This document shows positions 1 through 64,000 of a stretch of 64,000 nucleotides of DNA, one piece after another. Below the pieces are notes generated by a model, which worked only from the letters and a program-made list of their open reading frames with translations, ran no database searches and was not told where the DNA came from. The position numbers were made by a program, and so were the translations under genes. The stretch lies in IMG/VR virus record IMGVR_UViG_3300031857_000130, positions 3,562 to 67,561 of that record, one strand, 5' to 3'. How positions within the stretch are numbered: position 1 is the first letter of the stretch; the number at the start of each line of letters is the position of its first letter. Source of the stretch: a virus.

Positions 1-71
1 AGCCTCGCTACACAGGGAAGGCAGTTGTCGACGATGCGATGAACAAGAAAAAGGCCAAAGCGTAATCCTAT

Positions 72-1478
72 ATGCCCGTCATCTCTCTGCCAGAATACCT
101 TGGAATTTCGGAGGCTCCGCAGCAGCCAGTTTTTCAACGCACGCGCCAAGTCGAGCCTGATTCACCTTGGGCGCGAACGATGCAGGTGGCAGACTCGTTG
201 ACGGCGCTTCGCAACCAGCGTCCAATGGCTCAAATTCAGGCGATTCAGAACGAATACGACATGATTCGGGAGAACGCCGAAAAGCTGCGCAGGGAGCGTG
301 AAGCGGCGATGCAGGCTGAGCAGGCAGTTGGTGCTCTATTTGACGTGGACGGACAGAAACCAGACTATCTGGAGCGCAAGCAGGCCGTGCTGAAGCAGTT
401 CCCGATGGCGCAATTCGACCCGCGTGTTCAAAATTACATCGAGAATAACGACAGGATGTTTGACGCCCAACAGAAGGCGGAAGCGCGTCGTCAGGAGGAG
501 ATTACCACCCGTGCGGCTGATCTTGTTCGCAAGGGTGGAATTGACATCGCCAAGGCTCAGGAGGCTGCAAAAAGCCCGCTCACTGCCGCGCAATTGGAGT
601 ATCAATTTGGAAAGCCAACATCGTCCAATATCGGGCGATTGGAGAAAGCCCTTGGAACCGTTCAAGACCTCATCAAATCGGTGCCGGAAGAAGAGCGTTA
701 CGACTTTGTTGATGGCAAGCAGATTGTGCGTCCTGAGTTCAAGACGCTCCTCGACAGGCAGAAGAAGTATGCCGACATGTATTTCAACGAGGTTGAGGGC
801 ATCTCGCCGCAACAGGAAGCTCCAACAGCAACACCTACCGCTCCTGCCACGCCATCTGTTGCTCCAGCGGCTACGGTTACGCCGCCTGCGCCCAAGGTGG
901 ATTTTGATGCAGCCACCAAAGCTCGATTGGCTGAAGTTCCAGCGGATGAACTTGCTGGTGCCATTGAAAAAGAAAAAGCCAAGGCCAAGGAGGTTGATGA
1001 AATCAATCAGGTGTGGCAGAAGGCCAAAGAATCTATTGAGGGTAAGCTGAAAAATGTTCTTCCTGACAAGGATATTGGCTTTGGAATTAACCCATTGGAA
1101 CAATTCGCGTTGCAGGTTTTGTCTGGAAAGACCGTCATTGATCCAAACATTCAAATCAAAGGCGGTGGAGCGCCTGTTCCGGGCGGCTTTATTCCGGCTG
1201 CCGTTCCTGTTCAGCGCAAAGTTTTGGAAAAACTTGGCCTATCCCCCGGCGATGCTGTGTTTACAGAACCGGGAGAAAAGAGAAAATCATTCTTCGGCCT
1301 TATTGGAACTCAAGATGTTACCTACGATGAACTTGTGAAAGATTGGGCTGAAAAGTTTGCGGCGCAACGCGGCTTGACAGATGGAGCGCCATCAGCCAAG
1401 CAAATCGCACCCGAAGCTCGCCAAAAAGCTCTCTCAAAAGTAATGGAAAAAGTTGAACAAGGAGCGCCCGTAAAGTAG
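72..1478 (+). CDS. Putative internal virion/ejection protein
   Basis: 468-aa Ala/Gln/Glu-rich helical ORF with a Pro/Thr linker, immediately upstream of the giant protein; call is positional. Confidence 0.5.
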   Translation: MPVISLPEYLGISEAPQQPVFQRTRQVEPDSPWARTMQVADSLTALRNQRPMAQIQAIQNEYDMIRENAEKLRREREAAMQAEQAVGALFDVDGQKPDYLERKQAVLKQFPMAQFDPRVQNYIENNDRMFDAQQKAEARRQEEITTRAADLVRKGGIDIAKAQEAAKSPLTAAQLEYQFGKPTSSNIGRLEKALGTVQDLIKSVPEEERYDFVDGKQIVRPEFKTLLDRQKKYADMYFNEVEGISPQQEAPTATPTAPATPSVAPAATVTPPAPKVDFDAATKARLAEVPADELAGAIEKEKAKAKEVDEINQVWQKAKESIEGKLKNVLPDKDIGFGINPLEQFALQVLSGKTVIDPNIQIKGGGAPVPGGFIPAAVPVQRKVLEKLGLSPGDAVFTEPGEKRKSFFGLIGTQDVTYDELVKDWAEKFAAQRGLTDGAPSAKQIAPEARQKALSKVMEKVEQGAPVK

Positions 1479-1487
1479 GCTTGGGTC

Positions 1488-4400
1488 ATGCCTCAATGGT
1501 ACGAAATCACCCGCTCCGAGGATTATCAAACCCTCGCTCCTGAAGAAAAAGCTCAAGCCAAGGCTCGCTTTTTTGAAAAGCAAATCTTGCCGTCATTGCA
1601 GAGCGATGACGAGTTGAATAACAATGAGGCAATTCAATATGCCTACGAGAAGTTTATGCAACTTCCCGACGACACGGGCCAAGGATATGTAACCTCCATG
1701 CTTGGCGCTGCTGGACGCGGATTTGGCGAAATGGTTCCGGGCGCTATTGAGGGCGTTGGTGCATTGACGGGAAGTGAAGGCTTGCGTGAAGCTGGTCAAT
1801 CTCTTCGCGGCACGCTTGAAGAAGTTGCCCCCGTAAACCCCATCTACGCCGAGTCTGTTCCCGTTAAACTTGCTGGTGTTGGTGGTCAGGCGTTGTCCAT
1901 GCTTGCTACGGCTGGCGCTGGTGGCGCTGCTGGAAAAGCCCTTGGTGGTGTTGGCGCTGTCGGCAAAGGCGCTCAAGGTGCCGCTCTTGGTTCAGCCTTC
2001 TTACAGGGTGCTGCTGGCGGTGCGCGTGAAGCCGAGCAATACGGCATGACGGGGCCGGAAGCGTATCTCAAGACCTTGGCTGGTGGCATGACTGAGGCTG
2101 GTACAGAGCTTCTTCCATTCGGCATGGCGTCTGAAACAGCATTGGCTAAGCGCATGTTTGCTGGTGCTCCTAGGGCCACAACCTTTGCTGGCGCTGTTGG
2201 CTCGGAATTTGGTGAAGAATCCCTTGGTCAAATAGCGTCGAACATCACGACAAAAGCACTTGCTCCCGCAGGAGTTGAAACGCCGGGAATCACCGAGGGC
2301 GCTCTTGAAGCTGGCCTTTATGGCGCGTTTGGAGGTGGCGTCATGGGTGGCATCAATGCCTTGATTCCAACGGCACCTGAAAAACAGACCGCAGAGCAAA
2401 AGCAATGGCAGGCTGAAATCAACGCCACTCCGGTTGATGTTTCTCCTCCAATTACACCAGAAGAAAGCCAGAAGAATGCCACGGAAGGCGGGATTCCAGT
2501 CGTTACGCCGGATGGTGCCGTAAGCTGGATGCCAGCAGTCAGCCAAGCGATTGCCCAGCAAGGCCCGCAACCCCAAGGAATGCCGTCCGACATTGAGCAG
2601 CGCCTCAAAGCGTTGACAGAGAATCCTGAAATCGAAGTCGCCGCAAGAACCCTGAATGAAACCAAGGATGTCCCGTTCACTGATGCAGCAGCCGAAACCG
2701 CAGCCAATATCGTCGCGCAGAACGCCGAAATCTCGATGCAGCCGCCAGTTCAGCCTGAGCAAGAGGCTGAAGCGCCTGCGGTAGTCGAAATGCCAGCGCC
2801 GACGCAAGTTGGCGAGGCACCCCTTTCCGAAGGCGCTGAACGCAATCGCGCCATCATTGCTGACGCCGCTGCGAAAATGCGCGGTCAACTGCCACCTGAA
2901 GTTTCTGCCGGACTTGAATCCGTCATTCCAGCGCAACCCACAACCCCACCAGAAGATGCCCTTCAAATCCAAATCCCAGATGAAAGCCTGCTACGCGAAA
3001 AAAGACCCGAAATGGAACTGCAAGGAATGGGCCAGCAAAACGCCCAGCCCGAAGAAGTTGCCGCAGAAGGTGAAGAAGTAATCACCCCGCAAGGGACGCC
3101 GACGCCCGCTACCGAAGGCATGTTCACGCCGGGAGGCGTTGGCAGTGAGCGGGATGCGACTAAGCCGGAGCAGATGACGCCGGAGGAATTAACGAGCATA
3201 GCAAAACAGGCAAAAGAATGGGCCTCTACCCCGATTTCAGAAATAAAAAGAAAGTACCAAGCAGAGTTTGGGGCGTCAGACGCGTACATGGCTGCCTATC
3301 CCTATGCCGCTGAGATATACCAAGAGAGACAGGTTGCTTTGTCTAAAATAACTGACAAAAAAGCACAAAAACAACACGCATCTAATATCCAGTCGGCTCT
3401 TGAAGATAGGAAGCCGGTGTCTGCCGAAGCCGTTGACACCTACGGCATTAGACTTCCAGAAGGCTACATCAAGCAGGGTGAACTCTACATCTTTCAACCG
3501 GGGGCAACTGGCGAACCAGTTCAGGCAGCGCCTTCTGCTGCACAGGCCGTGAAAGCGACCGCCCCCGGACCTGTTTCCCAAGGAGAACTTATTCTTGAGG
3601 AGACTCCAAAACAATCAGCAAGCAGGATCAAAAATAACATGACGCGCTTTGCTTCAGGCATGAGCGCAATTGGAGACTTGAGAAAAGGAACCTATGCCAG
3701 AGCAGGCCATAAAAACTATGGGGTTGGATTTGATGTTGGACTTCTATCCAAGAATGCAATTAACGAATTGGCCCAAATAATACTGAATCTTCGGACTCAA
3801 GTTTTTATTGATTCAGGAGCGTTTAGTAACTTTAAGAAGGCGATCAAGGCACCCGTTACGGGTAAAAAGGTAGAGCCTTTGAATTTTGATCAAATTCTTG
3901 CAAAATACGACGAAATTATTGCTGCCATCAATGATGCAAATCTGGTTGAGGAAACCGATTACCCAAGACCCATGTTGGTCATGCCTGATGTTATAGGCAA
4001 TCAGGCGGAGTCACTGTCATTGATTGAGAAGTATAAGAACTGGATTGCTGTTGAATCTTCAAATAGCACAAGCATTCCAATTATTCCCATTCCTTTAGGA
4101 GAATTGTCGTTATCTGTGGCATATAACCGCATCTTGGAAATTTTAGGATCAAATACCCTTGGAATTAAAATTGATCCACGCAGGTTTGTAGTTGGTATTC
4201 CATCAAATGCAGAAGCCATTAGCCGTAATGATTTGGCGAAATTCTTGAGTCAATCCAAGCCGCCACGTATTCACTTTCTTGGAGCGGCGGCTGATAAAAA
4301 TATCAATCCATTGATAGATGTAGTTGCTGAAAACTCACCAACAACTCAAGTAACCGCTGATGCCAGCAAGATTCGCTCAGCGATTCTCAAGGGGGTTTCA

Positions 4401-7400
4401 GATGGCAAAACAAGAAATCAGGCAATTTTCGACGCTCTATATCAAGAAGATGATCCTCTGGTTATTCTTGATGCTATCAAGAAGCAGATTCCCCAAACCA
4501 CAACGGTAGCCACAAACGAAACCGCCCCTCCCTCGGCTAAGGGAGAGGCGGTAGCCAGTGCTGAGCTTCAGCCCGTGGAAGGGTCGATTCCCACGGTTCC
4601 TAAAGTCTCCGCCGAAGAAACCGTAAAGTCAACAGAAAAATCCTTAGAAGCCAAGACCCCGGCTTTGGTCAATCGCCGTGTTGAGCAGATTCTCAACGCT
4701 GGCGGCAGGACGATGGTGGACGACTTGGACAAGTTCTTGAAGAGCTTGAGCGATCAGGAGTTCAACGACTTCGTTCGGAGCAACTTCTTTGAAGACCCAA
4801 GCGTGGCCATCAAGCCTACGGATAGCAGGCAGGCAAAGAACGCCAAAAGGAAGGCTGCGACTGATGCGCTGGCTCAGGGATTTATTCCGTCTCCCAAGGC
4901 TCAAAAGGAGGCCAATGCCTTTGAACAAGCAGAACGCGAGCTTGAGCAGGAGCAGCAGAAGCAAAACGCTCAGTCCATTTCCAACCTGTTTGGCCCAAAA
5001 CGCACGAATCCTGTCAGAAATCAGGTCAAGTCTGCGGATGTCGAGCAGGCAATCGGCGAACTGCAAAACTCAGGAGAGGTGCCAAGTGCCGTGTTCACAT
5101 GGCGTGGAACTTCTGCGGATATGCGTCGTGAGCGTGCCAAGTATCAGGCGCAATTCCCCGGTGCTGTGGCTGCTGCCGAGGCTGAGAATGTCGAAGGCGT
5201 GTTCGAGAACGGCATGTCGTTCATCTTCACAGACCGCGTGGTTGTCACCGATCTTGACCGCGCAAGGGCCAAGGAAGATGGCGTGACACCTGCTGTTGCC
5301 GCAGCAAAGCGTGTTTTGACGCACGAGAACATGCACAAAGGCTTCTGGCTTCTTCCTGCCAAGCAGCAGGCGCAAATCATGCGCTTCCTGCGCGAGATGT
5401 TCCCGGCAGAGGAGCTTGATGAGCTTGCGAAGGTTTACAAGCAATACGCCGACTGGAGGACTAACCCGGCGCATGAGGTCGCTCTTCTCGATGAACGCCT
5501 GCAAAAGTATATCGAGGAGACGAAAACCATCCCCACAGACGGCGTCTGGAAGCAATTCTGGGACTACATCAAGGAAATCTGGCGCAAGTGGACGGGCAAG
5601 CCAAAGGGCGAGCCTACGCTATCTAGCATGAAGGACGTTGTTCGTCTGCTTCGGGGTGCGCTCAAGAACGCTCACAAAGCTCGTCCTGATGTGACGGTGG
5701 GCGGGGATATGGTGTTGTTCTCCTATGCGGGCGAGCAAGCCATCGAGAACCTTCCTGAAGAACGCCGTCAGTTCATGCGTGATTCGCTGGACACGGCAAA
5801 GGCGATGGCGGCTGCGGGTAAGAACAGCGAGGAGATTCGCGCCGTCACCGGCTGGTTTCCCGGCAAGTACGATGGGAAGATGCGGTGGGAAGTGCCGGAT
5901 GAGGGGGCTAGATTGAGGAATACCACTGCGGACTGGAATCCACTCGAAAACTGGCTGGATCATCCAGAGTTGTTTAAAGCATACCCGAAATCCAGAAATA
6001 TCCCAGTTAGGCTGGACTCGTCCCTGAAATCTGGCGGCGTTTTTGCGGGCAATGGAATCCGCATTCATCCAGACGCCTCCGATGGGGTGTTGAATATACT
6101 CCTACACGAAGTCCAGCACTGGATTCAAGAGCAAGAGGGGTTTGCGACCGGCAGCAGTCCAGCCGCCGAACTGGCAAATCTCCCACGCGATCAAGAAGTA
6201 GCAGAAGTCGCTAGAAATCTTCGGGTGTGGTGGACTAGATCAGTGCCGCCAAGTAGGCGCGTGGAAATCAAAGACCAACTTCGAGAACGCTACGGAAGTG
6301 GCGAGTTGACTACCCTTGGGATGGAGATTCCAGATGAATCCGCTATCGAAATGCTGGAGGCTTGGGAGTCTGCGACTCAATTCATGCAGCCCCAAGAGAA
6401 AGCGGCTGCCGACGTTTTGATAAAGGCCATTTATGATTCAAGAGAAAGAGCGTTTGGGGAGACTGGCGAACAACCAACAAGTCAGCTTCGATACCTAAAC
6501 AACGCGGCTGAAATCGAAGCCCGTGATGTGCAAGCTCGTCAAAAGCTGACGCCCGAGCAACGCCGCGCCACCGCTCCATACTCCAGCGAGAACATCGCCA
6601 AGGAAGATGCAATTGTGATGTTTGGCCGCGGCACTCAGGCATCCATCTCCTACGCCTCCGAATCCGCCCAAAACAGCGCGGCAGGGCAGCAGGCAGCGCG
6701 TTCCACGTCCTACACTCCGCGTCAGCTTGAAGTGTTCTTTGGCGTGCGCAAAGCCTACGAGCAAATGCCGAAACAGAACGGGCCGTCTGTTCCGCTTTCC
6801 GAGCTTTTCAACAAGACCAGCGAGCTTGTGGACAACCTGACGCAAGCCGAGTTCGACAAGATCGTGCAGGACATGTACGCGGACAATGCGGCGCTGCAAA
6901 ACGACCAATTTGAGCCAAATTCCATCGTCATCCTTCCCACAGGCGCGATGCAGTCTCTCAGCAATCCCGCTCTTCTGACGATGGATGACGCGATTCAGCG
7001 TATCGAAGGCTTCACCGCTGACAACGAAGATGTCGATAGCTGGCCCGACGACGTTCAGCAGCGTTTTGAGGAATCGGCATACAACAGCGCGATTCAGGAT
7101 AACGACGTTCTTGCTGCATGGGAACTGGCATCACCTGACGTGCGTGATCCAAAGCTGGAGCCGTTGGTGGAGATTGCTCGCAAAGGCAGGCAGCATGATG
7201 TGGAGTGGGACAAGGTTGCCAATGGGCTTCGTGCTGCTGGCAAATACTCGATTGAGAGCGTCGATGCCGAACTCGCCAAGCGTCTCCCGCAGGACATCAT
7301 TGATGCGGCACAAGAGGACACAAGCGCGTTGGACGAATGGGTGGCATCAGACGAAGTGCTGGCAGACGCGAAGAAGCCATTCATCGCCGAGGTTGAGCAA

Positions 7401-10400
7401 CGCATTGCAGACGCCATCAAGCGTGTTGAGGACACTGGACGCTACACTTGGAACGGCTCTGAGTTTGAGCCGGTTGAGGACGAGGATGTGAGCGTGCGCT
7501 ACTCGCTTGCTGCAAGTTCTGAGGTTGCGCAGAAGGATGCCGAATACATGGCAGCCGTGGAGTCTGGCGACATGGAGAAGGCGCAGCGGATGGTGGATGC
7601 GGCGGCGAAGGCTGCTGGAACTATCTGGGATGTTGGGTCAGGTCAGATGTTCCACGGCACGCGCTCTTCTTTTACGAGGATGCGGGTTCCGGCATTCTTC
7701 TCCCCTAACCCTGAGGTTATCTATGACCAGCAGCAAGAAAACAAGACTCACGACTACGGAGACCAGATCAAATCGTTCTTTCTGTTCGGAAAAGTTAAAC
7801 AGGGCGTCGAAATGCCGGAATATACTTGGGGAGTGCGAAGTGTGGAGGATGACAGAATCGCCGTCGCGGAAGGTGAGGGGTATGACATTATTGAGCTTGT
7901 CCCTTATGGTGACACATCGGGTGGCGAAAACTCATTTTTTGTAGCTATTAACCCATCCTCCATCAAATCCGCCGACCCCGTCACCCGCGACGACGCTGGC
8001 AACGTGATCCCGCTTTCCCAGCGTTTCCAGACTACTTCGCCGGACATTCGTTACTCCTACGCTCAAACGCCAGCGCAACGCTCGGCTGTCAGCCAGTTCA
8101 AGGCGGATATTGGCGAGGCTGCAAAAGGCACCGCTGAGTTTGCCGACTACGAAGGTCGTCCGATCAAGGATTACGAGATTCTGCCGCACGCGAAGATGGC
8201 CGCAGGATTGTATCAGGATGCCGCTGCAAGGTTGCTCACAAGCCTTGAAAACGATGGGCTGACGCTGCAAGACATTTACTTGAAGCTCAAGGAGAACGAA
8301 GATTTTCGCCTAGAGCTTGGCTTGCACAAGATTGGGGGCAACATCGCTGAACTTATTTTGACGGCGCAGATTCTTCAACGCTCCAAGAACGCCATCAACA
8401 AGGCCAGAACTCCTTCACAGAAGGCGCAGGCGGAGAAGATCAGCGACACGATTGCTGATTACTTTGACGGTCTTAGCACAGAAGCAGGCCAGCTATTGCG
8501 CAGCGTTCAATACATCTACGACGACCCGCGCACCAAGTTCTCATTTGAGCAGTTGCAGACTGAGAAGAAGATGAAGAAAAACGGCACCGAGGCCGTGAAC
8601 AACAAGATGGAAGGCTCGCTGCCACAGGTGAAGGCGAATCTGTCCAATGAGATTCCGAAGGTGGACGAGCAAGCGGCTACGGCTGCTGCTAAAGAAACGG
8701 AAGCCGCCGTCGAAGAAGATCAGGACGCGATTGATTTGGCGGAAGGCGAGGCGACTTTGACCGACAAGCAAAAGAGTGCTTGGGAAAGATTCAAGGACGC
8801 CATTCGCACCAAGGGGCTGATTGCAAAAGCTCTGAAGGCCATCAGAGAGCGCAGGGATGGCAATAAAGCTCGAATGTCCATTTCTGGAGAGGCGAGAAAT
8901 GCCATATTCCAGATGACAGAAGAAGAGCTTATTGCTTTGGATAAGAAGCAGGATGAGATTATGGCGGAAGCCGAGAAAGCCTTCTTCTCGGAAGGAGATA
9001 ATACCGCCAAGGCCAAGCGCAAAAAGATGGTCAATACCGCTAAGAAGCGATCTGAGCAAGGCAAGGAAGTCGAAGCTGGCGTCAAAGACCCGACTCTTGC
9101 CAAGGTTGCACGCGCAATCAACGTGGCTCGCAAGAACATCAAAGGCCCGTCTGGCAAAGCTATCCAGTGGAAGCAGCTATTCAGCCAGAAAGGCTCCACG
9201 GTTGAGCAAGTTCGCAAGAACATCCTCGCCGAGGTGATGGACAATGAAGCCTTCCGCGACATGTCCGATGACCAGAAGAAGATGGTTGCCGATTACTTCG
9301 CTGAATCTTGGAACAGCGAGCGCGAGAAGATCATCAATGACATGATTGACAAAAATCGCGATATGCTTGCAAATCAAGACAAGAAGAAAGCCGCAAAAGC
9401 TCTTAACGACTCGCGCAATCGCATCCTTGAAGCAGTCAACCTTGGCGTTTTCGACAACGACGAGTTGGTTGCCATCCTTGGCGACAAGTTCGGCATTAAG
9501 ATGAAGTTCACCGAGGCTGAGAAGGCTAAGCTACGCGACCTTGCCGAGAAACTTCAGGACGACACGCTGAACAAGGCCAAGCGGAATAAGCTAGGACGCG
9601 AGTTCCTGATGGAGCTTGAGGCGGCTTCGCAAGTTCCGATGGCTGAGTTGATGGCGAACTTCTGGGTGTCATCGGTTCTGTCTGGCCCGAATACCATCAT
9701 CTCGATTGGCTTATCCTTCCTCAATGCCACGGGAATCAATATCGTGGGCATCCATGTGGCGAGGGCGGTTACCGCCTTTGCCAAAGGCGATGTGGCTGGT
9801 GCTATTAAAGCCATCACCACGATGTTCAGCGATTACGCGAGGCATTTGCTATCTTTCCCATCTGCTATGAATCGCGCTTGGCAGTATCTCTGGAGCGGCG
9901 ACGTGTCGTTCCTTGAGTCTGGTGCCAACGACCCATTCAAGAAGGTGAACTCGCTCAAAGAGGTTGCCCGCTATCAGGTTGTGGCTGACCTGATTGCCAA
10001 AGACCCGAATGCTGTAAAAGCCGTCTTTGGACGCTTCATGCAGTTCATGAGTCGCCTTCTGACCGCGCTTGACGGCTTCAACGTGATGGTGACGAAAGCT
10101 GGAACGCTTCACGCCGCCATGTTGCAATCCAACATCACGCCTGAGCAGATTCGGGACATCACGCTGAAGTCCGACCTCAAGATTTACAAGGATCGCATCG
10201 TCAAAAGCGAGTTTGGTGGCAATTACCCCACTAGCCTACGCGATAAGGCTTACTTGAACTCGTTGGCAGAAGCCGAGATGTATGCCGACTTGTCCAAGCT
10301 AGGACTCAAGGTTGAGAACCAAGACTATCTTGCGGCTGAATCGGCAATGACGCTTGACCCGACTGGCGTTGGCGGGCACTTCTACAATCTTGTGCGCTCT

Positions 10401-11627
10401 TTCGACACGCGCATCATGACTTCGACCAAAGAACGGTTGAAGCAGGCTGAAGCGGATTGGGCTGTGAAAAAAGACCCTTGGAATGCTCTCAACTACGTTG
10501 TCTGGAATGCGCTCAACTTCATCGCTGAACAGGGAACGAACATCACGGGCGTCCGATTCGCCCGATTTGCAGGCAACAAGTTCAACCAGTCTGTGAGCTT
10601 TATTCCGCTGGCTGGACTCCTTCGACTTTATGAAGCTGACAACGCCAAGCTGGAAAACGCACAGCAGGCTTTCCGTGACTCCATTTGGCGCAATCAGATT
10701 GTGGGCGTTGTGGTGACAGCCATTGGTGTTCAACTTATCAGGGCTATCTCAGACGAGCCGGATGACAAGAAGCGCGGTTGGTTCATCAACGGCGGCTGGA
10801 ATAACCTTACTCCTGCACAGAAGAAGCAGAAGCTCTCTGAAGGCCAGCGCGAATACACCCTTGGATTCGGCGACAAGGTGTTCAACTACCAGAACTGGCT
10901 TCCAAGCGCATTGCTGGCTGCTATCGGCAACGTCTCTGACATGATTCGCTATTCGCCCGATGAATGGAAATCAAAGGGATTTGCCAACCAAGTCATCACC
11001 GCTGGCGTTTCTGGCGTGCAATCCTCGCTGGAAATCCCCGCCCTTGCTCAGCTTGGGCAGTTGTTCGCCAACGACCTCGCCACCAAAGACCCGGCTGAAA
11101 AGGCCATCGGACGCTTGGGACAGGTTTTGGCAGGATGGGCTGGCGGATTCATGCCTCGCTTCCTCAAGGACATTGATTACATGACGGCACCTGACATGCG
11201 CCGTTACACCACGTTCTACGAGAAAGTCGCATCGCACATCCCGGTTTACCGACGCTACGTTGGCAACGACTACTACGATATTCTTGGCAACAAGATTCAG
11301 AAGAACGCATACCCCGGCAGCCGTGATTTTGGCAAGCTCAAGGACGAGCCTGAATACCAGATGCTTGGCGCTCTGAACGCCCGTGGAATCTGGCTGACAC
11401 CCGCCAATGCCGAATACCGCATGGTGGGCAAAGGACGCTACCGCCGCCGTTTGACGCAGGAAGAAGCCGACGCTTACAGCCTTGAGACGGGCAAGCTCTA
11501 CAAGCAGATGATCCTGCGCTACGGCCCTAGAGCCTTGCAAATGCCCGCTGAACGCGCTAAGGACTACATCTCAGACAAGGCAGACGCCATGCGTGATCTT
11601 GCCCTCCAAAGAGCAATGAGACGATGA
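1488..11627 (+). CDS. Giant polyvalent (LPD-type) internal virion protein
   Basis: 3379 aa. Gly/Ala-rich N-terminus; HExxH motifs (THENMH, LHEVQHWIQEQEGF); LPD23-like TGWFPGKYDGKMRWEVPD; ART-like block DAEYMAAVESGD...FHGT...IKSADPVTRDDAGNVIPLSQRF; DSGAF TIM-barrel-like insert. Confidence 0.85.
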   Translation: MPQWYEITRSEDYQTLAPEEKAQAKARFFEKQILPSLQSDDELNNNEAIQYAYEKFMQLPDDTGQGYVTSMLGAAGRGFGEMVPGAIEGVGALTGSEGLREAGQSLRGTLEEVAPVNPIYAESVPVKLAGVGGQALSMLATAGAGGAAGKALGGVGAVGKGAQGAALGSAFLQGAAGGAREAEQYGMTGPEAYLKTLAGGMTEAGTELLPFGMASETALAKRMFAGAPRATTFAGAVGSEFGEESLGQIASNITTKALAPAGVETPGITEGALEAGLYGAFGGGVMGGINALIPTAPEKQTAEQKQWQAEINATPVDVSPPITPEESQKNATEGGIPVVTPDGAVSWMPAVSQAIAQQGPQPQGMPSDIEQRLKALTENPEIEVAARTLNETKDVPFTDAAAETAANIVAQNAEISMQPPVQPEQEAEAPAVVEMPAPTQVGEAPLSEGAERNRAIIADAAAKMRGQLPPEVSAGLESVIPAQPTTPPEDALQIQIPDESLLREKRPEMELQGMGQQNAQPEEVAAEGEEVITPQGTPTPATEGMFTPGGVGSERDATKPEQMTPEELTSIAKQAKEWASTPISEIKRKYQAEFGASDAYMAAYPYAAEIYQERQVALSKITDKKAQKQHASNIQSALEDRKPVSAEAVDTYGIRLPEGYIKQGELYIFQPGATGEPVQAAPSAAQAVKATAPGPVSQGELILEETPKQSASRIKNNMTRFASGMSAIGDLRKGTYARAGHKNYGVGFDVGLLSKNAINELAQIILNLRTQVFIDSGAFSNFKKAIKAPVTGKKVEPLNFDQILAKYDEIIAAINDANLVEETDYPRPMLVMPDVIGNQAESLSLIEKYKNWIAVESSNSTSIPIIPIPLGELSLSVAYNRILEILGSNTLGIKIDPRRFVVGIPSNAEAISRNDLAKFLSQSKPPRIHFLGAAADKNINPLIDVVAENSPTTQVTADASKIRSAILKGVSDGKTRNQAIFDALYQEDDPLVILDAIKKQIPQTTTVATNETAPPSAKGEAVASAELQPVEGSIPTVPKVSAEETVKSTEKSLEAKTPALVNRRVEQILNAGGRTMVDDLDKFLKSLSDQEFNDFVRSNFFEDPSVAIKPTDSRQAKNAKRKAATDALAQGFIPSPKAQKEANAFEQAERELEQEQQKQNAQSISNLFGPKRTNPVRNQVKSADVEQAIGELQNSGEVPSAVFTWRGTSADMRRERAKYQAQFPGAVAAAEAENVEGVFENGMSFIFTDRVVVTDLDRARAKEDGVTPAVAAAKRVLTHENMHKGFWLLPAKQQAQIMRFLREMFPAEELDELAKVYKQYADWRTNPAHEVALLDERLQKYIEETKTIPTDGVWKQFWDYIKEIWRKWTGKPKGEPTLSSMKDVVRLLRGALKNAHKARPDVTVGGDMVLFSYAGEQAIENLPEERRQFMRDSLDTAKAMAAAGKNSEEIRAVTGWFPGKYDGKMRWEVPDEGARLRNTTADWNPLENWLDHPELFKAYPKSRNIPVRLDSSLKSGGVFAGNGIRIHPDASDGVLNILLHEVQHWIQEQEGFATGSSPAAELANLPRDQEVAEVARNLRVWWTRSVPPSRRVEIKDQLRERYGSGELTTLGMEIPDESAIEMLEAWESATQFMQPQEKAAADVLIKAIYDSRERAFGETGEQPTSQLRYLNNAAEIEARDVQARQKLTPEQRRATAPYSSENIAKEDAIVMFGRGTQASISYASESAQNSAAGQQAARSTSYTPRQLEVFFGVRKAYEQMPKQNGPSVPLSELFNKTSELVDNLTQAEFDKIVQDMYADNAALQNDQFEPNSIVILPTGAMQSLSNPALLTMDDAIQRIEGFTADNEDVDSWPDDVQQRFEESAYNSAIQDNDVLAAWELASPDVRDPKLEPLVEIARKGRQHDVEWDKVANGLRAAGKYSIESVDAELAKRLPQDIIDAAQEDTSALDEWVASDEVLADAKKPFIAEVEQRIADAIKRVEDTGRYTWNGSEFEPVEDEDVSVRYSLAASSEVAQKDAEYMAAVESGDMEKAQRMVDAAAKAAGTIWDVGSGQMFHGTRSSFTRMRVPAFFSPNPEVIYDQQQENKTHDYGDQIKSFFLFGKVKQGVEMPEYTWGVRSVEDDRIAVAEGEGYDIIELVPYGDTSGGENSFFVAINPSSIKSADPVTRDDAGNVIPLSQRFQTTSPDIRYSYAQTPAQRSAVSQFKADIGEAAKGTAEFADYEGRPIKDYEILPHAKMAAGLYQDAAARLLTSLENDGLTLQDIYLKLKENEDFRLELGLHKIGGNIAELILTAQILQRSKNAINKARTPSQKAQAEKISDTIADYFDGLSTEAGQLLRSVQYIYDDPRTKFSFEQLQTEKKMKKNGTEAVNNKMEGSLPQVKANLSNEIPKVDEQAATAAAKETEAAVEEDQDAIDLAEGEATLTDKQKSAWERFKDAIRTKGLIAKALKAIRERRDGNKARMSISGEARNAIFQMTEEELIALDKKQDEIMAEAEKAFFSEGDNTAKAKRKKMVNTAKKRSEQGKEVEAGVKDPTLAKVARAINVARKNIKGPSGKAIQWKQLFSQKGSTVEQVRKNILAEVMDNEAFRDMSDDQKKMVADYFAESWNSEREKIINDMIDKNRDMLANQDKKKAAKALNDSRNRILEAVNLGVFDNDELVAILGDKFGIKMKFTEAEKAKLRDLAEKLQDDTLNKAKRNKLGREFLMELEAASQVPMAELMANFWVSSVLSGPNTIISIGLSFLNATGINIVGIHVARAVTAFAKGDVAGAIKAITTMFSDYARHLLSFPSAMNRAWQYLWSGDVSFLESGANDPFKKVNSLKEVARYQVVADLIAKDPNAVKAVFGRFMQFMSRLLTALDGFNVMVTKAGTLHAAMLQSNITPEQIRDITLKSDLKIYKDRIVKSEFGGNYPTSLRDKAYLNSLAEAEMYADLSKLGLKVENQDYLAAESAMTLDPTGVGGHFYNLVRSFDTRIMTSTKERLKQAEADWAVKKDPWNALNYVVWNALNFIAEQGTNITGVRFARFAGNKFNQSVSFIPLAGLLRLYEADNAKLENAQQAFRDSIWRNQIVGVVVTAIGVQLIRAISDEPDDKKRGWFINGGWNNLTPAQKKQKLSEGQREYTLGFGDKVFNYQNWLPSALLAAIGNVSDMIRYSPDEWKSKGFANQVITAGVSGVQSSLEIPALAQLGQLFANDLATKDPAEKAIGRLGQVLAGWAGGFMPRFLKDIDYMTAPDMRRYTTFYEKVASHIPVYRRYVGNDYYDILGNKIQKNAYPGSRDFGKLKDEPEYQMLGALNARGIWLTPANAEYRMVGKGRYRRRLTQEEADAYSLETGKLYKQMILRYGPRALQMPAERAKDYISDKADAMRDLALQRAMRR

Positions 11628-12259
11628 AAGAGCTAATCCGCACCATCGAAATCCCCAAGTTCACCAAAGAGCGCCTTCGCGGCATGCTCCCCGATTGCAC
11701 GGTTGTCGGCGACCCATACGGCTGGTTCTACAAGGTCGATGAAACCAAGGTGGTTCTTGTCAGCTACGGGTGGTCGTCGCTCATAGCGGACGTTAAAGCG
11801 CATCTGGCTGGCAACGGGATCAAGGAGCCATTGACCATCGAAATCATGATGGCTGACTTTATCTGCCAGTATATCCCCGAATGGTGCGACGAGATTCGGC
11901 CTGACCGGGAAGCGAAAGTCTCAGCGTGGAAGATGATGAAGAAGTTCTACAAGGCCGTGGAGGCACGCTGGCATGAAGGACAGGTAAGCCAAGAGGAGGC
12001 TGAACGCAGGGCTGCTATTTGCGCCACATGCCCGAAGAACACGGATCAACTCACTGAGTTTTGCATAGGGTGTCATACACGGGATTTGCTGTCAAAGGTG
12101 ACGGATTTCATGCGGTCAAAGAGGACGAGCAAGGATGCGGAGTTGAAGGTGTGTGCAGCTTGCCATTGCAACCTGCGGCTCAAAGTGCATTTTCCGATTG
12201 TGAAGGAGACTGACCCTGACGTGGTGTATGATCCTCGTTGCTGGATGAACGAGGCTTAA
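11624..12259 (+). CDS. Hypothetical protein with Cys-rich putative Zn-binding C-terminus
   Basis: CxxC motifs (CATCP, CIGC, CAACHC); ATGA overlap with the upstream gene. Confidence 0.7.
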   Translation: MKELIRTIEIPKFTKERLRGMLPDCTVVGDPYGWFYKVDETKVVLVSYGWSSLIADVKAHLAGNGIKEPLTIEIMMADFICQYIPEWCDEIRPDREAKVSAWKMMKKFYKAVEARWHEGQVSQEEAERRAAICATCPKNTDQLTEFCIGCHTRDLLSKVTDFMRSKRTSKDAELKVCAACHCNLRLKVHFPIVKETDPDVVYDPRCWMNEA

Positions 12260-12483
12260 GCCTTCCTTTTCGTTCCCTTTTTCACCCCGCGCTTGATGAT
12301 ACCGCATTTGCCGCAGGACTTCTTATCGCCTTGAACAAGGTGCTGGTAGTATGCCGTGGTCAATTCGCCGCAGTCGCAAACGCAGGCCCAGATCGAGTTG
12401 CAGTGGGCATTTCGCTCCATGAACTCGACAACTTTAAGGTGTCCGAATCGTTTTCCTAGAAGATTGACCTTGGGGTATGGCAT
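12256..12483 (-). CDS. Stand-alone HNH-associated Cys-rich domain (GKRFGxL...WxCxCDCG)
   Basis: LLGKRFGHLKVV...WACVCDCG...KSCG; no HNH core follows. Confidence 0.7.
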   Translation of the reverse strand: MPYPKVNLLGKRFGHLKVVEFMERNAHCNSIWACVCDCGELTTAYYQHLVQGDKKSCGKCGIIKRGVKKGTKRKA

Positions 12484-12517
12484 AATAGCTCCTAGCTTAC
12501 GGGAAATAAGTAGGAGG

Positions 12518-12739
12518 TCAAGACCTGACTTTGCGGTTCAGATACCACCAAAACGGGCGGGTGAGGAAGTAGCTGAGCGCATTGCAATCCCACAGGACTT
12601 TGGGATAGAAGTCAACGCACTCGTATGCCCGGATGCCGTAGAACATCTTCACGCGGCCATTGGTCAGATAGCCTTCGTCCTCGCGCCAAGACTTCCAATC
12701 GAGCATCATGGCGATAATTTGCGGGGTGGTGTATTTCAT
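12518..12739 (-). CDS. Hypothetical protein
   Basis: 73-aa ORF translationally coupled to 12736..13281. Confidence 0.55.
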   Translation of the reverse strand: MKYTTPQIIAMMLDWKSWREDEGYLTNGRVKMFYGIRAYECVDFYPKVLWDCNALSYFLTRPFWWYLNRKVRS

Positions 12740-13281
12740 GCGGTTTTTTCAACAATGACTTGATAATTAAGGTGAAGAATCTTCAACTCGCGCTCGCAGA
12801 TGTTGAGGAACATGTCGATTCCCATCTTGGGGCAGTCCAGACGACTGAGTTCGTTCATTCTCCATTGATAATCATCCCATATCATGATGCCGCCCTTTTT
12901 GAGCGCATTCCAAGAACGAACGGCATCAAACAAAGCGAACCTCGCCCCGTGATGGCCGTCAATGTAAACAAAATCCCACTTCTTTGCCTCCAAGGAAACA
13001 TCATCGCTTTTGGCCTTAAACAAGGTGATTTTAGACCTGCAATTTAGAGCATCCACATTATGCCAGAATCGCTCCTCGGTTGACATCAAAAACGGATCAA
13101 CGCATGTCATGGTTGAGTCTTGATGCGTCAGGATATTCTGAGTGAAAAAGCACGTTGAGCGACCCTCGCAAACGCCGATTTCCAAAGCGTGGGCCTCCTT
13201 GCCGGTAAACTTTCCAAGGTGCTTCAGCCATGATGAGTAGTGGTTGCACGCCCAATTATTTGTCCAGATAGGTTCGCTCAT
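12736..13281 (-). CDS. Class I SAM-dependent methyltransferase (Methyltransf_24-like)
   Basis: ALEIGVCEGRS, DFVYIDGHH, LKKGGIMIWDDY. Confidence 0.9.
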   Translation of the reverse strand: MSEPIWTNNWACNHYSSWLKHLGKFTGKEAHALEIGVCEGRSTCFFTQNILTHQDSTMTCVDPFLMSTEERFWHNVDALNCRSKITLFKAKSDDVSLEAKKWDFVYIDGHHGARFALFDAVRSWNALKKGGIMIWDDYQWRMNELSRLDCPKMGIDMFLNICERELKILHLNYQVIVEKTA

Positions 13282-13832
13282 ATTCTTGATTTGAAGAAGA
13301 AAAATGTATTCTTAAACCAAGGGCATGAATCATTTGATGGTATTGATGCCCTGGATTTATCGGTTTCGTCTATCATAATGTCAAAGCCCATATTCTGCAT
13401 TTGGGCAATGACTTCGTGATTGTCTAAGCAGTTAACGTGACCAAGGCCGTGTTGCCCTCTAATAGCCCATGACAAGGCCACAAATTTGGCACCACGGGTA
13501 ATTGTAGTCAAAAACACCTCCATGTATTTGGCTGGAATATGCTCCGCAACTTCAAGACTGACCGACATTCTATCGGTGTAGAAACAAACTGGTTCGCATA
13601 AATTTATCTCAATAACGGGTGCATTAATATCTTGAGAAACTCCTTCTATTCCAAGCGCTAAAATTCCATTTTCTAAAAATGAGTTGACGTATGATCCATC
13701 TCCACAACCATAATCAACAATTGGCAAATTAGGACAATGGAAGTGATGAAATGAGATAATTGAATCTGCCACCGGCTTGCAAAAGCGATGCGCTCTTTCA
13801 TGTGGAGAAAATATACCAAATGAATCAGGCAT
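13278..13832 (-). CDS. Class I SAM-dependent methyltransferase
   Basis: IVDYGCGDG, SLEVAEHIP, GQHGLGHVN. Confidence 0.88.
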   Translation of the reverse strand: MPDSFGIFSPHERAHRFCKPVADSIISFHHFHCPNLPIVDYGCGDGSYVNSFLENGILALGIEGVSQDINAPVIEINLCEPVCFYTDRMSVSLEVAEHIPAKYMEVFLTTITRGAKFVALSWAIRGQHGLGHVNCLDNHEVIAQMQNMGFDIMIDETDKSRASIPSNDSCPWFKNTFFFFKSRI

Positions 13833-14448
13833 TTACTTTTGACGCCCCCTCTCTTAGCCATTGTAACTTGTTTTTTTGTTCCGCCGCATGAAGGGCTATG
13901 GTCTTATGAGAGATATTTTGATTGCCACACCAATTCAGATAGTTGGACATTCTGGCAACCATAATTCCCAATTCTCTAGCTGAACGATTCAAAAAGACCT
14001 CAGCATGATTTGGAACATCTTTTCCAAAATGTTCATCCATGTAAATGATGGCCATCTGAACGCATTGTCTTATTCTTTCGGAACCCATATCCAAAGACAC
14101 CAAGGAGAGATTAAATGTGTCTCTTGTCTTGAAATCTAGACCCTTGAATTTCCCACCTAAAACAGCATCGGCTGGAGCATGTTCATTCAATGAACCAATT
14201 ATCACATCGCCAGAAATTACTGGTAATGTATATGGCCTCACAAACCATAAATCAGCATCCATCATCCATACGGGCCTATCAAATTTTAACAAAGATGTAA
14301 ATCTTGCCCTAATAACATCTTTAGGATCAAAAGATTCACTTATCACAGATAGGGGGCCGCAAAATCGGCTTACTCTATCAGAGGCTTCTTGTGCTATGAT
14401 GGGCCACGATCCATGAATTGAATGAATAATCGAAATTAGAGGTTTCAT
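13825..14448 (-). CDS. Putative glycosyltransferase (GT-A fold)
   Basis: WMMDADLWF DxD motif, C-terminal IALHAA; resembles the neighbouring GT; AT-rich. Confidence 0.6.
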   Translation of the reverse strand: MKPLISIIHSIHGSWPIIAQEASDRVSRFCGPLSVISESFDPKDVIRARFTSLLKFDRPVWMMDADLWFVRPYTLPVISGDVIIGSLNEHAPADAVLGGKFKGLDFKTRDTFNLSLVSLDMGSERIRQCVQMAIIYMDEHFGKDVPNHAEVFLNRSARELGIMVARMSNYLNWCGNQNISHKTIALHAAEQKNKLQWLREGASKVNA

Positions 14449-15161
14449 CGCATGTCAAAAATACGAGCGGTTTCAAATTGATAGGCTTCTGCGCAGACAA
14501 TCAGGTTGTCTTGCTTGAAGACTTGCTCCTGAACTTGTAGCGCCTGCAACTTGTCCTCGCGTTTGTATCCAGCCGCATGAAGGCCAATGATGTCTCGCGG
14601 AATATAAGGCACCTGCCCCCAGACTGAAGCCTTGTGATAGTAATTGAACTTCAATGGCACCAGATTCAAGCCAACCCCAAGCTCCTGCACGGCATAGTTC
14701 AGGTAGAACTGATCCGTCACATCCACAGGCTTCGGAAACTTCTTCCGCTGAACCTTGGCGTGAATCTGCCGAGCACGCTGGAACACCTTGCGATGCATCG
14801 GATTGCGCAGGTCGCAGATGAAGAAGCCGCTGTTGAAATAGCGCAGCTTGTCCAGCTTGTAGAGTCCGCAGTCCGTGCTTGGAAACGCATGAGGATTGAA
14901 GACAGCGGAATCGTGGGTTGCATACCAATGCGGCGCATCCCATGCGTCAAACTTCACTGGACGAAGGAGCCAAAAATCCACATCGAAGAACACCACCCTT
15001 TGCTTTCCGCAATAGCGGTCTAACTCCAGCTTGGCGGTAAATCCTTCAGTATCCTTGACACGAATCACCTGAACGGGCAAGCCTGAGTGCTTTTTGAAGC
15101 GTTTAACGGCTTCTTTCTCAAGATGCTTATAGGACGGCGTGACGACGGTGACTGCGATCAT
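14445..15161 (-). CDS. Glycosyltransferase, GT8-like
   Basis: FFDVDFW, YFNSGFF, TDQFYLN, KFNY, IGLHAAG. Confidence 0.8.
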   Translation of the reverse strand: MIAVTVVTPSYKHLEKEAVKRFKKHSGLPVQVIRVKDTEGFTAKLELDRYCGKQRVVFFDVDFWLLRPVKFDAWDAPHWYATHDSAVFNPHAFPSTDCGLYKLDKLRYFNSGFFICDLRNPMHRKVFQRARQIHAKVQRKKFPKPVDVTDQFYLNYAVQELGVGLNLVPLKFNYYHKASVWGQVPYIPRDIIGLHAAGYKREDKLQALQVQEQVFKQDNLIVCAEAYQFETARIFDMR

Positions 15162-15194
15162 GTCTGACAACCTTACGGTTATCTTGCGAGCAAA

Positions 15195-15374
15195 TCAAGC
15201 GGGAACGTATGTGAAGCTCTGAACAGTCACCCGCTTTGATGGCAGGGTGCCGATTACCGTGGTGTTTCCATCCCGGCTGACATCCACTCCAACGCCTGCA
15301 TATCCCCACGTCCACGGGCGCATGGCAAACGGGCTGCTGGCAGGCTTGAAGTCTCCTTGGACAGTCGTAATCAT
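15195..15374 (-). CDS. Small hypothetical protein (59 aa, not in ORF track)
   Basis: MITTVQGDFKPASSPFAMRPWTWGYAGVG...; ATGA overlap with 15371..16210. Confidence 0.55.
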   Translation of the reverse strand: MITTVQGDFKPASSPFAMRPWTWGYAGVGVDVSRDGNTTVIGTLPSKRVTVQSFTYVPA

Positions 15375-16210
15375 CGGATGATGGCTTCTGGTGTCGGCGG
15401 CGGAAAGATTTGAACGGATTCACGCAGCCACAAGCCGTTGACCTGCTGCTGCCTGTCCTCGATGTAGAAATCAGCCCAATCGGTGAAATTCGTGGCAGGG
15501 AAAATCTGGCCGTTCAGCGACCTGTCCAGCGGAGGATTTACGATGCCAGCGCCATAGACGATTTGAGCACCCGGCACCAGTTCACGGAATCTGGCCGTGT
15601 CATGCAGGCACCTCTCAAAATTGATATTCAGGCCGATAAAGTCAGCGTTGATGTCAGTCGGAACGGGCTGCTCATGCTCCAAGGCACCATCGGGCCAAGG
15701 AACTTCGGACAGGTATTGCCGAACGATGATCCTGCTGTTGTAGCTGACGGCAGGGCGGAACTTGTATTTTGGGATGTAGCGCGGCGTTGAGGTGACGCTG
15801 GTGCCGTTGTTGATATACTGCGCCACCGTGGAACTAACAATGTACAGGTCTTCCAGCACCGAGGGCCAAGTGTATTGTCGATTATCCCGATAGACAGAGA
15901 AGGGTGTATTGCGCTCGTCCGTAGTCCTTGCCTTACCAAAGAAGAACGTGACGTAATCCGCGCCACTTTTCTCACATTTGAGATAGACGTAGTTGGCGAA
16001 CCCATCTGCTACACGCTCTTGATTTACGGCCCATAGGAACTCGGCATAGGTTGTGGCCGTTCCGCCAGTTCTGAACGCCGTCTGCGCAGAAACAAGCGTG
16101 CTACCGGGCTTAAGCAGCAGCCCCGTGTTGATCTTGCGGTCAGGAACCCGCACAGAGAAAGAAAACTCCTCTGGATTCGGTGTTGGAAGTATCTGGAAGT
16201 CAGAGGCCAT
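15371..16210 (-). CDS. Putative virion structural protein
   Basis: 279-aa ORF coupled to the upstream structural-like gene. Confidence 0.55.
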   Translation of the reverse strand: MASDFQILPTPNPEEFSFSVRVPDRKINTGLLLKPGSTLVSAQTAFRTGGTATTYAEFLWAVNQERVADGFANYVYLKCEKSGADYVTFFFGKARTTDERNTPFSVYRDNRQYTWPSVLEDLYIVSSTVAQYINNGTSVTSTPRYIPKYKFRPAVSYNSRIIVRQYLSEVPWPDGALEHEQPVPTDINADFIGLNINFERCLHDTARFRELVPGAQIVYGAGIVNPPLDRSLNGQIFPATNFTDWADFYIEDRQQQVNGLWLRESVQIFPPPTPEAIIR

Positions 16211-16923
16211 TATTGCGTTGGAGCATTGTCGGCGATAACATCACCTGCCTGATATTCGGCGTAGAGGTAGCGAGGTGCGACAGAGGCACCACGGTCAAAA
16301 ATCCAGAAAGTGCGGTTTACGAGGGTCTGGCGGAGGGGGTAATGCCCAACGTCGTCAGAAACCGTGGCTTTAGGGGTGCCTTCAAGGTAGCCGTCAAAAC
16401 CAACGCCACTTGTCACCAGCGAGCCAGTGATAGCCGCATTCGGGTCTGCGTAGATGCCAAAACCCTGTGGAGCGCCAAGAGTAGCGTTGTAGGAGCTTCC
16501 GCCGCTTGATCCTGCCGAGACAGCGCCCTGAACCCCAAGGCCCGTAAAAACGTCCCTAAACTCGCTAGACCACACGCGGAACTGAGGGTTGACCACGATT
16601 GCCGATCCAGCCGTGATATTGCTGCCAAGAGCGATTGCCGTGCCACCTTCTGTTGTAGCCAGCTTGCAGGTTGCCCCGCTGGAATTGATGGCGAAATAGG
16701 CCACCCCGGTAGAAAGGCTGGAACCGCCCGTCAAGCTGGTGAAAATCACCTGCATCCCGTCTGCCATCGTAGAACCCGTGATGGTGACTACGCCGGTAGC
16801 AGAAACGCCCGTGACAGCCGCGTAAGCCGTTCTCAATCCTGAGAGAACGACTTCGGTGACGGCTGAGTATTTGACGGAACGGGGATTGGCTGTTCGCCGA
16901 ATGAGATAAACGTCTTGCGCCAT
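16210..16923 (-). CDS. Putative virion structural protein (Gly/Ser/Thr-rich beta domain)
   Basis: Likely start MAQDVYLIRR; composition typical of tail or decoration proteins. Confidence 0.55.
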   Translation of the reverse strand: MAQDVYLIRRTANPRSVKYSAVTEVVLSGLRTAYAAVTGVSATGVVTITGSTMADGMQVIFTSLTGGSSLSTGVAYFAINSSGATCKLATTEGGTAIALGSNITAGSAIVVNPQFRVWSSEFRDVFTGLGVQGAVSAGSSGGSSYNATLGAPQGFGIYADPNAAITGSLVTSGVGFDGYLEGTPKATVSDDVGHYPLRQTLVNRTFWIFDRGASVAPRYLYAEYQAGDVIADNAPTQ

Positions 16924-17040
16924 AAAATGTGGGTTTGCTGAGAATATCACTTGCAAGGGCGGGCGCAAGGGAATAAGATTTGTCCAGCTTGAAAGAGCAT
17001 GCTTTGGGTGGCACCGAAGCAATTCGGCAATCCCAAAGTA

Positions 17041-17081
17041 GAAAGCCCCGCCTCCATGCCACCCGGAAGCGGGGCTTTTTC
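17041..17081 (+). terminator. Terminator-like hairpin or attenuator
   Basis: aaagccccgc...gcggggctttt. Confidence 0.5.
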
Positions 17082-17661
17082 ATGTTCCTGAACCATCTGT
17101 CCACCGGAAACGCTGAGATAAGTTCTTGAGCCAAAGCAGGACAGCCCTGCGCCTTTCCAAGCATTAAATAGCTTGGCGTGTAGCAGCAGGAGATCGTATT
17201 GACGGGCCTGTGTGTGAAGGAGCGGAGCTAGTTCTGACCGGGCTAGCTTAATGAAGTCCGAAAGGAGTCTGCCAGAATCCACGAAAGAAGATAAGCGTAG
17301 GCAAGCTGTCCGCTGCGCGAGCTGGAGCCGATAATATCGGTGTGTTGATGGGGCGTCGATTCCCAATTGAAAGAATCGTATCTCTGCACACAGACCCTTT
17401 TGCTAAGGGTCTGTGTGTGCATCCAAAACGCCGAGAAACCCATTGAAAGTAGCTTTATGAAGAACTTTACCCTAAACGCCATGAGTAGCGAATCACTCGA
17501 AAAACTGCTGAAATCTGAAAGCGAGCTTATGAGAAAGATGGCGGCAAAGATTTTGAGCCAACGCAAAGTGATTGTTGAGGCTGATGGTTTTGGCAAAAGA
17601 AGCAACCTACCAAGAATGGATTCGCATCAGCACGCCGGAAAATGAGATTCTGTGATGCTTG

Positions 17662-17690
17662 TTGACTGATGGCTGTAATAAGCGTAAGGT
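17662..17690 (+). promoter_or_regulatory. Sigma70-like promoter, near-leaderless
   Basis: TTGACT-N17-TAAGGT, ATG 7 nt downstream. Confidence 0.7.
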
Positions 17691-17697
17691 TAAAACC

Positions 17698-18003
17698 ATG
17701 ACCATCGCATTTGACATCGACGGAACCATTTCGCTAGACCCTGACACGTTTTACAGGGTGATTCGTGAGTTCCGCATGGCTGGATGGACAACCATTATTG
17801 TCACTGGCGCTGAGCAGCCGCCTGAAAAGTTGAAGAGGCTCAAAATTGATAGCGACGATCTTCCTATTATTGTCTCGGCAGGAATGTTCAAAGAACAATC
17901 TGCACGCAAAGCTGGCTACAAGGTGGACGTTTGGGTGGATGATATGCCGGGGGTGATTCAGGAAACATTGATCCTGAAAGACGGCGTTGACTCTGAGTTG
18001 TAA
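17698..18003 (+). CDS. HAD-superfamily phosphatase-like protein
   Basis: IAFDIDGT, IIVTG, VWVDDMP. Confidence 0.8.
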   Translation: MTIAFDIDGTISLDPDTFYRVIREFRMAGWTTIIVTGAEQPPEKLKRLKIDSDDLPIIVSAGMFKEQSARKAGYKVDVWVDDMPGVIQETLILKDGVDSEL

Positions 18004-18024
18004 TAAGCGTAAACTTTCCTCACC

Positions 18025-18261
18025 ATGCAATACTTGACCGAAATCACCGAAAAAATCACCGCAGCAGCCGACTTTGCGGCGCAAGAACACAAAGCCGACG
18101 TGAAGCAGATGCTCATGTCCAGCGCGGTGTTTAGCGCCGGGATGCTGTTTGCCAATTACTCATTCGATCCCAAAGTGCTTGAGGAGGCAATTTCGGCCCA
18201 TGAAAACACGGTGCGCAATGTTGTGGCGAGCATGGTCAAGAGCCAGATGCCTGCGGGATGA
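18025..18261 (+). CDS. Hypothetical protein
   Basis: Coupled ORF in a + strand operon. Confidence 0.6.
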   Translation: MQYLTEITEKITAAADFAAQEHKADVKQMLMSSAVFSAGMLFANYSFDPKVLEEAISAHENTVRNVVASMVKSQMPAG

Positions 18262-18473
18262 GAGAACTCTGCCCCAAGTGCCATAAAGCAGGTCGCAGCC
18301 TTTGGGAAGGCCACTGCCTTTGCACGGGCGATGTTCTGCTGCCGACTGAGTTCCATTCATGGAGCATCAAGAACCGGGTGCCGTTTAATGTGCCGCAGGA
18401 GGCAAGAGAGGTGCCGAAAATAGTTCCGGCGAAAAGAACGCTGGTTTTTGGTGAAACGATTAAAAAGAAATGA
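18258..18473 (+). CDS. Hypothetical protein (CxxC)
   Basis: ATGA overlaps on both sides. Confidence 0.55.
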   Translation: MRELCPKCHKAGRSLWEGHCLCTGDVLLPTEFHSWSIKNRVPFNVPQEAREVPKIVPAKRTLVFGETIKKK

Positions 18474-18967
18474 GCAGACCACTTGCACCCAAAGGCGGCA
18501 ATGACCGCGTTTATACCCCGCCTGAACTGGCTCGTCAGATTGTGGCGCATTTCAATCCGAGTGGCATGCTGCTAGACCCTTGCAAGGGAAGGGGAGCGTT
18601 CAGTGACGCAATGCTACCTTATGCTACAAACGGGTTCGTGGAGTGGTATGAGATCGACGTTGGGCTGGATTTTCTTAATTCTTGTCAAGAGCCTGTCTGC
18701 TGGACAATCACCAACCCACCGTGGTCAAAGCTCCGCGCCTTTCTCAAGAAGTCCATGGAGTGCTCCGATAACGTCGTGTTTCTCTGCTTGGTGAACGCCT
18801 TCTTCATGAAAGCCCGTCTTCGGGACATGGAGGAGGCGGGGTTTGGCATACGCGAAATACTTTTTGTTCCGACACCTCCGAAACCTTGGCCTCAGACTGG
18901 ATTTAGTCTAGGGGCTGTTCATATCCAACGAGGCTGGACAGGGGATTGCAAAATGACTACGTTGTAA
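18470..18967 (+). CDS. DNA amino-methyltransferase (N6-adenine type)
   Basis: YTPPELA, LDPCKGRGAF, ITNPPW catalytic motif. Confidence 0.85.
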   Translation: MSRPLAPKGGNDRVYTPPELARQIVAHFNPSGMLLDPCKGRGAFSDAMLPYATNGFVEWYEIDVGLDFLNSCQEPVCWTITNPPWSKLRAFLKKSMECSDNVVFLCLVNAFFMKARLRDMEEAGFGIREILFVPTPPKPWPQTGFSLGAVHIQRGWTGDCKMTTL

Positions 18968-19154
18968 ACCGCTTCTGCCACTCAGCCAAGACTTGAGTGA
19001 GCGGCAATCCCTCGCCATCCCAATGCTCACACTTGCAGTTGCCTTTGGTTTCCACAACAAGGCACCCCGGTTCGTAAAAGACGCGAGGGTTGTTGCCATG
19101 AACGCACTTTGCGGTGGCCTCGAAGTGATTGACGATCTTTTCCCAGTCGGTCAT
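18957..19154 (-). CDS. Hypothetical protein
   Basis: Coupled to the endolysin stop. Confidence 0.55.
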   Translation of the reverse strand: MTDWEKIVNHFEATAKCVHGNNPRVFYEPGCLVVETKGNCKCEHWDGEGLPLTQVLAEWQKRFTT

Positions 19155-19645
19155 ATCGTGAATCGAATGCGGCTGCGAATCTTTGAAATGTGACGGGTTT
19201 TAGCCAGAACAGCACCACCTTCACGGCTTCCTGCGCCGTCTGTATTCCCCTCACACGTCCTCACATTGCCATTCTTGTCTGGCGCAGACGTAGCGATACC
19301 GATATGGCTAAAGGTGAAGATCACAATGTCACCAGACTGAATGTCTCCGCGATGAGGCTTTTTGGTGTTGGTGCTGTTGTCCTGATCCTTACTCCAGTTT
19401 TCAAAATCCCACGCGCCAGCCGTGCGAGGACGCTTGAACGTCTTGGTTTCCTTGATGCCGGTCATGGTCAGGGCTTCACGAACGCACCAACAGACAAACG
19501 CCGCGCACCAAGGCCAGCCTTTATTGGCGGGAAGCCAAGTGGCAGCTTTGTATTCGTTCACGCGAGGGCCGCAATTTGACCCGTTGATTTCAGTGACTCC
19601 AATTTCCTTTTTGGCGATTTCTACGATTGCTTCTGAGAGTTTCAT
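19151..19645 (-). CDS. CHAP-domain endolysin
   Basis: EIGVTE..G.N.GP.V, PWCAAFVCW, GDIVIF..SHIGI, EGNT. Confidence 0.9.
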   Translation of the reverse strand: MKLSEAIVEIAKKEIGVTEINGSNCGPRVNEYKAATWLPANKGWPWCAAFVCWCVREALTMTGIKETKTFKRPRTAGAWDFENWSKDQDNSTNTKKPHRGDIQSGDIVIFTFSHIGIATSAPDKNGNVRTCEGNTDGAGSREGGAVLAKTRHISKIRSRIRFTI

Positions 19646-19743
19646 ATCTTGGATGAGTTGATGATTACAAGCCCCCAAATGAGTAGCAGGATGGCTATAA
19701 ATGTCAGGGCGGAAATTTGCAATGCGGAGAACTCCTCGATCAC
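19642..19743 (-). CDS. 33-aa single-TM peptide (holin-like candidate)
   Basis: GTG start; IEEFSALQISALTFIAILLLIWGLVIINSSKI; overlaps both neighbours by 4 nt. Confidence 0.5.
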   Translation of the reverse strand: MIEEFSALQISALTFIAILLLIWGLVIINSSKI

Positions 19744-19997
19744 GGCTGACTGTCCTCCTCGATCATTCTGGCGTTGTGCTTGTGGAGGAACTTTGACAAG
19801 TCTCTGGACAATTTATCCACAACCTCTTCTGGAAGCGCCCATTCCCATTCGTGCAGGAACTCATGGATGAGAATGCACAGGTGATGCCTTCCACGAAGGC
19901 GCTCATCTATCTCGATCTTTCCATTACCGTGCGCAAGCCCAAGCGCCTTGTGACGCCCGAGCTTGCGCTTTAGAACGGTGATGGACTCGGCTTTCAC
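19740..19997 (-). CDS. Small HExxH metallopeptidase-like protein
   Basis: GKIEIDERL...LIHEFLH. Confidence 0.7.
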   Translation of the reverse strand: MKAESITVLKRKLGRHKALGLAHGNGKIEIDERLRGRHHLCILIHEFLHEWEWALPEEVVDKLSRDLSKFLHKHNARMIEEDSQP

Positions 19998-20371
19998 AGG
20001 GTTGCGCGAACGGCTGCTACCATTGCCTTTGTGGCACCACGGAAGTTCTTCGCAATATCAGCATCCGAGTGCTTTGGATTGCGACGAATGGAGGCCGCGA
20101 TCTTGGCGTTCAAATCGTTTGTTGGCGTTGGCGAGTTTTCGTCAACCCGCTGACGATAGCATCGAATCCTGACTGTCAGCCTTCTCTTGGCGTCCCACAC
20201 GGGAAACTCTTGGCTTTCAAACGCTCCTGATGCGATGCCGCTTTTGAGCAGGTCGTGAACCCGGTCTGGAGAGCATTGAAGCTCTTGTGCTATCTTCTCT
20301 TTGGAATCCCATCCAGCCGGGATTTTGTATTTGTCCTGATTGATCTTGTCGATTGCTTTTTGCCAGTTCAT
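19994..20371 (-). CDS. Hypothetical protein, HTH-like
   Basis: SKEKIAQELQCSPDRV. Confidence 0.6.
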   Translation of the reverse strand: MNWQKAIDKINQDKYKIPAGWDSKEKIAQELQCSPDRVHDLLKSGIASGAFESQEFPVWDAKRRLTVRIRCYRQRVDENSPTPTNDLNAKIAASIRRNPKHSDADIAKNFRGATKAMVAAVRATL

Positions 20372-20388
20372 GTGTGTTTGCTTTGGTT

Positions 20389-22401
20389 TTAGACAAAGAT
20401 CGGGAACGTGATTGTTCTGCCGTATCGTTTGTCGAAAATGAAGCCCGTTTGCGACGGAGGCTCATAGGGAGCTTTGATGACAACCGAATAAGCGTTGTAG
20501 CCAATGAGCGAATTATGAACTCCTATGCCATTAACGTTATAGGTGTGAGGGCCGGAGACTTGTAAATCAAATACATCCTCAACGTCATTGACTCTGCCAC
20601 GATAGTCCAATCTAACAAATCGCATTCCATCAACCCACGCAACGTCTTGCCCCTTCACAAAGCTAATATGGTAAGACTCACATTCCCCCTTGGGGCCTCC
20701 TTTGGGTCGTTTATGCCTTAAATACAAAGCCGTTTCATATTTTGTGCCAACAGACATCCATTGCAAAGCCCACGCTAACTGCTTAGAAGCAGTTGTTCCG
20801 CCTTTTAAATGTCCTTTGTGACCGTCTCCTTCATACCATCCATCAATAACAGCCTCTCGACATTCCTTGGTTAAGTCAAAGAAGAACGATGGAACATTTT
20901 TACAATAGCAAGTATGTCCAAAAAGATTCCTCCATTCAAGAGCTATTTCTTTGCCATGGTATTCCAGACCCGATCCTGTTTTAGCTGGATTTGTAAAAAT
21001 GCGACCGCTTTTATTCCACAACTTGTCTAAAATGGACTTTGCTCTTTCTAAAGTTGGAACTTCTTTTAGATGCATAGAAAAATTGATCTTATTTACACGC
21101 TTGTCTTTTCCTGCATCAATTGTGGCATGACCTTCTGCCAAAAACAAACCCATTGCCCAAAGAACATCTTTATCATACTCCAAAGTGCCTTGCAATTGTG
21201 GAGTTAACACCCAATCACCCTCGGAAAGATATTCAGCCGCAATCCATTTTGGTTTTTCTAACTTTGGAAATGTGTGACACCTACTTAGCCTTTCTCTCCT
21301 CAAGGACTCCCCCTTAATTGCAAAAATCTCATGATTTGGCGTGCATCGCACAAAATGAGGCAGTCCTTTTGCCCTAAATTCAATCAGGCCCTCAGTTGAT
21401 TTACGGGTAGTTGTGTTTTCAACTTCCTGAATCGACCCATCATGGGCAAAAACTTTGTCGCCAACTTGAATAGTTCTGATTTCCTTAAAACCAAAAGGTG
21501 TCATTACGCGAGCGTCGCCAGTAAAACACCCGTTACAAATCCACTTGGGGTTTTGCTGCGATTGATGCCAGTGACCAAAAATGTCGAGGTCTGCGGGAAC
21601 GCCTTTGTTCCAAGACGCGATGGCCTTTTCCACGGGGATTGTCAGTCCACCGATGCCACCTTGATACTGCAAGCCGTCGCCGTGGTGAATGCGCAGAGTC
21701 TTGCCGTAGAGGTCGAGAAGAAGGTGATAACCATCTGACACATGCCATTCAGCCTTGCTTCCAAGATGCTTCGCCATCGTCTTGTAGAGCATCCACTCGT
21801 AGGAATTTGCCGCACCTGTGGCATGGCGAGGTTTGCGGGTGTTGCGACCATGATTTCCGTACACACAGGGAATCACCACTTCGCCAAAGTGCTTCGACAG
21901 CAATTCAACTCCGCTGGCGATTTGATCTTGAAGCCACAACACCGTCTGCGTTGGCGATAGAGCGTTGTTCTCCATCAACTCCTCATGGATATAGCCCGTC
22001 ATCAAGTCGCCGCCCAAAACAAGAACTAGGCGGTCAATTTTGGCACCGTGACGCTGGATTTGAGCCATGCGGACAATCGAGTTCCAAAAGCGGTTGATGC
22101 GCTGCTCGGCTATGTCGAGATTGAACTCGTTCAGGTTGTTGATGGTCTTGCCTTCAACCGTCTCCTCCACATGCCAGTCTGATGCGACTGCGACAAACGT
22201 GGCCTCCGCGTCCATTTCTTTTGCAGCTTTGATCTTGGATACCGTTGGCTTTTCACCACTGATGCCAAGGGCGATGTTTAACTGGTGATCTTTTTCGGAG
22301 ATGACAGAAAGAAGATTCTTCCTCTCGGCTTCAAAGTCAGAAACAGTCTTTTTGTGTCGGATTTCCTGACTCTCGTGAACGGCAGTTGACCAGTTTTTCA
22401 T
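20389..22401 (-). CDS. Calcineurin-like metallophosphoesterase interrupted by an intein
   Basis: SDWH, GGD, GNHG, HHGD, GHWH motifs; NG|intein|SLIG. Confidence 0.9.
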   Translation of the reverse strand: MKNWSTAVHESQEIRHKKTVSDFEAERKNLLSVISEKDHQLNIALGISGEKPTVSKIKAAKEMDAEATFVAVASDWHVEETVEGKTINNLNEFNLDIAEQRINRFWNSIVRMAQIQRHGAKIDRLVLVLGGDLMTGYIHEELMENNALSPTQTVLWLQDQIASGVELLSKHFGEVVIPCVYGNHGRNTRKPRHATGAANSYEWMLYKTMAKHLGSKAEWHVSDGYHLLLDLYGKTLRIHHGDGLQYQGGIGGLTIPVEKAIASWNKGVPADLDIFGHWHQSQQNPKWICNGCFTGDARVMTPFGFKEIRTIQVGDKVFAHDGSIQEVENTTTRKSTEGLIEFRAKGLPHFVRCTPNHEIFAIKGESLRRERLSRCHTFPKLEKPKWIAAEYLSEGDWVLTPQLQGTLEYDKDVLWAMGLFLAEGHATIDAGKDKRVNKINFSMHLKEVPTLERAKSILDKLWNKSGRIFTNPAKTGSGLEYHGKEIALEWRNLFGHTCYCKNVPSFFFDLTKECREAVIDGWYEGDGHKGHLKGGTTASKQLAWALQWMSVGTKYETALYLRHKRPKGGPKGECESYHISFVKGQDVAWVDGMRFVRLDYRGRVNDVEDVFDLQVSGPHTYNVNGIGVHNSLIGYNAYSVVIKAPYEPPSQTGFIFDKRYGRTITFPIFV
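20512..21528 (-). mobile_element. Intein (339 aa) with LAGLIDADG-type endonuclease
   Basis: Starts CFTGDARVMTPFG; block B CTPNHEIF; MGLFLAEG and IDGWYEGDG; ends VNGIGVHN followed by Ser; AT-richer than flanks. Confidence 0.92.
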
Positions 22402-22438
22402 CGTATGAGTTCCTTGGGGTAACCCAACTGTAAGCTAC

Positions 22439-22525
22439 CTAAAGGCGGTTTATCAAGTAAAAAATACTCATGACCACCGCAACGCATGCAGCTATGCCGA
22501 TGATTCCTAGTATAAATCCCGTCAT
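22439..22525 (-). CDS. 28-aa single-TM peptide
   Basis: MTGFILGIIGIAACVAVVMSIFYLINRL; ATGA overlap. Confidence 0.45.
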   Translation of the reverse strand: MTGFILGIIGIAACVAVVMSIFYLINRL

Positions 22526-23112
22526 GGTGATATGTTTTTTGGTGCTTTTGCAGAAGAAAGATTCCTACGCAGTCCGTAGGCTATGGAAGCGATTTCTGGC
22601 TGTCCTGCAACGGTTGCCACAGTGCCATAGATGGCTAGACGCTCATCGCGTGACAGGCCAGCAATGTCGTTAGCGCAAGAGGCGAGCATCATAGCGACCA
22701 CTGCCACAGCATTGCGCCATGCCAGCCAGCCGCCGATTCGCAAGGCAAACCAGCGGATGTTTGCACGCCACACGGGAGTGCCTTTAGCTAGGAGCATCTC
22801 ACGGTAAACGGCATCGGCTTGCTCACGGGTGACAGGAACGAATGCGCCGTCATCAGCCTGATAGCCGTGGTTCTGATACAACCAGTCATGGACGCACGCG
22901 CCACGTTTGGACATGCCAAATGGACGGACAATGCCTTGCAGCGGGCCGGGGATGGATTCGTCAAACTCGAAGCCTTCTGGCACGGTGAACTCGGCATCAA
23001 GCTCATCGCTATACACACGAAAAGGAGACAGTAGCTTCAAGCGAGATACCTCACGATCACCAGAAATGTCCTTGGCTTCAAATGGAGTGAGAAATTCGGC
23101 TTTTCGGCTCAT
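22522..23112 (-). CDS. DUF1353-like protein with C-terminal lipobox-like segment
   Basis: VPEGFEFDESIP...ACVHDWLY...REQADAVY; then VAVVAMMLASC. Confidence 0.75.
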   Translation of the reverse strand: MSRKAEFLTPFEAKDISGDREVSRLKLLSPFRVYSDELDAEFTVPEGFEFDESIPGPLQGIVRPFGMSKRGACVHDWLYQNHGYQADDGAFVPVTREQADAVYREMLLAKGTPVWRANIRWFALRIGGWLAWRNAVAVVAMMLASCANDIAGLSRDERLAIYGTVATVAGQPEIASIAYGLRRNLSSAKAPKNISP

Positions 23113-23552
23113 AACAGGGAAAAGTAGATGTTTTGCGGGCATTCGCACCAACGCCTCGCCGTAGGATCATAGAAATCAATTCCTTGTCCAGAAACAATCC
23201 AGACATAAACGTGGCGTTCGGAATCTTGGAATCTGCCGGGAGGGTCTGCAAACACGATGCCTATGGCAATCTGACAGCTCTCATTCGCGGCTTTTCGTTG
23301 AGCAGCTTCGATTAAACTGTGGGCCTGATTTTCGCATTCCCAGACATCCTTGACCCAAGGTGCGTAGCTCTTTGCACTGGCATCCTCCACATCCTTGACC
23401 GTCGCCAAGGCCATTGCGCTCTTTGTCCAATACGATTTGAAGTTGCTTTGCTTGTTCTCAGCAATCCGTTTGTCCAAAAGCATCCTCACCGTCTCCACAT
23501 CGAGCTTCCGACGTGGAACAGGCGGCTGCTTTTTGCGGAACGGCCAGATCAT
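23109..23552 (-). CDS. Papain/transglutaminase-like Cys-His-Asp protein
   Basis: WECENQA...HVYVW...FYDP. Confidence 0.55.
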   Translation of the reverse strand: MIWPFRKKQPPVPRRKLDVETVRMLLDKRIAENKQSNFKSYWTKSAMALATVKDVEDASAKSYAPWVKDVWECENQAHSLIEAAQRKAANESCQIAIGIVFADPPGRFQDSERHVYVWIVSGQGIDFYDPTARRWCECPQNIYFSLL

Positions 23553-24079
23553 TTTAGTGCCAGAACTGCCTTGAGAATTTCAATGATGGAGTCTCTTCCG
23601 AAGACGATTGAAGCGAGTCCTCCCAACATGAGGGCGTCTTTGGGGTGTTTTCTACACCAGTCAAGCCAGTTTGACGGCTGCTCAACTGCGGTTGTTCCGA
23701 CAACGGGGTATTTGATTGGGTGGGCAACAACGAAATAGCAGACAAAACGCTCTCCGTCTCGGATTGCTCTGACGTGAAGATTGACCCATACGATTTCTCC
23801 TGACTTGGTGATGTATCGCTTGGTAACGGTATAGACCTCGGTTTCAAGATCGGTTTTAAGGCTTTCGGCTCCAGATTCGTCGCCAGCGAGGTCGTCCGGG
23901 TGAGTAAATGACTTCCACGTTCTTGATGCAAGCTCACCTCGGCTGTAACCAACAAGACGGCAATACGCATCGTTAGGTCTAAACACCCGATGCTCAGGAG
24001 ACACAAGAGCCATCGGCGTAGGCGATTCGGTGAAGAGTGCTCTAACCCAATCGTCATCAAGTTCATCGAATGTTTGCAT
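23549..24079 (-). CDS. PAS-domain protein with C-terminal hydrophobic helix
   Basis: RALFTESPTPMALVS...NDAYCRLVGYSRGEL...FTHPDD...KRYITKSGEIVWV. Confidence 0.85.
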   Translation of the reverse strand: MQTFDELDDDWVRALFTESPTPMALVSPEHRVFRPNDAYCRLVGYSRGELASRTWKSFTHPDDLAGDESGAESLKTDLETEVYTVTKRYITKSGEIVWVNLHVRAIRDGERFVCYFVVAHPIKYPVVGTTAVEQPSNWLDWCRKHPKDALMLGGLASIVFGRDSIIEILKAVLALK

Positions 24080-24129
24080 GTCATGTTGTTGCGGCGTCCA
24101 GCCGTGGTTAGAGTTGTGCTTTCAAAAAG

Positions 24130-24333
24130 TCACGATTGAATTTGTCCTTCCGCAGCTTTGAAGCAAGCATACATGAGGGTTTGAGGGCTTACAGGTGGAG
24201 GAGGCACAGTCAGTGGATCGTAAGTAATCGTGCCGGGGTGATTCTTGTTCACCAATGCCACGCGAATTGCGTTGAGCAGCGTTTGCACACTGACAGGCGG
24301 CGGTGTTTGTAGGGTTTGAGCGATTCCGGCCAT
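24130..24333 (-). CDS. Small protein with internal repeat (PPPVSxQTL x2)
   Basis: 67-aa ORF. Confidence 0.6.
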   Translation of the reverse strand: MAGIAQTLQTPPPVSVQTLLNAIRVALVNKNHPGTITYDPLTVPPPPVSPQTLMYACFKAAEGQIQS

Positions 24334-24337
24334 AGCG

Positions 24338-24823
24338 TTAAATGGTGATGATTTCGGTTTTTCTGTCAGCGGAAATTATGCCCAATTCCACCATCTTGTC
24401 CAGCCCCATAACGACGCGAGGATCATTGGAGTGAACGGTGGAAAACCAAGTCGAAAGCTCAAGGCGTAAAGCGGCCAAAGTCGGGTCTGTGCTAAGGGCT
24501 ACGGCAGCTTTTTCTGGCATGGTAAATTCAGCCATAAATTGCTGAACGTTCGGCCAGATTTTTTGCTGTTTTTGCGCAATCTCCTCAGGGCTGAGGTCGG
24601 CAATAAGCCATTGACGTTCAACGCGGTCGCTGAACCACACAAGGTGCGGCTCGGCTTTCTGCGTGGCGCTAATCGTTGGCGGCGGCACCTTCACCATCGG
24701 AACGATGGAAGGCGGTTGCCAGTCCTCGGCGGCATCTCGTGGCCGCTCAAAGATGGGCGTTCCATTTTCATCGGTTTGGAGCGTGATCAGCTCTTGCGTC
24801 GTTGGATTTCCGAAAGTTTTCAT
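24338..24823 (-). CDS. Putative tail fibre assembly protein
   Basis: Directly follows the fibre gene; C-terminal GLDKMVELGIISADRKTEII. Confidence 0.55.
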   Translation of the reverse strand: MKTFGNPTTQELITLQTDENGTPIFERPRDAAEDWQPPSIVPMVKVPPPTISATQKAEPHLVWFSDRVERQWLIADLSPEEIAQKQQKIWPNVQQFMAEFTMPEKAAVALSTDPTLAALRLELSTWFSTVHSNDPRVVMGLDKMVELGIISADRKTEIITI

Positions 24824-24826
24824 AAA

Positions 24827-27800
24827 TCAGGTGCCGTATGCGACTTCCACTGCCTCGACCGAAGCCGTCCATCGCCACGTTTCCGAAGTGATTCCGGTCA
24901 CATAAATGCGCAGCGCGTCATTCGTGTCGTTTGCCTCGACGGAGACACTTGTTCCTGCCGCATTGTCAGTGCCAATGGTGACCGAGGCGTAAACGGCGGA
25001 TGTTGTCCCGGCTACGTTTTTGATGCTAAACTGGCGAAGGAAATGCGCCACCGCTGAGCCATCGCTTTTCACACCCGTGATGTTCACATTGCCCGACATG
25101 ATTTTGCCGCTTGCAAGGGTGAGGCGGATGAAATTGTTGCCACCGTCGATGAATAGCTCAGTTTGCGTGTTGTTGGTTGTTTTGTTGCGCAAAACAGCTC
25201 GGATGTATTGCGCGTCACCCGTTGCCAAAAAGCGACCTGCCGCATGAGCAAACAAGCATTGCCTGTCAGCGAGGCCGTATTGTCCGCCAGACACCCATGA
25301 GGCTGTCCCGCTGGCGGTGTTGCCCGTTCCCGAAAGCACGGCGGAAGAATTTCCGCTGACAGTGTTAGTGTCGCCTGAAAAAACGGCGCTGAAAGTGTTG
25401 TTGGCGATGTGGCCTGTCCCGTTGCCAATAATTGAATAGTTGCCAGACGCATTGTTTCCTACACCACCAATGACGGCGGCATAACTTGAGGATGCTGTGT
25501 TACGAGCACCACCCACAACGATTGTGTTCGCGCCAGAGGCTACCTGCGTCGCCGCATCACGACTCGTTTGTAGATCGACCGAGTTTGCTCCGCGCTTGTT
25601 CCCGCCAGATGCCAGCGAATTAGCGATGTGAGCAGTCAGAGCGCCAGCACCTTTCGGCACAATGGCAGCATCGACGTTGGTGGCTGCATTGGTGGCTGTG
25701 AAAGACACCACCGGCACCGTCGCATTGGGAGCCGAGGTGCTGACCGCCTCCGTCCAGTTGGTTAAACTTCCACCACTCGACGAGAGCGTGGTTCCGCTCA
25801 TGGAGAGTCCAGAACCAATAGTTATCTCCTCAAAATCTCCCGCTCCCGACGCTGATCCACGGCCAAGAAGTCTGGAAGCCGCCGTGGCTGGCGTAAGATT
25901 CGCAAATGGCAAGTCGCCAGTGACGCCAGTTGACAAAGGCAACCCTGTGCAACTTGCCAAAGAACCAGAACTTGGAGTTCCCAAAGCCCCACCATTCACC
26001 ACGAAAGCGCCAGAGCTTCCTGTGTTTACAGCTAGAGCAGTTGCCACGCCAGTTCCAAGACCTGTGATACTACCAACAGCAGGAGTAATCGTGTTGGTTG
26101 AGGCTGCGGTAATCAACCCCTTGGCGTTGACCGTGAATGCTGGCGCTGCTGTGGCGCTGCCAAAACTGCCGACATTGGCATTGACCGTAGCCAGAGTCAC
26201 CGCGCCAGTACTTGCAACAGTGGCGTCTCCAGATGTGGATACTGCCGCATAAGCCGTTCCGCCAGCGTTGCCGACAAGAAGTTGGCCCGCTGATGGAACC
26301 GTGTTCGGCACGATAGCAGCCTTGGTTTGCGCATCATCGGTGACATTGGACAGGCCAACAGCAGCCTTCGTAATGTCTGCTGTGATCGCCAATGTTCCGC
26401 TAGACGACATGTTGTTGCCGAGACTGGTGGCAACGTTTGTGCCGAGCGCGGTGATGCCAGTGCCGCCATTTACCACTGGTAGAGTGCCAGTAACCTTGGT
26501 TGTCAGGTCGATGCTGCCTGCGAGCATCGTGTTTGTGACTGTGCCGGTGTCGCCGGAAGTGACAACAGTTCCAGAAACGTTGGGCAGGAAGTATGTTCTA
26601 TCCGCAGTAAGTGTCGTTGGATACATTTGACCGGCATACGATGATGTAGGACTCCATCTCACTATACCACCATTGACTGCTGCTAGTGGATAGGTGTTGG
26701 CAGCACCATCCCAGACAACGACGCCGCCAGTAAAGGCCGCACCTCCTTGGCTATTGAACTCCACCAGTTTACCTGAGTCAGAAGCACCATTACCACCCGT
26801 GCTGGTAGCCTTTGAAGCGGCTGTTCCAAGTGCGACACCACTATCCTTAATCAGCTTGCCGGTAGTTCCATCAAATAGCACAGCGTTATTGTTTACGCTA
26901 GACGCTGGACCAACCACGTCGCCAGAGCCACCTCCAGTGGCGCTGAGCGTCGTTCCAGACATACTCAAGCCTGAACCGATAGAAATCTCTTCAAAGTCAC
27001 CAGCGCCACCTGCTGAACCGCGTCCAAGCAACTTGGAGGCTGCTGTGGCTGGAGTTAGATTGGCAAACGGAAGATCGCCGGTAACTCCTGTGGATAGCGG
27101 CAGGGAAGTGCAATTTGCCAGTGAGCCAGATGAAGGCGTTCCAAGTGCGCCACCGTTTACTACAACAGCACCAGAAGAACCCGTGTTGACTGCAAGAGCG
27201 GTGGCAACACCAGTTCCCAAGCCAGTAATACTGCCCACTGCTGGGGTGATGGTGTTGGTGCTTACAGCCGTCACAAGTCCCTTGGCATTGACAGTAACCG
27301 CAGGAGCGGCAGTGGCATTTCCGTAGCTTCCGACGTTGCTATTGACTGTGGCAAGCGTCAAAGCGCCGGTATTGGAAAGCGCCGCATCACCTGAAACAGA
27401 CTTGTTCTCAAAAACCGTGCCAGCGTTGTTGGCGACAAGGATTTGACCAGAAGTGAGTGAAGTGATGGTAACACCCTCATCGGCGCGGATGTTTGATCCA
27501 AGGGTGGGTTTGATAAAAACCGTGCCGTTGGATGCGTGAGCGTGGACAACCGCCAGAACTTGAACGTATGGATTTGGCGCAACCGGCTGAGTTTTTGTCA
27601 GGGAACCGGAAGTTGTTCCAGTGTAAATCAAATCGCCATCCGCCCAAGTTTCACCGTAGTTGGCACCGTTGGTTTGAATGCCGCTGAGCTTTCCAAAGCC
27701 AATTACAAACCCCTCAGAACCGTTGCCGATGGATTCTGCCGTCAACCCCATGAAGTAGGTGCTTGGCCCGGTGCCATTCCAAGGCTGAACCAGAAGTTTC

Positions 27801-28990
27801 CCACTGTTGCCAGTAGTGCCAGCATACATCACTGGAACACCAGCGGCGATTGGGCTTCCCGTGCTATTCTTGACGTGATACAGCACATGCTGGCCTGTGT
27901 GCATCGCAAAGCCGTTCAGTTGGATGTCCAACGTCTCGTAGGTGCTGTTCCACATCGCCTGCCCCTGAGTAGAAAGCGAACCGCTTGGGGTGGTGTCAAA
28001 CGTGACGCTGTTGATGGCGGCCAAATCACCCGCGTCAGACTGCGTGATCGTGCCGTTTTGGATGAGCTTGCCCGTGGTGGAATTAAAGCGCACCAAGGCG
28101 TTATCCGTGGATGAAGCAGGGCCAACCACGTCGCCAGAACCGCTTGCCGTGGAATTGATGGTTATGCTATCTGTGCTAGCATCCGTCGTGATCGTGATGT
28201 TGGAACCAGCCACCAAGGTCAACGTGTCGTTCGTGGAGTCCGCCACCACATTGCCTTGTCCAGCCACCGCAATAGTCCCGAAAAGATTCTGGTCGCCCGT
28301 ATTGGTTCCAGCCAAGTTCAGCGTGGTTTTCATCGTGGCAGCATCCACGCCAAGCTGAATGTCTCCAGATGTCGTCACTGGCGAACCTGAATCCACCTGA
28401 ATACCGTCCGTGCCAATAATGCCAACGCTGGTAACTGTCCCGCCACTTACCGTCCCATTGGCAGCAGATGTGATGCGACCCTTGGAATCGACTGTGATGT
28501 TGGCGTTCGTGTAGGCACCGGGGACAACTGCCGTTGATGCAAGCGTGGCAGCAACCGAACCGGGACCAGATGCAGTCACATCGCCCGTAAGTGCCGTGAT
28601 GTAGTTGCCAGCCCCCTGCTTGGCATTGAAAGTCTGCCAGTCAGCCGATGTCAAAGCCCCCGTTGTGGACGCAGATGACGTTCCAAGGCTCAACGCCTGT
28701 CCAGCAAGAGACAAACCATTGGCCGTTCCAATCGTGACATCTCCGCTATTCGTGCCAGAAAGCGTTCCAGAAGCTCCATCAGCCACCGTGATGCCGCTGT
28801 TCTGGATGACCTGACCCGTTGTTCCGTTCCACCTGACAATCGCGTTATCCGTTGATGCAACCGGCCCGACAATATCACCAGATGCCGTGGCAACCGGATT
28901 GTAGGCAATCGCAAGTGTCACGTCTCCATCAGAGGTGACGGATACGGTAGGTTGCGATGCTGCGGTGCTGACATTGACAGAAGTGCTCAT
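24827..28990 (-). CDS. Tail fibre/adhesin with internal duplications
   Basis: 1387 aa, Gly/Ser/Thr/Ala-rich; SGD(I/V)VGP repeats x3; GSY...VTVxxKG motifs; YadA-like ASG repeats near the C-terminus. Confidence 0.85.
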   Translation of the reverse strand: MSTSVNVSTAASQPTVSVTSDGDVTLAIAYNPVATASGDIVGPVASTDNAIVRWNGTTGQVIQNSGITVADGASGTLSGTNSGDVTIGTANGLSLAGQALSLGTSSASTTGALTSADWQTFNAKQGAGNYITALTGDVTASGPGSVAATLASTAVVPGAYTNANITVDSKGRITSAANGTVSGGTVTSVGIIGTDGIQVDSGSPVTTSGDIQLGVDAATMKTTLNLAGTNTGDQNLFGTIAVAGQGNVVADSTNDTLTLVAGSNITITTDASTDSITINSTASGSGDVVGPASSTDNALVRFNSTTGKLIQNGTITQSDAGDLAAINSVTFDTTPSGSLSTQGQAMWNSTYETLDIQLNGFAMHTGQHVLYHVKNSTGSPIAAGVPVMYAGTTGNSGKLLVQPWNGTGPSTYFMGLTAESIGNGSEGFVIGFGKLSGIQTNGANYGETWADGDLIYTGTTSGSLTKTQPVAPNPYVQVLAVVHAHASNGTVFIKPTLGSNIRADEGVTITSLTSGQILVANNAGTVFENKSVSGDAALSNTGALTLATVNSNVGSYGNATAAPAVTVNAKGLVTAVSTNTITPAVGSITGLGTGVATALAVNTGSSGAVVVNGGALGTPSSGSLANCTSLPLSTGVTGDLPFANLTPATAASKLLGRGSAGGAGDFEEISIGSGLSMSGTTLSATGGGSGDVVGPASSVNNNAVLFDGTTGKLIKDSGVALGTAASKATSTGGNGASDSGKLVEFNSQGGAAFTGGVVVWDGAANTYPLAAVNGGIVRWSPTSSYAGQMYPTTLTADRTYFLPNVSGTVVTSGDTGTVTNTMLAGSIDLTTKVTGTLPVVNGGTGITALGTNVATSLGNNMSSSGTLAITADITKAAVGLSNVTDDAQTKAAIVPNTVPSAGQLLVGNAGGTAYAAVSTSGDATVASTGAVTLATVNANVGSFGSATAAPAFTVNAKGLITAASTNTITPAVGSITGLGTGVATALAVNTGSSGAFVVNGGALGTPSSGSLASCTGLPLSTGVTGDLPFANLTPATAASRLLGRGSASGAGDFEEITIGSGLSMSGTTLSSSGGSLTNWTEAVSTSAPNATVPVVSFTATNAATNVDAAIVPKGAGALTAHIANSLASGGNKRGANSVDLQTSRDAATQVASGANTIVVGGARNTASSSYAAVIGGVGNNASGNYSIIGNGTGHIANNTFSAVFSGDTNTVSGNSSAVLSGTGNTASGTASWVSGGQYGLADRQCLFAHAAGRFLATGDAQYIRAVLRNKTTNNTQTELFIDGGNNFIRLTLASGKIMSGNVNITGVKSDGSAVAHFLRQFSIKNVAGTTSAVYASVTIGTDNAAGTSVSVEANDTNDALRIYVTGITSETWRWTASVEAVEVAYGT
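25770..27460 (-). repeat. Two diverged copies of a ~170-codon block in the tail fibre (approx. 25770-26300 and 26930-27460)
   Basis: LATVN.NVGS.G.ATAAPA...GDFEEI.IGSGLSMSGTTLS repeated; boundaries approximate. Confidence 0.85.
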
Positions 28991-29349
28991 CAGGAGGGAA
29001 GGGAATACTGGCTGAGAACGGTAAAGGAGCCTTGGAGGTATGTCTGAATGCCGCCATTTGAGTCTGTGATGCGGAACTGCCAGACGTAATCACCAGCGGT
29101 CAAATCAAGCTCCTGAGCAGGAATCGAGAAAATCCAGTTGGTGTTATCACTGATTGTGATGTCGCCATCCGCAGACGACAACTGCTTCACAGGCTGAATG
29201 TCTGCTGGCGTCTTTTTGATGGCAAAGATCGCAGCATCCGCCGTGTAAGCTGGCGCTGGCGTGACAGTAATAGACGGAATGCCGCCCCAAGTGTCGCCTT
29301 GGACAAAAGCCAGATTGGCATCAAGTTGAGCGGAAGTTCCGGGTATCAT
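28990..29349 (-). CDS. Tail fibre-associated protein (BppU N-terminal-like)
   Basis: VQGDTW...LTAGDYVWQFRITD..G.IQTYLQG.F.V. Confidence 0.65.
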   Translation of the reverse strand: MIPGTSAQLDANLAFVQGDTWGGIPSITVTPAPAYTADAAIFAIKKTPADIQPVKQLSSADGDITISDNTNWIFSIPAQELDLTAGDYVWQFRITDSNGGIQTYLQGSFTVLSQYSLPS

Positions 29350-29444
29350 GGCATTCTCAGAATGGCAAGGTAGAGATTATAGAGGATCGTCCGCACATCC
29401 ACTGGCGGAGGCGTGTCCAAAGTTTGAGGCTGTCCGGGCATGGC

Positions 29445-29729
29445 TTAGAATAGACCGGCTTTTTGAGCACGCATCATCATTTCTTCAGGGGCGGTCATTC
29501 CTTCCTCGTTCTTGGCTGGCTTCTTTTTGCCGCCAACCTCGATTTCGATTTCGGTTTCCTCGTCTTCCATCTCAGGCTCTTCGTAGCCCTCGATGGGCGA
29601 ACCGTCGATTTCCATCAATGTGAGGTTTCCGGCTTCGTCAGCCACGAATGTTCCGACAGCCTGAAAAGGTTGTCCCGGCGTTGCATCAGTAGGCATTTCC
29701 CAGCCTTCAGGGGTTTTGAAACTTGGCAT
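29445..29729 (-). CDS. Acidic hypothetical protein
   Basis: 94 aa, downstream of the capsid gene. Confidence 0.65.
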   Translation of the reverse strand: MPSFKTPEGWEMPTDATPGQPFQAVGTFVADEAGNLTLMEIDGSPIEGYEEPEMEDEETEIEIEVGGKKKPAKNEEGMTAPEEMMMRAQKAGLF

Positions 29730-29734
29730 AGTGG

Positions 29735-29777
29735 TAAGTAAGAAGGGCGGGGCCAGCAGTTGATGCCGACCCCGCCC
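29735..29777 (-). terminator. Rho-independent terminator after the capsid gene
   Basis: gggcggggtcggca...tgctggccccgccc followed by ttcttactt on the minus strand. Confidence 0.6.
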
Positions 29778-29801
29778 GGTTAGAGGTTAGACCGTTCGGG
29801 A

Positions 29802-30977
29802 TTAGGAGCAGGCGGTGTTCACCGTCCAGCTTTGCGGGCAACGCTTGAAGCGAATAACCGCACCGTATTCAGGGATACCCGGTTGCGCACCATAGCCGAG
29901 CTTGCCACGGAAGTAACCGATGTTCTCGTCAGGGTTGCACTCAAGGTCATACTTGTTGATCCAGCGGAAGTTACCGAGGTAATCCTGCGGAGCGAACTTG
30001 AGGTCGCCAGCCTGAAGGGCAGAACCCGGAATGGCGAACTTGACCACCTGATTAGAGGCGATGTAGAGGTCTTCGTAACCAGCGGTGGAGTAGTCAGGAT
30101 TGACTTCCGCAGCTTCACCAGCCGAGGAGGCCGGAAGGAAGAAGGGAACACGCACCCAAGCACCGCCAACAAGGTTCCAGCGAGGAGCCTGAATGTCGAT
30201 CATGTGCTTGAAGCCCTCAAGGTTCACGAAGGAACCGCGAGGCCCAAGGAGCTTGTCGCTGCTATTCGACCAGCGGATGTTGTTCAGGCTCGTCTCATTG
30301 TTCACAAGAGTGGCTTGAGCTTCACGGCTGAGGATCAGCGGCAGAACCGGCTGCCCATACTGGTTGGTGCCAAGACCGTTGCCCTGATGAGCGCCGTCAG
30401 CCACAAGGCGATCATACCAGTAGTCAAGGACTTCACGGTTGATGGTGCCGATGGTGCCGGTGCCGAAGCTGGAGCTAGAGGTCGTCATGGACGAGTCAAG
30501 CACAGCCTTGTTGGAGCACACGCTGGTGAACTCGTCACGGCGCTGATTGGCCCAAGCGTAGCGTGAGTTGTTCTGGAGGTTACGCAGAATGTGCGAACCC
30601 TGCTGAACGATTTCGTAGGCCATACGACCGTCTTCCATGCAGATTTTCTCGGACTGAACCGCAGCCAGCTTGAGAGCCATCGTGCGGCGGGTGTAAGCCT
30701 GATAGACCGTGACAGTCGTAGGAGTGCAGGAACCACCAGCATCGCCTTCACCGCCATCGTTGAAGCCGACAGTATCAAAGGTGATTGCGTTGTTGAGCGG
30801 GGTGCTACGTTCAAAAACCAAAAAATTAGGCGTTGCGCCCATTCCATCAGGCCAACGAGTCTTAGGAACAATAGTATTGTCGTCCCAGGGAGTGGTTACC
30901 CAGTTACGGTAGGAAGGATCATTACTGATGCGGTTAGCTTCGCTTACGAAGAAGTTGTTAATCGAGTCACAGGCCAT
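29802..30977 (-). CDS. Major capsid protein (putative)
   Basis: 391 aa, strong codon bias, long leader, followed by a terminator; size and position fit an MCP, fold not verified. Confidence 0.7.
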   Translation of the reverse strand: MACDSINNFFVSEANRISNDPSYRNWVTTPWDDNTIVPKTRWPDGMGATPNFLVFERSTPLNNAITFDTVGFNDGGEGDAGGSCTPTTVTVYQAYTRRTMALKLAAVQSEKICMEDGRMAYEIVQQGSHILRNLQNNSRYAWANQRRDEFTSVCSNKAVLDSSMTTSSSSFGTGTIGTINREVLDYWYDRLVADGAHQGNGLGTNQYGQPVLPLILSREAQATLVNNETSLNNIRWSNSSDKLLGPRGSFVNLEGFKHMIDIQAPRWNLVGGAWVRVPFFLPASSAGEAAEVNPDYSTAGYEDLYIASNQVVKFAIPGSALQAGDLKFAPQDYLGNFRWINKYDLECNPDENIGYFRGKLGYGAQPGIPEYGAVIRFKRCPQSWTVNTACS

Positions 30978-31328
30978 AATATTTTGCCCTAAAGGCGGTT
31001 AAGGAGTTAGTTGAGGGAATGCTTGTTGTGAACGAGGTAAATGCTATCGGCACATGCCGTAGCGACCTGTTCTGCTTTCCATCCGAGCGAAGATGAACAC
31101 CATTGCTGGTGATTTAAGCTCTTGGCTCCTCCTTTTCTACCTGCCGAGCGATGCGGGCTGCGTGGAGAATCAACGCATTTTCAACTCATTACCCGTGAGT
31201 TTGCATAAAGCGTTCCATTTGTCAATAAAGAAATCTGGCAAATTATCACTTTTCTTCAAATTCTCACTTCCCCACATTAGCTGCGGATTTCCACTTGTAA
31301 TTTCTAGCAAGTCAAGCACGCTACCTCT

Positions 31329-31733
31329 ATGGACTCCCTCATCACTCAGTATCGCGCCCTTCAGTTTCTCGCCCATCGTGCTCACAACATGGTCAAAGGC
31401 CCGAATTTCTTCGAGGATCACGAGTTCCTTGGCGAGCTTTATCCGGCCTATGAAGCAGCTTACGACTCCCTTGTTGAGCGCGTCATCGGACTTGGTAGCG
31501 AAAAGCTCTCCATCACCAAAATCAACCGTGTGGCGGCAGACATGTCGGCGGTAGCCCCTGATGAAACAAAAGCAGAAACCTTCTTCCGCATCATTCTCAA
31601 AGGTGAGAAAGACCTCTGTGGCCTGATTGACAAGGCGATGGCAAAAGCGTCCAACGGCACACAAGACTTGCTGCAAGGGCTTTGCAATGCCAGCGAGGCT
31701 AGGCAGTACCAGTTGAAGCAGCGTCTCGGTTGA
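31329..31733 (+). CDS. Dps/ferritin-like protein
   Basis: AHNMVKGPNFFEDHEFLGELY...DSLVERVIG matches the Dps signature region. Confidence 0.8.
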   Translation: MDSLITQYRALQFLAHRAHNMVKGPNFFEDHEFLGELYPAYEAAYDSLVERVIGLGSEKLSITKINRVAADMSAVAPDETKAETFFRIILKGEKDLCGLIDKAMAKASNGTQDLLQGLCNASEARQYQLKQRLG

Positions 31734-31740
31734 TTTTCGC

Positions 31741-31769
31741 TTGCCGGGTTCATTCTAATGCCGTAAGGT
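31741..31769 (+). promoter_or_regulatory. Sigma70-like promoter, leaderless
   Basis: TTGCCG-N17-TAAGGT, ATG 5 nt downstream. Confidence 0.65.
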
Positions 31770-31774
31770 TTCTC

Positions 31775-32017
31775 ATGGCAAAGAAATCACCATCACTATC
31801 GGTAGGCCGAGGCGAAAAACTTCCTGTCTCTAAGGGGGCGGGTTTGACCGCCAAGGGCCGTGCAAAATACAACGCTGCCACGGGTAGCAATCTCAAAGCA
31901 CCAGCGCCGCATCCCAAGACTGAAGCTGACGCAGCACGCAAAAAGTCGTTCTGCGCACGTTCACAAGGATGGACTGGCGAACGCGGTAAAGCTGCTCGTA
32001 AGCGTTGGGCTTGCTGA
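31775..32017 (+). CDS. Small basic phage protein (DUF6321-like)
   Basis: GLTAKGRAKYN..TGSNLKAP...RKKSFCAR. Confidence 0.75.
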   Translation: MAKKSPSLSVGRGEKLPVSKGAGLTAKGRAKYNAATGSNLKAPAPHPKTEADAARKKSFCARSQGWTGERGKAARKRWAC

Positions 32018-32115
32018 ACAAATCATGCCGGAGTCGAAAGTGCGAACCCCTTCAAGTTAGCCTTCTTGTGGTGTAGTAGTAACATAACCGGGGCGGAAGA
32101 TAAAAAGGCAATTTT

Positions 32116-32191
32116 AACCGGCCATGTTCCAAGGTTGGCGAGTTGGACTCCAAATCCGATTGGTAAGGTTCGATTCCTTAGCCGGTTGCCA
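32116..32191 (+). tRNA. tRNA-Trp (CCA)
   Basis: Acceptor aaccggc/gccggtt; anticodon arm ttgga-ctCCAaa-tccga; T arm taagg-ttcgatt-cctta; encoded CCA; weak D arm. Confidence 0.85.
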
Positions 32192-32207
32192 CTTTCCCTT
32201 AACTCTT

Positions 32208-32504
32208 ATGACAAAACTACAACAAGAACTGCAACGCCTGCAAAAACTCACGAATGAGTTCCACAAGAACGTCTCTCAAATCACAGAGAAATACAAAACT
32301 GCGAGGTCTGGCTATGTCAATCGCATTGGCATGGAACTCAAAAAGTTTCGCGTGGAGAGGCGAATGAAGCAGCGTGAGCTTGCTTTTCAAATTGGCATCA
32401 ACAGCGCGTTTCTCTCGTTTATCGAAAACGGCGACTCTTGCGCCTCCACAAGCGATAATGTCATTGCTCAAATCGCGGAATGGGTGTCTAAAAACCAATC
32501 TTGA
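32208..32504 (+). CDS. XRE-family HTH protein
   Basis: LKKFRVERRMKQRELAFQIGINSAFLSFIENG. Confidence 0.85.
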   Translation: MTKLQQELQRLQKLTNEFHKNVSQITEKYKTARSGYVNRIGMELKKFRVERRMKQRELAFQIGINSAFLSFIENGDSCASTSDNVIAQIAEWVSKNQS

Positions 32505-34921
32505 TGAAAATAATCTCTCTCTGCCACGCAACAAAACGTCCTCATGTAGCCAAACAGTGTCACGAATTGTGGCGCAGTATGGCGAAAAACCCTGAGCGTG
32601 TCGAGATTGTTCTTGGCATTGATCTTGGTGACGAGGCTTTGTTTGAGGACTTCAAACGCCCCACGTTCATAGGCAGGGAGAACTCATGTGTTGCTGCGTG
32701 GAATGCCGCCGCTGCTGGCTGCAAGGGAGATATTCTCATCGGCCTAGACGACGATTGGGAGCCAGTTCAAAATTGGGATGAGATTGTGGAGGCCCGTCTT
32801 GGCGACAACGACGTTTTGCGCATTGGCGACTTGCACCGCAAAGACGACTTGATCTGCCATGCCATCGTTTCCCGCGATTGGTATGAGACGGTTGGCTACC
32901 TCTATCACCCCCTGTTCAAATCCGTTTACTGCGACAACTTCTTTACCCAACAAGCTATCCGACATGCCAACATTGCTGACGCGACTGACATCCAGTTCAT
33001 CCACAAAAACCCAAGTCAAAACTACGGCACCGAAGATGAGGTCGCTCGCAATAGCAATTCGCCTGCGCGTTATGAGCATGGCCGAATGGTTTTTGACTCA
33101 CTGATGGGGCCGGAACATGCAATCTTGGCGTTTACCTGCGCTGGCAGGCCGATGTATCTGCAAGAGTCTTTGGAAAGCTGGCTGAAAAACGATTTGTCGC
33201 TGGTGAAAAGCGTTCAGTTCTTTGTGGAGCCGACAAATCAACGTGATTTGATCCTTGCCATCATTGATGATTTCGCGCTCAAATGCCCGGTTCCTGTGAT
33301 CGTTCACAAGAACAAGGAGGTCTTGGGCGTGCTAAAGAATCCGTGGCACCTGTTTGAAAATTGCTTCAGCGAGCAAATGGCAAGCCGCGTTATTCTTGGC
33401 GAGGACGATTTTGTGGTTGCTCCTGACACGCTGAGATTCCTGCTGTCCATGACGACTCACATGGACAACAAAACTATGGCTGTTTGCGCCAAGTGGGTTG
33501 GAAAGAATGCAGACCACAATCCTGAGACATGGCACCGTAGCACGGAGTTCACGGGCAACATTTGGATGATGCCACGACACATCTGGAAGGATTATGTGCG
33601 TGACACTTGGGACTTCGACTATTCCAGTGGCAATGCCGACAAAACACCTTCTGGCTGGGATTGGAACATTCAGCTTCGCGTCATTCCTCGCAATGGGCTG
33701 CATTGCATTGTGCCTACTGCCTCTCGTTCCCGCCACATTGGGGTTGATGGTGTTCATTGCCACAAGGACGTGTTTGATGAAACGGTGGCGTGGAATGCGA
33801 TCAACACTCCCTACTCTAGGCCATACACCCCGTTTGAATATTGCATCGTTCGCCCCACAAAGACGTATTCAGGCGTCAAGCATGTCACCTCTTCTGGCGA
33901 TTTGGGCGACATCATCGTGTCCTTGGCCACATTGCATCACCTTGGATGCGAGGCTGTGTATCTGTTGCGCGACAATGGGCAAACCAAAGGCATCACCAGC
34001 AAGATTGACATCATCAAGCCAATCCTGATGGCTCAGCCATACATCAAGGATGTCAAGATTTACGAGGGCGAGCATGTTGACTGGCAAAGCGAAGGCTTCC
34101 GCTCAGGCTGGGTTCAGCGCGACATGTCCTTGGCTCACAATCATGCCAAGCACGCCTTGGATCATGGGTTCATTTCGACCATGCCAAATCTCTCCGAACG
34201 CTGGCTGTTCAACATTGAGCCTAGCAAGCTGACGCGGGGGCGGGTTGTCATCAATCGTTCTCCGCGATACGGAAATCCTCACTTCCCTTGGCGCAAGATT
34301 GTTGAGTTCTATGGAGAGAAGCTGCTTTTCCTTGGCTTAGACCATGAGCACCGAGCTTTCTGTGATGCGTTTGGCGCTGTGGAATACAAGCACACAGCCA
34401 ACATGCTAGAGGCCGCCGAATTAATCGCTGGCAGCAAGCTATTCATCGGCAATCAATCCTCCTGCATGACGATTGCGGAAGGGATGAAGCATCCTCGCAT
34501 TCAAGAGGGGAGCCTCGTCATTTCGGACTGCGTTTATCCAAATGCTCACAACGCTCAGTATGTCTTTGATGGATCGGTAAATCTTCCGTGCTTGAGCGAC
34601 GATACTGTGTATCACATTGATTCTCAGGTCAAAACGTGGCGAAGTTATCTGGTTAACGAAGTTCCTATTTGCGGCAATGGCATTGTCGGATGGCATTATC
34701 AATGCGGCAACGTCATGGTGAACGAGGGTTACTTTGAGTTTGCCGTGCGCAAGGTCAAGAAGCTCACTGGATGGGATGACGAGACGGCATCAAAGGCTAT
34801 TATCGAGTTCACGGTTTCCCTCAATCCGCAGTGGTTTGAAAAGAAAGTCAGGCTTCCGCAGCTAGGCGTGGCACGCAGAGCTTTGCGAAATGCTGGATAT
34901 AACCAGCACGCGATTCTGTGA
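32504..34921 (+). CDS. Multi-domain glycosyltransferase (GT-A + GT-A + GT9-like)
   Basis: AWNAAA...GDILIGLDDDW; RPMYLQESL...GEDDFV...GWDWN...RSRHIG; SGDLGDII...LFIGNQS. Confidence 0.8.
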   Translation: MKIISLCHATKRPHVAKQCHELWRSMAKNPERVEIVLGIDLGDEALFEDFKRPTFIGRENSCVAAWNAAAAGCKGDILIGLDDDWEPVQNWDEIVEARLGDNDVLRIGDLHRKDDLICHAIVSRDWYETVGYLYHPLFKSVYCDNFFTQQAIRHANIADATDIQFIHKNPSQNYGTEDEVARNSNSPARYEHGRMVFDSLMGPEHAILAFTCAGRPMYLQESLESWLKNDLSLVKSVQFFVEPTNQRDLILAIIDDFALKCPVPVIVHKNKEVLGVLKNPWHLFENCFSEQMASRVILGEDDFVVAPDTLRFLLSMTTHMDNKTMAVCAKWVGKNADHNPETWHRSTEFTGNIWMMPRHIWKDYVRDTWDFDYSSGNADKTPSGWDWNIQLRVIPRNGLHCIVPTASRSRHIGVDGVHCHKDVFDETVAWNAINTPYSRPYTPFEYCIVRPTKTYSGVKHVTSSGDLGDIIVSLATLHHLGCEAVYLLRDNGQTKGITSKIDIIKPILMAQPYIKDVKIYEGEHVDWQSEGFRSGWVQRDMSLAHNHAKHALDHGFISTMPNLSERWLFNIEPSKLTRGRVVINRSPRYGNPHFPWRKIVEFYGEKLLFLGLDHEHRAFCDAFGAVEYKHTANMLEAAELIAGSKLFIGNQSSCMTIAEGMKHPRIQEGSLVISDCVYPNAHNAQYVFDGSVNLPCLSDDTVYHIDSQVKTWRSYLVNEVPICGNGIVGWHYQCGNVMVNEGYFEFAVRKVKKLTGWDDETASKAIIEFTVSLNPQWFEKKVRLPQLGVARRALRNAGYNQHAIL

Positions 34922-34976
34922 TTTAGCATAAAATTCCGGTTGCCAACCTTACGGAACATGCTACGAGAGCACTACC

Positions 34977-36038
34977 ATGCTCTTAGCAATTCCTGTATCG
35001 CAGTCTGATGTTCATTTGCTCGCCAAGCGAGTTGACCTAATAAAGAAGTTCGGGCCTTACCCGCGTCACGTTCTGGCGATTGTGCCGGATATTACCGTGC
35101 AGCAACCCGCCAAGGAGGCGCTTGAAAAGCTGTCTCCGCTGTTCAGCCGAGCAGAGCTTCTTCGTGTCAATCTGAACGGCATCACGGGCTGGCCGCTGGC
35201 TTCAAACAAGCACTTCAAGCTGGCTGCTCAGGCCATTCACGCTCTCGGCATCCGGGAAGCGTTCTACTTCTTCGAGCTTGATAACACGCCGCTGTGCTCA
35301 GGCTGGCTTGACCGCCTGCACGACGAATACGTTTCTGCGAACAAACCCTACATGGGTTGCGTTGTGCCAACACGCGGATTTCAGGATACTCCGCAAGGTC
35401 GAGTTCCTATTCTTGGTGAACCTCACATGGTTGGCACGGGTATTTACCCGCCGAATTACGCCGCCTACTCGCCTAAGATTCAGCACATTGACCGTGTAGC
35501 TGCGTTCACGGGTATGCCCTTGGAGCCATTTGACGTGGCTATCCGGCATGAAGTGATCCCGCATTCTCACTCCACAAACCTGATTCAGCACCTTTGGCGC
35601 ACCTGCAATTTCCGCAAGGAAGAAAAGCAAATCGTCTGCGATGACATGCCGGGTGTCGGGCCAAACGAATCTCACAAGGCTCCAGTTTCCTCTTCAGCGG
35701 TGGTCGTTCATGGTTGTAAAGACGACTCGCTGCCGAATCTGCTGCTCTCAGCGGCAGACCCCATTGTATCACCGACGACTGACGGTGCCGTAGCAGGGGC
35801 AAGTGCTGCGGATTCATGTGCCTCGCCCGTCGCCGGGGATCAGTCGAGCGACGGACTTCCTAAGCACAAGACTTTTATCGGCACGCAAGTTGGCAAGCTG
35901 GTGGCTGACAAACCTATGAGAATCAAGGAACTGGCGAAACTACTCAAACTTGAGTTGGATCAGTTGAAAGCGGAAATCGACAATCCTGTGAACGGCCTAG
36001 TTCTTTCCAATAAAGCTGGATGGGTGAAGCTGGCATGA
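34977..36038 (+). CDS. Putative glycosyltransferase-like protein with C-terminal wHTH-like tail
   Basis: FYFFELDNTP, GTGIYP, FDV, HGCKD. Confidence 0.55.
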   Translation: MLLAIPVSQSDVHLLAKRVDLIKKFGPYPRHVLAIVPDITVQQPAKEALEKLSPLFSRAELLRVNLNGITGWPLASNKHFKLAAQAIHALGIREAFYFFELDNTPLCSGWLDRLHDEYVSANKPYMGCVVPTRGFQDTPQGRVPILGEPHMVGTGIYPPNYAAYSPKIQHIDRVAAFTGMPLEPFDVAIRHEVIPHSHSTNLIQHLWRTCNFRKEEKQIVCDDMPGVGPNESHKAPVSSSAVVVHGCKDDSLPNLLLSAADPIVSPTTDGAVAGASAADSCASPVAGDQSSDGLPKHKTFIGTQVGKLVADKPMRIKELAKLLKLELDQLKAEIDNPVNGLVLSNKAGWVKLA

Positions 36039-36081
36039 AACCCCTTGATTATCAAACGAAGGATGGGAGAATCGCCTAATT

Positions 36082-38355
36082 ATGGAACTAGCAACTGCCC
36101 TCAATAATTACGCGCCACCTGTCGTTGACACGGAGGGCAAACCTCTTGAACGCCGTATTGCCGATGTGGCTGGCGCTCGCTCTCTCTGGTTTCGGATGCA
36201 GCAGGCTGATATTGCCAGCAATCAGCAGATGGCAAAGGTTCAGGCGATGGTTGACGGCAAAGAGCCTTACGACCCCGTAATGCTGCAAAAACAAGGCTTG
36301 GGCCACATGTCCAACTTCAATCCGGGCGACGCCAAGGCTTTCTTGGACACCTCGATTGCCGCGTTCATGGACTTGATTACGGGTTCCGAGGCGCTGATTG
36401 ACGTGCAAACCAAGTATGGCGAGCCTTCCGAGCGCCAGAATCTTTCCCAGCGTATCAGCCTGCACCTGAGCAGGACGATTCGCCAGTGGCCTGAGTTCTT
36501 TTTCCGTTACGCCTACATTCCGCACTATCGCACACTGCATGGCGTTGGAATTGCCTATTTCCCCGACCCTCAGAACTGGCAGTGGGACGTTACGAGTCTT
36601 TCCTACCTGAAAATCCCGCGTCAAACCCGCACTTGTGAGGACTCGATTCAGTATGCGGCAATGAAAAAGCTGGAGCAGCCAGACCAACTGATGCGCTACA
36701 TCAAGCTCGGTCAATACGCTGCCGAGGAGGGCTGGAACATCGAAATGCTCAAGCGGGCAATGATGAACGCCACCCCGCAGTTGATTGACCCCTTCAATTG
36801 GATGGAGTGGGAGCAGCGTTGGAAGAACAATGACCTCGTTCTTGGCGAAACTGGCCCAACGATTCCCCTGATTTACATGTGGGTGCGTGAAAACGACGGC
36901 CAAATCAGCCTGATGATCTTCACGGAATCCGCGCTTTCTACAACGAATGGCGAGCCGGAGGACTTCATCTTCTATCGTCAGGGAGTCTTCTCATCCGCTC
37001 AGGAGGCATTCATCTTCTTCACCCGTGGCATCGGCACAAATGCCACCTATCACGGCGTTCGTGGACTTGGCAGCGACATGTTCAACGCCTTCAACCAGTT
37101 GATGCGCCTTCGCAATCGCGCTGTGGATACCGCGTTCTCGGCTGGCCCGACTTGGCAGGTGGAAAGCGAGGAGGCTGTCGAGAATTTCCGCATCGTTCCC
37201 TACGGTTTCGGCTTCCTTGTCACTCCCGGTGCCAACTTCATTCAGCAGCAACCGCCGAATATCACGGCGTCTATTGCTCCTGCTATCGAGATGCTTCAGC
37301 AGACGGTGGCGACGAACATCGGTCAATACACCAGCACAAAGACGCTGGATACGGGGCGCGAGATTTCCAAGTTTGAGGCGATGGCCCGCTTGGACTTGAA
37401 CGCCCAGCTTTCTGTCACCGAAATCAACATGTTCATGCAGCAGTTTGACCGTCTGTGCAATCAGGTCGTTCGCCGCATGATGCGTCCGGGCTATCAGCGT
37501 AGCGATCCCGGTGGGCAGTATGTGTGGGAGTTCAAGGAACGCTGCCTTGAGGACGGTATTCCTATGGCCGCGCTGGAGCAGCTTGACCTTCGCTATACCC
37601 GCGCAAGCCGCACGATTGGTTCCGGCTCTCCTGCCGCACGTCGTTTGAGCTACGAGTCGCTGATGGCGCTCTACCCCTACTACGATGACTACGGCAAGCA
37701 GCAGCTTGTGCGCCTTCAGACGGCTTCTGTGGCTGGATGGGATATTGCCAATCAGCTTACAACTCCTCCCGGCTCGGATCAGCGTCCTCCGATTGATGCT
37801 GCTATTGCGGATTCTCAGAACGTAGCACTCGCTCAGGGCTTCCAGCAGATGATCCTGCCGAACGAGAACAAGACGGTTCACCTTCAGGTTCATATCTCCA
37901 AGCTCAACGAATACTACCAGCAGTTTGACGCCGCTGGTCAGAATCCTGCGCTGTATCAGGAGATTGTGCCTCCGATGGCGAACATCTTCGATCACGCCGC
38001 TCAAACGCTTGAGCAATACACGGGCAACGAAGCCCCGATGTTCCGTCAGCAGCTTCAGCAGTTCAACGAAATCATCACGAACGGCACCCGTCACCTGCAA
38101 AAACAGCAGGCTCAGGAGGCTGAACAGGCCGCAATGGCGCAAGGCCAGCCAGCACCGCAGGCACAAGGCCCGTCTGACATCGAAAAGATGCTCGCCGAAT
38201 GGCGCGTCAAGATGGATCAGCGGGAAGAAGAGTTCCGCATGAAAATGCAGCAGAGACAGGTTGAGGCGGCTCAGAAGATGGCCCTCAAGCAGCAGGAATT
38301 TGCTGCGGATATGTCTCGCAAGGCCGCGTCTGCTCAGTTGCAGCGGGCTGTCTAA
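36082..38355 (+). CDS. Portal protein (putative)
   Basis: 757 aa, Gln-rich coiled-coil C-terminus, H..H motif near the end; precedes scaffold-like gene and TerL. Confidence 0.75.
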   Translation: MELATALNNYAPPVVDTEGKPLERRIADVAGARSLWFRMQQADIASNQQMAKVQAMVDGKEPYDPVMLQKQGLGHMSNFNPGDAKAFLDTSIAAFMDLITGSEALIDVQTKYGEPSERQNLSQRISLHLSRTIRQWPEFFFRYAYIPHYRTLHGVGIAYFPDPQNWQWDVTSLSYLKIPRQTRTCEDSIQYAAMKKLEQPDQLMRYIKLGQYAAEEGWNIEMLKRAMMNATPQLIDPFNWMEWEQRWKNNDLVLGETGPTIPLIYMWVRENDGQISLMIFTESALSTTNGEPEDFIFYRQGVFSSAQEAFIFFTRGIGTNATYHGVRGLGSDMFNAFNQLMRLRNRAVDTAFSAGPTWQVESEEAVENFRIVPYGFGFLVTPGANFIQQQPPNITASIAPAIEMLQQTVATNIGQYTSTKTLDTGREISKFEAMARLDLNAQLSVTEINMFMQQFDRLCNQVVRRMMRPGYQRSDPGGQYVWEFKERCLEDGIPMAALEQLDLRYTRASRTIGSGSPAARRLSYESLMALYPYYDDYGKQQLVRLQTASVAGWDIANQLTTPPGSDQRPPIDAAIADSQNVALAQGFQQMILPNENKTVHLQVHISKLNEYYQQFDAAGQNPALYQEIVPPMANIFDHAAQTLEQYTGNEAPMFRQQLQQFNEIITNGTRHLQKQQAQEAEQAAMAQGQPAPQAQGPSDIEKMLAEWRVKMDQREEEFRMKMQQRQVEAAQKMALKQQEFAADMSRKAASAQLQRAV

Positions 38356-38361
38356 TCACTC

Positions 38362-38688
38362 ATGGCTAAGAAAACACTCATACAAAGGTGGCGTGAAGAG
38401 GGTCTTGCACCCGAACTCGCCCATATCATGCAATCCACCGTGTTCGCACGGGCAATGGAAATCGTCAAAGAGCACACGGAGCCGAATGATCTGGTGATCC
38501 AGCGTGTCTATCGGGAGAACCCCGTTCACGCAGACCAAATCATATCCTCCATGCACAAGATGCAGGCTGGAGAACGGCGCGTCTGGAGAATGTTGAAATG
38601 GCTGTCGGAAGTTCAACCCGAAACCAACGGGTCGATTCCAGAGCCATTCCAGCAATACGACGAACAATACTTTGAACCACGCCAATAA
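38362..38688 (+). CDS. Small portal-adjacent protein
   Basis: 108 aa between portal and scaffold. Confidence 0.65.
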   Translation: MAKKTLIQRWREEGLAPELAHIMQSTVFARAMEIVKEHTEPNDLVIQRVYRENPVHADQIISSMHKMQAGERRVWRMLKWLSEVQPETNGSIPEPFQQYDEQYFEPRQ

Positions 38689-38691
38689 CCC

Positions 38692-39906
38692 ATGAATACC
38701 GAAGCATCGCCAGCAGTACCGCAGCCATCACAGGAACAAGCCACGTCCGGAGTCGGAGATTTCGACATCGGGCCAATGATGGAGCGTTTTACCGCACAGG
38801 AAAACGCCGCCAAACAGGCAGCCGTGTCTGAACCCGTGAAAACGGAGGAAGTTGCGCAGAAAACCACCGAGGAAGCAGCGCCAGAAGCGAAAACCGAGGA
38901 GAAAGCCACTGAATCCAACGATGTTCCCGACGATTTCCCGTCCAAGAAGCACGCCACTCCAGAGGCAATCAACACTTGGAAGGGCATGAAGGAGGAGTTA
39001 AGCAAACTCCGCACCGAGCTTGGTGAACTCAAGGACAAGCAGCTTCCCGCCAAAGACCAAGAGCTTCAGGCTAAGTTGCTTGAAATCGAGGAGTCCAAGA
39101 AGCGTCTTGCTGAGTTTGAGGGCAAGGACATCTCTCAATACGAGAAGCGCATCAAGGAACTGGAAGAACGCGATGCCGAGAACGAGAAGTTCCGCGCCGT
39201 CCATGACGTAATGAACTCGCGCACGTTCCACAACGAAATCATCGCTCCTGCCGAGAAGATTGGTGCTGCCGTCGAAGAGCTTGCCAAGTCCTACGAACTG
39301 TCACCTGACACCGTCAAGGAAGCGTTGAAGACGGAAGACCCTGTGGAGCTTCGCCGTAAGCTGCGTGAGCTTACGTCCGACTGGAATCCGATGGACGCAG
39401 CCGAGCTTGCCTCTTATGCCAAGACGCATCGTGAGCTTTCTGACAAAGCTCAGCAGATGATCGACAACGCGGAAAAGGCCAAGCAGGAGCTTCGCTACAT
39501 TGAAGAAACTGAGTCCAAGAAGAAGTCTGAGGCTCAACTTGCTGCCGAGAAAGCAGCCTACGAGGCTGTGGACAAACAGCTTGGCGAGAAGTTCGCCATC
39601 CTGAAGGACGATCCTGAACTGGCAGAAACTCTGAAAAACGCTAAGTTTGAGGACACGCCAGCCAATCGCGCTCTTGCCGCCAAGACTGCTCCTATGGTGA
39701 TGAAGCTCAATGACTTGTATCACAAAGCACAGTCTGAAATCAAGGCGCTCAAGGAGGAGCTTGCCAAGCGCAATGCTGCCAAGCCGAATCCTAGCCAGAC
39801 GACTCAGCCTGCCAAGGACATCGAGGATCGCACCAAGGAGCAACGTGGATACACGCCGGAAGATGCGATGAATCGTTGGTTTGCCATGCAGGCTCAGGGA
39901 GCGTAA
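38692..39906 (+). CDS. Scaffolding protein (putative)
   Basis: Acidic disordered N-terminus and long coiled coil. Confidence 0.65.
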   Translation: MNTEASPAVPQPSQEQATSGVGDFDIGPMMERFTAQENAAKQAAVSEPVKTEEVAQKTTEEAAPEAKTEEKATESNDVPDDFPSKKHATPEAINTWKGMKEELSKLRTELGELKDKQLPAKDQELQAKLLEIEESKKRLAEFEGKDISQYEKRIKELEERDAENEKFRAVHDVMNSRTFHNEIIAPAEKIGAAVEELAKSYELSPDTVKEALKTEDPVELRRKLRELTSDWNPMDAAELASYAKTHRELSDKAQQMIDNAEKAKQELRYIEETESKKKSEAQLAAEKAAYEAVDKQLGEKFAILKDDPELAETLKNAKFEDTPANRALAAKTAPMVMKLNDLYHKAQSEIKALKEELAKRNAAKPNPSQTTQPAKDIEDRTKEQRGYTPEDAMNRWFAMQAQGA

Positions 39907-39915
39907 TCTCCTGCC

Positions 39916-41721
39916 ATGACCAAAGCCCCACAGAAACCCGTTGTCGCCAAACTGACAAAGGGGCCGCTGAACACCTACGGGATGCGGGAGAAGTTCAGGG
40001 CCAAAAACCAGTTGGAGATTGAGCTTATCTTGATGCAAGTCAGGTCAGGCTCGCTCCGACATCGGGATGGCAGCGTGAACGCCAAGGGCTTTCCTGCGTG
40101 GCGGCATTTCTGCAACGCGGTTGACATCCTGTGGAACTTCCAAGGATCGCAAACCAAGTTCCTGTGGCATCCTTGGGCGCTAACCATGATTCGGGACGCA
40201 TTCAAGCACAAGCGTCTGGCGATCACATCGGGTGGCTCAGGCGGCAAGACTGACGTTTTCGCCGTCTATGCCCTCGTCTGGTGGCTGGCAAAGCCGTTCA
40301 AGAATGTTGTTCTTGTGAACACTACCACGAAGGCAGCAGCTATGGGCCGTATCTGGGGTCGTATCGTGCGTTATTTCAACGGCATGGTAGCGCCACCTCC
40401 AGGCAAGCTGGTTGGCTCATCCTACTCCATCAAGGCGGTTGATCCTAACACGCAGGTTGTCATGGAGGAATACGGAATCCGACTGTTTGCAGGTGAACCC
40501 GCCAAGGCAGCAGAATCCGCGACAGCCATTCGAGGCTTGAAACACGGTGCCGGTGGTAAGCTGATCGTGATCCTTGATGAGTGCGCCGAACTCTCATGGA
40601 GCATCGTTAACACATTCGAGGAAAACATCACGCAGAACCCGAATGTCCAGCTTATCGCCCTAGCCAACGCCAATTCGCCTTTTGACACGTTTGGCCGTCT
40701 TTGCGAGCCTTGGGATGGTTGGGATAGATACGACCCGTCTTGGGACGAATGGGAAGGTAAAGGAGCGCATGTGAGGCGAATCAACATCGAGACTTCGCCC
40801 AACATTACCGAGGGAAAGGTTATTTACCCGTTCCTAATGACTCAGGAGATGCTTGCCGAGAAGCGGGAAAAGCTGGGGCCGAACACACGCTCATACTGGC
40901 GAGGCGTCCTTGGTTCGTTCATGCTGGATGCTGACGACGAGACAATCTACTCACCCGGCGAGCTTCTGCGCATCCCGAATGACTGCGTGTGGCAGGGGAT
41001 TCCAACGAAGGTTGCTGGCTTCGATATTTCCCACACAGCAGGTGGAGACAAATCCGTGCTCACCGTTGGCAGCATTGGCGTCTGCACCGATGGTAAAAAG
41101 CGTCTCAAATTTGAGAAACACTACGAACTCAATGAAGACATGGGGCGCAAGGACGTGGACAGAACCACGCAGATTATTGAAAAGTTGCGCGAGATTTGCA
41201 CGAAGGAAGGAATTGCCATCGAGAACATGGCTATTGATGCCAGTGCGGGCGGCGGCAAAACCTTTGCTGACGCCATCTGGTCAAAATGGAGCAACCGCTT
41301 TCTCCGCGTGGACTTTGGCGGCAAAGCATCCGACCGACCCGTATCTTCTGCCGACAGGGAGAAATCCAGCGTCCGATATGGCAATAAAGTGGCAGAACTT
41401 TGGGGAGTGGGCAAAGAACTGATTCGCTGCGACCAGCTTCGCAACATCACGAAGGAAATGGCGGACGACATGACTTCACGCCGCTACAAGGAGAACAAGG
41501 CGCAGGACGGCGGCTCACGCATCAAGGTGGAATCCAAGGTCGAGATGAAGCAGCGCATTGGACGCAGCCCCGACCACTTTGACAGTGCGGCAGTTCTGAT
41601 CGAGCTTTGCCGTGAACGTCATGGCCTGTCTGGTATCGACAAACCGGGGAATTACAGCAGCAAGGGCAAATCACCGCTCAAAAAGCGGTTTGATTCGCTG
41701 GCGTCGTTGTATGCGGCGTAG
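39916..41721 (+). CDS. terL: Terminase large subunit
   Basis: Walker A SGGSGGKT, Walker B IVILDE, ANANS, nuclease residues in GFDIS...GGDKS, AIDAS, SPDHFDS. Confidence 0.9.
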   Translation: MTKAPQKPVVAKLTKGPLNTYGMREKFRAKNQLEIELILMQVRSGSLRHRDGSVNAKGFPAWRHFCNAVDILWNFQGSQTKFLWHPWALTMIRDAFKHKRLAITSGGSGGKTDVFAVYALVWWLAKPFKNVVLVNTTTKAAAMGRIWGRIVRYFNGMVAPPPGKLVGSSYSIKAVDPNTQVVMEEYGIRLFAGEPAKAAESATAIRGLKHGAGGKLIVILDECAELSWSIVNTFEENITQNPNVQLIALANANSPFDTFGRLCEPWDGWDRYDPSWDEWEGKGAHVRRINIETSPNITEGKVIYPFLMTQEMLAEKREKLGPNTRSYWRGVLGSFMLDADDETIYSPGELLRIPNDCVWQGIPTKVAGFDISHTAGGDKSVLTVGSIGVCTDGKKRLKFEKHYELNEDMGRKDVDRTTQIIEKLREICTKEGIAIENMAIDASAGGGKTFADAIWSKWSNRFLRVDFGGKASDRPVSSADREKSSVRYGNKVAELWGVGKELIRCDQLRNITKEMADDMTSRRYKENKAQDGGSRIKVESKVEMKQRIGRSPDHFDSAAVLIELCRERHGLSGIDKPGNYSSKGKSPLKKRFDSLASLYAA

Positions 41722-41769
41722 AACTTGCGCTGCACCGAACGCTTCGCGTCGGTGAGCTATTGGTTGGGC
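41718..41769 (+). mobile_element. attC-like site 0 (short)
   Basis: gtagAAC-ttgc-gctGcacc...ggtgagc-tattg-GTTgggc; overlaps the terL stop; spacers are 1 nt short of canonical. Confidence 0.7.
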
Positions 41770-41773
41770 AGAC

Positions 41774-42046
41774 CTAGCGGCGTCCGAGTCGGTTCGATAA
41801 TTCGCGGCATAGACGTGCGGCCTTTTGGTTCGGCGTTTCCGGCTTTTTGAAGACCTGCACCAACACCGCGACAATCGCGACGATGAGCAGGATACCGAGA
41901 ACCAGACCAAGACTGATCCAGATCGGCGACAATACCCACCACCACGACCATGCAATGACATTGCAGAGTTTTAGGGTGATGAAGACGATGGTGAGGAGAC
42001 CGGCGAAGCCGGTTCCTCCTGATTTGCTGTTATTTTGGTTACTCAT
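41774..42046 (-). CDS. Cassette 1 ORF: small two-TM membrane protein
   Basis: GGTGFAGLLTIVFITLKLCNVIAWSWWWVLSPIWI. Confidence 0.8.
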   Translation of the reverse strand: MSNQNNSKSGGTGFAGLLTIVFITLKLCNVIAWSWWWVLSPIWISLGLVLGILLIVAIVAVLVQVFKKPETPNQKAARLCRELSNRLGRR

Positions 42047-42068
42047 GGTCGTAGATAATTCAAAAGAT

Positions 42069-42157
42069 GCCCAACAAGGCGTGGGATCTAACCGCCGGAA
42101 GCGTCTTTCTTGAAGTCGGGCTTCCCACTCGGCGGTAGATCCACTAGATCGTTAGCG
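42069..42157 (+). mobile_element. attC site 1
   Basis: gcccAAC-aaggc-gtgGgatc...gatccac-tagatc-GTTagcg; canonical 5/6-nt spacers. Confidence 0.88.
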
Positions 42158-42507
42158 GAAGAATCCAGAGCCGCCTTGAAATCCTCGCTGGGGCAATACC
42201 AGTCATCTTTCACGATGTGGCCGATGCGCTTGATTTCCGACCACGATCCTTCCACTCGGATGGTGCGTCCTTTCAGTTGCGACCACTTTTCCACACCAGC
42301 GATTTCCAAGATGCGGAAGATGTGATGTCCAGCCACGCTCAAGACTTGGTGATGGCTGAACGATTTTGGCAGATACAGCGCGTAGCCTCCAAAGCCTTGC
42401 CCCATTCCTCCGAAGTCGAGATGCAGCCAGCAATCCAAGATGCCGCGCTCTGCCATGGTGATTTCTGCCGATTCGATCACGGCGTTTTTGATTTCGGTGT
42501 CTTTCAT
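42088..42507 (-). CDS. Cassette 2 ORF: conserved phage hypothetical protein
   Basis: NAVIES...GQGFGGY.L...I.RILEIAGVEKW.QLKG; stop lies inside attC1. Confidence 0.8.
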   Translation of the reverse strand: MKDTEIKNAVIESAEITMAERGILDCWLHLDFGGMGQGFGGYALYLPKSFSHHQVLSVAGHHIFRILEIAGVEKWSQLKGRTIRVEGSWSEIKRIGHIVKDDWYCPSEDFKAALDSSANDLVDLPPSGKPDFKKDASGG

Positions 42508-42545
42508 ATTTCGGTGTTTTCTTGTGGTTTCCTGCCGCTCCCAAC

Positions 42546-42631
42546 CGCTAACAAGACGGTCGAGGCAACGGCGATAAAGTCTCTAGTCGAGGTCGGCGTC
42601 CTTCGCGCCGTGCCTCACCTCTGCGTTCTCC
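42546..42631 (+). mobile_element. attC site 2
   Basis: cgctAAC-aagac-ggtCgagg...cctcacc-tctgc-GTTctcc. Confidence 0.88.
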
Positions 42632-42936
42632 TCATCAGATTTGGGCGTCGGCATGATTGCGACGATCCGCGCACAGACAAGCATGTCCTCCAGCTTGTTT
42701 TCCCACAGTTCGCACCCGAGAGTGTCACCGGCTGCATTCGTGAGGATGATTTCTCCGTCGTCGTAGCCGAGTTCTTCAGCGATATTGCCGATGGCGGATT
42801 CGATCACGTCGAGTCCGGTGCAGTTGCCTCCCACCGTGGTTGTTTTGGTGGCCGTGTATTCCCATTGCTGGAAGGTGAGTTCGACGGTTTGCGTGGCCAT
42901 GCGGCCTGATGTCGTAAGATTTGGATCGTAGTTCAT
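42583..42936 (-). CDS. Cassette 3 ORF: acidic hypothetical protein
   Basis: 117 aa; stop lies inside attC2. Confidence 0.75.
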   Translation of the reverse strand: MNYDPNLTTSGRMATQTVELTFQQWEYTATKTTTVGGNCTGLDVIESAIGNIAEELGYDDGEIILTNAAGDTLGCELWENKLEDMLVCARIVAIMPTPKSDEENAEVRHGAKDADLD

Positions 42937-42959
42937 AGTCGTTAGGTGATTCGGAAGAA

Positions 42960-43082
42960 GGAGAACAAGGCACCTGCTGGCAACCTGCCGTCAGTAGTTT
43001 CGTCGGCGCGGGGCGTCGTTAGGAGTGGCCATTTTGTTTCGGAGTTGGAGTGTCGGCAGGTGCCAGAGGGCGGACGCTCCCT
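42960..43082 (+). mobile_element. attC site 3 with degenerate R' (GCT)
   Basis: ggagAAC-aaggca-cctGctggca...tgccagagg-gcggac-GCTccct. Confidence 0.75.
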
Positions 43083-44020
43083 CCAACCTTCTCCGCGCAT
43101 TCCGCATACCCGATGATGTCAATCAGCGTGTCCTGCTTTTTGCTGGTCTTTGCGCGGCTGACTTTGAGCAGGATCATCATCATGGCCACATCCCAAGAGG
43201 TGAACTCGACACCCTTCCACGCGCTCCATAAGGCGGCAATGCGGGCAAACGATTCTGATGCGTCACCGTAGTCTTTGGCCCTGTCGCCAGCAACGATGGA
43301 CTTGGCGGTGTCGGAGATGGAGGTTGGTATGGTTTCTTTTGGAGACTCATCAGCGTAGCGCCATCCGATGATGTAGGGTTTTGTTGTATTTTTCCACACC
43401 CACGTTTTTGCCTTGGAAGGACGGTGGCAAGCGTGGTGGCAGACACGGTGATCTTCTCCGATCACCCATACCTCGCGCTCCCCATCGCACGGCATTGGAT
43501 CGCCCGGACGGTGCCATGTCCATTCGTGGCCTTCGTAAGTGAAGGTCAGTGGGCGGGTGGTGCGAAAGAAATAATCGTTTGCTCTGTCTTGACTGAAAGT
43601 GGAGTATCTTTCTGGGGTTGCTGGCTGGTCGTAAAACCCCAAACAATCCCCCCAATACGAACTTAGGTTGGTGTGGCAGCATTTATCACATACGTTAATG
43701 GTCTCCCCCAAATACAGAGGTCTTGTTCCAGATGGCAGCATGTCAGCCGTCCATCCGTCTTCGCGGTGCCACTTCATGCCCGGTGGCGGAGTTGGAAGTT
43801 TGAACTCATTCTTTGGTGTGGACTCAGATTTCTTGCCAACAGCATCCAGAATATGCTTGGCAATCGCCAGCCTATGAGGGGCTTCATTGTCCCAATAAGG
43901 GTAATCAGATGGGTCTGATTCGAGAGAGCCAATTCCTTTTGGAAGCGCAAGGAAAGAGTCGTCTGCAATTTGCTGGAGATTGTCGGGGTGGTTCATGTGA
44001 AGGAAAGCATCGCCCATCAT
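43019..44020 (-). CDS. Hypothetical protein with C-terminal DUF6378-like domain
   Basis: IVAGDRAKDYG...F.RIA.LWS...VAMMMILLKVSR...D..IDI.GYA. Confidence 0.8.
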   Translation of the reverse strand: MMGDAFLHMNHPDNLQQIADDSFLALPKGIGSLESDPSDYPYWDNEAPHRLAIAKHILDAVGKKSESTPKNEFKLPTPPPGMKWHREDGWTADMLPSGTRPLYLGETINVCDKCCHTNLSSYWGDCLGFYDQPATPERYSTFSQDRANDYFFRTTRPLTFTYEGHEWTWHRPGDPMPCDGEREVWVIGEDHRVCHHACHRPSKAKTWVWKNTTKPYIIGWRYADESPKETIPTSISDTAKSIVAGDRAKDYGDASESFARIAALWSAWKGVEFTSWDVAMMMILLKVSRAKTSKKQDTLIDIIGYAECAEKVGGSVRPLAPADTPTPKQNGHS

Positions 44021-44049
44021 CGGGCTGGATTCAAGTTAAAAGCGTAAGG

Positions 44050-44265
44050 TTATGCTTCATCCCCCAACGCCAAGGAATACGCCGGGTTGAGAATAACAAG
44101 AGCTTCGCGCAAGGCTTCGTTCGCCTTTTCGTCCTCGCCGTATTTCGCAATTCTGCGAATCTCCTCGTAGGCAGCGATCACTTTGCCGGACAAAGCGGAG
44201 GCATTCGAGGCAAGCCGGAACTCGTCTTGTTCTTCAGGAAGGTAGAAGGTCAGGGTGGCTGTCAT
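44050..44265 (-). CDS. Hypothetical protein
   Basis: MTATLTFYLPEEQDEF; coupled ORF. Confidence 0.7.
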   Translation of the reverse strand: MTATLTFYLPEEQDEFRLASNASALSGKVIAAYEEIRRIAKYGEDEKANEALREALVILNPAYSLALGDEA

Positions 44266-44459
44266 GATTTGCGGATTTGTTGAAGCAGGTTAAAGCAGGC
44301 AGACTCGTAGGAGGTGCCAGACCCATAAACAACATCACCTCCACAATAGGAGCGAACACGAAGAATCCATAGGCCATTAATGCTTGGACTAGTGGTGAGA
44401 AGGCTGACTTCCGGCTGATCCTGAAGCCATTGAAGGAGGGATGAGTGGGCGGTGGGCAT
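44262..44459 (-). CDS. Hypothetical protein
   Basis: Coupled ORF. Confidence 0.55.
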   Translation of the reverse strand: MPTAHSSLLQWLQDQPEVSLLTTSPSINGLWILRVRSYCGGDVVYGSGTSYESACFNLLQQIRKS

Positions 44460-44465
44460 GGGTGG

Positions 44466-44750
44466 TTAGGTTTTGGATGAAATAGCTTCAAGAATGCGAC
44501 TCACCAGTTTGTCGTTCCACGGCCTGATCTTTTTCTCCAAGGCGTAGATGTAGGCTTTAGAGACTCCACACAGAGAGCCAAATTGCCTTGCTGTCATCCC
44601 GGTTTCTTTGCGCAGCTCCAGCATGGCTTCTTGGAGGAGGGAGGTGCCGTTATCCAGATGACATTGACCAATCGACCTCTCGCTTAAGGCTAGGTTGATT
44701 TGATCGAACGCTTTTTGACTGATGGATTTAATGGATGCAGGGATTGTCAT
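44466..44750 (-). CDS. XRE-family HTH protein
   Basis: LRKETGMTARQFGSLCGVSKAYIYALEK. Confidence 0.75.
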   Translation of the reverse strand: MTIPASIKSISQKAFDQINLALSERSIGQCHLDNGTSLLQEAMLELRKETGMTARQFGSLCGVSKAYIYALEKKIRPWNDKLVSRILEAISSKT

Positions 44751-45466
44751 GGTAGGTAGATGGCTATTTTATTATGGTTTTCTGGATATTGAATCTGCTT
44801 GATGATTTTCTTTTCGGACATCCCATCGTTAATCATTTCCTGCACAATGGATTGAAAATTCATGACTTGTGATGGGGTGAGTCTGACTTTCGCGGCTTCA
44901 GCCTTGGATGTCTTTTCACGCCCAAGGGCGACCCGATATGCCACAAATTTCCTAAACTCATCCCGTATTCTATCGCTCCATCCGGGAGGTGTATCAACTG
45001 ACAGTGACAATTCAAGTTCCCGCCTATGGTTCGCCATCCATGTTGGGGGTGGCATTCCCTCCACATATTCATCGGGGTATTCGGGCGCAAATTTGAGAAT
45101 GTCCAATTCCCTCCAAGCCTCGATAAACGGAGTCAGATTGTCTTTGGTAGCCTTCCATCGTAGCTCCAACTGACGCCACATTTTTGTCTGAACCTTCATC
45201 GTGCGCGAAAACGTGCCGATAGTGGTTTTGAGATACCTGCTCAGGATAACCTCGTTGCCATCCAAGACTTTGACCCGGTTTCCAAAGTGAAGCAAATCCT
45301 CGTACTGATACCGTATGCCGGTCAATCCAAGAATCATGTCCATGTTGGCAACAATGTGCCCAATCTCGTTTGCCCGACTCCAAAGCGTCAAATACAACAG
45401 TTTGTGCATTCCACTGATCGGGCCAAGCTCTGCAATGATGTCTGCCTCATAGGCTAGTTTTGCCAT
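44747..45466 (-). CDS. Putative replication initiator-like (wHTH) protein
   Basis: KLLYLTLWSRANEIG N-terminus resembles phage replisome-organiser N-domains. Confidence 0.45.
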   Translation of the reverse strand: MAKLAYEADIIAELGPISGMHKLLYLTLWSRANEIGHIVANMDMILGLTGIRYQYEDLLHFGNRVKVLDGNEVILSRYLKTTIGTFSRTMKVQTKMWRQLELRWKATKDNLTPFIEAWRELDILKFAPEYPDEYVEGMPPPTWMANHRRELELSLSVDTPPGWSDRIRDEFRKFVAYRVALGREKTSKAEAAKVRLTPSQVMNFQSIVQEMINDGMSEKKIIKQIQYPENHNKIAIYLP

Positions 45467-45530
45467 CCCTTATTCTACCTCAATATAGCCTGAGAATCAA
45501 CTATTTTTGTGTGTCTTACTAAAAAAGGCA

Positions 45531-45585
45531 ATGCATTAACAATGCATATTCTGTACTCTTATATATATATGCATTATCAATGCAT
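45531..45585. repeat. Two 17-bp direct repeats ATGCATTA(A/T)CAATGCAT around a (TA)n tract
   Basis: ATGCAT at 45531, 45542, 45569 and 45580. Confidence 0.8.
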
Positions 45586-45597
45586 AGACAACTTTTG

Positions 45598-45804
45598 TCA
45601 TACTTTCCTCACACCCTTTGGCTGACACCCGCAAGATTGCGTATGCAGGCTCTTCAGATTGTGATGCAAATACCCGCTCCTGACGTTTCCGCAGTCGCAC
45701 AACGCCTCGTAAATGGCTACTCCAGCTTTGGACTTCCCCACCCTCCGCAAAACAACAAGGTGTCCAAATCTCTCCCTAGACAGGTCTTTTCTTGGTCTTG
45801 GCAT
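45598..45804 (-). CDS. Stand-alone HNH-associated Cys-rich domain
   Basis: DLSRERFGHLVV...LCDCGN...SCGC. Confidence 0.65.
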   Translation of the reverse strand: MPRPRKDLSRERFGHLVVLRRVGKSKAGVAIYEALCDCGNVRSGYLHHNLKSLHTQSCGCQPKGVRKV

Positions 45805-45836
45805 AGGCCCAAAGATGGTAGAAGAAATGAGTAAAT

Positions 45837-46712
45837 TCAAGCTCCAACAGGAGAATATGGCGAAAAAGGACGCTTTACACTCCAATCAATCTTCTCATTC
45901 AAAGACCCGTCATAGTCCGAAGGAAGCGGCCCGCGATACTTGATGGCATCACAACGGCAAATGCACTGCCACAGACGCCGATCCTCCGCATTGGACGACA
46001 TCGCGCCCCCACCCAATGCCACAAGCTCAGCCTTGGTGGTTTCCGGCATAATCTCACCCTCTCTGGGAAGATACTTGTGCCCGTCATACCTCACCTTCAA
46101 AACCGCAGTCCTCACATCCATGCCCTTGTTTTTCAGCGCAAGAGCACGCCCATATTCCACATTCATGCGACGGCAAATCTCCCGCAACGAAATGCGCTCA
46201 CCATCCCATTCATGGCACCTGCGGGTATTGTTCGCCTGCTGCATCTGCGTGGCCCAACGGCAGTTCTCAGGAGAATACCCCATGTCGTTGTCAATCCTGT
46301 CCAAAGACATCCCTTCCGGCTTCGGGTGCATGTCATCCACAAAACGATCAAAGTCCTGCCAACGCTCGCAAACCGTGATCCCACGGCCACCGTAATTGGC
46401 ATAGCTCGAATTAGCCGGATTCTCGCACCTCTGACGCATCATCTGCCACGTTGAATACAGCGAGTTCTCCTTCGACCTAGAACGCTCAGGCGGACACTTC
46501 AACGCAGCACGCATGTAGTCGCTCCTCAAGCAGCCACAGGACGAAGAACGCCCCGTCACCAAAGACCCATAGTTCACCTCACGCCGGTTGCCACATTCAC
46601 AACGGCACAACCACCGAGACTGGTAAGTTCCCGGTGAACGCAATGCCTCGCAAACCACCGTCCATCGTCCGAAGGTTTTGCCAGCCAGATTTTTGAAGTC
46701 GCTTCTACGCAT
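45837..46712 (-). CDS. HNH homing endonuclease
   Basis: GKTFGRWTV, WLCRCECG, YGGRGITVCERW, SLDRIDNDMGYSPENCRWAT..QQANN. Confidence 0.9.
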   Translation of the reverse strand: MRRSDFKNLAGKTFGRWTVVCEALRSPGTYQSRWLCRCECGNRREVNYGSLVTGRSSSCGCLRSDYMRAALKCPPERSRSKENSLYSTWQMMRQRCENPANSSYANYGGRGITVCERWQDFDRFVDDMHPKPEGMSLDRIDNDMGYSPENCRWATQMQQANNTRRCHEWDGERISLREICRRMNVEYGRALALKNKGMDVRTAVLKVRYDGHKYLPREGEIMPETTKAELVALGGGAMSSNAEDRRLWQCICRCDAIKYRGPLPSDYDGSLNEKIDWSVKRPFSPYSPVGA

Positions 46713-46961
46713 GAGTAAATATCGCATAGAAGGGAGTAAATTCAACTTTGGAGGAGGAATTTTTGAGGGGCTATATATCGTCTTGAACCCGCCGGGCCTG
46801 CCCCGCTCCACCTGCCCCACCCGCCCCGTGGTCATGCTATGGGACCACCATCGCCACGCCTCGCCGGGTGCCTCGATTAACTACCAAACAACACGCCATT
46901 TGCTCTCATACTTTTAACGAGTCTAAAGAGGAGTATGTAATTAGCTCTACCTCACTGACTC

Positions 46962-47546
46962 TCAATCATTTACGTCAATCACCGGAAATTCTTCCCCACC
47001 AAACTCCGCGCTTCCATCGGTCACGATGTTCACTTGAACGCTGTTGGACTGCTCGATTCCGTAGAGCTTGAGCGCCAGGCCACCTAGCTGGACAAGCTCC
47101 GACACATTCTCAGGAATGATAGATTGCGCCTCCGGGCTATTAATCGCGTTTTTAAGCGTTTTGGCGAGTCCTAGCAAGGTTCCGCTCCTGTGACTCTCCA
47201 GTGTCTCTGCGACGGCCTGAGAGGCCAAAAGAACGGGTTTCTCGGCTTTTCCAGCTTCTTGTGACAATTTCTCTTTTTCCGTGACAGCCAATTCACGCTT
47301 CATATTCTCAATTTTGAGAGGTGTGAGCCAGTTCTCACGGCATGAACGCTGACGAATAGCATCATAGCTTGTTTTGAAGATGCGGGCGGCGTCTTGATAG
47401 CTCATTCCAGCAACGCAGGCATCTTTGACTTGTGACCACTGTTCCGGCGTTAAGATAGGGGCAGGAAATGCCGCTTTCGGCTCGATTTTAGCCTCCTGAT
47501 ATTGTGCTGGCGCTTCGCTTTCTGCTTCTTTCTCTTGTGTCTCCAT
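46962..47546 (-). CDS. Terminase small subunit-like HTH protein
   Basis: QWSQVKDACVAGMSYQDAARIFKTSYDAIRQRSCRENW; C-terminal VQVNI. Confidence 0.55.
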   Translation of the reverse strand: METQEKEAESEAPAQYQEAKIEPKAAFPAPILTPEQWSQVKDACVAGMSYQDAARIFKTSYDAIRQRSCRENWLTPLKIENMKRELAVTEKEKLSQEAGKAEKPVLLASQAVAETLESHRSGTLLGLAKTLKNAINSPEAQSIIPENVSELVQLGGLALKLYGIEQSNSVQVNIVTDGSAEFGGEEFPVIDVND

Positions 47547-47610
47547 GCCTTAACGCTTCCCTTTTCCACTCGCTTTGTCAAACAAAGTGAATCATTCCCT
47601 CTTTTCCTCC

Positions 47611-47638
47611 TTGCAATATACGCGTCTGCGCGTATCTT
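47611..47638 (+). promoter_or_regulatory. Putative early promoter
   Basis: TTGCAA-N16-TATCTT at the strand switch. Confidence 0.5.
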
Positions 47639-47671
47639 GTGGCCCGGTTAGTAAACAAACAAAACAAAGAT

Positions 47672-47938
47672 ATGACACTAGAGGAAACGATTCACGATAA
47701 GTACATGAGCTGGGGCGCGATTGAGGCAAATGCAGAACTTGCGCCGTTCATCATGGAGTGGGAGAAATCCAACGGAGTGGAACTGACAAAGCAGGAGATT
47801 ATGCGGGCTATCTATCACGCTGGGGAGCGTTTCGCTGACTCCATGCAAGATGACGCAAGCGAAGAAGAAGCGGCACGATTTGAGGCCATGCGCCCTTCCG
47901 TGCGCAGGAAGAAAGAGATTCTAGCAATGCTTGGTTAG
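47672..47938 (+). CDS. Early hypothetical protein
   Basis: A/C-rich leader, ATG. Confidence 0.7.
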   Translation: MTLEETIHDKYMSWGAIEANAELAPFIMEWEKSNGVELTKQEIMRAIYHAGERFADSMQDDASEEEAARFEAMRPSVRRKKEILAMLG

Positions 47939-48118
47939 CCTTCACACGGCGCGCCCTTAATCGGGGCGCGCAAGTGAGCGCTAAAAGCTCAAAAAGACAA
48001 AGGCGCAATGGGGCCGTTCGCCATCCCTCCATTCATGCGAAGGATAGAAGCATGCGAAACAAGAGTGCTCTGCATTCTGCCCGGAATTAGCCGGGCAGAA
48101 ACCAAAGCACAAAAAAAT

Positions 48119-48265
48119 ATGAAACTAACCAAAAACGAGTTCGTCGCAATCTGCGCAGAGTTTACCGTTGATCCGGCTGTGGCTCTGGAAGCTGAAGCAG
48201 TTATTCGCGCTTTAAAAACAGGTTGTGCGGATGCAGTCAGACTGGCGATTGCGTGCGAAATGTAA
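48119..48265 (+). CDS. Early hypothetical protein
   Basis: MKLTKNEFVAICAEFTVDP. Confidence 0.65.
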   Translation: MKLTKNEFVAICAEFTVDPAVALEAEAVIRALKTGCADAVRLAIACEM

Positions 48266-48303
48266 GCAAAACAGGGGCCGCGCATCTTCACGCGGAAACA
48301 AAC

Positions 48304-48573
48304 ATGAAAAAACCGATACAAATCAAAGCGGAAAGCGCCAGAAAGCTCTCGCGAGTTTTGATGGCTAAACTCGGCCCGCCAGAAGGCGGATCACCGGGCT
48401 GTGACCAGCGCGGAACCGAGTACCAGTTCACTTGGCGCTATCGTCACGACGACGGTAGCACATGGGCGAAAATGGGATATGGGCCAACTCGTAAAATGGT
48501 CACCCTTTCGCGATTTGAGCCTAAAAATGGAACTCCCGTGTTCCGGATGTGGATTCGCCTGTGTAAAGCATGA
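48304..48573 (+). CDS. Early hypothetical protein
   Basis: A-rich leader; stop abuts a repeat element. Confidence 0.65.
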   Translation: MKKPIQIKAESARKLSRVLMAKLGPPEGGSPGCDQRGTEYQFTWRYRHDDGSTWAKMGYGPTRKMVTLSRFEPKNGTPVFRMWIRLCKA

Positions 48574-48651
48574 CGCTCAACACCTGCCCTTGCCACAAGC
48601 CAGGGCAGGCATTGAACGCCACACGGCGGGAAGGAAACAACGAAAACAGAC
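48571..48651 (+). repeat. Intergenic structured repeat (second copy 49523-49601)
   Basis: tgacgctcaa-[variable hairpin]-cattgaacgccaca(c/a)ggcgggaaggaaacaa(a)cgaaaacagac. Confidence 0.85.
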
Positions 48652-48655
48652 ACCG

Positions 48656-48949
48656 ATGAAAAAGGAACAAACGAAAGTTATTTTCCGCAAGTTTACAGGT
48701 GACGGCTCAATTATTGCGCTATTCCCCGAACTGCCCGCGGATGTCCACGCGGACCATTGCTTGTCGTATCAGCATATCGGCCAGCATGGAGCAGCGAGTA
48801 TTGACCTTGCACACGTTACAGTGCCAGCAAAGCCAGCAGAGTACGCCCGCCTTAAGGCGGAACTCGAAGCAATCGGCCATAACCTGGAAACCGTGAAGCG
48901 GGCAACGGCAGCAATGCACGCGGCGCGCTGCGCAAAAATAAGGCGCTAG
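48656..48949 (+). CDS. Conserved phage early protein
   Basis: VIFRKF..G.IIALFP...SYQHIGQHG...PA.P.EY..L..ELE.IG. Confidence 0.75.
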   Translation: MKKEQTKVIFRKFTGDGSIIALFPELPADVHADHCLSYQHIGQHGAASIDLAHVTVPAKPAEYARLKAELEAIGHNLETVKRATAAMHAARCAKIRR

Positions 48950-49044
48950 ACACAAGGGCGCGGGAACCCTTAAATCCCGCAAATTTTCGGCCATCAAGCC
49001 CCGCCCGCATGCGGAAAACTGCCGGAAACAGACAAAACGACGAC

Positions 49045-49521
49045 ATGAAAAAAGCAAACATTGGCTCCATTTCGCATGGAACACTCAGAACGGCAGACTT
49101 GCTAAACGCATTCTGCAACGAGCTGGAATGGCAATTGCGCAGAAACGGGAATTATTTCGCCCACCCTGAGAACAGAGAGGAAGGGCGCAAAATTCACGAA
49201 CTTTGCGGAGAGTGCCAGGACCAGTACGAGGAGGATGGCGAAACGCTAAAAGACGAAGACACAGCAAGCGAGCTTGTGGAGAGTTTGACAGACTCCCTAC
49301 AACAATTCGCGCCCGCTTACTGCTACTTTGGCGCACATGAAGGCGATGGTTCAGACTTTGGATTCTGGCCTAGCATAGAGAGTATTGAAGAATTGCCTTG
49401 TTATGAGGGAACCGAAGAAGCACTCAAAGCAGGAGAAACGAACGACTTTCGCGTGGTGAATGACCACGGGAACGTGACTGTTTATTCTGCTAGTGGGAAT
49501 GAGATTATTGCACTCGTATAA
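49045..49521 (+). CDS. Conserved phage early protein
   Basis: GSISHGTLR..DL...YFGAHEGDGSDFGFW. Confidence 0.75.
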   Translation: MKKANIGSISHGTLRTADLLNAFCNELEWQLRRNGNYFAHPENREEGRKIHELCGECQDQYEEDGETLKDEDTASELVESLTDSLQQFAPAYCYFGAHEGDGSDFGFWPSIESIEELPCYEGTEEALKAGETNDFRVVNDHGNVTVYSASGNEIIALV

Positions 49522-49605
49522 ATGACGCTCAAAGGGCGCATAGCAAGCCTATGCGCCCCATTGAACGCCACAAGGCGGGAAGGAAACAAACGAAAACAGA
49601 CTATT

Positions 49606-49737
49606 ATGCAAATTGGACTCTATGCGGGATCATTCCCCACAATCGAAGAAGCGGAAAATTGCGCGAACCACATGATTCACGGCGGAGCGATTCAAGAGCA
49701 AGATGGCAAGTTTCACGTTTGGTACGTGAACGCCTAA
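49606..49737 (+). CDS. Small early protein
   Basis: 43 aa, after a repeat element. Confidence 0.55.
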   Translation: MQIGLYAGSFPTIEEAENCANHMIHGGAIQEQDGKFHVWYVNA

Positions 49738-49821
49738 AAAACCACTAAAGGACACCGGCCCTCCATAAACCGGCAATTTTCGAGCGGCAGACGCTCATAA
49801 TAACAAACGAAAGGACAAACG

Positions 49822-50598
49822 ATGAAAGAGCACGAAACATACAAGGGTTACAAAATCGAAATTAAACAGGATCAATACGCAGAAAACCCGTTTGAGGCAT
49901 GGGATTTTGAACCGCCACTAATCGCCTTTTATGGCGGGAGGCATTCCGAGGCATCCTATTATCAGGACGCGCCGGAATCATGGTGGGATATTCTGCGAAT
50001 GCTTCCACCTGCATTCTTCAATCGAAAGAACCGCATGGCATTCTTGCGGGAGTTTATTCTCCCGCTTGGCTTGTCCTTGCGTGACTTCGCGGAGGAAAGG
50101 CAACGCATTGGAGAAGTTGACGCAATCGCAACGTTGCTAGGCGAGTATCTAGGCGAAAAACCACAAGGATGGCGTGCCGCTAGTGAATGGCTGGAAATGG
50201 CCGAAAGCCTCTTAAAATGGGGCGGGATTGAATGCTTAAACACTCAGTCTAATGGTTATTCACAAGGCGATTCCACCTTACTGCTTGTTATTGCCTCGCC
50301 TAAATGGCTGGAACAAACAGGCATCAAAGCGGAGCATGTGGCGGAGTCGTTACAAGCAAGCGCGGATTTGTATGGAGCTTGGGTATGGGGCGACGTCTAC
50401 GGCATTTCCGCAATCTACGCTCCAAACGAGGAAGACGAGGACGCACAAGGCGAGAAAATCAGCGAAGGTTCTTGCTGGGGTTTCTATGGGCGGGATCATG
50501 AAAAATCCGGCCTTATGGAGCACGCAAGGAGCGCGATTGACTGGCACCTTGAGAACAAGGCACAAACGGCACTCAATGAGCCTGCGTGCCTGATATAG
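49822..50598 (+). CDS. Conserved phage early protein
   Basis: GYSQGD...Y.AW.WGDVYG...SCWGFYG. Confidence 0.75.
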   Translation: MKEHETYKGYKIEIKQDQYAENPFEAWDFEPPLIAFYGGRHSEASYYQDAPESWWDILRMLPPAFFNRKNRMAFLREFILPLGLSLRDFAEERQRIGEVDAIATLLGEYLGEKPQGWRAASEWLEMAESLLKWGGIECLNTQSNGYSQGDSTLLLVIASPKWLEQTGIKAEHVAESLQASADLYGAWVWGDVYGISAIYAPNEEDEDAQGEKISEGSCWGFYGRDHEKSGLMEHARSAIDWHLENKAQTALNEPACLI

Positions 50599-50683
50599 AA
50601 CACGCACGGAGCGCCTAGCCTAAACCGCTAGGCGCTCAAGCGTGAGCTACAAAGCGCACGAAACAAAACAACAAAACAAAGCA

Positions 50684-50821
50684 ATGCCCTATCACCTCCA
50701 ACAACATTACAGGGAAGCCGCAAGGCGACGCCAAGCCGCTCACGATCAAGCCAGCTTCATTCGCTGGCTCCTGATTTACGGCGCTTTAGTCCTGGCCGCA
50801 CTCGTAGCGGCGGCAATGTGA
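50684..50821 (+). CDS. Small TM protein
   Basis: 45 aa, hydrophobic C-terminus. Confidence 0.5.
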   Translation: MPYHLQQHYREAARRRQAAHDQASFIRWLLIYGALVLAALVAAAM

Positions 50822-50847
50822 ACAACAACAAACACAGAAAGAAGAAC

Positions 50848-51219
50848 ATGAACACAGACAACGAAGCAAAAATCAAAGCCTTGGCGGCATATCTCGAATG
50901 TTCGCCGGAAGAACTCAGCGAAGAAAGGTGTGACCACTACGGCATGCCGATTTTCTCGCTAGGTTCTCAGGAGTACTCCGTTGGGACGGATGAGGAAGCG
51001 GACGCCGCTTGGGATGCTGAACTCGACAACTATATCGAGGAATGCATCACGCCGGAAATCGACAGGATCGAGCTTGGCAACCTTTCCAGCTACCTCAAAT
51101 TCGACGAGGAAGCATGGAAGCGTGACGCTCGCATGGACGGGCGCGGGCACGCGCTTAGCCGTTACGACGGCGACGAAATCGAGCTAGACGGCGGTTTCTA
51201 CGCTTACCGGCTCAACTAG
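50848..51219 (+). CDS. Acidic early protein (antirestriction-like candidate)
   Basis: Asp/Glu-rich; FDEEAW.RD..MDGRGH.L..YDG.E. Confidence 0.65.
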   Translation: MNTDNEAKIKALAAYLECSPEELSEERCDHYGMPIFSLGSQEYSVGTDEEADAAWDAELDNYIEECITPEIDRIELGNLSSYLKFDEEAWKRDARMDGRGHALSRYDGDEIELDGGFYAYRLN

Positions 51220-51336
51220 GCATTGCCTCCTTGTCTCCCCTCCCGTCATGGGAGGGGAGCAAAGGGCGCAAAACCCTCCTTGCAAGGCTGCCCATCTTGC
51301 ACGGCAAAACCGGGCAAAACATAACCACAAAAACAA

Positions 51337-51666
51337 ATGCAATTAAACCACAATCCCGCAGAGTTCTGCGCAGTAAACAACATAGTTGGCCTCTCCCTTG
51401 ATCGCCTCCCAAGCGGCAAGGTGATGGCCTGCGAAGTCCGAAGAGACGAAGCCGGAGAGCTTCGCGTCCCCATTGCTCAAATGAGTCTGGAGGAGCTTTA
51501 TCGGCTCGCCTCTCGGCTCCATTTGGAAATCTTGCCATCGCGTTTCGCGTCACGGCAGGAGATGGATTCTCACCGGGCGCACGTGCGCCGACTCTCTGAA
51601 CGCGCCGAACAAGCGCGGGAGCTTCGCGGGGAACGCGAAAGCGAGGGATGGAAACAAGCTGAATAA
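51337..51666 (+). CDS. Early hypothetical protein
   Basis: A/C-rich leader. Confidence 0.65.
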   Translation: MQLNHNPAEFCAVNNIVGLSLDRLPSGKVMACEVRRDEAGELRVPIAQMSLEELYRLASRLHLEILPSRFASRQEMDSHRAHVRRLSERAEQARELRGERESEGWKQAE

Positions 51667-51753
51667 CCCTCCTGTCTGCTCTGTCGGCTAACGCTGGCAG
51701 AGTAGCGGGGAGCGTTAAAGCTCCGAACAAACAACAAAACGAAAGGAAACGAC

Positions 51754-51948
51754 ATGAACGAAAAATGCAAACGGCACAAATGGCAAAATATCGGAGGATG
51801 CCGGGAAAACCCTGGCATCATGGGCATCGGTGGCGCTGCCATACGTCACACACAGCAATGTACCGAGTGCCAGCGCACGCGTTCTCGCGTGTTCGGCGAC
51901 GTGAATGTGTGCGGCAATCGCAACCACGGATGGAGGAGCCACGAATGA
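51754..51948 (+). CDS. Small Cys/His protein
   Basis: C.RH.W...C..C. Confidence 0.6.
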   Translation: MNEKCKRHKWQNIGGCRENPGIMGIGGAAIRHTQQCTECQRTRSRVFGDVNVCGNRNHGWRSHE

Positions 51949-52063
51949 ACCCCCTGGAACCCCAAGAGCCTTGCGCGCTCGTGCAATTCGCCGTTACTTT
52001 GGCCTTCGCGGCCTTTTTCGCGGCGATATTGTTCGGGTATTGCCACTAACCAAACAGACAACC

Positions 52064-52243
52064 ATGAGCACACTAGAAACAGGTACAGAGACTCGCGGCA
52101 TTGATACCGCCGCGATTTGGCAACGTGAGTACGAGCAAGCCAAGCAAGACTGGCCCAAAGGGGGGCCGGATTGCTGGCAATGGCACGCCGATGAAGCGGT
52201 TCAAGAGGCCATAAGTGGATACGCCAGCGTTGCCAACTACTAG
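52064..52243 (+). CDS. Early hypothetical protein
   Basis: A/C-rich leader. Confidence 0.6.
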   Translation: MSTLETGTETRGIDTAAIWQREYEQAKQDWPKGGPDCWQWHADEAVQEAISGYASVANY

Positions 52244-52333
52244 AACGCTCCCGTTCAGCCTCTCTGGTTAACGCCGGGGAGGTTGCGGGGAGTTTTCACG
52301 ACTCCGATAAACAACAAACCAAAACATAGAAAC

Positions 52334-52735
52334 ATGAGCAAGTCACACCTACCCTACCCTGGACGCCACGAAAGCCACGAAAGCTGGATGCGCCGTTGCG
52401 ACGAATGGCAGGAAAACCGCCGCCGTTCTCAGTCTCGCGGCCTTTCTGGCCGCCCCGATTACCACGGCCTAGCAAGCGAGGGGCGCGGAGTCGAATGGCA
52501 GAGAGTCCGCATCGCCGGGCAATGGCATACCGTTGAGGTCCCTCACTTCGCTGAGCATGAGGGCAAACGCGTACGTGTCCTGCGCTACGGCTGGGGCAGC
52601 AAGACGGCCTACCGCGTGAGAGACTGGGCGAAAAAGAGAGGTTTCAAGTTCGCCCGTCTCATAAATGCAAACGGCCACTACGGCATGTGCGGACGGGATG
52701 ACGGCATGGCCTACTGCGAGGTAGCTTTTGCCTAA
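52334..52735 (+). CDS. Early hypothetical protein
   Basis: A/C-rich leader. Confidence 0.65.
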   Translation: MSKSHLPYPGRHESHESWMRRCDEWQENRRRSQSRGLSGRPDYHGLASEGRGVEWQRVRIAGQWHTVEVPHFAEHEGKRVRVLRYGWGSKTAYRVRDWAKKRGFKFARLINANGHYGMCGRDDGMAYCEVAFA

Positions 52736-52825
52736 GAACCCAAGGGAGCCGGAAACCCTCACAAACCGGCGAATTTTCGGGGCGGCAGACGCCCAAACGA
52801 CAAGAGACACAAACCACAAGACAAC

Positions 52826-53014
52826 ATGAAAACGATGCAAATCGAGGCCAATAATCACGACAACAACGACCTGCTTCGTTACGCTGGCGCGAAGCGTATT
52901 TTTCCCGGATGGTACACAGTGCGCTATCGCGGCGTGAAGCTGGACAAATCGACAATATGCGGAGCAAAACGCAATCGCAAAGGATTGATCCACATCTCCC
53001 CTCCGCACGCATGA
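52826..53014 (+). CDS. Early hypothetical protein
   Basis: Follows a pseudoknot-like element. Confidence 0.6.
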   Translation: MKTMQIEANNHDNNDLLRYAGAKRIFPGWYTVRYRGVKLDKSTICGAKRNRKGLIHISPPHA

Positions 53015-53163
53015 AAACCGACGCCGAAAAACTCGCCGCTTTCTTTGACCTGCTGGCTAAGCGATGGCAGGAACATGAGGCGGAGAAAGCGCAGGAAAGG
53101 AAAGACGAGCAGTACAAGAAACTAGCAAAGCTCCAGCCATGGTGGCAGGACGCCGCGCAGTAA
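53011..53163 (+). CDS. Early hypothetical protein
   Basis: ATGA overlap; ends at the terminator. Confidence 0.55.
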   Translation: MKTDAEKLAAFFDLLAKRWQEHEAEKAQERKDEQYKKLAKLQPWWQDAAQ

Positions 53164-53166
53164 ACG

Positions 53167-53201
53167 AAAGCCGGACATCTTCGCGGGTGTCCGGCTTTTT
53201 T
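53167..53201 (+). terminator. Rho-independent terminator closing the early array
   Basis: aaagccggacat-cttcgcgg-gtgtccggc-tttttt. Confidence 0.85.
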
Positions 53202-53310
53202 GTGCCCTCATGCAATTCTCAATTATGAGAACCCGGCGATGCGTTCACGCCCTACCATTTCCGCACTCGTGAAATTCAACCAGAGCCGCGAAAATGAGTC
53301 GCAAACATCC

Positions 53311-53339
53311 TTGCATTCATCCGCGAATTAGCGTAAGGT
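53311..53339 (+). promoter_or_regulatory. Sigma70-like promoter, leaderless
   Basis: TTGCAT-N17-TAAGGT, ATG 6 nt downstream. Confidence 0.65.
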
Positions 53340-53345
53340 TGATTC

Positions 53346-53498
53346 ATGTTCAACAAAACAAAGCCCGCACGTTTCCGCGTCACCTACTCAATCAAGAGCC
53401 GCGAATACTGGTTTACGATTCCAGCCGTTTCGGCCAGCGCAATCTGGCGTTCGTGGGATCGTCTCGATTCCACGCTAGTTGATGTCAGTGAAGTTTAA
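53346..53498 (+). CDS. Small hypothetical protein (50 aa)
   Basis: MFNKTKPARFRVTYSIK..., directly after the promoter. Confidence 0.55.
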   Translation: MFNKTKPARFRVTYSIKSREYWFTIPAVSASAIWRSWDRLDSTLVDVSEV

Positions 53499-53503
53499 GC
53501 ATC

Positions 53504-53710
53504 ATGAAACCTCTAGCCGCAACAAAAGCCCTCTTAAACCTAGTTTGGTGGCACGAACACGCCATCAGCGTCATGCAAACCATTGGCGAATACCAAATGC
53601 ACAAGCGTCCAGAACAATTCAAACGAGCCGCAAATCAAGTGATCGAGGCCGCGTCACTGGCGGAAAAATGGCATAATGAGTGGCTGAAAACTTTTCCTCA
53701 AACAGCATGA
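53504..53710 (+). CDS. Hypothetical protein
   Basis: Coupled ORF. Confidence 0.55.
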   Translation: MKPLAATKALLNLVWWHEHAISVMQTIGEYQMHKRPEQFKRAANQVIEAASLAEKWHNEWLKTFPQTA

Positions 53711-53901
53711 ACAAAATAGCAGAATTACTCCGAAAACACTTGTCAGAGTCTCCACGCGGGGAGCAAGCGCGAATTGTCCGCGATCTAAACATTAACAAAT
53801 CCACCATGACGCGCTGGCTTGACGGTGACATGCACCCCAATGGGCAGCACACAATGACGATTGTGGAATACATTCGTCGTAAGAGGGGAGGAACTTTGTG
53901 A
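53707..53901 (+). CDS. Cro-like HTH protein
   Basis: QARIVRDLNINKSTMTRWLDG.MHP. Confidence 0.75.
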   Translation: MNKIAELLRKHLSESPRGEQARIVRDLNINKSTMTRWLDGDMHPNGQHTMTIVEYIRRKRGGTL

Positions 53902-54086
53902 CTCTCCGCCCCTCAATCATGGTTGACGCAGCGACTCGCTACTGCCTTGAGCAAAGCGTGTCGTTTGAAAAACCTGTGGCCTTTCTTGACTCGACGGTTC
54001 TTCGTCGTGTAAGATTGCCTGTCACGTTCAAGTATCGCAAGAAGAAGCAAAAGCGTTTGGCACTACCGGAGAAAGCATCATCATGA
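53898..54086 (+). CDS. Hypothetical protein
   Basis: Coupled ORF. Confidence 0.5.
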   Translation: MTLRPSIMVDAATRYCLEQSVSFEKPVAFLDSTVLRRVRLPVTFKYRKKKQKRLALPEKASS

Positions 54087-54382
54087 AAACCACTACTGTC
54101 GAAGTCTTTACCGAAGACCTTGGCCTCAAGGACTGCTTTGAAGTATCAGCCACCGTTGACGTTGAACATTGCGACGATTCTGACTACAACCGCGAGCACG
54201 GCTACGGCCATGCGGAATACATCGGCGATGCTGAGATTTTCTTCCTCGTTGTCCGTGAAGTTGATCGCGAAACCGGCGACGTTCTCGATCACGACGTTTT
54301 GCATCCTGCGATTGTCAAGCAAGCCGAGGAATGGGCCATTGAGAAAGCCAAACAAAAGATTCGGAATGGAGATTTGCCTTGA
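54083..54382 (+). CDS. Acidic hypothetical protein
   Basis: Coupled ORF. Confidence 0.65.
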   Translation: MKTTTVEVFTEDLGLKDCFEVSATVDVEHCDDSDYNREHGYGHAEYIGDAEIFFLVVREVDRETGDVLDHDVLHPAIVKQAEEWAIEKAKQKIRNGDLP

Positions 54383-54508
54383 AGTCCAACCGTCCTCAGC
54401 ATAAGTTTTCCACGTCACCGACAGACATTGAAGCCGAGGTTTATTCTTTTTTCCTTGTTATCGCTGCCCTCTCCAGCGTAGGCATGTCGGCGAGAGGCTA
54501 ATTTCACC

Positions 54509-54658
54509 ATGAACACTACACCAGAACAACCTGAAACTGAGCAAGTCACCAAGACATGCAATTCGTCGCAACCTTGCTGCCTGATGGACGACGATCTGAA
54601 CGAAGAACTTGGAACGCCAGCTTGCGATGTTGAAGGCGGCTGCGAGTCGTGTCAGTAA
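54509..54658 (+). CDS. 49-aa acidic Cys-rich mini-protein ending CDVEGGCESCQ
   Basis: Manual translation; not in ORF track. Confidence 0.6.
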   Translation: MNTTPEQPETEQVTKTCNSSQPCCLMDDDLNEELGTPACDVEGGCESCQ

Positions 54659-54750
54659 ACTTCCAGCCTAGTATTGAGCAATGGCCCGCCGAGGTTTGGC
54701 TGCAAAACCGATTAAACTGACAATTCTAGGTTGATGATCTTTGACAACTT

Positions 54751-54939
54751 GAAAACAGAATCCAGCGGCGGCGTGGAAGGACACGCTGATGACTCTAAGC
54801 GGGAAGCACCAACGTCCCATGCTACGCATGACCAGTTGGGTTTAGCGATAGGAGTTGAACGGCGAGCGGCAACGCGACGACCCGATCTGGAACTCGCACT
54901 AGCAGGTATCAAGCCCTGCCCGCTGGATTCTGTTTTCCA
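54751..54939 (+). ncRNA. tRNA-like structured RNA with enlarged central domain
   Basis: 18-bp closing stem; D-like arm gcgt-ggaaggac-acgc; T-like arm gcagg-tatcaagc-cctgc. Confidence 0.65.
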
Positions 54940-54944
54940 CTAAT

Positions 54945-55086
54945 TTGCCTGCCGTGCCTGTGCTGGCCGATAGCCTTCTATGTAACGCTGCAATATGCGT
55001 GAACGATGCAACAACGCGAAGCGCGAGAGAGCACAAAACCGAAGACAGGGAGCGATCCCAAGTAGGACTCTCGCGGCGGCAGGCAA
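54945..55086 (+). ncRNA. Putative structured RNA
   Basis: Closing stem ttgcctgccg/cggcaggcaa; no convincing ORF. Confidence 0.45.
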
Positions 55087-55144
55087 CTACTTTCTGTAAG
55101 GTTCGTGTTGCTTTTCAGCGCACAAAGTGATAAGATTGACTTCT

Positions 55145-55885
55145 ATGAGTGAAACACCAAAACAAGAACTGGCAACGAAACAACCGTCTCTCAAAGAGCT
55201 AATCAGCGGCGACAAATTCAAAGAACAGGTGGCCTTGGCGTTACCAAAACACATGACGCCCGAAAGGTTCACGCGCATTGCTCTCACAGCCATCTCACGC
55301 ACGCCAAAACTGCAAGACTGCACGCAGACGAGCCTGTTTAAGTGCCTTCTGGACTTGTCGGCTGCTGGTCTTGAACCTGATGGTCGCCGAGCATATCTCA
55401 TTCCATACGGCAGTGAATGTACTTTGATCTTGTCATACATGGGGATGATCGAGCTTGTGCGTCGTTCGGGCGATGTCGTGAGCATCCGCTCCGAGCTTGT
55501 CTGCGAGAATGACGAGTTCTCATGGGAGAATGGCAAGATTACTCACAAAGTCGAATGGCGCAAACCACGCGGAGAAATTCAAGCCGTGTATGCCGAGGCC
55601 GTTCTGCGCTCTGGCGAGACTCAGACCGCAACCATGACCAAAGACGAAGTTGATGCTATCCGCAAACGCAGTCGTTCTGGCAATAGCGGCCCTTGGGCTA
55701 CGGACTATGGCGAGATGGCCAAGAAGACAACTTTGCGCCGCTTGTGCAAGCTGCTGCCGCTTTCTTCTGAGGTTGCCGAGCACATCGACAAAGATCAGGA
55801 CATCCTCATCGAACGCGATGTGACCCCTGTGGCAAAAGCAACTCTCAACCTTCCTAGCCAAGCGGAGGTGGAAAATAATAATTGA
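55145..55885 (+). CDS. recT: RecT-family single-strand annealing protein
   Basis: LPKHMTPERF.RIA...GLEPDG..AYLIPYG...Y.GMIEL..RSG...PW..DY.EMAKKT. Confidence 0.92.
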   Translation: MSETPKQELATKQPSLKELISGDKFKEQVALALPKHMTPERFTRIALTAISRTPKLQDCTQTSLFKCLLDLSAAGLEPDGRRAYLIPYGSECTLILSYMGMIELVRRSGDVVSIRSELVCENDEFSWENGKITHKVEWRKPRGEIQAVYAEAVLRSGETQTATMTKDEVDAIRKRSRSGNSGPWATDYGEMAKKTTLRRLCKLLPLSSEVAEHIDKDQDILIERDVTPVAKATLNLPSQAEVENNN

Positions 55886-55916
55886 CAACAACCGCTTGTT
55901 GTCCTAACAAAGTTAA

Positions 55917-56654
55917 ATGAACTATGACGCATCAGCAATTCAGCAAAAAAGGCGGTCAGGCAAAAACACTTGCAAAGAAAAAAGCAGCGCAATCCAATTT
56001 AGCCAAGGCAAGACAAAAACTGACAGAAAAAAGATTGAAATCAAAGAGGGTCAAACTTTTGGAAGATTAACAGCTATTTGTTTTAATGGAAAAGATCGTT
56101 ACAACCATCCTATTTGGATGTTCTTGTGCACTTGTGGAAAGAAAAAAGAAATAAGCGCAATAAGTGTTTTCAAAGGCGTAACACGTTCGTGTGGTTGCCT
56201 AAGAAAAGAAAATTCAAAAATAATGAAATCCACTCATGGTCTTGGTCATTTAGATGAGTATGTAATATGGTGCGGAATAAAACAAAGGTGCTTTAATCCA
56301 AAATGCAAAGAATATCGTTTATATGGAGCTAGAGGTATCATTCTTTGCGACGCTTGGAAGCATGATTTTAAAGCATTCTATGAATACATTGGCCCAAGGC
56401 CAACAAAGCACCATTCCATTGATCGAATAGACAGCAATGGCAACTATGAGCCGGGCAATGTACGTTGGGCAACACATTTAGAACAGGCCAACAATGTTAG
56501 AAGCAATACTATCCTAACATGTCGTGGAGAATCTAAAACAATGGCCGAATGGGCTAGGTCTCTCGGTATTGCATATGATATGCTATGCCAGCGCGTTTGC
56601 AAACTTGGATGGTCACATGAAAAAGCTATACTTACCCCCAAATTATTCACATGA
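55917..56654 (+). CDS. HNH homing endonuclease
   Basis: GQTFGRLT, YGARGI, SIDRIDSNGNYEPGNVRWAT..EQANN; AT-rich, between recT and the exonuclease. Confidence 0.9.
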   Translation: MNYDASAIQQKRRSGKNTCKEKSSAIQFSQGKTKTDRKKIEIKEGQTFGRLTAICFNGKDRYNHPIWMFLCTCGKKKEISAISVFKGVTRSCGCLRKENSKIMKSTHGLGHLDEYVIWCGIKQRCFNPKCKEYRLYGARGIILCDAWKHDFKAFYEYIGPRPTKHHSIDRIDSNGNYEPGNVRWATHLEQANNVRSNTILTCRGESKTMAEWARSLGIAYDMLCQRVCKLGWSHEKAILTPKLFT

Positions 56655-57445
56655 TTATTTACAATGAAACTGAATATAGGCAATGGAACGCTCTAAACTA
56701 CTCAGCGGCCAAATCGCTGCTGAAGTCGCCCAAGCATTTTCAAGCAGGACTCAATCGCAAGTTTGAGCCGTCGCGTGAAATGATGATTGGCACATACGTT
56801 CACGAAATCGTTCTGGAAGGCAAAACGCCATCCTACATCGTTCGTCCAGACGACATTGATCTTCGCACTAAAGAAGGCAAGGCATGGCGAGATAAAAACG
56901 CAGGCCGTGAAATCCTGTCACCTGAAGATGACGCCGCCGTTCGCATGGCTGCTGATGCTGTTCGCAAAAGCGCGGATGCGCAGTATCTTCTTGGTCGCTG
57001 CCCCAATCGTGAACATGGCATCGTGCAGACGTTCGGAGGCGTGGAAATCAAGGGCAAGCTGGACGCTTACGGGACGGATGAGGCTGGGAAAGCCATCATC
57101 CTGGATTTTAAGACAACATCTAACGCTGACCCTGAAGAGTGGGGCCGTAAGGCTTTTGGTCTCCGCTACCCAATGCAGTCGGCTTGGTATCAGGCATTGC
57201 TTGCTTTGGAGCTTGGCCTTGAAGAACCACCGGCTTATTTTTGGCTTTGTGTCGAAACGCAAGACCCGTTTGACGTGGTGATTTACCAGCCGCCAGAAGA
57301 GGCTCTGGAGATTGGCCGCGCCCAGATGAAGCATTGCGTGGAAACCTACAAGTCCTGCAAAGATAGCGGAAAATGGCCGGGATACAGCAAGGGCATCATC
57401 GCTTTGGAAGTGCCAGCATGGGAACGCCGCCGCTGGATCAAGTAA
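56651..57445 (+). CDS. PD-(D/E)XK exonuclease (RecE/ExoVIII-like)
   Basis: GT.VH..VLE, KGKLD, ILDFKTT, Y.MQ.AWY. Confidence 0.88.
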   Translation: MIIYNETEYRQWNALNYSAAKSLLKSPKHFQAGLNRKFEPSREMMIGTYVHEIVLEGKTPSYIVRPDDIDLRTKEGKAWRDKNAGREILSPEDDAAVRMAADAVRKSADAQYLLGRCPNREHGIVQTFGGVEIKGKLDAYGTDEAGKAIILDFKTTSNADPEEWGRKAFGLRYPMQSAWYQALLALELGLEEPPAYFWLCVETQDPFDVVIYQPPEEALEIGRAQMKHCVETYKSCKDSGKWPGYSKGIIALEVPAWERRRWIK

Positions 57446-57465
57446 TAATTTAACCTCAAACACCA

Positions 57466-57870
57466 ATGCCTAATAACAACATCAACATCAGCTTCGACAT
57501 TCTCAAAGTCCAAGGAGCGAAGAAAATCACCGGCAAAGACGGCAAAGAATACGTTGCCATCTGCATCCCAGAAAGTCGCCTCAAGCGTTTCCAGCGCAAA
57601 GATGGTAGCGAGAGCCTGTTCTTTGAACTCGACGTGAAAGCCAACCGAGACGGCGAAGACAAGTTTGGCAAGACGCATTTTGTTGCCGAAGCTGCCTCCA
57701 AAGAAGAGCGCATGGCAAAGACTCGTCTGCCCATCATTGGCAACGGCAAAGAGTTCGTCTTTGGCGGGTCGTCTGGCGGTTCTCGCGCTAGTCAGCATGG
57801 AGCGGTCAAAGCCGCTAATCACCCCCTGATGAAAGACGATGGCCTTGAAGAAGACCAGATTCCGTGGTGA
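57466..57870 (+). CDS. Putative ssDNA-binding protein
   Basis: DKFGKTH...PIIGNGK; acidic tail EEDQIPW. Confidence 0.7.
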   Translation: MPNNNINISFDILKVQGAKKITGKDGKEYVAICIPESRLKRFQRKDGSESLFFELDVKANRDGEDKFGKTHFVAEAASKEERMAKTRLPIIGNGKEFVFGGSSGGSRASQHGAVKAANHPLMKDDGLEEDQIPW

Positions 57871-57944
57871 GCAAATTACTACACCTGACAACAACCGAGG
57901 GGCGCGACTCGACAACGCGCAAAACTCAGCTTACAGTTGCCTAT

Positions 57945-58226
57945 ATGCCTTGCTACGACGCAGAAGCACGCGAACGACCGCAAAGACTTGAATCCAAAGT
58001 TCATAAACTTACAGCAATGCTTTGTGGTCTTTGCACAAAAATTGAAAATTCATCATTGCGCTCAATGATCGACTCCGACCCGAATCTTTCCGATTGGTGG
58101 CAAAACCACAAAACTCATGACGAAAGAATTGCTGCTATCAAACAAAAGAGAGATGCTTTAGGTTCTCATTGTCTGACGGATAAGGAGTTTGAGCTTTTGT
58201 GGAATGCGGATGACATTTCTTATTAA
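57945..58226 (+). CDS. Hypothetical protein
   Basis: MPCYD...LC.LC...WW..HK.HD. Confidence 0.65.
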   Translation: MPCYDAEARERPQRLESKVHKLTAMLCGLCTKIENSSLRSMIDSDPNLSDWWQNHKTHDERIAAIKQKRDALGSHCLTDKEFELLWNADDISY

Positions 58227-58244
58227 CACACATCAAAAGAACAC

Positions 58245-58601
58245 ATGACCTCCGATCAAATCGACACCATCAACGCCATCGCCGCCGACTGCTACGAGAA
58301 GGCTGCGATGAAAGGCTTTCATGACAGCGACCTCGATAAAAACGACGTTGAACTCATGGCAGCGTGGACGGCAAACCTGCACGGAGAAGTATCTGAGCTT
58401 TGGGAGGCTGCTCGCAAGGGTAAACTCAACCATCAATGCGACAAAGAGGCTGCTCTGACATGCGCAGAAGAGGAGTTTGCGGACATCTTCATTCGTGTCT
58501 GCGACTCGTCACGCGCTTTTGGAATCAACCTTGGACGCGCCGTTCACCTGAAAATGCAATACAACGCCAGCCGTCCGCACATGCACGGCAAACTTGCTTG
58601 A
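58245..58601 (+). CDS. MazG-like nucleotide pyrophosphohydrolase
   Basis: LHGEVSELWEA.RK...EEEFADIFIR..D...KM.YN..RP..HGK. Confidence 0.85.
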   Translation: MTSDQIDTINAIAADCYEKAAMKGFHDSDLDKNDVELMAAWTANLHGEVSELWEAARKGKLNHQCDKEAALTCAEEEFADIFIRVCDSSRAFGINLGRAVHLKMQYNASRPHMHGKLA

Positions 58602-58604
58602 CCT

Positions 58605-58787
58605 ATGTACGCCACAGAAATCATCGCAGAATTGAAGCGGCTCATCGAAATCCACGGCGATGTTCCGGTAAAGACACTCATCGTCAATGGCGAATCATTC
58701 ACAAAAGCCGAGGCCGAAGTGACTGATATTCGCTACACAAGCTCCGAAGCATGGCGTAAACCCATCATCAAAATCGTATCAAAATGA
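58605..58787 (+). CDS. Hypothetical protein
   Basis: I..L..L...HGD.PV. Confidence 0.6.
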   Translation: MYATEIIAELKRLIEIHGDVPVKTLIVNGESFTKAEAEVTDIRYTSSEAWRKPIIKIVSK

Positions 58788-58930
58788 ACGGCATTACCAA
58801 GGAAAAGATCGAAATGCTTGATGAAGCCATTGCTTGGCACTCCGCACAGGAGGATGTCAGTGATACTGAAATCGAGTGGATTGAGTGGGCCAGAAAACGT
58901 GTGAAGGAATTGGAAAGGGGTGAATCATGA
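58784..58930 (+). CDS. Small hypothetical protein
   Basis: ATGA overlaps on both sides. Confidence 0.5.
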   Translation: MNGITKEKIEMLDEAIAWHSAQEDVSDTEIEWIEWARKRVKELERGES

Positions 58931-59361
58931 AGCTGTGGCTAGGTGTGGACGTTGGAATCAACGGTGGAATCGCTTTCATTCCAGAAAGGGGTAACTCTTG
59001 GGCTATTAAGATGCCCGATACTTTATGTGATCTTTGGGATGCGATTGATAACATTGGCTTTGATTTTACATATCTGCACGCATGCCTTGAGCGTGTGCAT
59101 TCATCTCCGCAAATGGGCGTCAAAAGTGCGTTCACTTTCGGCCAAGGATTCGGCCATCTTGAAATGGCTCTGACTGCCGCCAAGATTCCATTCACTTACG
59201 TCACTCCTCAGAAGTGGCAAAAGGAGCTTGGATGCCTCACTGGTGGTAACAAGTCTATTACAAAGGCTAGAGCGCAGCAACTTTTTCCGCACATCAAATG
59301 CACGCACGCCATCTCAGATGCGTTGCTCATCGCTGAATACTGCCGCAGAACCATCAGATAG
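58927..59361 (+). CDS. RuvC-like Holliday junction resolvase
   Basis: LGVDVG..GGIA, LERV, SAFTFG, VTPQKW, SDALLIA. Confidence 0.88.
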   Translation: MKLWLGVDVGINGGIAFIPERGNSWAIKMPDTLCDLWDAIDNIGFDFTYLHACLERVHSSPQMGVKSAFTFGQGFGHLEMALTAAKIPFTYVTPQKWQKELGCLTGGNKSITKARAQQLFPHIKCTHAISDALLIAEYCRRTIR

Positions 59362-59493
59362 CCATGAACCCCGACGACGAAACAAGCCCTATCCCCGCCT
59401 TCATTATGATGGCTATCATCACGACGCTCGCTGCTGCAATCCTGCTCAAAGCCCTGCTCTAGCACACTTGAAATAGTAAGCTGGTAAAGAACA

Positions 59494-59522
59494 TTGACAA
59501 TATCCGCTTAAAAGCGTAAGAT
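59494..59522 (+). promoter_or_regulatory. Sigma70-like promoter
   Basis: TTGACA-N17-TAAGAT. Confidence 0.75.
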
Positions 59523-59531
59523 TGAAGTCAC

Positions 59532-60158
59532 ATGAAAACACAAATTAAGAACAGGTTTACAGGCAGTGTGATACATGAGGGCGACTACGCTTCTATTTAT
59601 GAGGCAGTTGCGACGGCCATCAAATCAAAAACTGACCTTCGCTGTGCTGACCTTCGCGGCGCTGATCTTTGCAATGCTGACCTTCGCGGCGCTGACCTTC
59701 GCGGCGCTGACCTTCGCTGTGCTGATCTTTGCGGTGCTGACCTTCACGGTGCTGATCTTTGCGATGCTGACCTTCGCGGTGCTGACCTTCACGGTGCTGA
59801 TCTTTGCGGTGCCAAATACGCAACATTAATCATTGCACAAACACGCATTCTTCCAGACGGGGAAATTATTGGTTGGAAGAAGCTGCAAAATGGAAGTATT
59901 GCAAAATTGCGCATTCCTGAATCCGCAAAACGCTCTAATGCTTTTGGTCGCAAGTGTCGATGCTCTGAGGCTATTGTTGTGGCAATTTATGATGGTGACA
60001 ACGAAGTGGATGTGGGTTTTTCCTCGCACGATCCAGCCTTTGAATACAAAAAAGGCGAAATCGTCAGGCCCAAAAAGCCGTTTTCTGAAGACTGGCAAGA
60101 TGAGTGTGCTTCAGGTATTCACTTTTTCATCACGCGAGAGGAAGCTGAAAATTACTAA
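59532..60158 (+). CDS. Pentapeptide-repeat protein with DUF5758-like C-terminus
   Basis: (ADL[R/C/H][G/C])n; IGWKK...RKCR...ECASGIHFFITREEA. Confidence 0.9.
   Translation: MKTQIKNRFTGSVIHEGDYASIYEAVATAIKSKTDLRCADLRGADLCNADLRGADLRGADLRCADLCGADLHGADLCDADLRGADLHGADLCGAKYATLIIAQTRILPDGEIIGWKKLQNGSIAKLRIPESAKRSNAFGRKCRCSEAIVVAIYDGDNEVDVGFSSHDPAFEYKKGEIVRPKKPFSEDWQDECASGIHFFITREEAENY
59632..59813 (+). repeat. 15-bp tandem repeat encoding pentapeptides (~12 units)
   Basis: gctga(c/t)ctt(c/t)(g/a)cgg(c/t)-like units. Confidence 0.9.
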
Positions 60159-60161
60159 TTT

Positions 60162-60401
60162 ATGCCAAACGAGAAAGCATCGCCCGCGCATCGTCTAGCA
60201 TACCGGCTGGAATCCATTCTAGTGTCAAGTAAAGTTGACGCTGACGAGATTACGAAGATTCTGATCGACCTTCTGGCGCATCACATCGCTGGCTACGAGC
60301 CGATTCACCGGGAATACATCTGGGATGCGGCTGTGGATGAACTCGACGACATGGTGGAGATTTTCTCTGCTATCGAGGACGAGGATTATCAGAAGAATTG
60401 A
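60162..60401 (+). CDS. Hypothetical protein
   Basis: 79-aa acidic ORF. Confidence 0.6.
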   Translation: MPNEKASPAHRLAYRLESILVSSKVDADEITKILIDLLAHHIAGYEPIHREYIWDAAVDELDDMVEIFSAIEDEDYQKN

Positions 60402-60544
60402 CACACCCTCCTCGCTGAGATAGGGTTGGAGTGCCGACTGGAAACGGCCTGTAACTATGACGATAAATGATCCCCACCTTTCAAGGAACCTGTGTCATGC
60501 AGATTTCCAGCCTTGAGAGCGTGGGGATCGCCTTTTGGTGAATT

Positions 60545-61384
60545 ATGGATATTGTTTTGCTCAAGTCCCTTTTGAGAAGCCCAATCGCTTTTCAGCCTAT
60601 TTTTGTCAAAATCGCCGGTTCTGTGAACGCTGGTTTGCTTTTGAGTCAGGCGTTTTATTGGAGCGACAAAACCACCGACCCTAATGGGTGGTTCTACAAA
60701 ACGCAGGCAGAATGGGAAAAGGAAACGTACTTGACTCGTTATGAGCAGGAATCCGCCCGGAAACAGCTTAGATCGCTTGGATTTTGGGAGGAAACCCTTG
60801 AGGGTATTCCAGCCAAATTGTTTTATCGCATCAACATGGGTGCGCTCTATGCCAAAATGGTGGCCGTTTCAAAAATCGAGTCCTCCAGTATGCGGGAAAA
60901 CCACATACTAGAAAGCGGAAATCCAGCAAACAGGATTGGGGTAAAACCACATACTACTATATGTACAGAGAGTACATCAGAGAATACATCTCCCGAATTA
61001 AAAAATTCGGGCAACGAGCGGGTTGAATTGTTCGCTTTCCCGAAAGGGGTCGAGAAGCCAATCATTCATTCCAATCCACCCGCAAAGCGTGGCAGACCGC
61101 CAAAACCCGCCGATCCTCGCCATCAAGAAGCCATCGAAATGTGGCGCGACATGTGGAATGAGCGGTTTAACACGCCGTATTCCTTTCATTCTAAGGACTT
61201 TAAGCACCTAAAGGAGTTTTTGCGAGCCAATCCAACTGTTGAAGTCTCAAAAATGAGAGACGCATTAAGCGGAATTTGGTCGCTTGAGGTGCAAAAGGGC
61301 GCTTTTGCCCCCAACTCCATCCGAATCCTCAACCTTTGCGACCTTTGCCTTCGCTGGAACACCATCATCGGAAACATCCAATAA
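60545..61384 (+). CDS. Phage replication initiator/replisome organiser
   Basis: PIAF.P...GSV.AGLLLSQ..YW...GWFYKTQ.EW..ET.L.R.EQE.ARK.L. Confidence 0.8.
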   Translation: MDIVLLKSLLRSPIAFQPIFVKIAGSVNAGLLLSQAFYWSDKTTDPNGWFYKTQAEWEKETYLTRYEQESARKQLRSLGFWEETLEGIPAKLFYRINMGALYAKMVAVSKIESSSMRENHILESGNPANRIGVKPHTTICTESTSENTSPELKNSGNERVELFAFPKGVEKPIIHSNPPAKRGRPPKPADPRHQEAIEMWRDMWNERFNTPYSFHSKDFKHLKEFLRANPTVEVSKMRDALSGIWSLEVQKGAFAPNSIRILNLCDLCLRWNTIIGNIQ

Positions 61385-61394
61385 ACCACAAACC

Positions 61395-61655
61395 ATGAAC
61401 TATACATCACTCCCTGAAAATATTGAATCTTCGGCTCAGCGCAGACTGAACGAAATTGTGAGAAAACTCAATGAGGTTCGAGTCATGGTTATGAACCATT
61501 GGCCCGACGCCATTTTTTTCGTCAACTCAGACGAGACGGGATCATATTTATATATTTCACGCCGCGAGGACTCCATCGAATGTGTGCAATCTGACATCTC
61601 TGCTGAAAAATGGCAGACGCTTGATTTAGACGATTGCGGAATTGACGAAGAATAA
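61395..61655 (+). CDS. Hypothetical protein
   Basis: ORF in the replication operon. Confidence 0.55.
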   Translation: MNYTSLPENIESSAQRRLNEIVRKLNEVRVMVMNHWPDAIFFVNSDETGSYLYISRREDSIECVQSDISAEKWQTLDLDDCGIDEE

Positions 61656-61914
61656 TTTACCCAAATACACCCAAGAAAGGAACACCATGATAGCAAACCT
61701 AGACACGCCACCTCAATCGACTCATCCAGATTATGACTGGTGGGTTTTCTCAACCGCCCTCAGCGAAGGCTGGTTGATGCTTTATTGCCCCAAGACTGGC
61801 AAAACAGGCTCAGTACGCAATCCATCGAAAGCTGAGTGGGCCAAGGCATTTGATGCGCCAAATAACCCTTACCAATGGCATGACAATTCTCGTGTCGTCA
61901 TAGACGTTAAATGA
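61642..61914 (+). CDS. Hypothetical protein
   Basis: Coupled to dnaB; start uncertain. Confidence 0.55.
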   Translation: MTKNNLPKYTQERNTMIANLDTPPQSTHPDYDWWVFSTALSEGWLMLYCPKTGKTGSVRNPSKAEWAKAFDAPNNPYQWHDNSRVVIDVK

Positions 61915-63296
61915 CACCTCCTCCCACAATCGAACAGCTTCTAGCGTCCTTCAAAGACGCCCAGCTTCCGTGGTCTGAGGAGGCTGAACAGACGGTTGTT
62001 TCCTCGATTTTCCACCACCCAAGGCTGATTGAGGAGTGCCCGCCCGTGGATTCATTCTTCCACGTCCATCACCGCTGGCTGATCGAGGCTTTCTTGGAGC
62101 TTTTCAACGCTGGAAGGCCGATTGATCTGCCTTCCGTGACAATCAATCTCCGTGAAAAAGGGCTTCTCGACAACATGGGAGGCCCGGCGAGGCTCAGTGT
62201 CTTCTACTCGAACATCCCGATGGTGTCGCATTTCGGCTACTACGCCGGGATTGTGCGGCAGAAATACCAGCTTAGGGCCATGATTGGCGTTCTTGCCGCT
62301 GGAATGGACGTTCTTTTGCGTTTTAACGAGTCGGAGGGTTCTTCCGCTGCCGATACCCTCCAGAACGTCATTAAAAGCGTTGTGGAGGCTGCAAATGACG
62401 ATGGCAGCCCTGATTTGGAGCATCGCCCGATGGCGGAACTCATTAACGAGGTCTTGCAGGACGCCGAGGATATGGCGAAGTCGGGGCGGAAAATCACCGG
62501 GGTTTCGACTGGTATCGCCGAATTTGATGACATCATGGGCGGTCTTGAACCCGGATGCCTGACGGTTGTGGCGGCTGAGTCCAGTGATGGCAAGTCCAGT
62601 TTGTGCCGACAAATGCTCGAATGGGTGGCTATCGAGGGTGGTTGCGCCGTTGACTACACCTACGAAATGATGCCCAAGGCGGAAGTGAAGCGCATTTTGT
62701 GCTCTCAGGGCAAGATTGACGCCAAAAACCTCAAAACGGGGATGCTGACGCGCAATGAAATGCTCAACCTTGGCCTTGTGGCAAACAAGGCGGCGAAATG
62801 GGACTTCAGCATCGTGGATGTGGCTGGAAAGACGATTGAGCAAATCTGCCGCGATATTTCACGCAGGTCGCGTAAATTGAACGCTGGCAAAAGGCTTGTT
62901 GCGATGATTGACTACATCCAGCTATGCAAGACTACCGAAAATTCTCAAAATCGAGAACGCGAGGTTGCTCACATCACGGCTACCACCAAGCAGTGCGCCA
63001 AGATGACGGGGGCACACATCATCATGCCTTCGCAGGTGAACAACGATGGCGAGGTGCGTGAATCCCGCGCCATTGAGCAGGACGCCGACAACCTCATCAA
63101 GATCAAGAAGATTGGCGTCAAGAACGACGGCCCCTCATGGAAAAAGGGCAAAGAAGAGGAGAAGCCCAATTTCCAGCGCCAGATGTTCTTCCACAAGGTT
63201 CGTGACGGTGAACGCTACCGCACCGTGGACATGGAGCTTGTCGGCAAGCACTTCAGGTTTGAGGTTTTGCGAAAAGAGGTTGATTCTGAGGGATAA
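61911..63296 (+). CDS. dnaB: DnaB-like replicative helicase
   Basis: EAEQ.V..S, TGVSTG, AAESSDGKS, YEM, IDYIQL, SQVN, RESRAIEQDAD. Confidence 0.92.
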   Translation: MTPPPTIEQLLASFKDAQLPWSEEAEQTVVSSIFHHPRLIEECPPVDSFFHVHHRWLIEAFLELFNAGRPIDLPSVTINLREKGLLDNMGGPARLSVFYSNIPMVSHFGYYAGIVRQKYQLRAMIGVLAAGMDVLLRFNESEGSSAADTLQNVIKSVVEAANDDGSPDLEHRPMAELINEVLQDAEDMAKSGRKITGVSTGIAEFDDIMGGLEPGCLTVVAAESSDGKSSLCRQMLEWVAIEGGCAVDYTYEMMPKAEVKRILCSQGKIDAKNLKTGMLTRNEMLNLGLVANKAAKWDFSIVDVAGKTIEQICRDISRRSRKLNAGKRLVAMIDYIQLCKTTENSQNREREVAHITATTKQCAKMTGAHIIMPSQVNNDGEVRESRAIEQDADNLIKIKKIGVKNDGPSWKKGKEEEKPNFQRQMFFHKVRDGERYRTVDMELVGKHFRFEVLRKEVDSEG

Positions 63297-63308
63297 TTGG
63301 CGTAAGGT
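63280..63308 (+). promoter_or_regulatory. Sigma70-like promoter reading into the second cassette array
   Basis: TTGATT-N17-TAAGGT. Confidence 0.6.
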
Positions 63309-63324
63309 TGAACTTATAAACAGG

Positions 63325-63448
63325 CCAGAACGCGGAGTTCAGTCAGTCCGAAACGAAGCCCACAACCCAAGAAGACCAATGAGCACCCTAGAAACCACTG
63401 ACACAGCAGTCCAAGCCACGAGGACTTGGATGCACCGTTTTGTTCGCC
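63325..63448 (-). mobile_element. attC-like site A
   Basis: Minus strand ggcgAAC-aaaacggtgcatccaagtcc...ggactgactgaactccgc-GTTctgg; L arms imperfect. Confidence 0.7.
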
Positions 63449-63735
63449 TTTTGGGCTATGTTTGTCCAGTCTGCGAGGATGTGAGGCACCGTCTCAAGGG
63501 ACACCGCTGCTCAAAGCTGGATGGTGAGCACGGACTTGCTGCCGCTACCATGAGAGCATGGGAGCAAGAGTGGGGAGACGGAGCCAGCGGAGATGCTGGC
63601 GCGATGCTCAGGCGAGAACTGCGGAGCGTAATCCGCCGCTACGGTCAGGAGTCGGACGTGACCGCATATCAGGCCATCGGCGCGCTCCGCATGGTGGAAC
63701 ATGATATTGTGGACATGCTCGACTGCGCAGCGTGA
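63379..63735 (+). CDS. Cassette ORF, hypothetical (CxxC)
   Basis: ATG lies in the loop of attC-A; stop lies just before attC-B. Confidence 0.7.
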   Translation: MSTLETTDTAVQATRTWMHRFVRLLGYVCPVCEDVRHRLKGHRCSKLDGEHGLAAATMRAWEQEWGDGASGDAGAMLRRELRSVIRRYGQESDVTAYQAIGALRMVEHDIVDMLDCAA

Positions 63736-63736
63736 A

Positions 63737-63875
63737 GGCGAACGCTCAATCTCTGCCAACCCTGGGGCACGACCAGGACAACACGACAAAGGCCCAATAA
63801 CATGACCGAAGCAAGCACACTAACAATGACCCAAGACCAGCCCCAGAGGTTGGTAGCAGAGCCGGGTTGTCCGCC
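63737..63875 (-). mobile_element. attC-like site B
   Basis: Minus strand ggcgGAC-aacccgg-ctctgctaccaacctctgggg...ccccagggttggcagag-attgagc-GTTcgcc. Confidence 0.75.
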
Positions 63876-64000
63876 CGAATGGCTGGAAGAGATAGTCGAA
63901 ACTATCGGCATTACCGATGGCGTCGATCTCGTTGAATGGCACCTAGACCAGACGGGCGACTACATCGTCAAAATCGAATACGGCGAGGAAGAAATGAGCT
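63802..64000 (+). CDS. Cassette ORF, partial (runs off the window)
   Basis: MTEASTLTMTQDQPQRLVAEPGCPPEWLEE...; start lies in the attC-B loop. Confidence 0.65.
   Translation, partial: MTEASTLTMTQDQPQRLVAEPGCPPEWLEEIVETIGITDGVDLVEWHLDQTGDYIVKIEYGEEEMS

Follow-up and report, generated by a model that had tools for sequence, protein, structure and literature searches.

Integron-type cassette arrays with reversed gene polarity in a phage genome without an integrase

The region at 41718-43082 of the viral DNA analysed here (the window: 64,000 nt, positions 3,562 to 67,561 of IMG/VR record IMGVR_UViG_3300031857_000130) consists of three integron-type cassettes bounded by attC sites, together with a degenerate fourth site (Table 1). 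It is probably a working array of such cassettes in a phage that lacks an integrase (a CALIN), built in a reversed, phage-specific layout and served by an integron integrase (IntI) in trans. The coding strand of this array (array 1) is the bottom strand of its attC sites, the reverse of the arrangement in bacterial integrons, as supported by several lines of evidence, and cassettes have been gained, lost and replaced exactly at the crossover triplet among near-identical phages. A second array, of mirror polarity, lies behind dnaB from 63325 onward.

Table 1. Features of the two arrays and of the genes flanking array 1 (window positions, except where genome positions are indicated)
Feature	Position	Strand	Description
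Terminase large subunit gene (terL)	39916..41721	+	phrog_2, E 9e-14; TAG stop at 41719-41721, within the attC1 inverse core
attC1	41718-41769	+ (top strand)	52 nt; R'' GTAGAAC, R' GTTGGGC; crossover G/TT at 41763/41764
Cassette 1	41764..42151	-	ORF1 41774..42046 (90 aa, small membrane protein) and attC2; phrog_1374, E 2e-25
attC2	42069-42157	+	89 nt; R'' GCCCAAC, R' GTTAGCG
Cassette 2	42152..42625	-	ORF2 (start 42507, core ~118 aa) and attC3; phrog_30930
attC3	42546-42631	+	86 nt; R'' CGCTAAC, R' GTTCTCC
Cassette 3	42626..43076	-	ORF3 42583..42936 (DUF5406) and attC4; PF17400, E 3e-20; phrog_3409
attC4	42960-43082	+	123 nt; degenerate terminal site; R'' GGAGAAC, long stem with large bulge
Resident DUF6378 gene	43019..44020	-	PF19905, E 4e-26; last codons come from whichever site adjoins
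Array 2 site A	63325..63448	+ (bottom strand = + here)	right box GTTCGCC matches unit-end GGCGAAC; left boundary uncertain
Unit A ORF	63379..63735	+	118 aa, no family found
Array 2 site B	63737..63872	+	GGCGAAC..GTTGTCC; extra bases on 3' arm of + strand
Unit B ORF	63802..64000	+	127 aa; runs past the window end
Array 2 sites C, D, E	genome 206-337, 745-844, 1420-1484	+	array 2 runs on for ~1.5 kb past the window end and includes a Dam methylase unit

Site anatomy and cassette ends

The four palindromes to which the first-pass annotation had assigned attC anatomy all have the coordinates given there, and the first three have the textbook form; the fourth is degenerate. The R''/R' boxes of attC1, attC2 and attC3 carry the invariant AAC/GTT, their unpaired spacers are 5-6 nt long, the first extrahelical base lies 15-16 nt from the end, and the last extrahelical base is a T. 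The features matched here (boxes, spacers, extrahelical bases and 6-bp stem) are those in the list given by Nivina et al. (2016; PMC5027507). In attC4, the outer triplet is GCT (43076-43078) where GTT is expected, and the AAC/GTT box and extrahelical-base spacing features are absent.

Folding of the bottom strands under constraint, a check proposed with the original annotation, yields extrahelical-base hairpins for attC1-3. That of attC1 reads R'-UCS6-CT-CACCGA-CGC GAA GCG-[T]-TCGGTG-[C]-AG-UCS5-R'', with GAA as the loop; attC2 has an extrahelical C and an extrahelical T with a 6-bp stem between them; and attC3 is canonical, with an extrahelical G, 6 bp, an extrahelical T and unpaired spacers of 6/6 nt. 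The first extrahelical base of attC1 and attC2 is thus a C, whereas G is usual, and the site of cassette X, which is carried by relatives of this phage, has three extrahelical bases spaced 3 + 3. The outer four box bases depart from R/Y in places; GTTAGCG and GTTCTCC, for example, are hybrids with the next cassette, as arrays should show. The site lengths compare with a published range of 57-141 nt, attC1 being 5 nt short.

The complementarity of cassette ends is exact in all three cases in which it had been annotated, GTTGGGC (41763-41769) pairing with GCCCAAC (42069-42075), GTTAGCG (42151-42157) with CGCTAAC (42546-42552), and GTTCTCC (42625-42631) with GGAGAAC (42960-42966). A cassette start complementary to the cassette's own inverse core is the signature of a circular intermediate. 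Cassette X has the same kind of match (GTTCGGC/GCCGAAC), and the related contig L006 contributes three further perfect 7-nt matches of cassette ends; the chance of six or seven perfect 7-nt matches is ~6e-8, even granting the purine/pyrimidine constraints.

Two search methods developed for this analysis detect the sites. A scanner for AAC..GTT pairs with bulged arms found 4 sites scoring at least 22 in the 67.5-kb genome, all inside the two arrays (attC2 scores 24, attC3 22 and site B of array 2 27), and dinucleotide shuffles (n=30) gave 0.2 such sites each, 6 of the 30 reaching at least 22 once. A covariance model, R1, was trained on the bottom strands of 38 attC sites that neighbour IntI in 12 bacterial chromosomes and was run over 41500-43300 with filters off, a check of the kind proposed with the first-pass annotation. 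Three of the four array 1 sites match on the predicted strand: on the minus strand, attC3 scores 28.2 bits (E 9e-6), attC2 22.9 and attC1 16.7, with the same ends as annotated. The model gives attC4 no support (1.4 bits).

Gene polarity

Three independent lines indicate that the genes of array 1 are reversed, namely the side of the extrahelical bases, the strand matched by the model and the site that travels with each gene. The extra bases lie on the AAC arm of the + strand; R1 matches the array 1 sites on the minus strand only (attC2 reaches 1.4 bits on the plus strand vs 22.9 on the minus strand); and among relatives ORF2 keeps attC3 and cassette X keeps its own site, in both cases on the 5' side, with varying neighbours at the 3' end. 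The canonical layout, in which a top-strand gene is followed by its own attC, is therefore not found here, the attC being on the 5' side of the gene. By the same method, phage TJE1, whose attC sites have been validated by others, and a complete bacterial integron are both canonical, and in 15 bacterial chromosomal arrays 53 of 59 intervals have their longest ORF on the top strand, compared with 0 of 3 in array 1. The annotated placement of the ORFs on the strand opposite to that of normal integron cassettes is thereby borne out, strictly for array 1 only, as unit D of array 2 also has a minus-strand ORF.

The reversed layout predicts that the C-terminal tails of the proteins change with the site downstream, and they do. 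ORF2 in the window crosses the crossover and stops at 42088 inside attC2; its protein ends in ...DSSANQ where attC1 is downstream (L002, L005) and is 20 aa longer in the window, and its 1443 homologues are mostly 112-120 aa long. ORF3 likewise crosses the crossover and stops inside attC3. The DUF6378 protein ends in ...KVGGNQ at the empty site of contig L001, and in 17-22 other residues with cassettes in place.

The ORFs belong to phage gene families by their phrog matches, in keeping with their first description as phage-type genes. A search of 41500-44300 for sigma-70-like promoters found none; expression of array 1 would have to come from the phage operon. The position expected for an attI, an element for which there is no general model, is held by attC1.

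The array behind dnaB

On the + strand, R1 gives 22.8 bits for site C of array 2, 21.3 for site E and 12.2 for site D. Site B reaches 8.0 bits only, and the ORF that follows has its start codon (63802) in the loop of this site; site A, which contains the start codon of the 118-aa ORF, is undetected by R1 and weakly supported. End complementarity is perfect in three of six units (A, D and C'); the outer bases match at 2/4 in B and M and at 3/4 in C. In the relative G001, an additional 723-bp DNA methylase unit is inserted exactly after GGCGAA/C at 63743, and two other units are replaced at AA/C.

Each array ends in a conserved resident site, and the two sites are paralogues, attC1 aligning with site E. 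Every relative retains the resident attC1, even L001, the contig with the empty site, and in L006 it has three compensatory stem changes. A site 80.7% identical to attC3 was found in L072, an unrelated phage contig.

Source of the integrase

The phage genome is complete at 67.5 kb. Profile searches with TIGR02249, PF00589, PF01797 and PF00239 gave no match in it or in 4 relatives; the complete genome encodes no tyrosine, serine or HUH recombinase, and 7 related phage contigs all lack IntI. The absence of an integrase first noted for the window thus extends to the entire genome. Array 1, with three to four attC sites within 1.4 kb of an integrase-less genome, fits the definition of a CALIN; there is no intI beside it and no recognisable attI, as a complete integron would have. 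As the complete genome has no recombinase, the integrase would have to act in trans.

Candidate sources exist in bacteria and in other phages. IntI scores above the cut-off in 28 of 61 genomes from the order of a bacterium that carries a homologous cassette array, and 293 viral stretches in IMG/VR encode IntI relatives. In one of these (L079), terL is followed by an array of the same polarity, IntI (464.8 bits to TIGR02249) and the portal gene, and one cassette encodes a protein 64% identical to that of the Dam unit of the present phage; none of the 80 IntI-phage loci retained is a close relative of it. That IntI is common in this bacterial order and lies beside arrays of the same polarity in other phages makes a borrowed integrase more plausible, and we infer that the phage borrows the integrase of its host or of another integron.

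It is unlikely that the sites are instead used by a phage-encoded enzyme from a family not yet known or by some non-IntI recombinase of the host, their likeness to attC arising from a shared mode of action on folded single strands. Such an enzyme would be in keeping with the lack of IntI in all seven related contigs, with the polarity unlike that of bacterial arrays, and with the GCT triplet and extrahelical C bases, which stray from the IntI consensus; moreover, the two resident paralogues are peculiar to this phage group, a pattern scan of IMG/VR having found 8 stretches, all of this group. The sites nevertheless satisfy the spacing rules of IntI (6 bp, 5-6-nt spacers and AAC/GTT crossover) and are detected by R1, which was trained on bacterial IntI-linked sites only. 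In addition, the inner ~50 nt of a site in L051, a phage-type contig with RecT and RecE genes, are identical to those of a site that neighbours a chromosomal IntI (L185), IntI is encoded by other phages whose layout is the same, and the recombinase searches yielded no candidate for an alternative enzyme.

Cassette turnover in relatives

The content of array 1 differs among relatives: the site is empty in L001 and G003, L003 and L004 have cassette X, L002, L005, G005 and G006 have cassettes 2 and X, and the window has cassettes 1, 2 and 3. All breakpoints map to GTT triplets. Cassette 1 is missing exactly from GTT to GTT in L002, L005, G005 and G006 and in a 19-kb contig from an independent lake-water run (X12), which has the form with cassettes 2 and X. 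In L005, G005 and run X12, cassette X, which encodes a Phage_YunG-like protein (PF24591), stands in place of cassette 3. Indels away from the triplets had been named in advance as evidence against cassette recombination; gain, loss and replacement were all found exactly at G/TT.

The right edge of attC4 is the point at which every relative rejoins the backbone (43073-43078). One exception to the simple breakpoint pattern occurs here, as the empty site reads GTT and occupied arrays end in GCT, so that simple G/TT excision from the occupied forms would not yield it.

It is improbable that the arrays are relics of an old capture, with the present differences produced by ordinary homologous recombination between phages. 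These phages are strongly mosaic, comparison with three relatives having given 39 pairs of junctions, of which 33 are outside the arrays and, by eye, off hairpin sites; the terminal GCT would be a poor substrate for IntI; and neither excision circles nor minority junctions were seen in the assembled contigs. Against this stand the differences of single cassettes between contigs with 99-100% identical flanks (L002 and L005 vs the window), with both arrays varying, and the 3-nt triplet that alone is common to adjacent sites, too short for homologous exchange. In the same runs, moreover, sites like attC2 and attC3 are found outside this context at a depth that is 7- to 30-fold greater, which suggests a live cassette pool. 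The idea that the sites are ordinary intergenic terminators or REP-like repeats, with AAC/GTT matches by chance, is so improbable that it can be dismissed: the unconstrained fold energies show a modest gain over shuffles (z -0.7 to -3.0) and attC1 lies between convergent genes, where a terminator is expected, but this reading is contradicted by the triplet indels in relatives and by the one-strand R1 matches, the perfect end matches are too many for chance, none of the sites has a terminator-like match, and a plain stem-loop family in the same genome (47936-52306) has neither bulges nor AAC/GTT boxes.

A model for the phage arrays

In the model that we favour, an array of IntI-dependent cassettes, each cassette comprises one attC hairpin and, transcriptionally downstream of it, a single small phage gene; the recombinogenic bottom strand of the site doubles as the coding strand. 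The crossover (AA/C on the coding strand, G/TT on the other) falls where the gene ends or shortly before that point. The conserved resident site, fused to the terL stop codon, would serve as the docking point and supply an in-frame AAC CAA TAG, and new cassettes would join beside it. Array 1 would form the distal end of the leftward phage operon and be transcribed with it, and the array behind dnaB would have the same construction in mirror image. IntI could be provided in trans by a chromosomal integron of the host or by a phage or prophage that shares the cell and encodes the enzyme, and would act on folded bottom strands while replication or transcription leaves the phage DNA single-stranded. 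The sites, the strands and the junctions to be expected are known with single-base precision, so that the model can be tested by standard IntI recombination assays and by infection.

There may be an even chance that phages run an integron branch of their own, in which a reverse-polarity pool, spread across unrelated phages and prophages, docks at resident sites with IntI from hosts or phages, and polarity keeps the phage and bacterial pools functionally apart. If so, phage cassettes would be silent in a bacterial array and bacterial cassettes, many of which are anti-phage defences, would be silent in a phage, with both pools still using one enzyme and one site grammar.

Comparison with known systems

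Integrons are regarded as bacterial devices with every cassette facing the promoter. According to Nivina et al. (2016; PMC5027507), the opposite orientation has never been observed in integrons, whether mobile or chromosomal. Here, the same sites occur with reversed genes in a complete phage genome, in its strain-level relatives and in further contigs from phages. Site anatomy, crossover and end complementarity are common to the phage arrays and to bacterial integrons (IntI, attI, Pc and attC), especially the sedentary chromosomal ones of Burkholderiales-type bacteria. A phage-type contig and a chromosome have some sites in near-identical form, and in one IntI-bearing genome (L039) a member of the ORF2 family forms a canonical cassette. 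The phage arrays differ from bacterial integrons in lacking intI, in that neither an attI nor a Pc-like promoter was recognised, and in the reversed gene strand. The phage and bacterial gene pools would be linked through one recombinase, which raises the questions of why the polarity is reversed and where the cassettes originate.

IntI-encoding phages in IMG/VR, such as L079, resemble the present phage in having an array beside terL with genes on the bottom strand, and share cargo with it, including the Dam-type methylase mentioned above and phrog_24232 (in L044); they differ in carrying their own IntI. The DNA methylase cargo is likely to protect against restriction.

In T4-type phages, the mobile regulatory cassettes known as PeSLs are likewise small accessory genes in hyperplastic regions, shuffled as modules bounded by stem-loops. 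Their shuffling depends on sequence-similar promoter/stem-loop repeats and homologous exchange; the sites described here differ in sequence and have only structure and the 3-nt crossover in common. The phage arrays offer a concrete, testable mechanism for part of the mosaicism of phage accessory genes.

Clusters of attC sites in phages have already been published by Qi, Rajabal, Ghaly, Tetu and Gillings (2023, Front Microbiol; PMC9892861), who report in their section 3.4 that IntI1 recombined phage attC sites in five of six cases. As described there, the phage CALINs resemble the present arrays in combining attC sites with single-gene cassettes in virulent-type phages without IntI, and in including DNA methylases in their cargo. 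We found neither reversed polarity nor between-strain cassette turnover in print; the supplement of Qi et al. may list the orientations of the other 14 CALINs. The arrays that they showcase, those of TJE1 and PH101, have the typical bacterial structure, a description with which our scanner and R1 agree for the polarity of TJE1, whereas the genes are on the bottom strand here. Relative to the phage CALINs as described by Qi et al. (PMC9892861), the present phage is further distinguished by its two mirror-image arrays, by resident end sites, by genes that cross the crossover and by documented strain-level gain and loss at G/TT.

Genome context of the array

The IMG/VR virus record comprises 67,561 bp with terminal repeats and is rated 100% complete; because the terminal repeat is 57 bp long, the assembly is circular or permuted. 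Comparison with isolated phages by blastn yielded only short, gene-level matches (12 records, each covering at most 2%), and no Rfam match was found in the window. A 3379-aa ORF occupies 1488-11627, and a tRNA-Trp gene (32116-32191) is located directly upstream of a glycosyltransferase and portal block.

The first array (array 1) is located at the junction where the rightward head-packaging block and the leftward operon both end. All three of its small ORFs belong to phage protein families. According to the feature tables of RcPutin and CUB19, the homologue of ORF1 resides there in tightly packed operons without such sites. The neighbouring DUF6378 gene contains an 81-bp in-frame segment (43603-43685) that is missing in the related genome G001 and the related contig L004.

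Coordinates of the features discussed (window numbering unless stated otherwise)
Feature	Position	Strand	Description
terL	39916..41721	+	
Array 1	41718-43082		
attC1	41718-41769		resident site, fused to the terL stop
ORF1	41774..42046	-	phrog_1374, small membrane protein; cassette 1 with attC2
attC2	42069-42157		
ORF2	42088..42507	-	phrog_30930; cassette 2 with attC3
attC3	42546-42631		
ORF3	42583..42936	-	phrog_3409 / DUF5406; cassette 3 with attC4
attC4	42960-43082		
DUF6378 gene	43019..44020	-	
Genes beyond DUF6378 gene		-	HTH protein and HNH endonuclease among them
Array 2, sites in window	63325-63448; 63737-63872		
Array 2, sites beyond window	genome 206-337; 745-844; 1420-1484		L073 (genome 1-1484)
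450-aa tyrosine recombinase	L031 706-2055 (G006); L030 (G005)		R..HxxR..H..Y motifs by our own reading

Detection and anatomy of the attC sites

All four palindromes described in the first-pass annotation, and its three exact 7-nt end matches, were confirmed at the same positions. Unconstrained DNA folding gave modest z-scores for the sites (-0.7 to -3.0), and a ranking of AAC..GTT pairs by constrained folding energy left them mixed with the background. A scanner that aligns both arms behind AAC and GTT and permits bulges returned four sites scoring at least 22, compared with 0.2 per dinucleotide shuffle (30 shuffles), all of them confined to array 1 and the second array at the window end. As a positive control, the top three matches in Tetrasphaera phage TJE1 fell within the region, with three attC sites, assigned by Qi et al. 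(2023) to a CALIN (a cluster of attC sites without integron integrase), and showed the same chained end matches.

A covariance model, R1, was built from 38 non-identical sites of 52-78 nt, which came from 12 of 15 chromosomal stretches flanking intI on its array side, in one bacterial order; each site was taken in the strand whose extra bases lie opposite AAC, and the sites were aligned beforehand. When 41500-43300 was searched with filters off, R1 matched attC3 (28.2 bits, E 9e-6), attC2 (22.9 bits) and attC1 (16.7 bits) on the minus strand and reproduced their previously annotated ends exactly, compared with 1.4-9.7 bits for these sites on the plus strand. The assignment of four attC sites is thus upheld by R1 for attC1-3 but not for attC4 (1.4 bits).

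With the AAC/GTT triplets held paired, the minus strand of attC1 folds as GCCCAAC, a 6-nt spacer, CT, CACCGA, CGC-GAA-GCG, an unpaired T, TCGGTG, an unpaired C, AG, a 5-nt spacer and GTTCTAC. The corresponding elements are G, 6 bp and T in attC3, with spacers of 6/6 nt, and C, 6 bp and T in attC2; the site of cassette X, a replacement seen in relatives, has three unpaired bases with a spacing of 3 + 3. According to Nivina et al. (2016; PMC5027507), attC sites are 57-141 nt long and have RYYYAAC/GTTRRRY boxes and central spacers of 5-6 nt; of the extrahelical bases, the first lies around position 16, the last is T, and a stem of 6 bp separates the two; many bottom strands have a GAA loop. Departures from this description are a first unpaired base that is C, not G, in two sites, the length of attC1 (52 nt), and the large bulge and terminal GCT of attC4. 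Six stem-loops located where early genes end (47936-52306) were considered as attC sites and rejected, being perfect hairpins without AAC/GTT boxes or bulges; they look more like regulatory or terminator elements.

Cassette turnover among related phages

Searches with terL and with a pattern of the resident site brought together seven related IMG/VR contigs. One of them (L001, genome G003) has no cassette, attC1 continuing directly into the backbone; L003 and L004 carry cassette X only; and L002, L005, G005 and G006 carry cassette 2, followed by X where the contig extends that far. The window carries cassettes 1, 2 and 3. Cassette 2 followed by X was found again on a 19-kb contig of an independent lake-water run; the run data consist of Logan contigs only, from which uncovered parts and shares below 0.2 were excluded as evidence.

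As anticipated from the proposed integration at G/TT, all breaks among the relatives coincide with the GTT triplets at 41763-5, 42151-3 and 42625-7. The right-edge breaks lie at 43073-43078, and the flanks of the array are 96-100% identical. Since neighbouring sites have only the triplet in common, exchange by homology between sites cannot credibly account for these differences. Between the genome and three relatives, 39 junction pairs were counted, 6 of them in the two arrays; the other 33 have, by eye only, the appearance of ordinary mosaic joints. Occupied arrays end in GCTCCCT (43076-43082), whereas the empty site reads GTTCCCT (L001 7848-7854); simple removal of the cassettes at G|TT would retain GCT and not yield the GTT of the empty site.

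A more distant relative, L006 (TerL 84% identical), has an array of other content, in which three more end matches are perfect. In its attC1 homologue, three pairs of the 6-bp stem are changed on both sides and the unpaired C is kept. Array 1 is a real cassette array, on which the integrase would act in trans.

Reversed polarity and protein termini

The first-pass annotation had placed the ORFs on the strand opposite to that of normal integron cassettes, and three lines of evidence agree with this placement. First, the unpaired bases in array 1 lie on the AAC arm of the plus strand, a position that marks the top strand according to Nivina et al. (2016; PMC5027507). Second, R1 matches array 1 on the minus strand only; in both controls, TJE1 and L068 (a complete integron of a Thermodesulfobacteriota MAG), the matches are on the strand opposite the genes. 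Third, the sites travel with the genes: attC3 is found 5′ of ORF2 in every context, the 3′ neighbour of ORF2 being attC2 or attC1, and cassette X always has its own site on its 5′ side and attC1 or attC3 as its 3′ neighbour. Together they identify the plus strand of array 1 as the top strand, which places the genes on the bottom strand and gives each cassette the order attC, gene, crossover.

The neighbouring site also determines how the proteins end. The ORF2 product ends in ...DSSANQ* if attC1 follows and is 20 residues longer in the window. The X protein ends in ...SEPNQ* with attC1 after it; with attC3 after it, the tail is NAEVRHGAKDADLD, identical to that of ORF3. The resident DUF6378 protein has the ending ...KVGGNQ* where the site is empty. 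The resident site thus provides AAC CAA TAG in frame. The sites of array 1 carry no consensus resembling a promoter or a terminator, and expression is likely to occur by read-through from the leftward operon.

A second array behind dnaB

Array 2, behind dnaB, comprises five sites (A-E), two in the window and three beyond it. Its plus strand is the bottom strand and its genes are on the plus strand, so that the layout of array 1 is repeated in mirror image. In G001, an additional 723-bp unit encoding an N6_N4 DNA methylase is inserted exactly after GGCGAA|C at 63743, and between two AA|C points a single unit of 284 bp takes the place of two units (1180 bp, Dam methylase included). Site E, at the end of the array, is paralogous to attC1 (AAC CAATAG CT ... 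C AG CGNAA GTTC). Array 2 is less tidy than array 1: end matches are perfect in three of six units, R1 scores are 22.8 (C), 21.3 (E), 12.2 (D) and 8.0 bits (B), with no match at site A, and unit D also contains a minus-strand ORF. Possibly, if replication proceeds outward in step with transcription, both arrays have their bottom strands on the lagging-strand template and on the non-template strand of transcription, an arrangement that would favour folding and may bear on the reversed polarity.

Possible source of the integrase

Consistent with the earlier report of no integrase in the window, the whole genome is without a match to TIGR02249 (integron integrase, IntI), PF00589, PF01797 or PF00239, and searches of four relatives with the same models found none. 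The integrase would therefore have to come from elsewhere. The related genomes G005 and G006 encode a divergent 450-aa tyrosine recombinase (PF00589, 15.7 bits) that is not IntI by NCBIfam. It was rejected as the cassette enzyme of this phage, being 35 kb from the array and absent from genomes G000-G004. Its presence in two relatives and absence from this genome suggest that the group may contain both temperate and non-temperate forms. The recombinase gene adjoins the counterpart (window 54735-55093) of a previously annotated tRNA-like region.

IntI above the TIGR02249 cut-off is encoded by 28 of 61 genomes of one bacterial order, a tally that includes one unpublished genome (G037) with no other use here. 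As host candidates, IntI-rich freshwater Betaproteobacteria are a tentative lead. The IntI genes of three MAGs were dropped as array controls, being located at contig ends with no adjacent array. When IMG/VR was searched with four bacterial IntI proteins, 293 viral stretches encoding IntI relatives were found, of which the best 80 were kept. One of them, L079 (1-14942), is clearly a phage: terL (E 4e-187) is followed by four to five sites on the gene strand, IntI, and then portal, protease and major head protein genes. Its IntI scores 464.8 bits to TIGR02249 (cut-off 265) and is co-directional with the bottom-strand array, whose cargo includes two methylases, one of them 64% identical in protein to the Dam unit of this phage.

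Distribution of reversed arrays

For the ORF2 family, 1443 homologues of about 115-120 aa were found, and the C-terminal tails of the closest ones are unrelated. In bacterial genome records, members lie on the bottom strand of chained attC arrays in L044 (binned with Thiobacillus), in L051 (binned with Nitrosomonas; between RecT and RecE genes) and in L049 (binned with Gallionella; beside methylases and a prophage integrase). The canonical orientation was found once, in L039 (a Thermodesulfobacteriota MAG). IntI above the cut-off was present in four of five bacterial genomes with such contexts. The site at 4099-4158 of L051, a phage-type contig, shares an identical inner portion of roughly 50 nt with that at 7110-7169 of L185, beside a chromosomal IntI; the two differ in nothing but the outer bases of the boxes, which are part of the neighbouring cassettes. 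L046 (Desulfobacteraceae), with many hairpins beside an ORF2 homologue, was left uncounted as ambiguous, its boxes being complementary within a site and not across cassettes.

Pieces resembling attC2 and attC3 occur in other contexts in sequencing runs at a depth of 33-133, compared with 3-5 for the phage. In runs X9, X10 and X11, such pieces (window 42061-42144 and 42550-42629) reach 7- to 30-fold phage depth, and after both of them similar sequence follows, starting at GTT. Through a motif derived from the high-depth contexts, two unrelated phage contigs with the same polarity as array 1 were located, L071 and L072.

ORF strands were compared by a crude and noisy rule, the longest ATG ORF between neighbouring sites of equal polarity. 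Bacterial arrays (59 intervals) gave 53 on top, 6 on bottom and no tie (strict, 1 bottom and 32 top), in contrast to IntI-linked viral arrays (57 intervals), which gave 19 on top, 37 on bottom and one tie (strict, 12 bottom and 4 top). Fisher p values are 2.7e-10 (crude) and 2.3e-7 (strict), although some of the viral contigs may be bacterial fragments.

Comparison with known cassette arrays

Among 10,705 phage genomes, Qi et al. (2023; PMC9892861) reported 17 CALINs and 3 complete integrons; they also showed recombination of five of six phage sites by IntI1 and called the showcased arrays typical. The literature covered, which lacks most subscription journals, yielded no account of reversed polarity in phages or of cassette turnover between their strains. 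Some toxin-antitoxin cassettes are antisense. No figure for the frequency of antisense cassette ORFs was found in a preprint on Vibrionaceae promoters. In its polarity and strain-level turnover, array 1 is a reversed variant of the already known integron-type cassette arrays.

Follow-up and report, generated by a model that had tools for sequence, protein, structure and literature searches.

CALINs are defined as at least two attC sites lying close together with no intI nearby (PMC4889954). CALINs with methylase cassettes are known in phages, and five of six tested phage attC sites were reported to recombine with attI1 under IntI1 (PMC9892861). Gene cassettes of integrons are familiar from bacteria. 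In phages, the attC clusters described so far amount to a handful, which were identified with model searches and assayed with an integrase of bacterial origin (PMC9892861). A further comparable system are the PeSL cassettes of T4-type phages, in which small non-essential genes are flanked by repeated structured elements and are inserted, deleted or replaced between relatives (PMC2839356).

Here, the region downstream of a dnaB-type helicase gene was analyzed in a 64,000-nt stretch of DNA of a lake-water phage, referred to as the window. We consider it likely that an integron-type cassette array without integrase (a CALIN) begins in this region, in the genome of an uncultivated, probably lytic freshwater phage, with cassettes that are inserted, lost and exchanged site by site by an enzyme acting in trans. 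Two arrays were found in the genome, and both contain at least two attC-type sites close together with no intI nearby. As in the phage CALINs, the sites stand in a row with single small ORFs, the phage has no tyrosine recombinase, DNA methylases occur among the cassettes (Dam in this genome, an N6_N4 methylase in the related genome G001), and the model scores are comparable to those of the sites in phage TJE1. Unlike in TJE1, where the sites lie on the opposite strand at the 3′ ends, the ORFs are located here on the attC bottom strand with the site 5′ of the gene. In contrast to the phage CALINs, the box in most cases reads GAAC/GTTC, start codons are contained in the large loops, each of the two arrays has a conserved compact resident end site, and the turnover is visible between related genomes.

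The sites share with the bottom strand of class 1 attC sites the AAC/GTT R box, unpaired spacers of about 5 and 4 nt and the AA|C crossover, and the extra bases of the stem are found on the arm away from the crossover, as in class 1 attC. Class 1 sites are 57–71 nt long with short terminal loops, whereas the sites identified here range from 52 to 136 nt. Class 1 genes are located on the top strand upstream of the site and are accompanied by intI1, attI and Pc; here, no integrase, attI or Pc-like promoter was found and the polarity is inverted. PeSL are described as a strong promoter combined with a terminator stem-loop and as exchanging by homologous recombination (PMC2839356), while here no promoter or terminator was found, the sites are divergent and the breakpoint is fixed to one nucleotide. 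In the literature searched, no description of inverted attC cassettes in phages was found, although the supplements of PMC9892861 might record orientations.

Cassette units and their junctions in related genomes

The backbone gene upstream of array 2 is located at 61911..63296 on the plus strand and encodes a dnaB-type replicative helicase (Pfam DnaB_C, 2.9e-36, and DnaB, 2.6e-16; phrog_19, 7e-64). The virus record has a length of 67,561 bp with a 57-nt terminal repeat. Since the window stops at the end of this record, ORF B (63802..64000, plus strand) runs on to the window-equivalent position 64185, resulting in a product of 127 aa. The next junction, J2 (AAC at 64153), precedes the final 10 codons of ORF B, and the tail of this ORF diverges in G001 after GGCGAACGCC. 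Extending the count beyond the window, as the preliminary description had suggested, revealed 5 sites within 2.1 kb in array 2.

The ORF A cassette (63331..63742, plus strand) comprises 412 nt between two AA|C crossover points. ORF A (63379..63735, plus strand) encodes 118 aa with a CPVC motif and no assigned function. The 12 homologues identified are all unnamed metagenome proteins, no Pfam family was matched, and no informative relative was found in the protein atlas (top score 0.81). A tie of ORF A to a bacterial integron could not be made, since no relatives were found in bacterial or archaeal genomes. For ORF B, searches against Pfam and phrog gave no convincing family. The region had no blastn match among named phages, and no Rfam match was obtained over the window; to our knowledge, Rfam contains no attC family, so that this negative result carries little weight.

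The ORF A unit is conserved with 87–100% identity across the window/G001, L039, L040, L041/42, L047 and L048, and the homology extends from 63328 to 63743. Its flanks are unrelated, with 5 distinct left and 7 distinct right neighbours, and the cut is always found at the same AAC. In many independent contexts, homology breaks off precisely at the AAC of 63329-63331 and that of 63741-63743. In G001, a 723-bp N6_N4 methylase cassette is inserted exactly at 63741-63744, between ...GAACG| and ...CCCAACG|. This methylase cassette is also carried at J1 by contigs of the runs X13 and X18, while in contigs of the runs X8 and X9 the sequence passes into other DNA at 63740 and 63736, which adds two further left neighbours of ORF B. 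The sequencing runs were examined as contigs, with no joint rows reported.

Array 1 (41718..43078) is located on the minus strand, which is its coding strand, and contains 4 sites within 1.4 kb. It comprises the cassettes W (ORF 42936-42583, DUF5406), Y (ORF 42507-42088) and Z (ORF 42046-41774, a small membrane protein), the sites 42631-42546 and 42157-42069, and a compact terminal site at 41769-41718, all on the minus strand. The window, G001 and G002 differ by whole cassettes, and each of the junctions found in these three genomes (X|end, X|Y, Y|end, W|Y, Y|Z and Z|end) comes after AAC. L069 represents the empty site, in which the backbone and AAC are followed by the terminal site with no cassette. 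In L069 the leftmost box (43078-43076, minus strand) is AAC, whereas AGC is found in the window as well as in G001 and G002. Apart from this box, all junction-defined boxes end in AAC. The junctions lie directly after AAC with the shared AAC as the limit of resolution, so that AA|C and AAC| are indistinguishable.

The nucleotide-exact presence or absence of cassettes among the genomes shows that they are gained, lost and exchanged at resident sites. A compact resident site belongs to the backbone in two places, downstream of dnaB on the plus strand and downstream of a DUF6378 gene on the minus strand. The two terminal sites show covariation: CACCGA/TCGGTG in one is replaced by GAGCCG/CGGCTC in the other, and both have the same bulged C. 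In scans with two 15/16-mers, 46 loci were obtained, of which 8 had a terminal site and the remainder were chance matches. The terminal site is retained in relatives that are further removed (L023, DnaB 55% identical), but the structural scan found no cassette sites between dnaB and the terminal site there, which is a point against the cassette reading. Given the whole-cassette differences among related genomes and the empty docking site, the cassettes are not relics but are gained and lost within the phage lineage. The cassette array claimed from the single sequence is therefore borne out by whole-unit exchange at a fixed AAC in relatives.

Structure of the attC-like sites

The attC-like site of the ORF A cassette, J0, is located at 63325..63448 with its top strand on the minus strand. 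Read on the plus strand, it consists of box1 CCAGAAC with the AAC crossover at 63329-63331, arms at about 63337-63349 and 63422-63436, and box2 GTTCGCC (63442-63448). Its stem is degraded in this genome: the window copy has 2 mismatches and 1 wobble compared to relatives, and its fold reaches −7.3 kcal/mol compared to −11.9 to −14.3 kcal/mol in the copies of the relatives.

The site of the ORF B cassette, J1 (63737..63875, top strand minus), is the insertion point in G001. On the plus strand, box1 GGCGAAC (AAC at 63741-63743) is followed by the spacer GCTCAAT, arm a (63751-63768), a loop of 73 nt containing the ATG at 63802, arm b (63842-63863), in which 1 and 3 nt are bulged out, and a box2 that is either GTTGTCC (63866-63872) or GTCCGCC (63869-63875). 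The bulged stem of 18 bp (63737-63872) has a duplex energy of −20.8 kcal/mol, which was reached by none of 100 dinucleotide shuffles of the whole genome under a search definition that was set post hoc. The four whole-site folds of J0 and J1 gave z-scores of −0.94, 0.00, −0.83 and −0.23 against shuffles, none of which is significant; the site loops are large and unstructured, with up to 73 nt.

The matching cassette ends noted in the preliminary description are present as a perfect inverted match of 9 nt between GTTCGCCTT (63442-63450) and AAGGCGAAC (63735-63743). Taken alone, this match is at chance level, as 29 inverted pairs of at least 8 nt were counted in 1,001 nt, the 9-nt match being among them. 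The cassette end AAGGCGAAC is complementary in 9 of 9 positions to the box2 region of the cassette itself, which would correspond to the R''/R' pair expected in an excised circle. The features of J0 and J1 do not exceed chance on their own, and it is the comparison with relatives that marks them as real.

The shared architecture was examined in 21 tabulated site rows by a structural scan, which was defined after the sites had been seen and requires the AAC and GTT boxes by construction. The GTT box, as demanded by the scan, is found 41–125 nt downstream of box1 in all 21 rows, and the stems are 11–23 bp long. The distal arm carries more unpaired bases in 18 of 21 rows; this does not apply to the degraded J0 of the window, to the site 42157-42069 and to the L039 copy under an alternative pairing. 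Between the boxes lie unpaired central spacers of 0–8 nt, with 5/4 and 4/3 as the common combinations; the six class 1 control sites are alike in this. In this control, the class 1 array of a phage P1 isolate (MH445380), the scan recovered each of the 6 expected attC sites, laid out alike on the bottom strand, and the extra bases were located on the distal arm in all six.

The consensus RYYYAAC/GTTRRRY is quoted for R' (PMC9892861). It is matched perfectly in only 3 of 21 box1 rows (GCCTAAC, GCCCAAC and GTCTAAC), while box1 ends in GAAC in 16 of 21 rows, which gives GTTC as R'. Sequence subfamilies could be recognized among the sites (GAACGMTCAAW... and ...GGTGAGG...). A column-wise covariation analysis on a MAFFT alignment of the J1-type sites was dropped, since the arms of J1 were out of register with those of the other sites, and the compensatory differences are to be read as descriptive only. 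The motif GAACGC was also considered as a genome-wide signal and rejected; it was found 55 times on the plus strand compared to about 16 expected occurrences, mostly in coding sequence.

A covariance model built solely from 6 class 1 integron attC sites was then compared with the 9 sites of the genome. Four were matched at E<=0.01, two weakly (E 0.05-0.43), and three were missed (J0, J1 and the AGC site). In array 2, J2 reached 24.6 bits and the site at 64688-64787 26.6 bits; the E-values of this model are rough, as seen from J2, which dropped from 24.6 to 17.7 bits with filters off. The matches in array 1 were all on the minus strand, namely 42069-42157 (24.0 bits, E 4.4e-4), 42548-42631 (21.7 bits, E 1.7e-3) and the terminal site 41718-41769 (12.2 bits, E 0.43). 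Related sequences were matched in L013 (5827-5914, 23.5 bits, and 6966-7080, 20.3 bits) and L047 (467-552, 25.4 bits). The J0 copies of L040, L041 and L039 were matched at E 0.013-0.063, whereas the window copy was missed. Four J1-type relatives were missed as well (L040 983-1085, L040 1623-1716, L047 116-209 and L048 79-182). The matches are full length, agree with our own site bounds to within 1–2 nt including spacers and bulge, and are confined to the coding strand.

Over the window positions 1-40000, the model gave no match at E<=1, and no match was found outside the two arrays in a search that covered the record except for 1558-3561 (window-equivalent 65501-67504). In phage TJE1, used as control, the three best sites scored in the same range (23.6–26.9 bits), with the place and number of the published CALIN and on the non-coding strand. 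A failure of the sites in attC models had been named beforehand as an argument against the cassette reading; with this small class 1 model it applies to J0 and J1, but not to the array as a whole.

Gene polarity, translation starts and recombinases

In both arrays, as well as in L013, L040, L041 and L047, the ORFs are located on the attC bottom strand with the site preceding the gene on its 5′ side. This polarity is reversed in the class 1 and TJE1 controls. The polarity is regarded as inverted because three lines agree, namely the crossover box, the arm with the bulged bases and the strand preference of the class 1 attC model. This confirms the earlier assignment of the top strand to the minus strand at J0 and J1. 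The same inverted rule had been proposed for a second locus on the opposite strand, and this also held, with the junctions of array 1 lying after AAC.

The candidate ATG codons of ORF A and ORF B both lie between the proposed arms, as had been observed in the preliminary description. ORF A has an alternative start at ATG 63430 (residue 18), which is preceded by a Shine-Dalgarno-like GAGGA motif (63419-63423). Residues 1–17 are present only within the close clade, and the protein of the atlas collection starts at residue 18. The start of ORF A is ambiguous, being either ATG 63379 or ATG 63430. The suggestion that attC doubles as a translation-initiation module therefore stands in part: candidate starts of ORF A and ORF B are located in the site, but in 6 cassette types the ATG follows 10–38 nt after it. 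With the site in front of the gene, a translation start within the site or shortly behind it has to come with each cassette. As a proposal, this position of the site may benefit translation.

A Pc-like promoter had also been proposed. The sequence is present on the plus strand as TTGATT (63280-63285) and TAAGGT (63303-63308) with a spacer of 17 nt, matching 7 of 12 consensus positions, but the consensus scan did not report it and gave no promoter-like site in 62800-64000. There is no support for TTGATT-N17-TAAGGT as part of the system. In the same range, no terminator was found on the coding strand and 2 terminator-like sites were found on the minus strand inside dnaB.

No match at E<=1 to the recombinase families PF00589, TIGR02249, PF00239 and PF01797 was obtained genome-wide, intI is absent from the complete 67.5-kb genome, and PF00589 is absent from G001-G003 as well. 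The protein-family searches covered about 30 of roughly 95 ORFs, and the whole-genome searches were those for known recombinase families. The phage encodes RecT (PF03837, 1.4e-47) and a PD-(D/E)XK exonuclease and therefore has a second route of exchange.

In the mechanism proposed, each cassette would combine a single small gene with a single attC-type recombination site in folded form. On the coding strand, this site would be composed of the AA|C box, an unpaired spacer of 3–6 nt, a stem with a bulged distal arm, a variable loop, a second spacer and the GTT box. This predicted layout corresponds to an attC bottom strand, so the recombinogenic strand would be the coding strand. The folded coding strand would presumably be acted on in trans by a tyrosine recombinase of the integron-integrase type, which either the host or a co-resident element would supply. 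Circular intermediates, which have been proposed for PeSL (PMC2839356), would be expected for the cassettes here, and at the junction of an excised circle, ...AAGGCGAA|C should lead into the beginning of the site that belongs to this cassette.

Alternative explanations and biological meaning

The hairpins could instead be RNA or transcription regulatory elements in front of small genes, similar to PeSL, which are shuffled by the phage RecT and exonuclease between similar elements. The phage does encode RecT and the PD-(D/E)XK nuclease, the site subfamilies could supply short homology, a start codon is located inside or just after many sites, and PeSL-mediated shuffling with mini-circles is documented (PMC2839356). 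We regard this explanation as unlikely, as the exchanging sites share only AAC (AAC|CAATAGC, AAC|GCAGAGG, AAC|GATCTAG, AAC|GACTAGC and AAC|ACGGATT) and the breakpoint is constant to the nucleotide; moreover, neither a sigma-70-like promoter nor a coding-strand terminator was found in 62800-64000, and the bacterial attC model recognizes the sites strand-specifically. The cassettes could also be moved by another enzyme acting on single-stranded DNA (an HUH/Y1 transposase of the IS200/IS605 type or a phage recombinase) that recognizes a hairpin and cuts after the short word GAAC, in which case the likeness to attC would be convergent. The predominance of GAAC over the canonical pyrimidine-rich box (16 of 21 box1 rows), the gene polarity opposite to integrons, the absence of an integron integrase at hand and the many phage ORFs without known family speak for such an enzyme. 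PF01797 is absent at E<=1, however, each cassette has a single hairpin and not one per end, TAAC and CAAC boxes also act as junctions, and the class 1 attC model matches over the full length including spacers and bulge, which makes this explanation rather improbable.

Ordinary phage mosaicism, with illegitimate recombination at microhomologies, selected breakpoints at gene borders and a chance likeness to attC, is very improbable. In its favour, the relatives are densely mosaic, GAACGC is common in the genome and the whole-site folds are unremarkable. At the other mosaic breakpoints inspected outside the two arrays the motif is absent, and the block ends examined there lie at gene borders without a common motif, which also fits mosaicism. 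Against this explanation, one nucleotide is reused in 5 to 7 independent contexts, a single rule holds for two arrays, an empty-site allele exists, the terminal sites covary and the model matches are limited to the arrays.

The integron-type cassette array without integrase thus remains the preferred reading. It can be extended to a private, mirror-image integron system of the phage lineage, which we put forward tentatively and consider possible but doubtful. Cassettes with a 5′ attC on the coding strand would dock at a resident backbone attC and would be traded between co-infecting phages, and the site, through its embedded start codons, would serve both as recombination and as translation-start element. 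Transcription of the array would expose the recombinogenic strand; this is proposed since in both arrays, which lie on opposite DNA strands, the bottom strand is the non-template one. If this is true, the inverted polarity would render the phage and bacterial cassette pools mutually silent on exchange.

The steady inversion of gene versus site in two arrays on opposite strands is unexpected from a capture out of a bacterial integron. It raises the questions which enzyme acts, when the coding strand is single-stranded and how such cassettes arise. The results point to a previously undescribed cassette exchange system on the phage side. The arrays may be a source of new counter-defence genes, since their cargo, two kinds of methylases and many small ORFans, is of the kind to be expected for this.

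Genomic setting and the array downstream of dnaB

The window covers positions 3562-67561 of a virus record of 67,561 bp. The record has 57 nt repeated at its two ends and represents a complete genome, assembled as a circle of 67,504 bp. No similarity to named phages was found at the DNA level. The replication module, with an O-like initiator (60545-61384) and a DnaB helicase (61911-63296), lies upstream of the plus-strand cassettes (array 2). A RecET-like recombination module at 55127-57445 encodes a RecT-family annealing protein and a PD-(D/E)XK nuclease (DUF3799), together with an ORF that belongs to no family. Because the finding sits at the extreme end of the window, the array carries on at the record start (locus L002), and coordinates beyond the window are given as window-equivalent positions.

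A DUF5758-containing pentapeptide-repeat protein is encoded at 59532-60158. Its repeat region (about 59630-59815) aligned to the relative genome G001 in several registers, therefore the number of pentapeptide repeats differs among relatives. A single ORF of 3,379 codons occupies positions 1488-11627, and relatives are mosaic within it.

Some features of array 2 named in the preliminary description are unremarkable by themselves. The 9-nt inverted match and the two plus-strand ORFs (ORF A and ORF B, ATGs at 63379 and 63802) are present, and 29 inverted pairs of at least 8 nt were counted within 1 kb. Both hexamers of the proposed Pc-like promoter exist, but zero sigma-70-like promoters passed the scan, which leaves this proposal unsupported. 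When the proposed sites were folded, z-scores ranged from −0.94 to 0.00 over both strands.

Relatives were drawn from viral and metagenome collections and compared by blastn. Across dnaB and ORF A, G001 and the window share 99% identity. G001 then has 723 additional bases with an N6_N4 DNA methylase (PF01555, 7e-20), after which it realigns to the window at ORF B (98%). The insert is bounded by ...GGCGAACG and ...CCCAACG, and its position corresponds to window 63741-63744. The ORF A unit by itself could be found in G003/L039, L040, L041/L042, L047 and L048 (a relative genome and further loci). In every case, its homology extends from 63328 (GAACG) to 63743 (...AAGGCGAAC), with unrelated flanks of five kinds on the left and seven on the right. 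Identity between the window and G001 is lost again past GGCGAACGCC (window-equivalent 64148-64157), within the 3′ end of ORF B. In contigs of public runs (four further runs in all), ORF B is preceded by the methylase cassette (X13, X18) or by one of two other sequences, whose loose ends lie at 63740 (X8) and 63736 (X9). Mosaic block ends elsewhere in the genome, among those listed, lie at gene borders and have no common motif.

The 2,060-bp metagenome contig L047 starts with the 3′ part of ORF A and ends with its 5′ part, with three other cassettes between. Either the array holds two copies of the ORF A cassette, or the contig is circular or was mis-joined during assembly.

The companion array on the minus strand

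The second array of which the preliminary description had spoken was found at 41718-43078 on the minus strand (array 1), with cuts always after AAC. It lies between a DUF6378 gene and the convergent structural genes. The window contains cassettes W (DUF5406), Y and Z (small membrane protein), the relative genome G002 X and Y, G001 X alone and contig L069 none. The junctions W/Y and X/Y read GAAC/GCAGAGG, and Y/Z reads CTAAC/GATCTAG. At the array end, Y, X and Z close with CTAAC, CCGAAC and CCCAAC, respectively, followed by identical CAATAGCTCACC... In L069, the backbone sequence is followed by AAC and then immediately by CAATAGCTCACC, which is the empty site. The leftmost box of array 1 is AGC, not AAC, in the window, G001 and G002.

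Site architecture and polarity

After each junction, the coding strand contains a spacer, a stem with bulges on its second arm, a loop, a spacer and a GTT box. In array 2, attC-like sites are located at 63325-63448 (J0, ORF A cassette; degraded in the window and intact in relatives), 63737-63872 (J1, ORF B cassette) and window-equivalent 64149-64280 (J2) and 64688-64787. A compact terminal site at window-equivalent 65363-65427 (L002 1420-1484) closes the array. In array 1, the sites 42631-42546 and 42157-42069 are followed by another compact terminal site (41769-41718). Both terminal sites have AAC-CAATA-GCT and an identical bulged C in common, and their stems differ in compensating fashion (CACCGA/TCGGTG vs. 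GAGCCG/CGGCTC). The same kind of array was found in small metagenome contigs, with four sites in 1.1 kb (L040) and four in 1.9 kb (L047) and every ORF on one strand.

Both terminal sites begin with AAC-CAA-TAG. In several genomes the last ORF crosses the junction and stops at this TAG, ending in ...NQ. Such endings were observed for array 2 in the window, a backbone gene in L069 and Y in G002.

A structural scan, defined post hoc with the sites already seen, gave 11 genome matches at ≤ −14 kcal/mol compared to 5.8 ± 2.6 in 100 dinucleotide shuffles. At ≤ −17.5, 3 matches were found compared to a shuffle mean of 0.47 (3 reached in 1 of 100 shuffles), and at ≤ −20.5 one match compared to none in 100.

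As a control, the generalised scan was applied to the annotated class 1 array of the phage P1 isolate MH445380, described in PMC9892861. A site was identified immediately downstream of all six genes (6/6), and on the bottom strand the crossover box leads and the extra bases lie on the second arm. A covariance model built only from these six bottom strands (60 positions, 21 pairs) was searched against 128,690 bases of window and loci. The 15 matches at E ≤ 10 consisted of the six training sites, two of their reverse strands and seven phage sites. The phage sites were all matched over their full length and on the coding strand, and the match ends agreed with the assigned bounds to 1–2 nt. With filters off, the two array 1 sites scored 24.0 and 21.7 bits and the terminal site was matched weakly. 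In L040, L041 and L039, the ORF A site was matched with E-values of 0.013–0.063, and no match at E ≤ 1 was found in window 1-40000. J0 and J1 of the window were missed by the model, as were the four J1-type sites in relatives.

In locus L023, from a phage with a DnaB of only 55% identity, the terminal site is kept about 2 kb downstream of dnaB (7464-7529; AAC-AAATGA-GCTGAGCCG...), and the attC model scored it at 19.9 bits. The structural scan found no cassette sites between the two. Two more strong hairpins of the same layout elsewhere in L038 (G003), at 6374-6507 and 8444-8587 (−24.6 and −18.6 kcal/mol), gave no match from the attC model at default filters.

The attC sites of phage TJE1 recombined with attI1 according to section 3.4 of PMC9892861. 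In TJE1, the covariance model identified three sites with 23.6–26.9 bits, the next match having 14.1 bits. They are located at ORF 3′ ends on the strand opposite the ORFs, and from their number and place we infer that they are the published sites.

At the phage sites, reverse-strand model matches were absent from the main, array 1 and relatives' searches. Exchange point, bulged arm and the strand preferred by the model all identify the coding strand as the bottom strand of attC. Therefore, the cassettes are inverted compared to class 1 and TJE1 cassettes, whose gene polarity is opposite to that found here. The core reading as an inverted cassette array is therefore right.

Translation starts and recombination

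A role of attC as translation-initiation module had been proposed. For ORF A, ORF B, the Dam gene after J2, G001_J2, L048_83 and L041_R, the best ATG is inside the loop. The first arm contains it in the case of the 64692 site, the G001 methylase and L047_1294. In both array 1 cassettes, L040_987, L040_1324, L040_1627 and L047_120, it follows the GTT box by 10–38 nt, so that the proposal is not general.

Residues 1–17 of ORF A are its least conserved part and confined to the close clade, and more distant homologues begin around residue 14–22. A C-to-A change in the window and G001 makes an ATG at 63430 after GAGGA and also disrupts a stem pair; the ORF A protein entry of one collection begins at this residue. 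The substitution may reflect competing demands of site function and translation start. Compared to relatives, substitutions at 63338, 63343 and 63430 give a weaker ORF A site stem.

Several ORFs extend 30–57 nt beyond the next junction (e.g., ORF B, the G001 methylase, L040 1097-1372 and L047 1312-1992), therefore the tails of these ORFs are set by the neighbour.

Profiles of tyrosine recombinases, integron integrases, resolvases and Y1 transposases gave no genome match at E ≤ 1, with positive controls in reference genomes, and PF00589 was absent from three relatives. The cassettes would be recombined in trans by a host integrase, which fits proposals for CALINs (attC clusters without integron integrase) in PMC4889954. 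Recombination in chromosomal integrons is held to be controlled by how available the bottom strand is in single-stranded form (PMC13108822).

The region is a real and unusual case of integron-type cassette arrays in a phage. Cassette turnover among natural genomes is documented, resident docking sites are present, and the gene polarity is contrary to the known kind.
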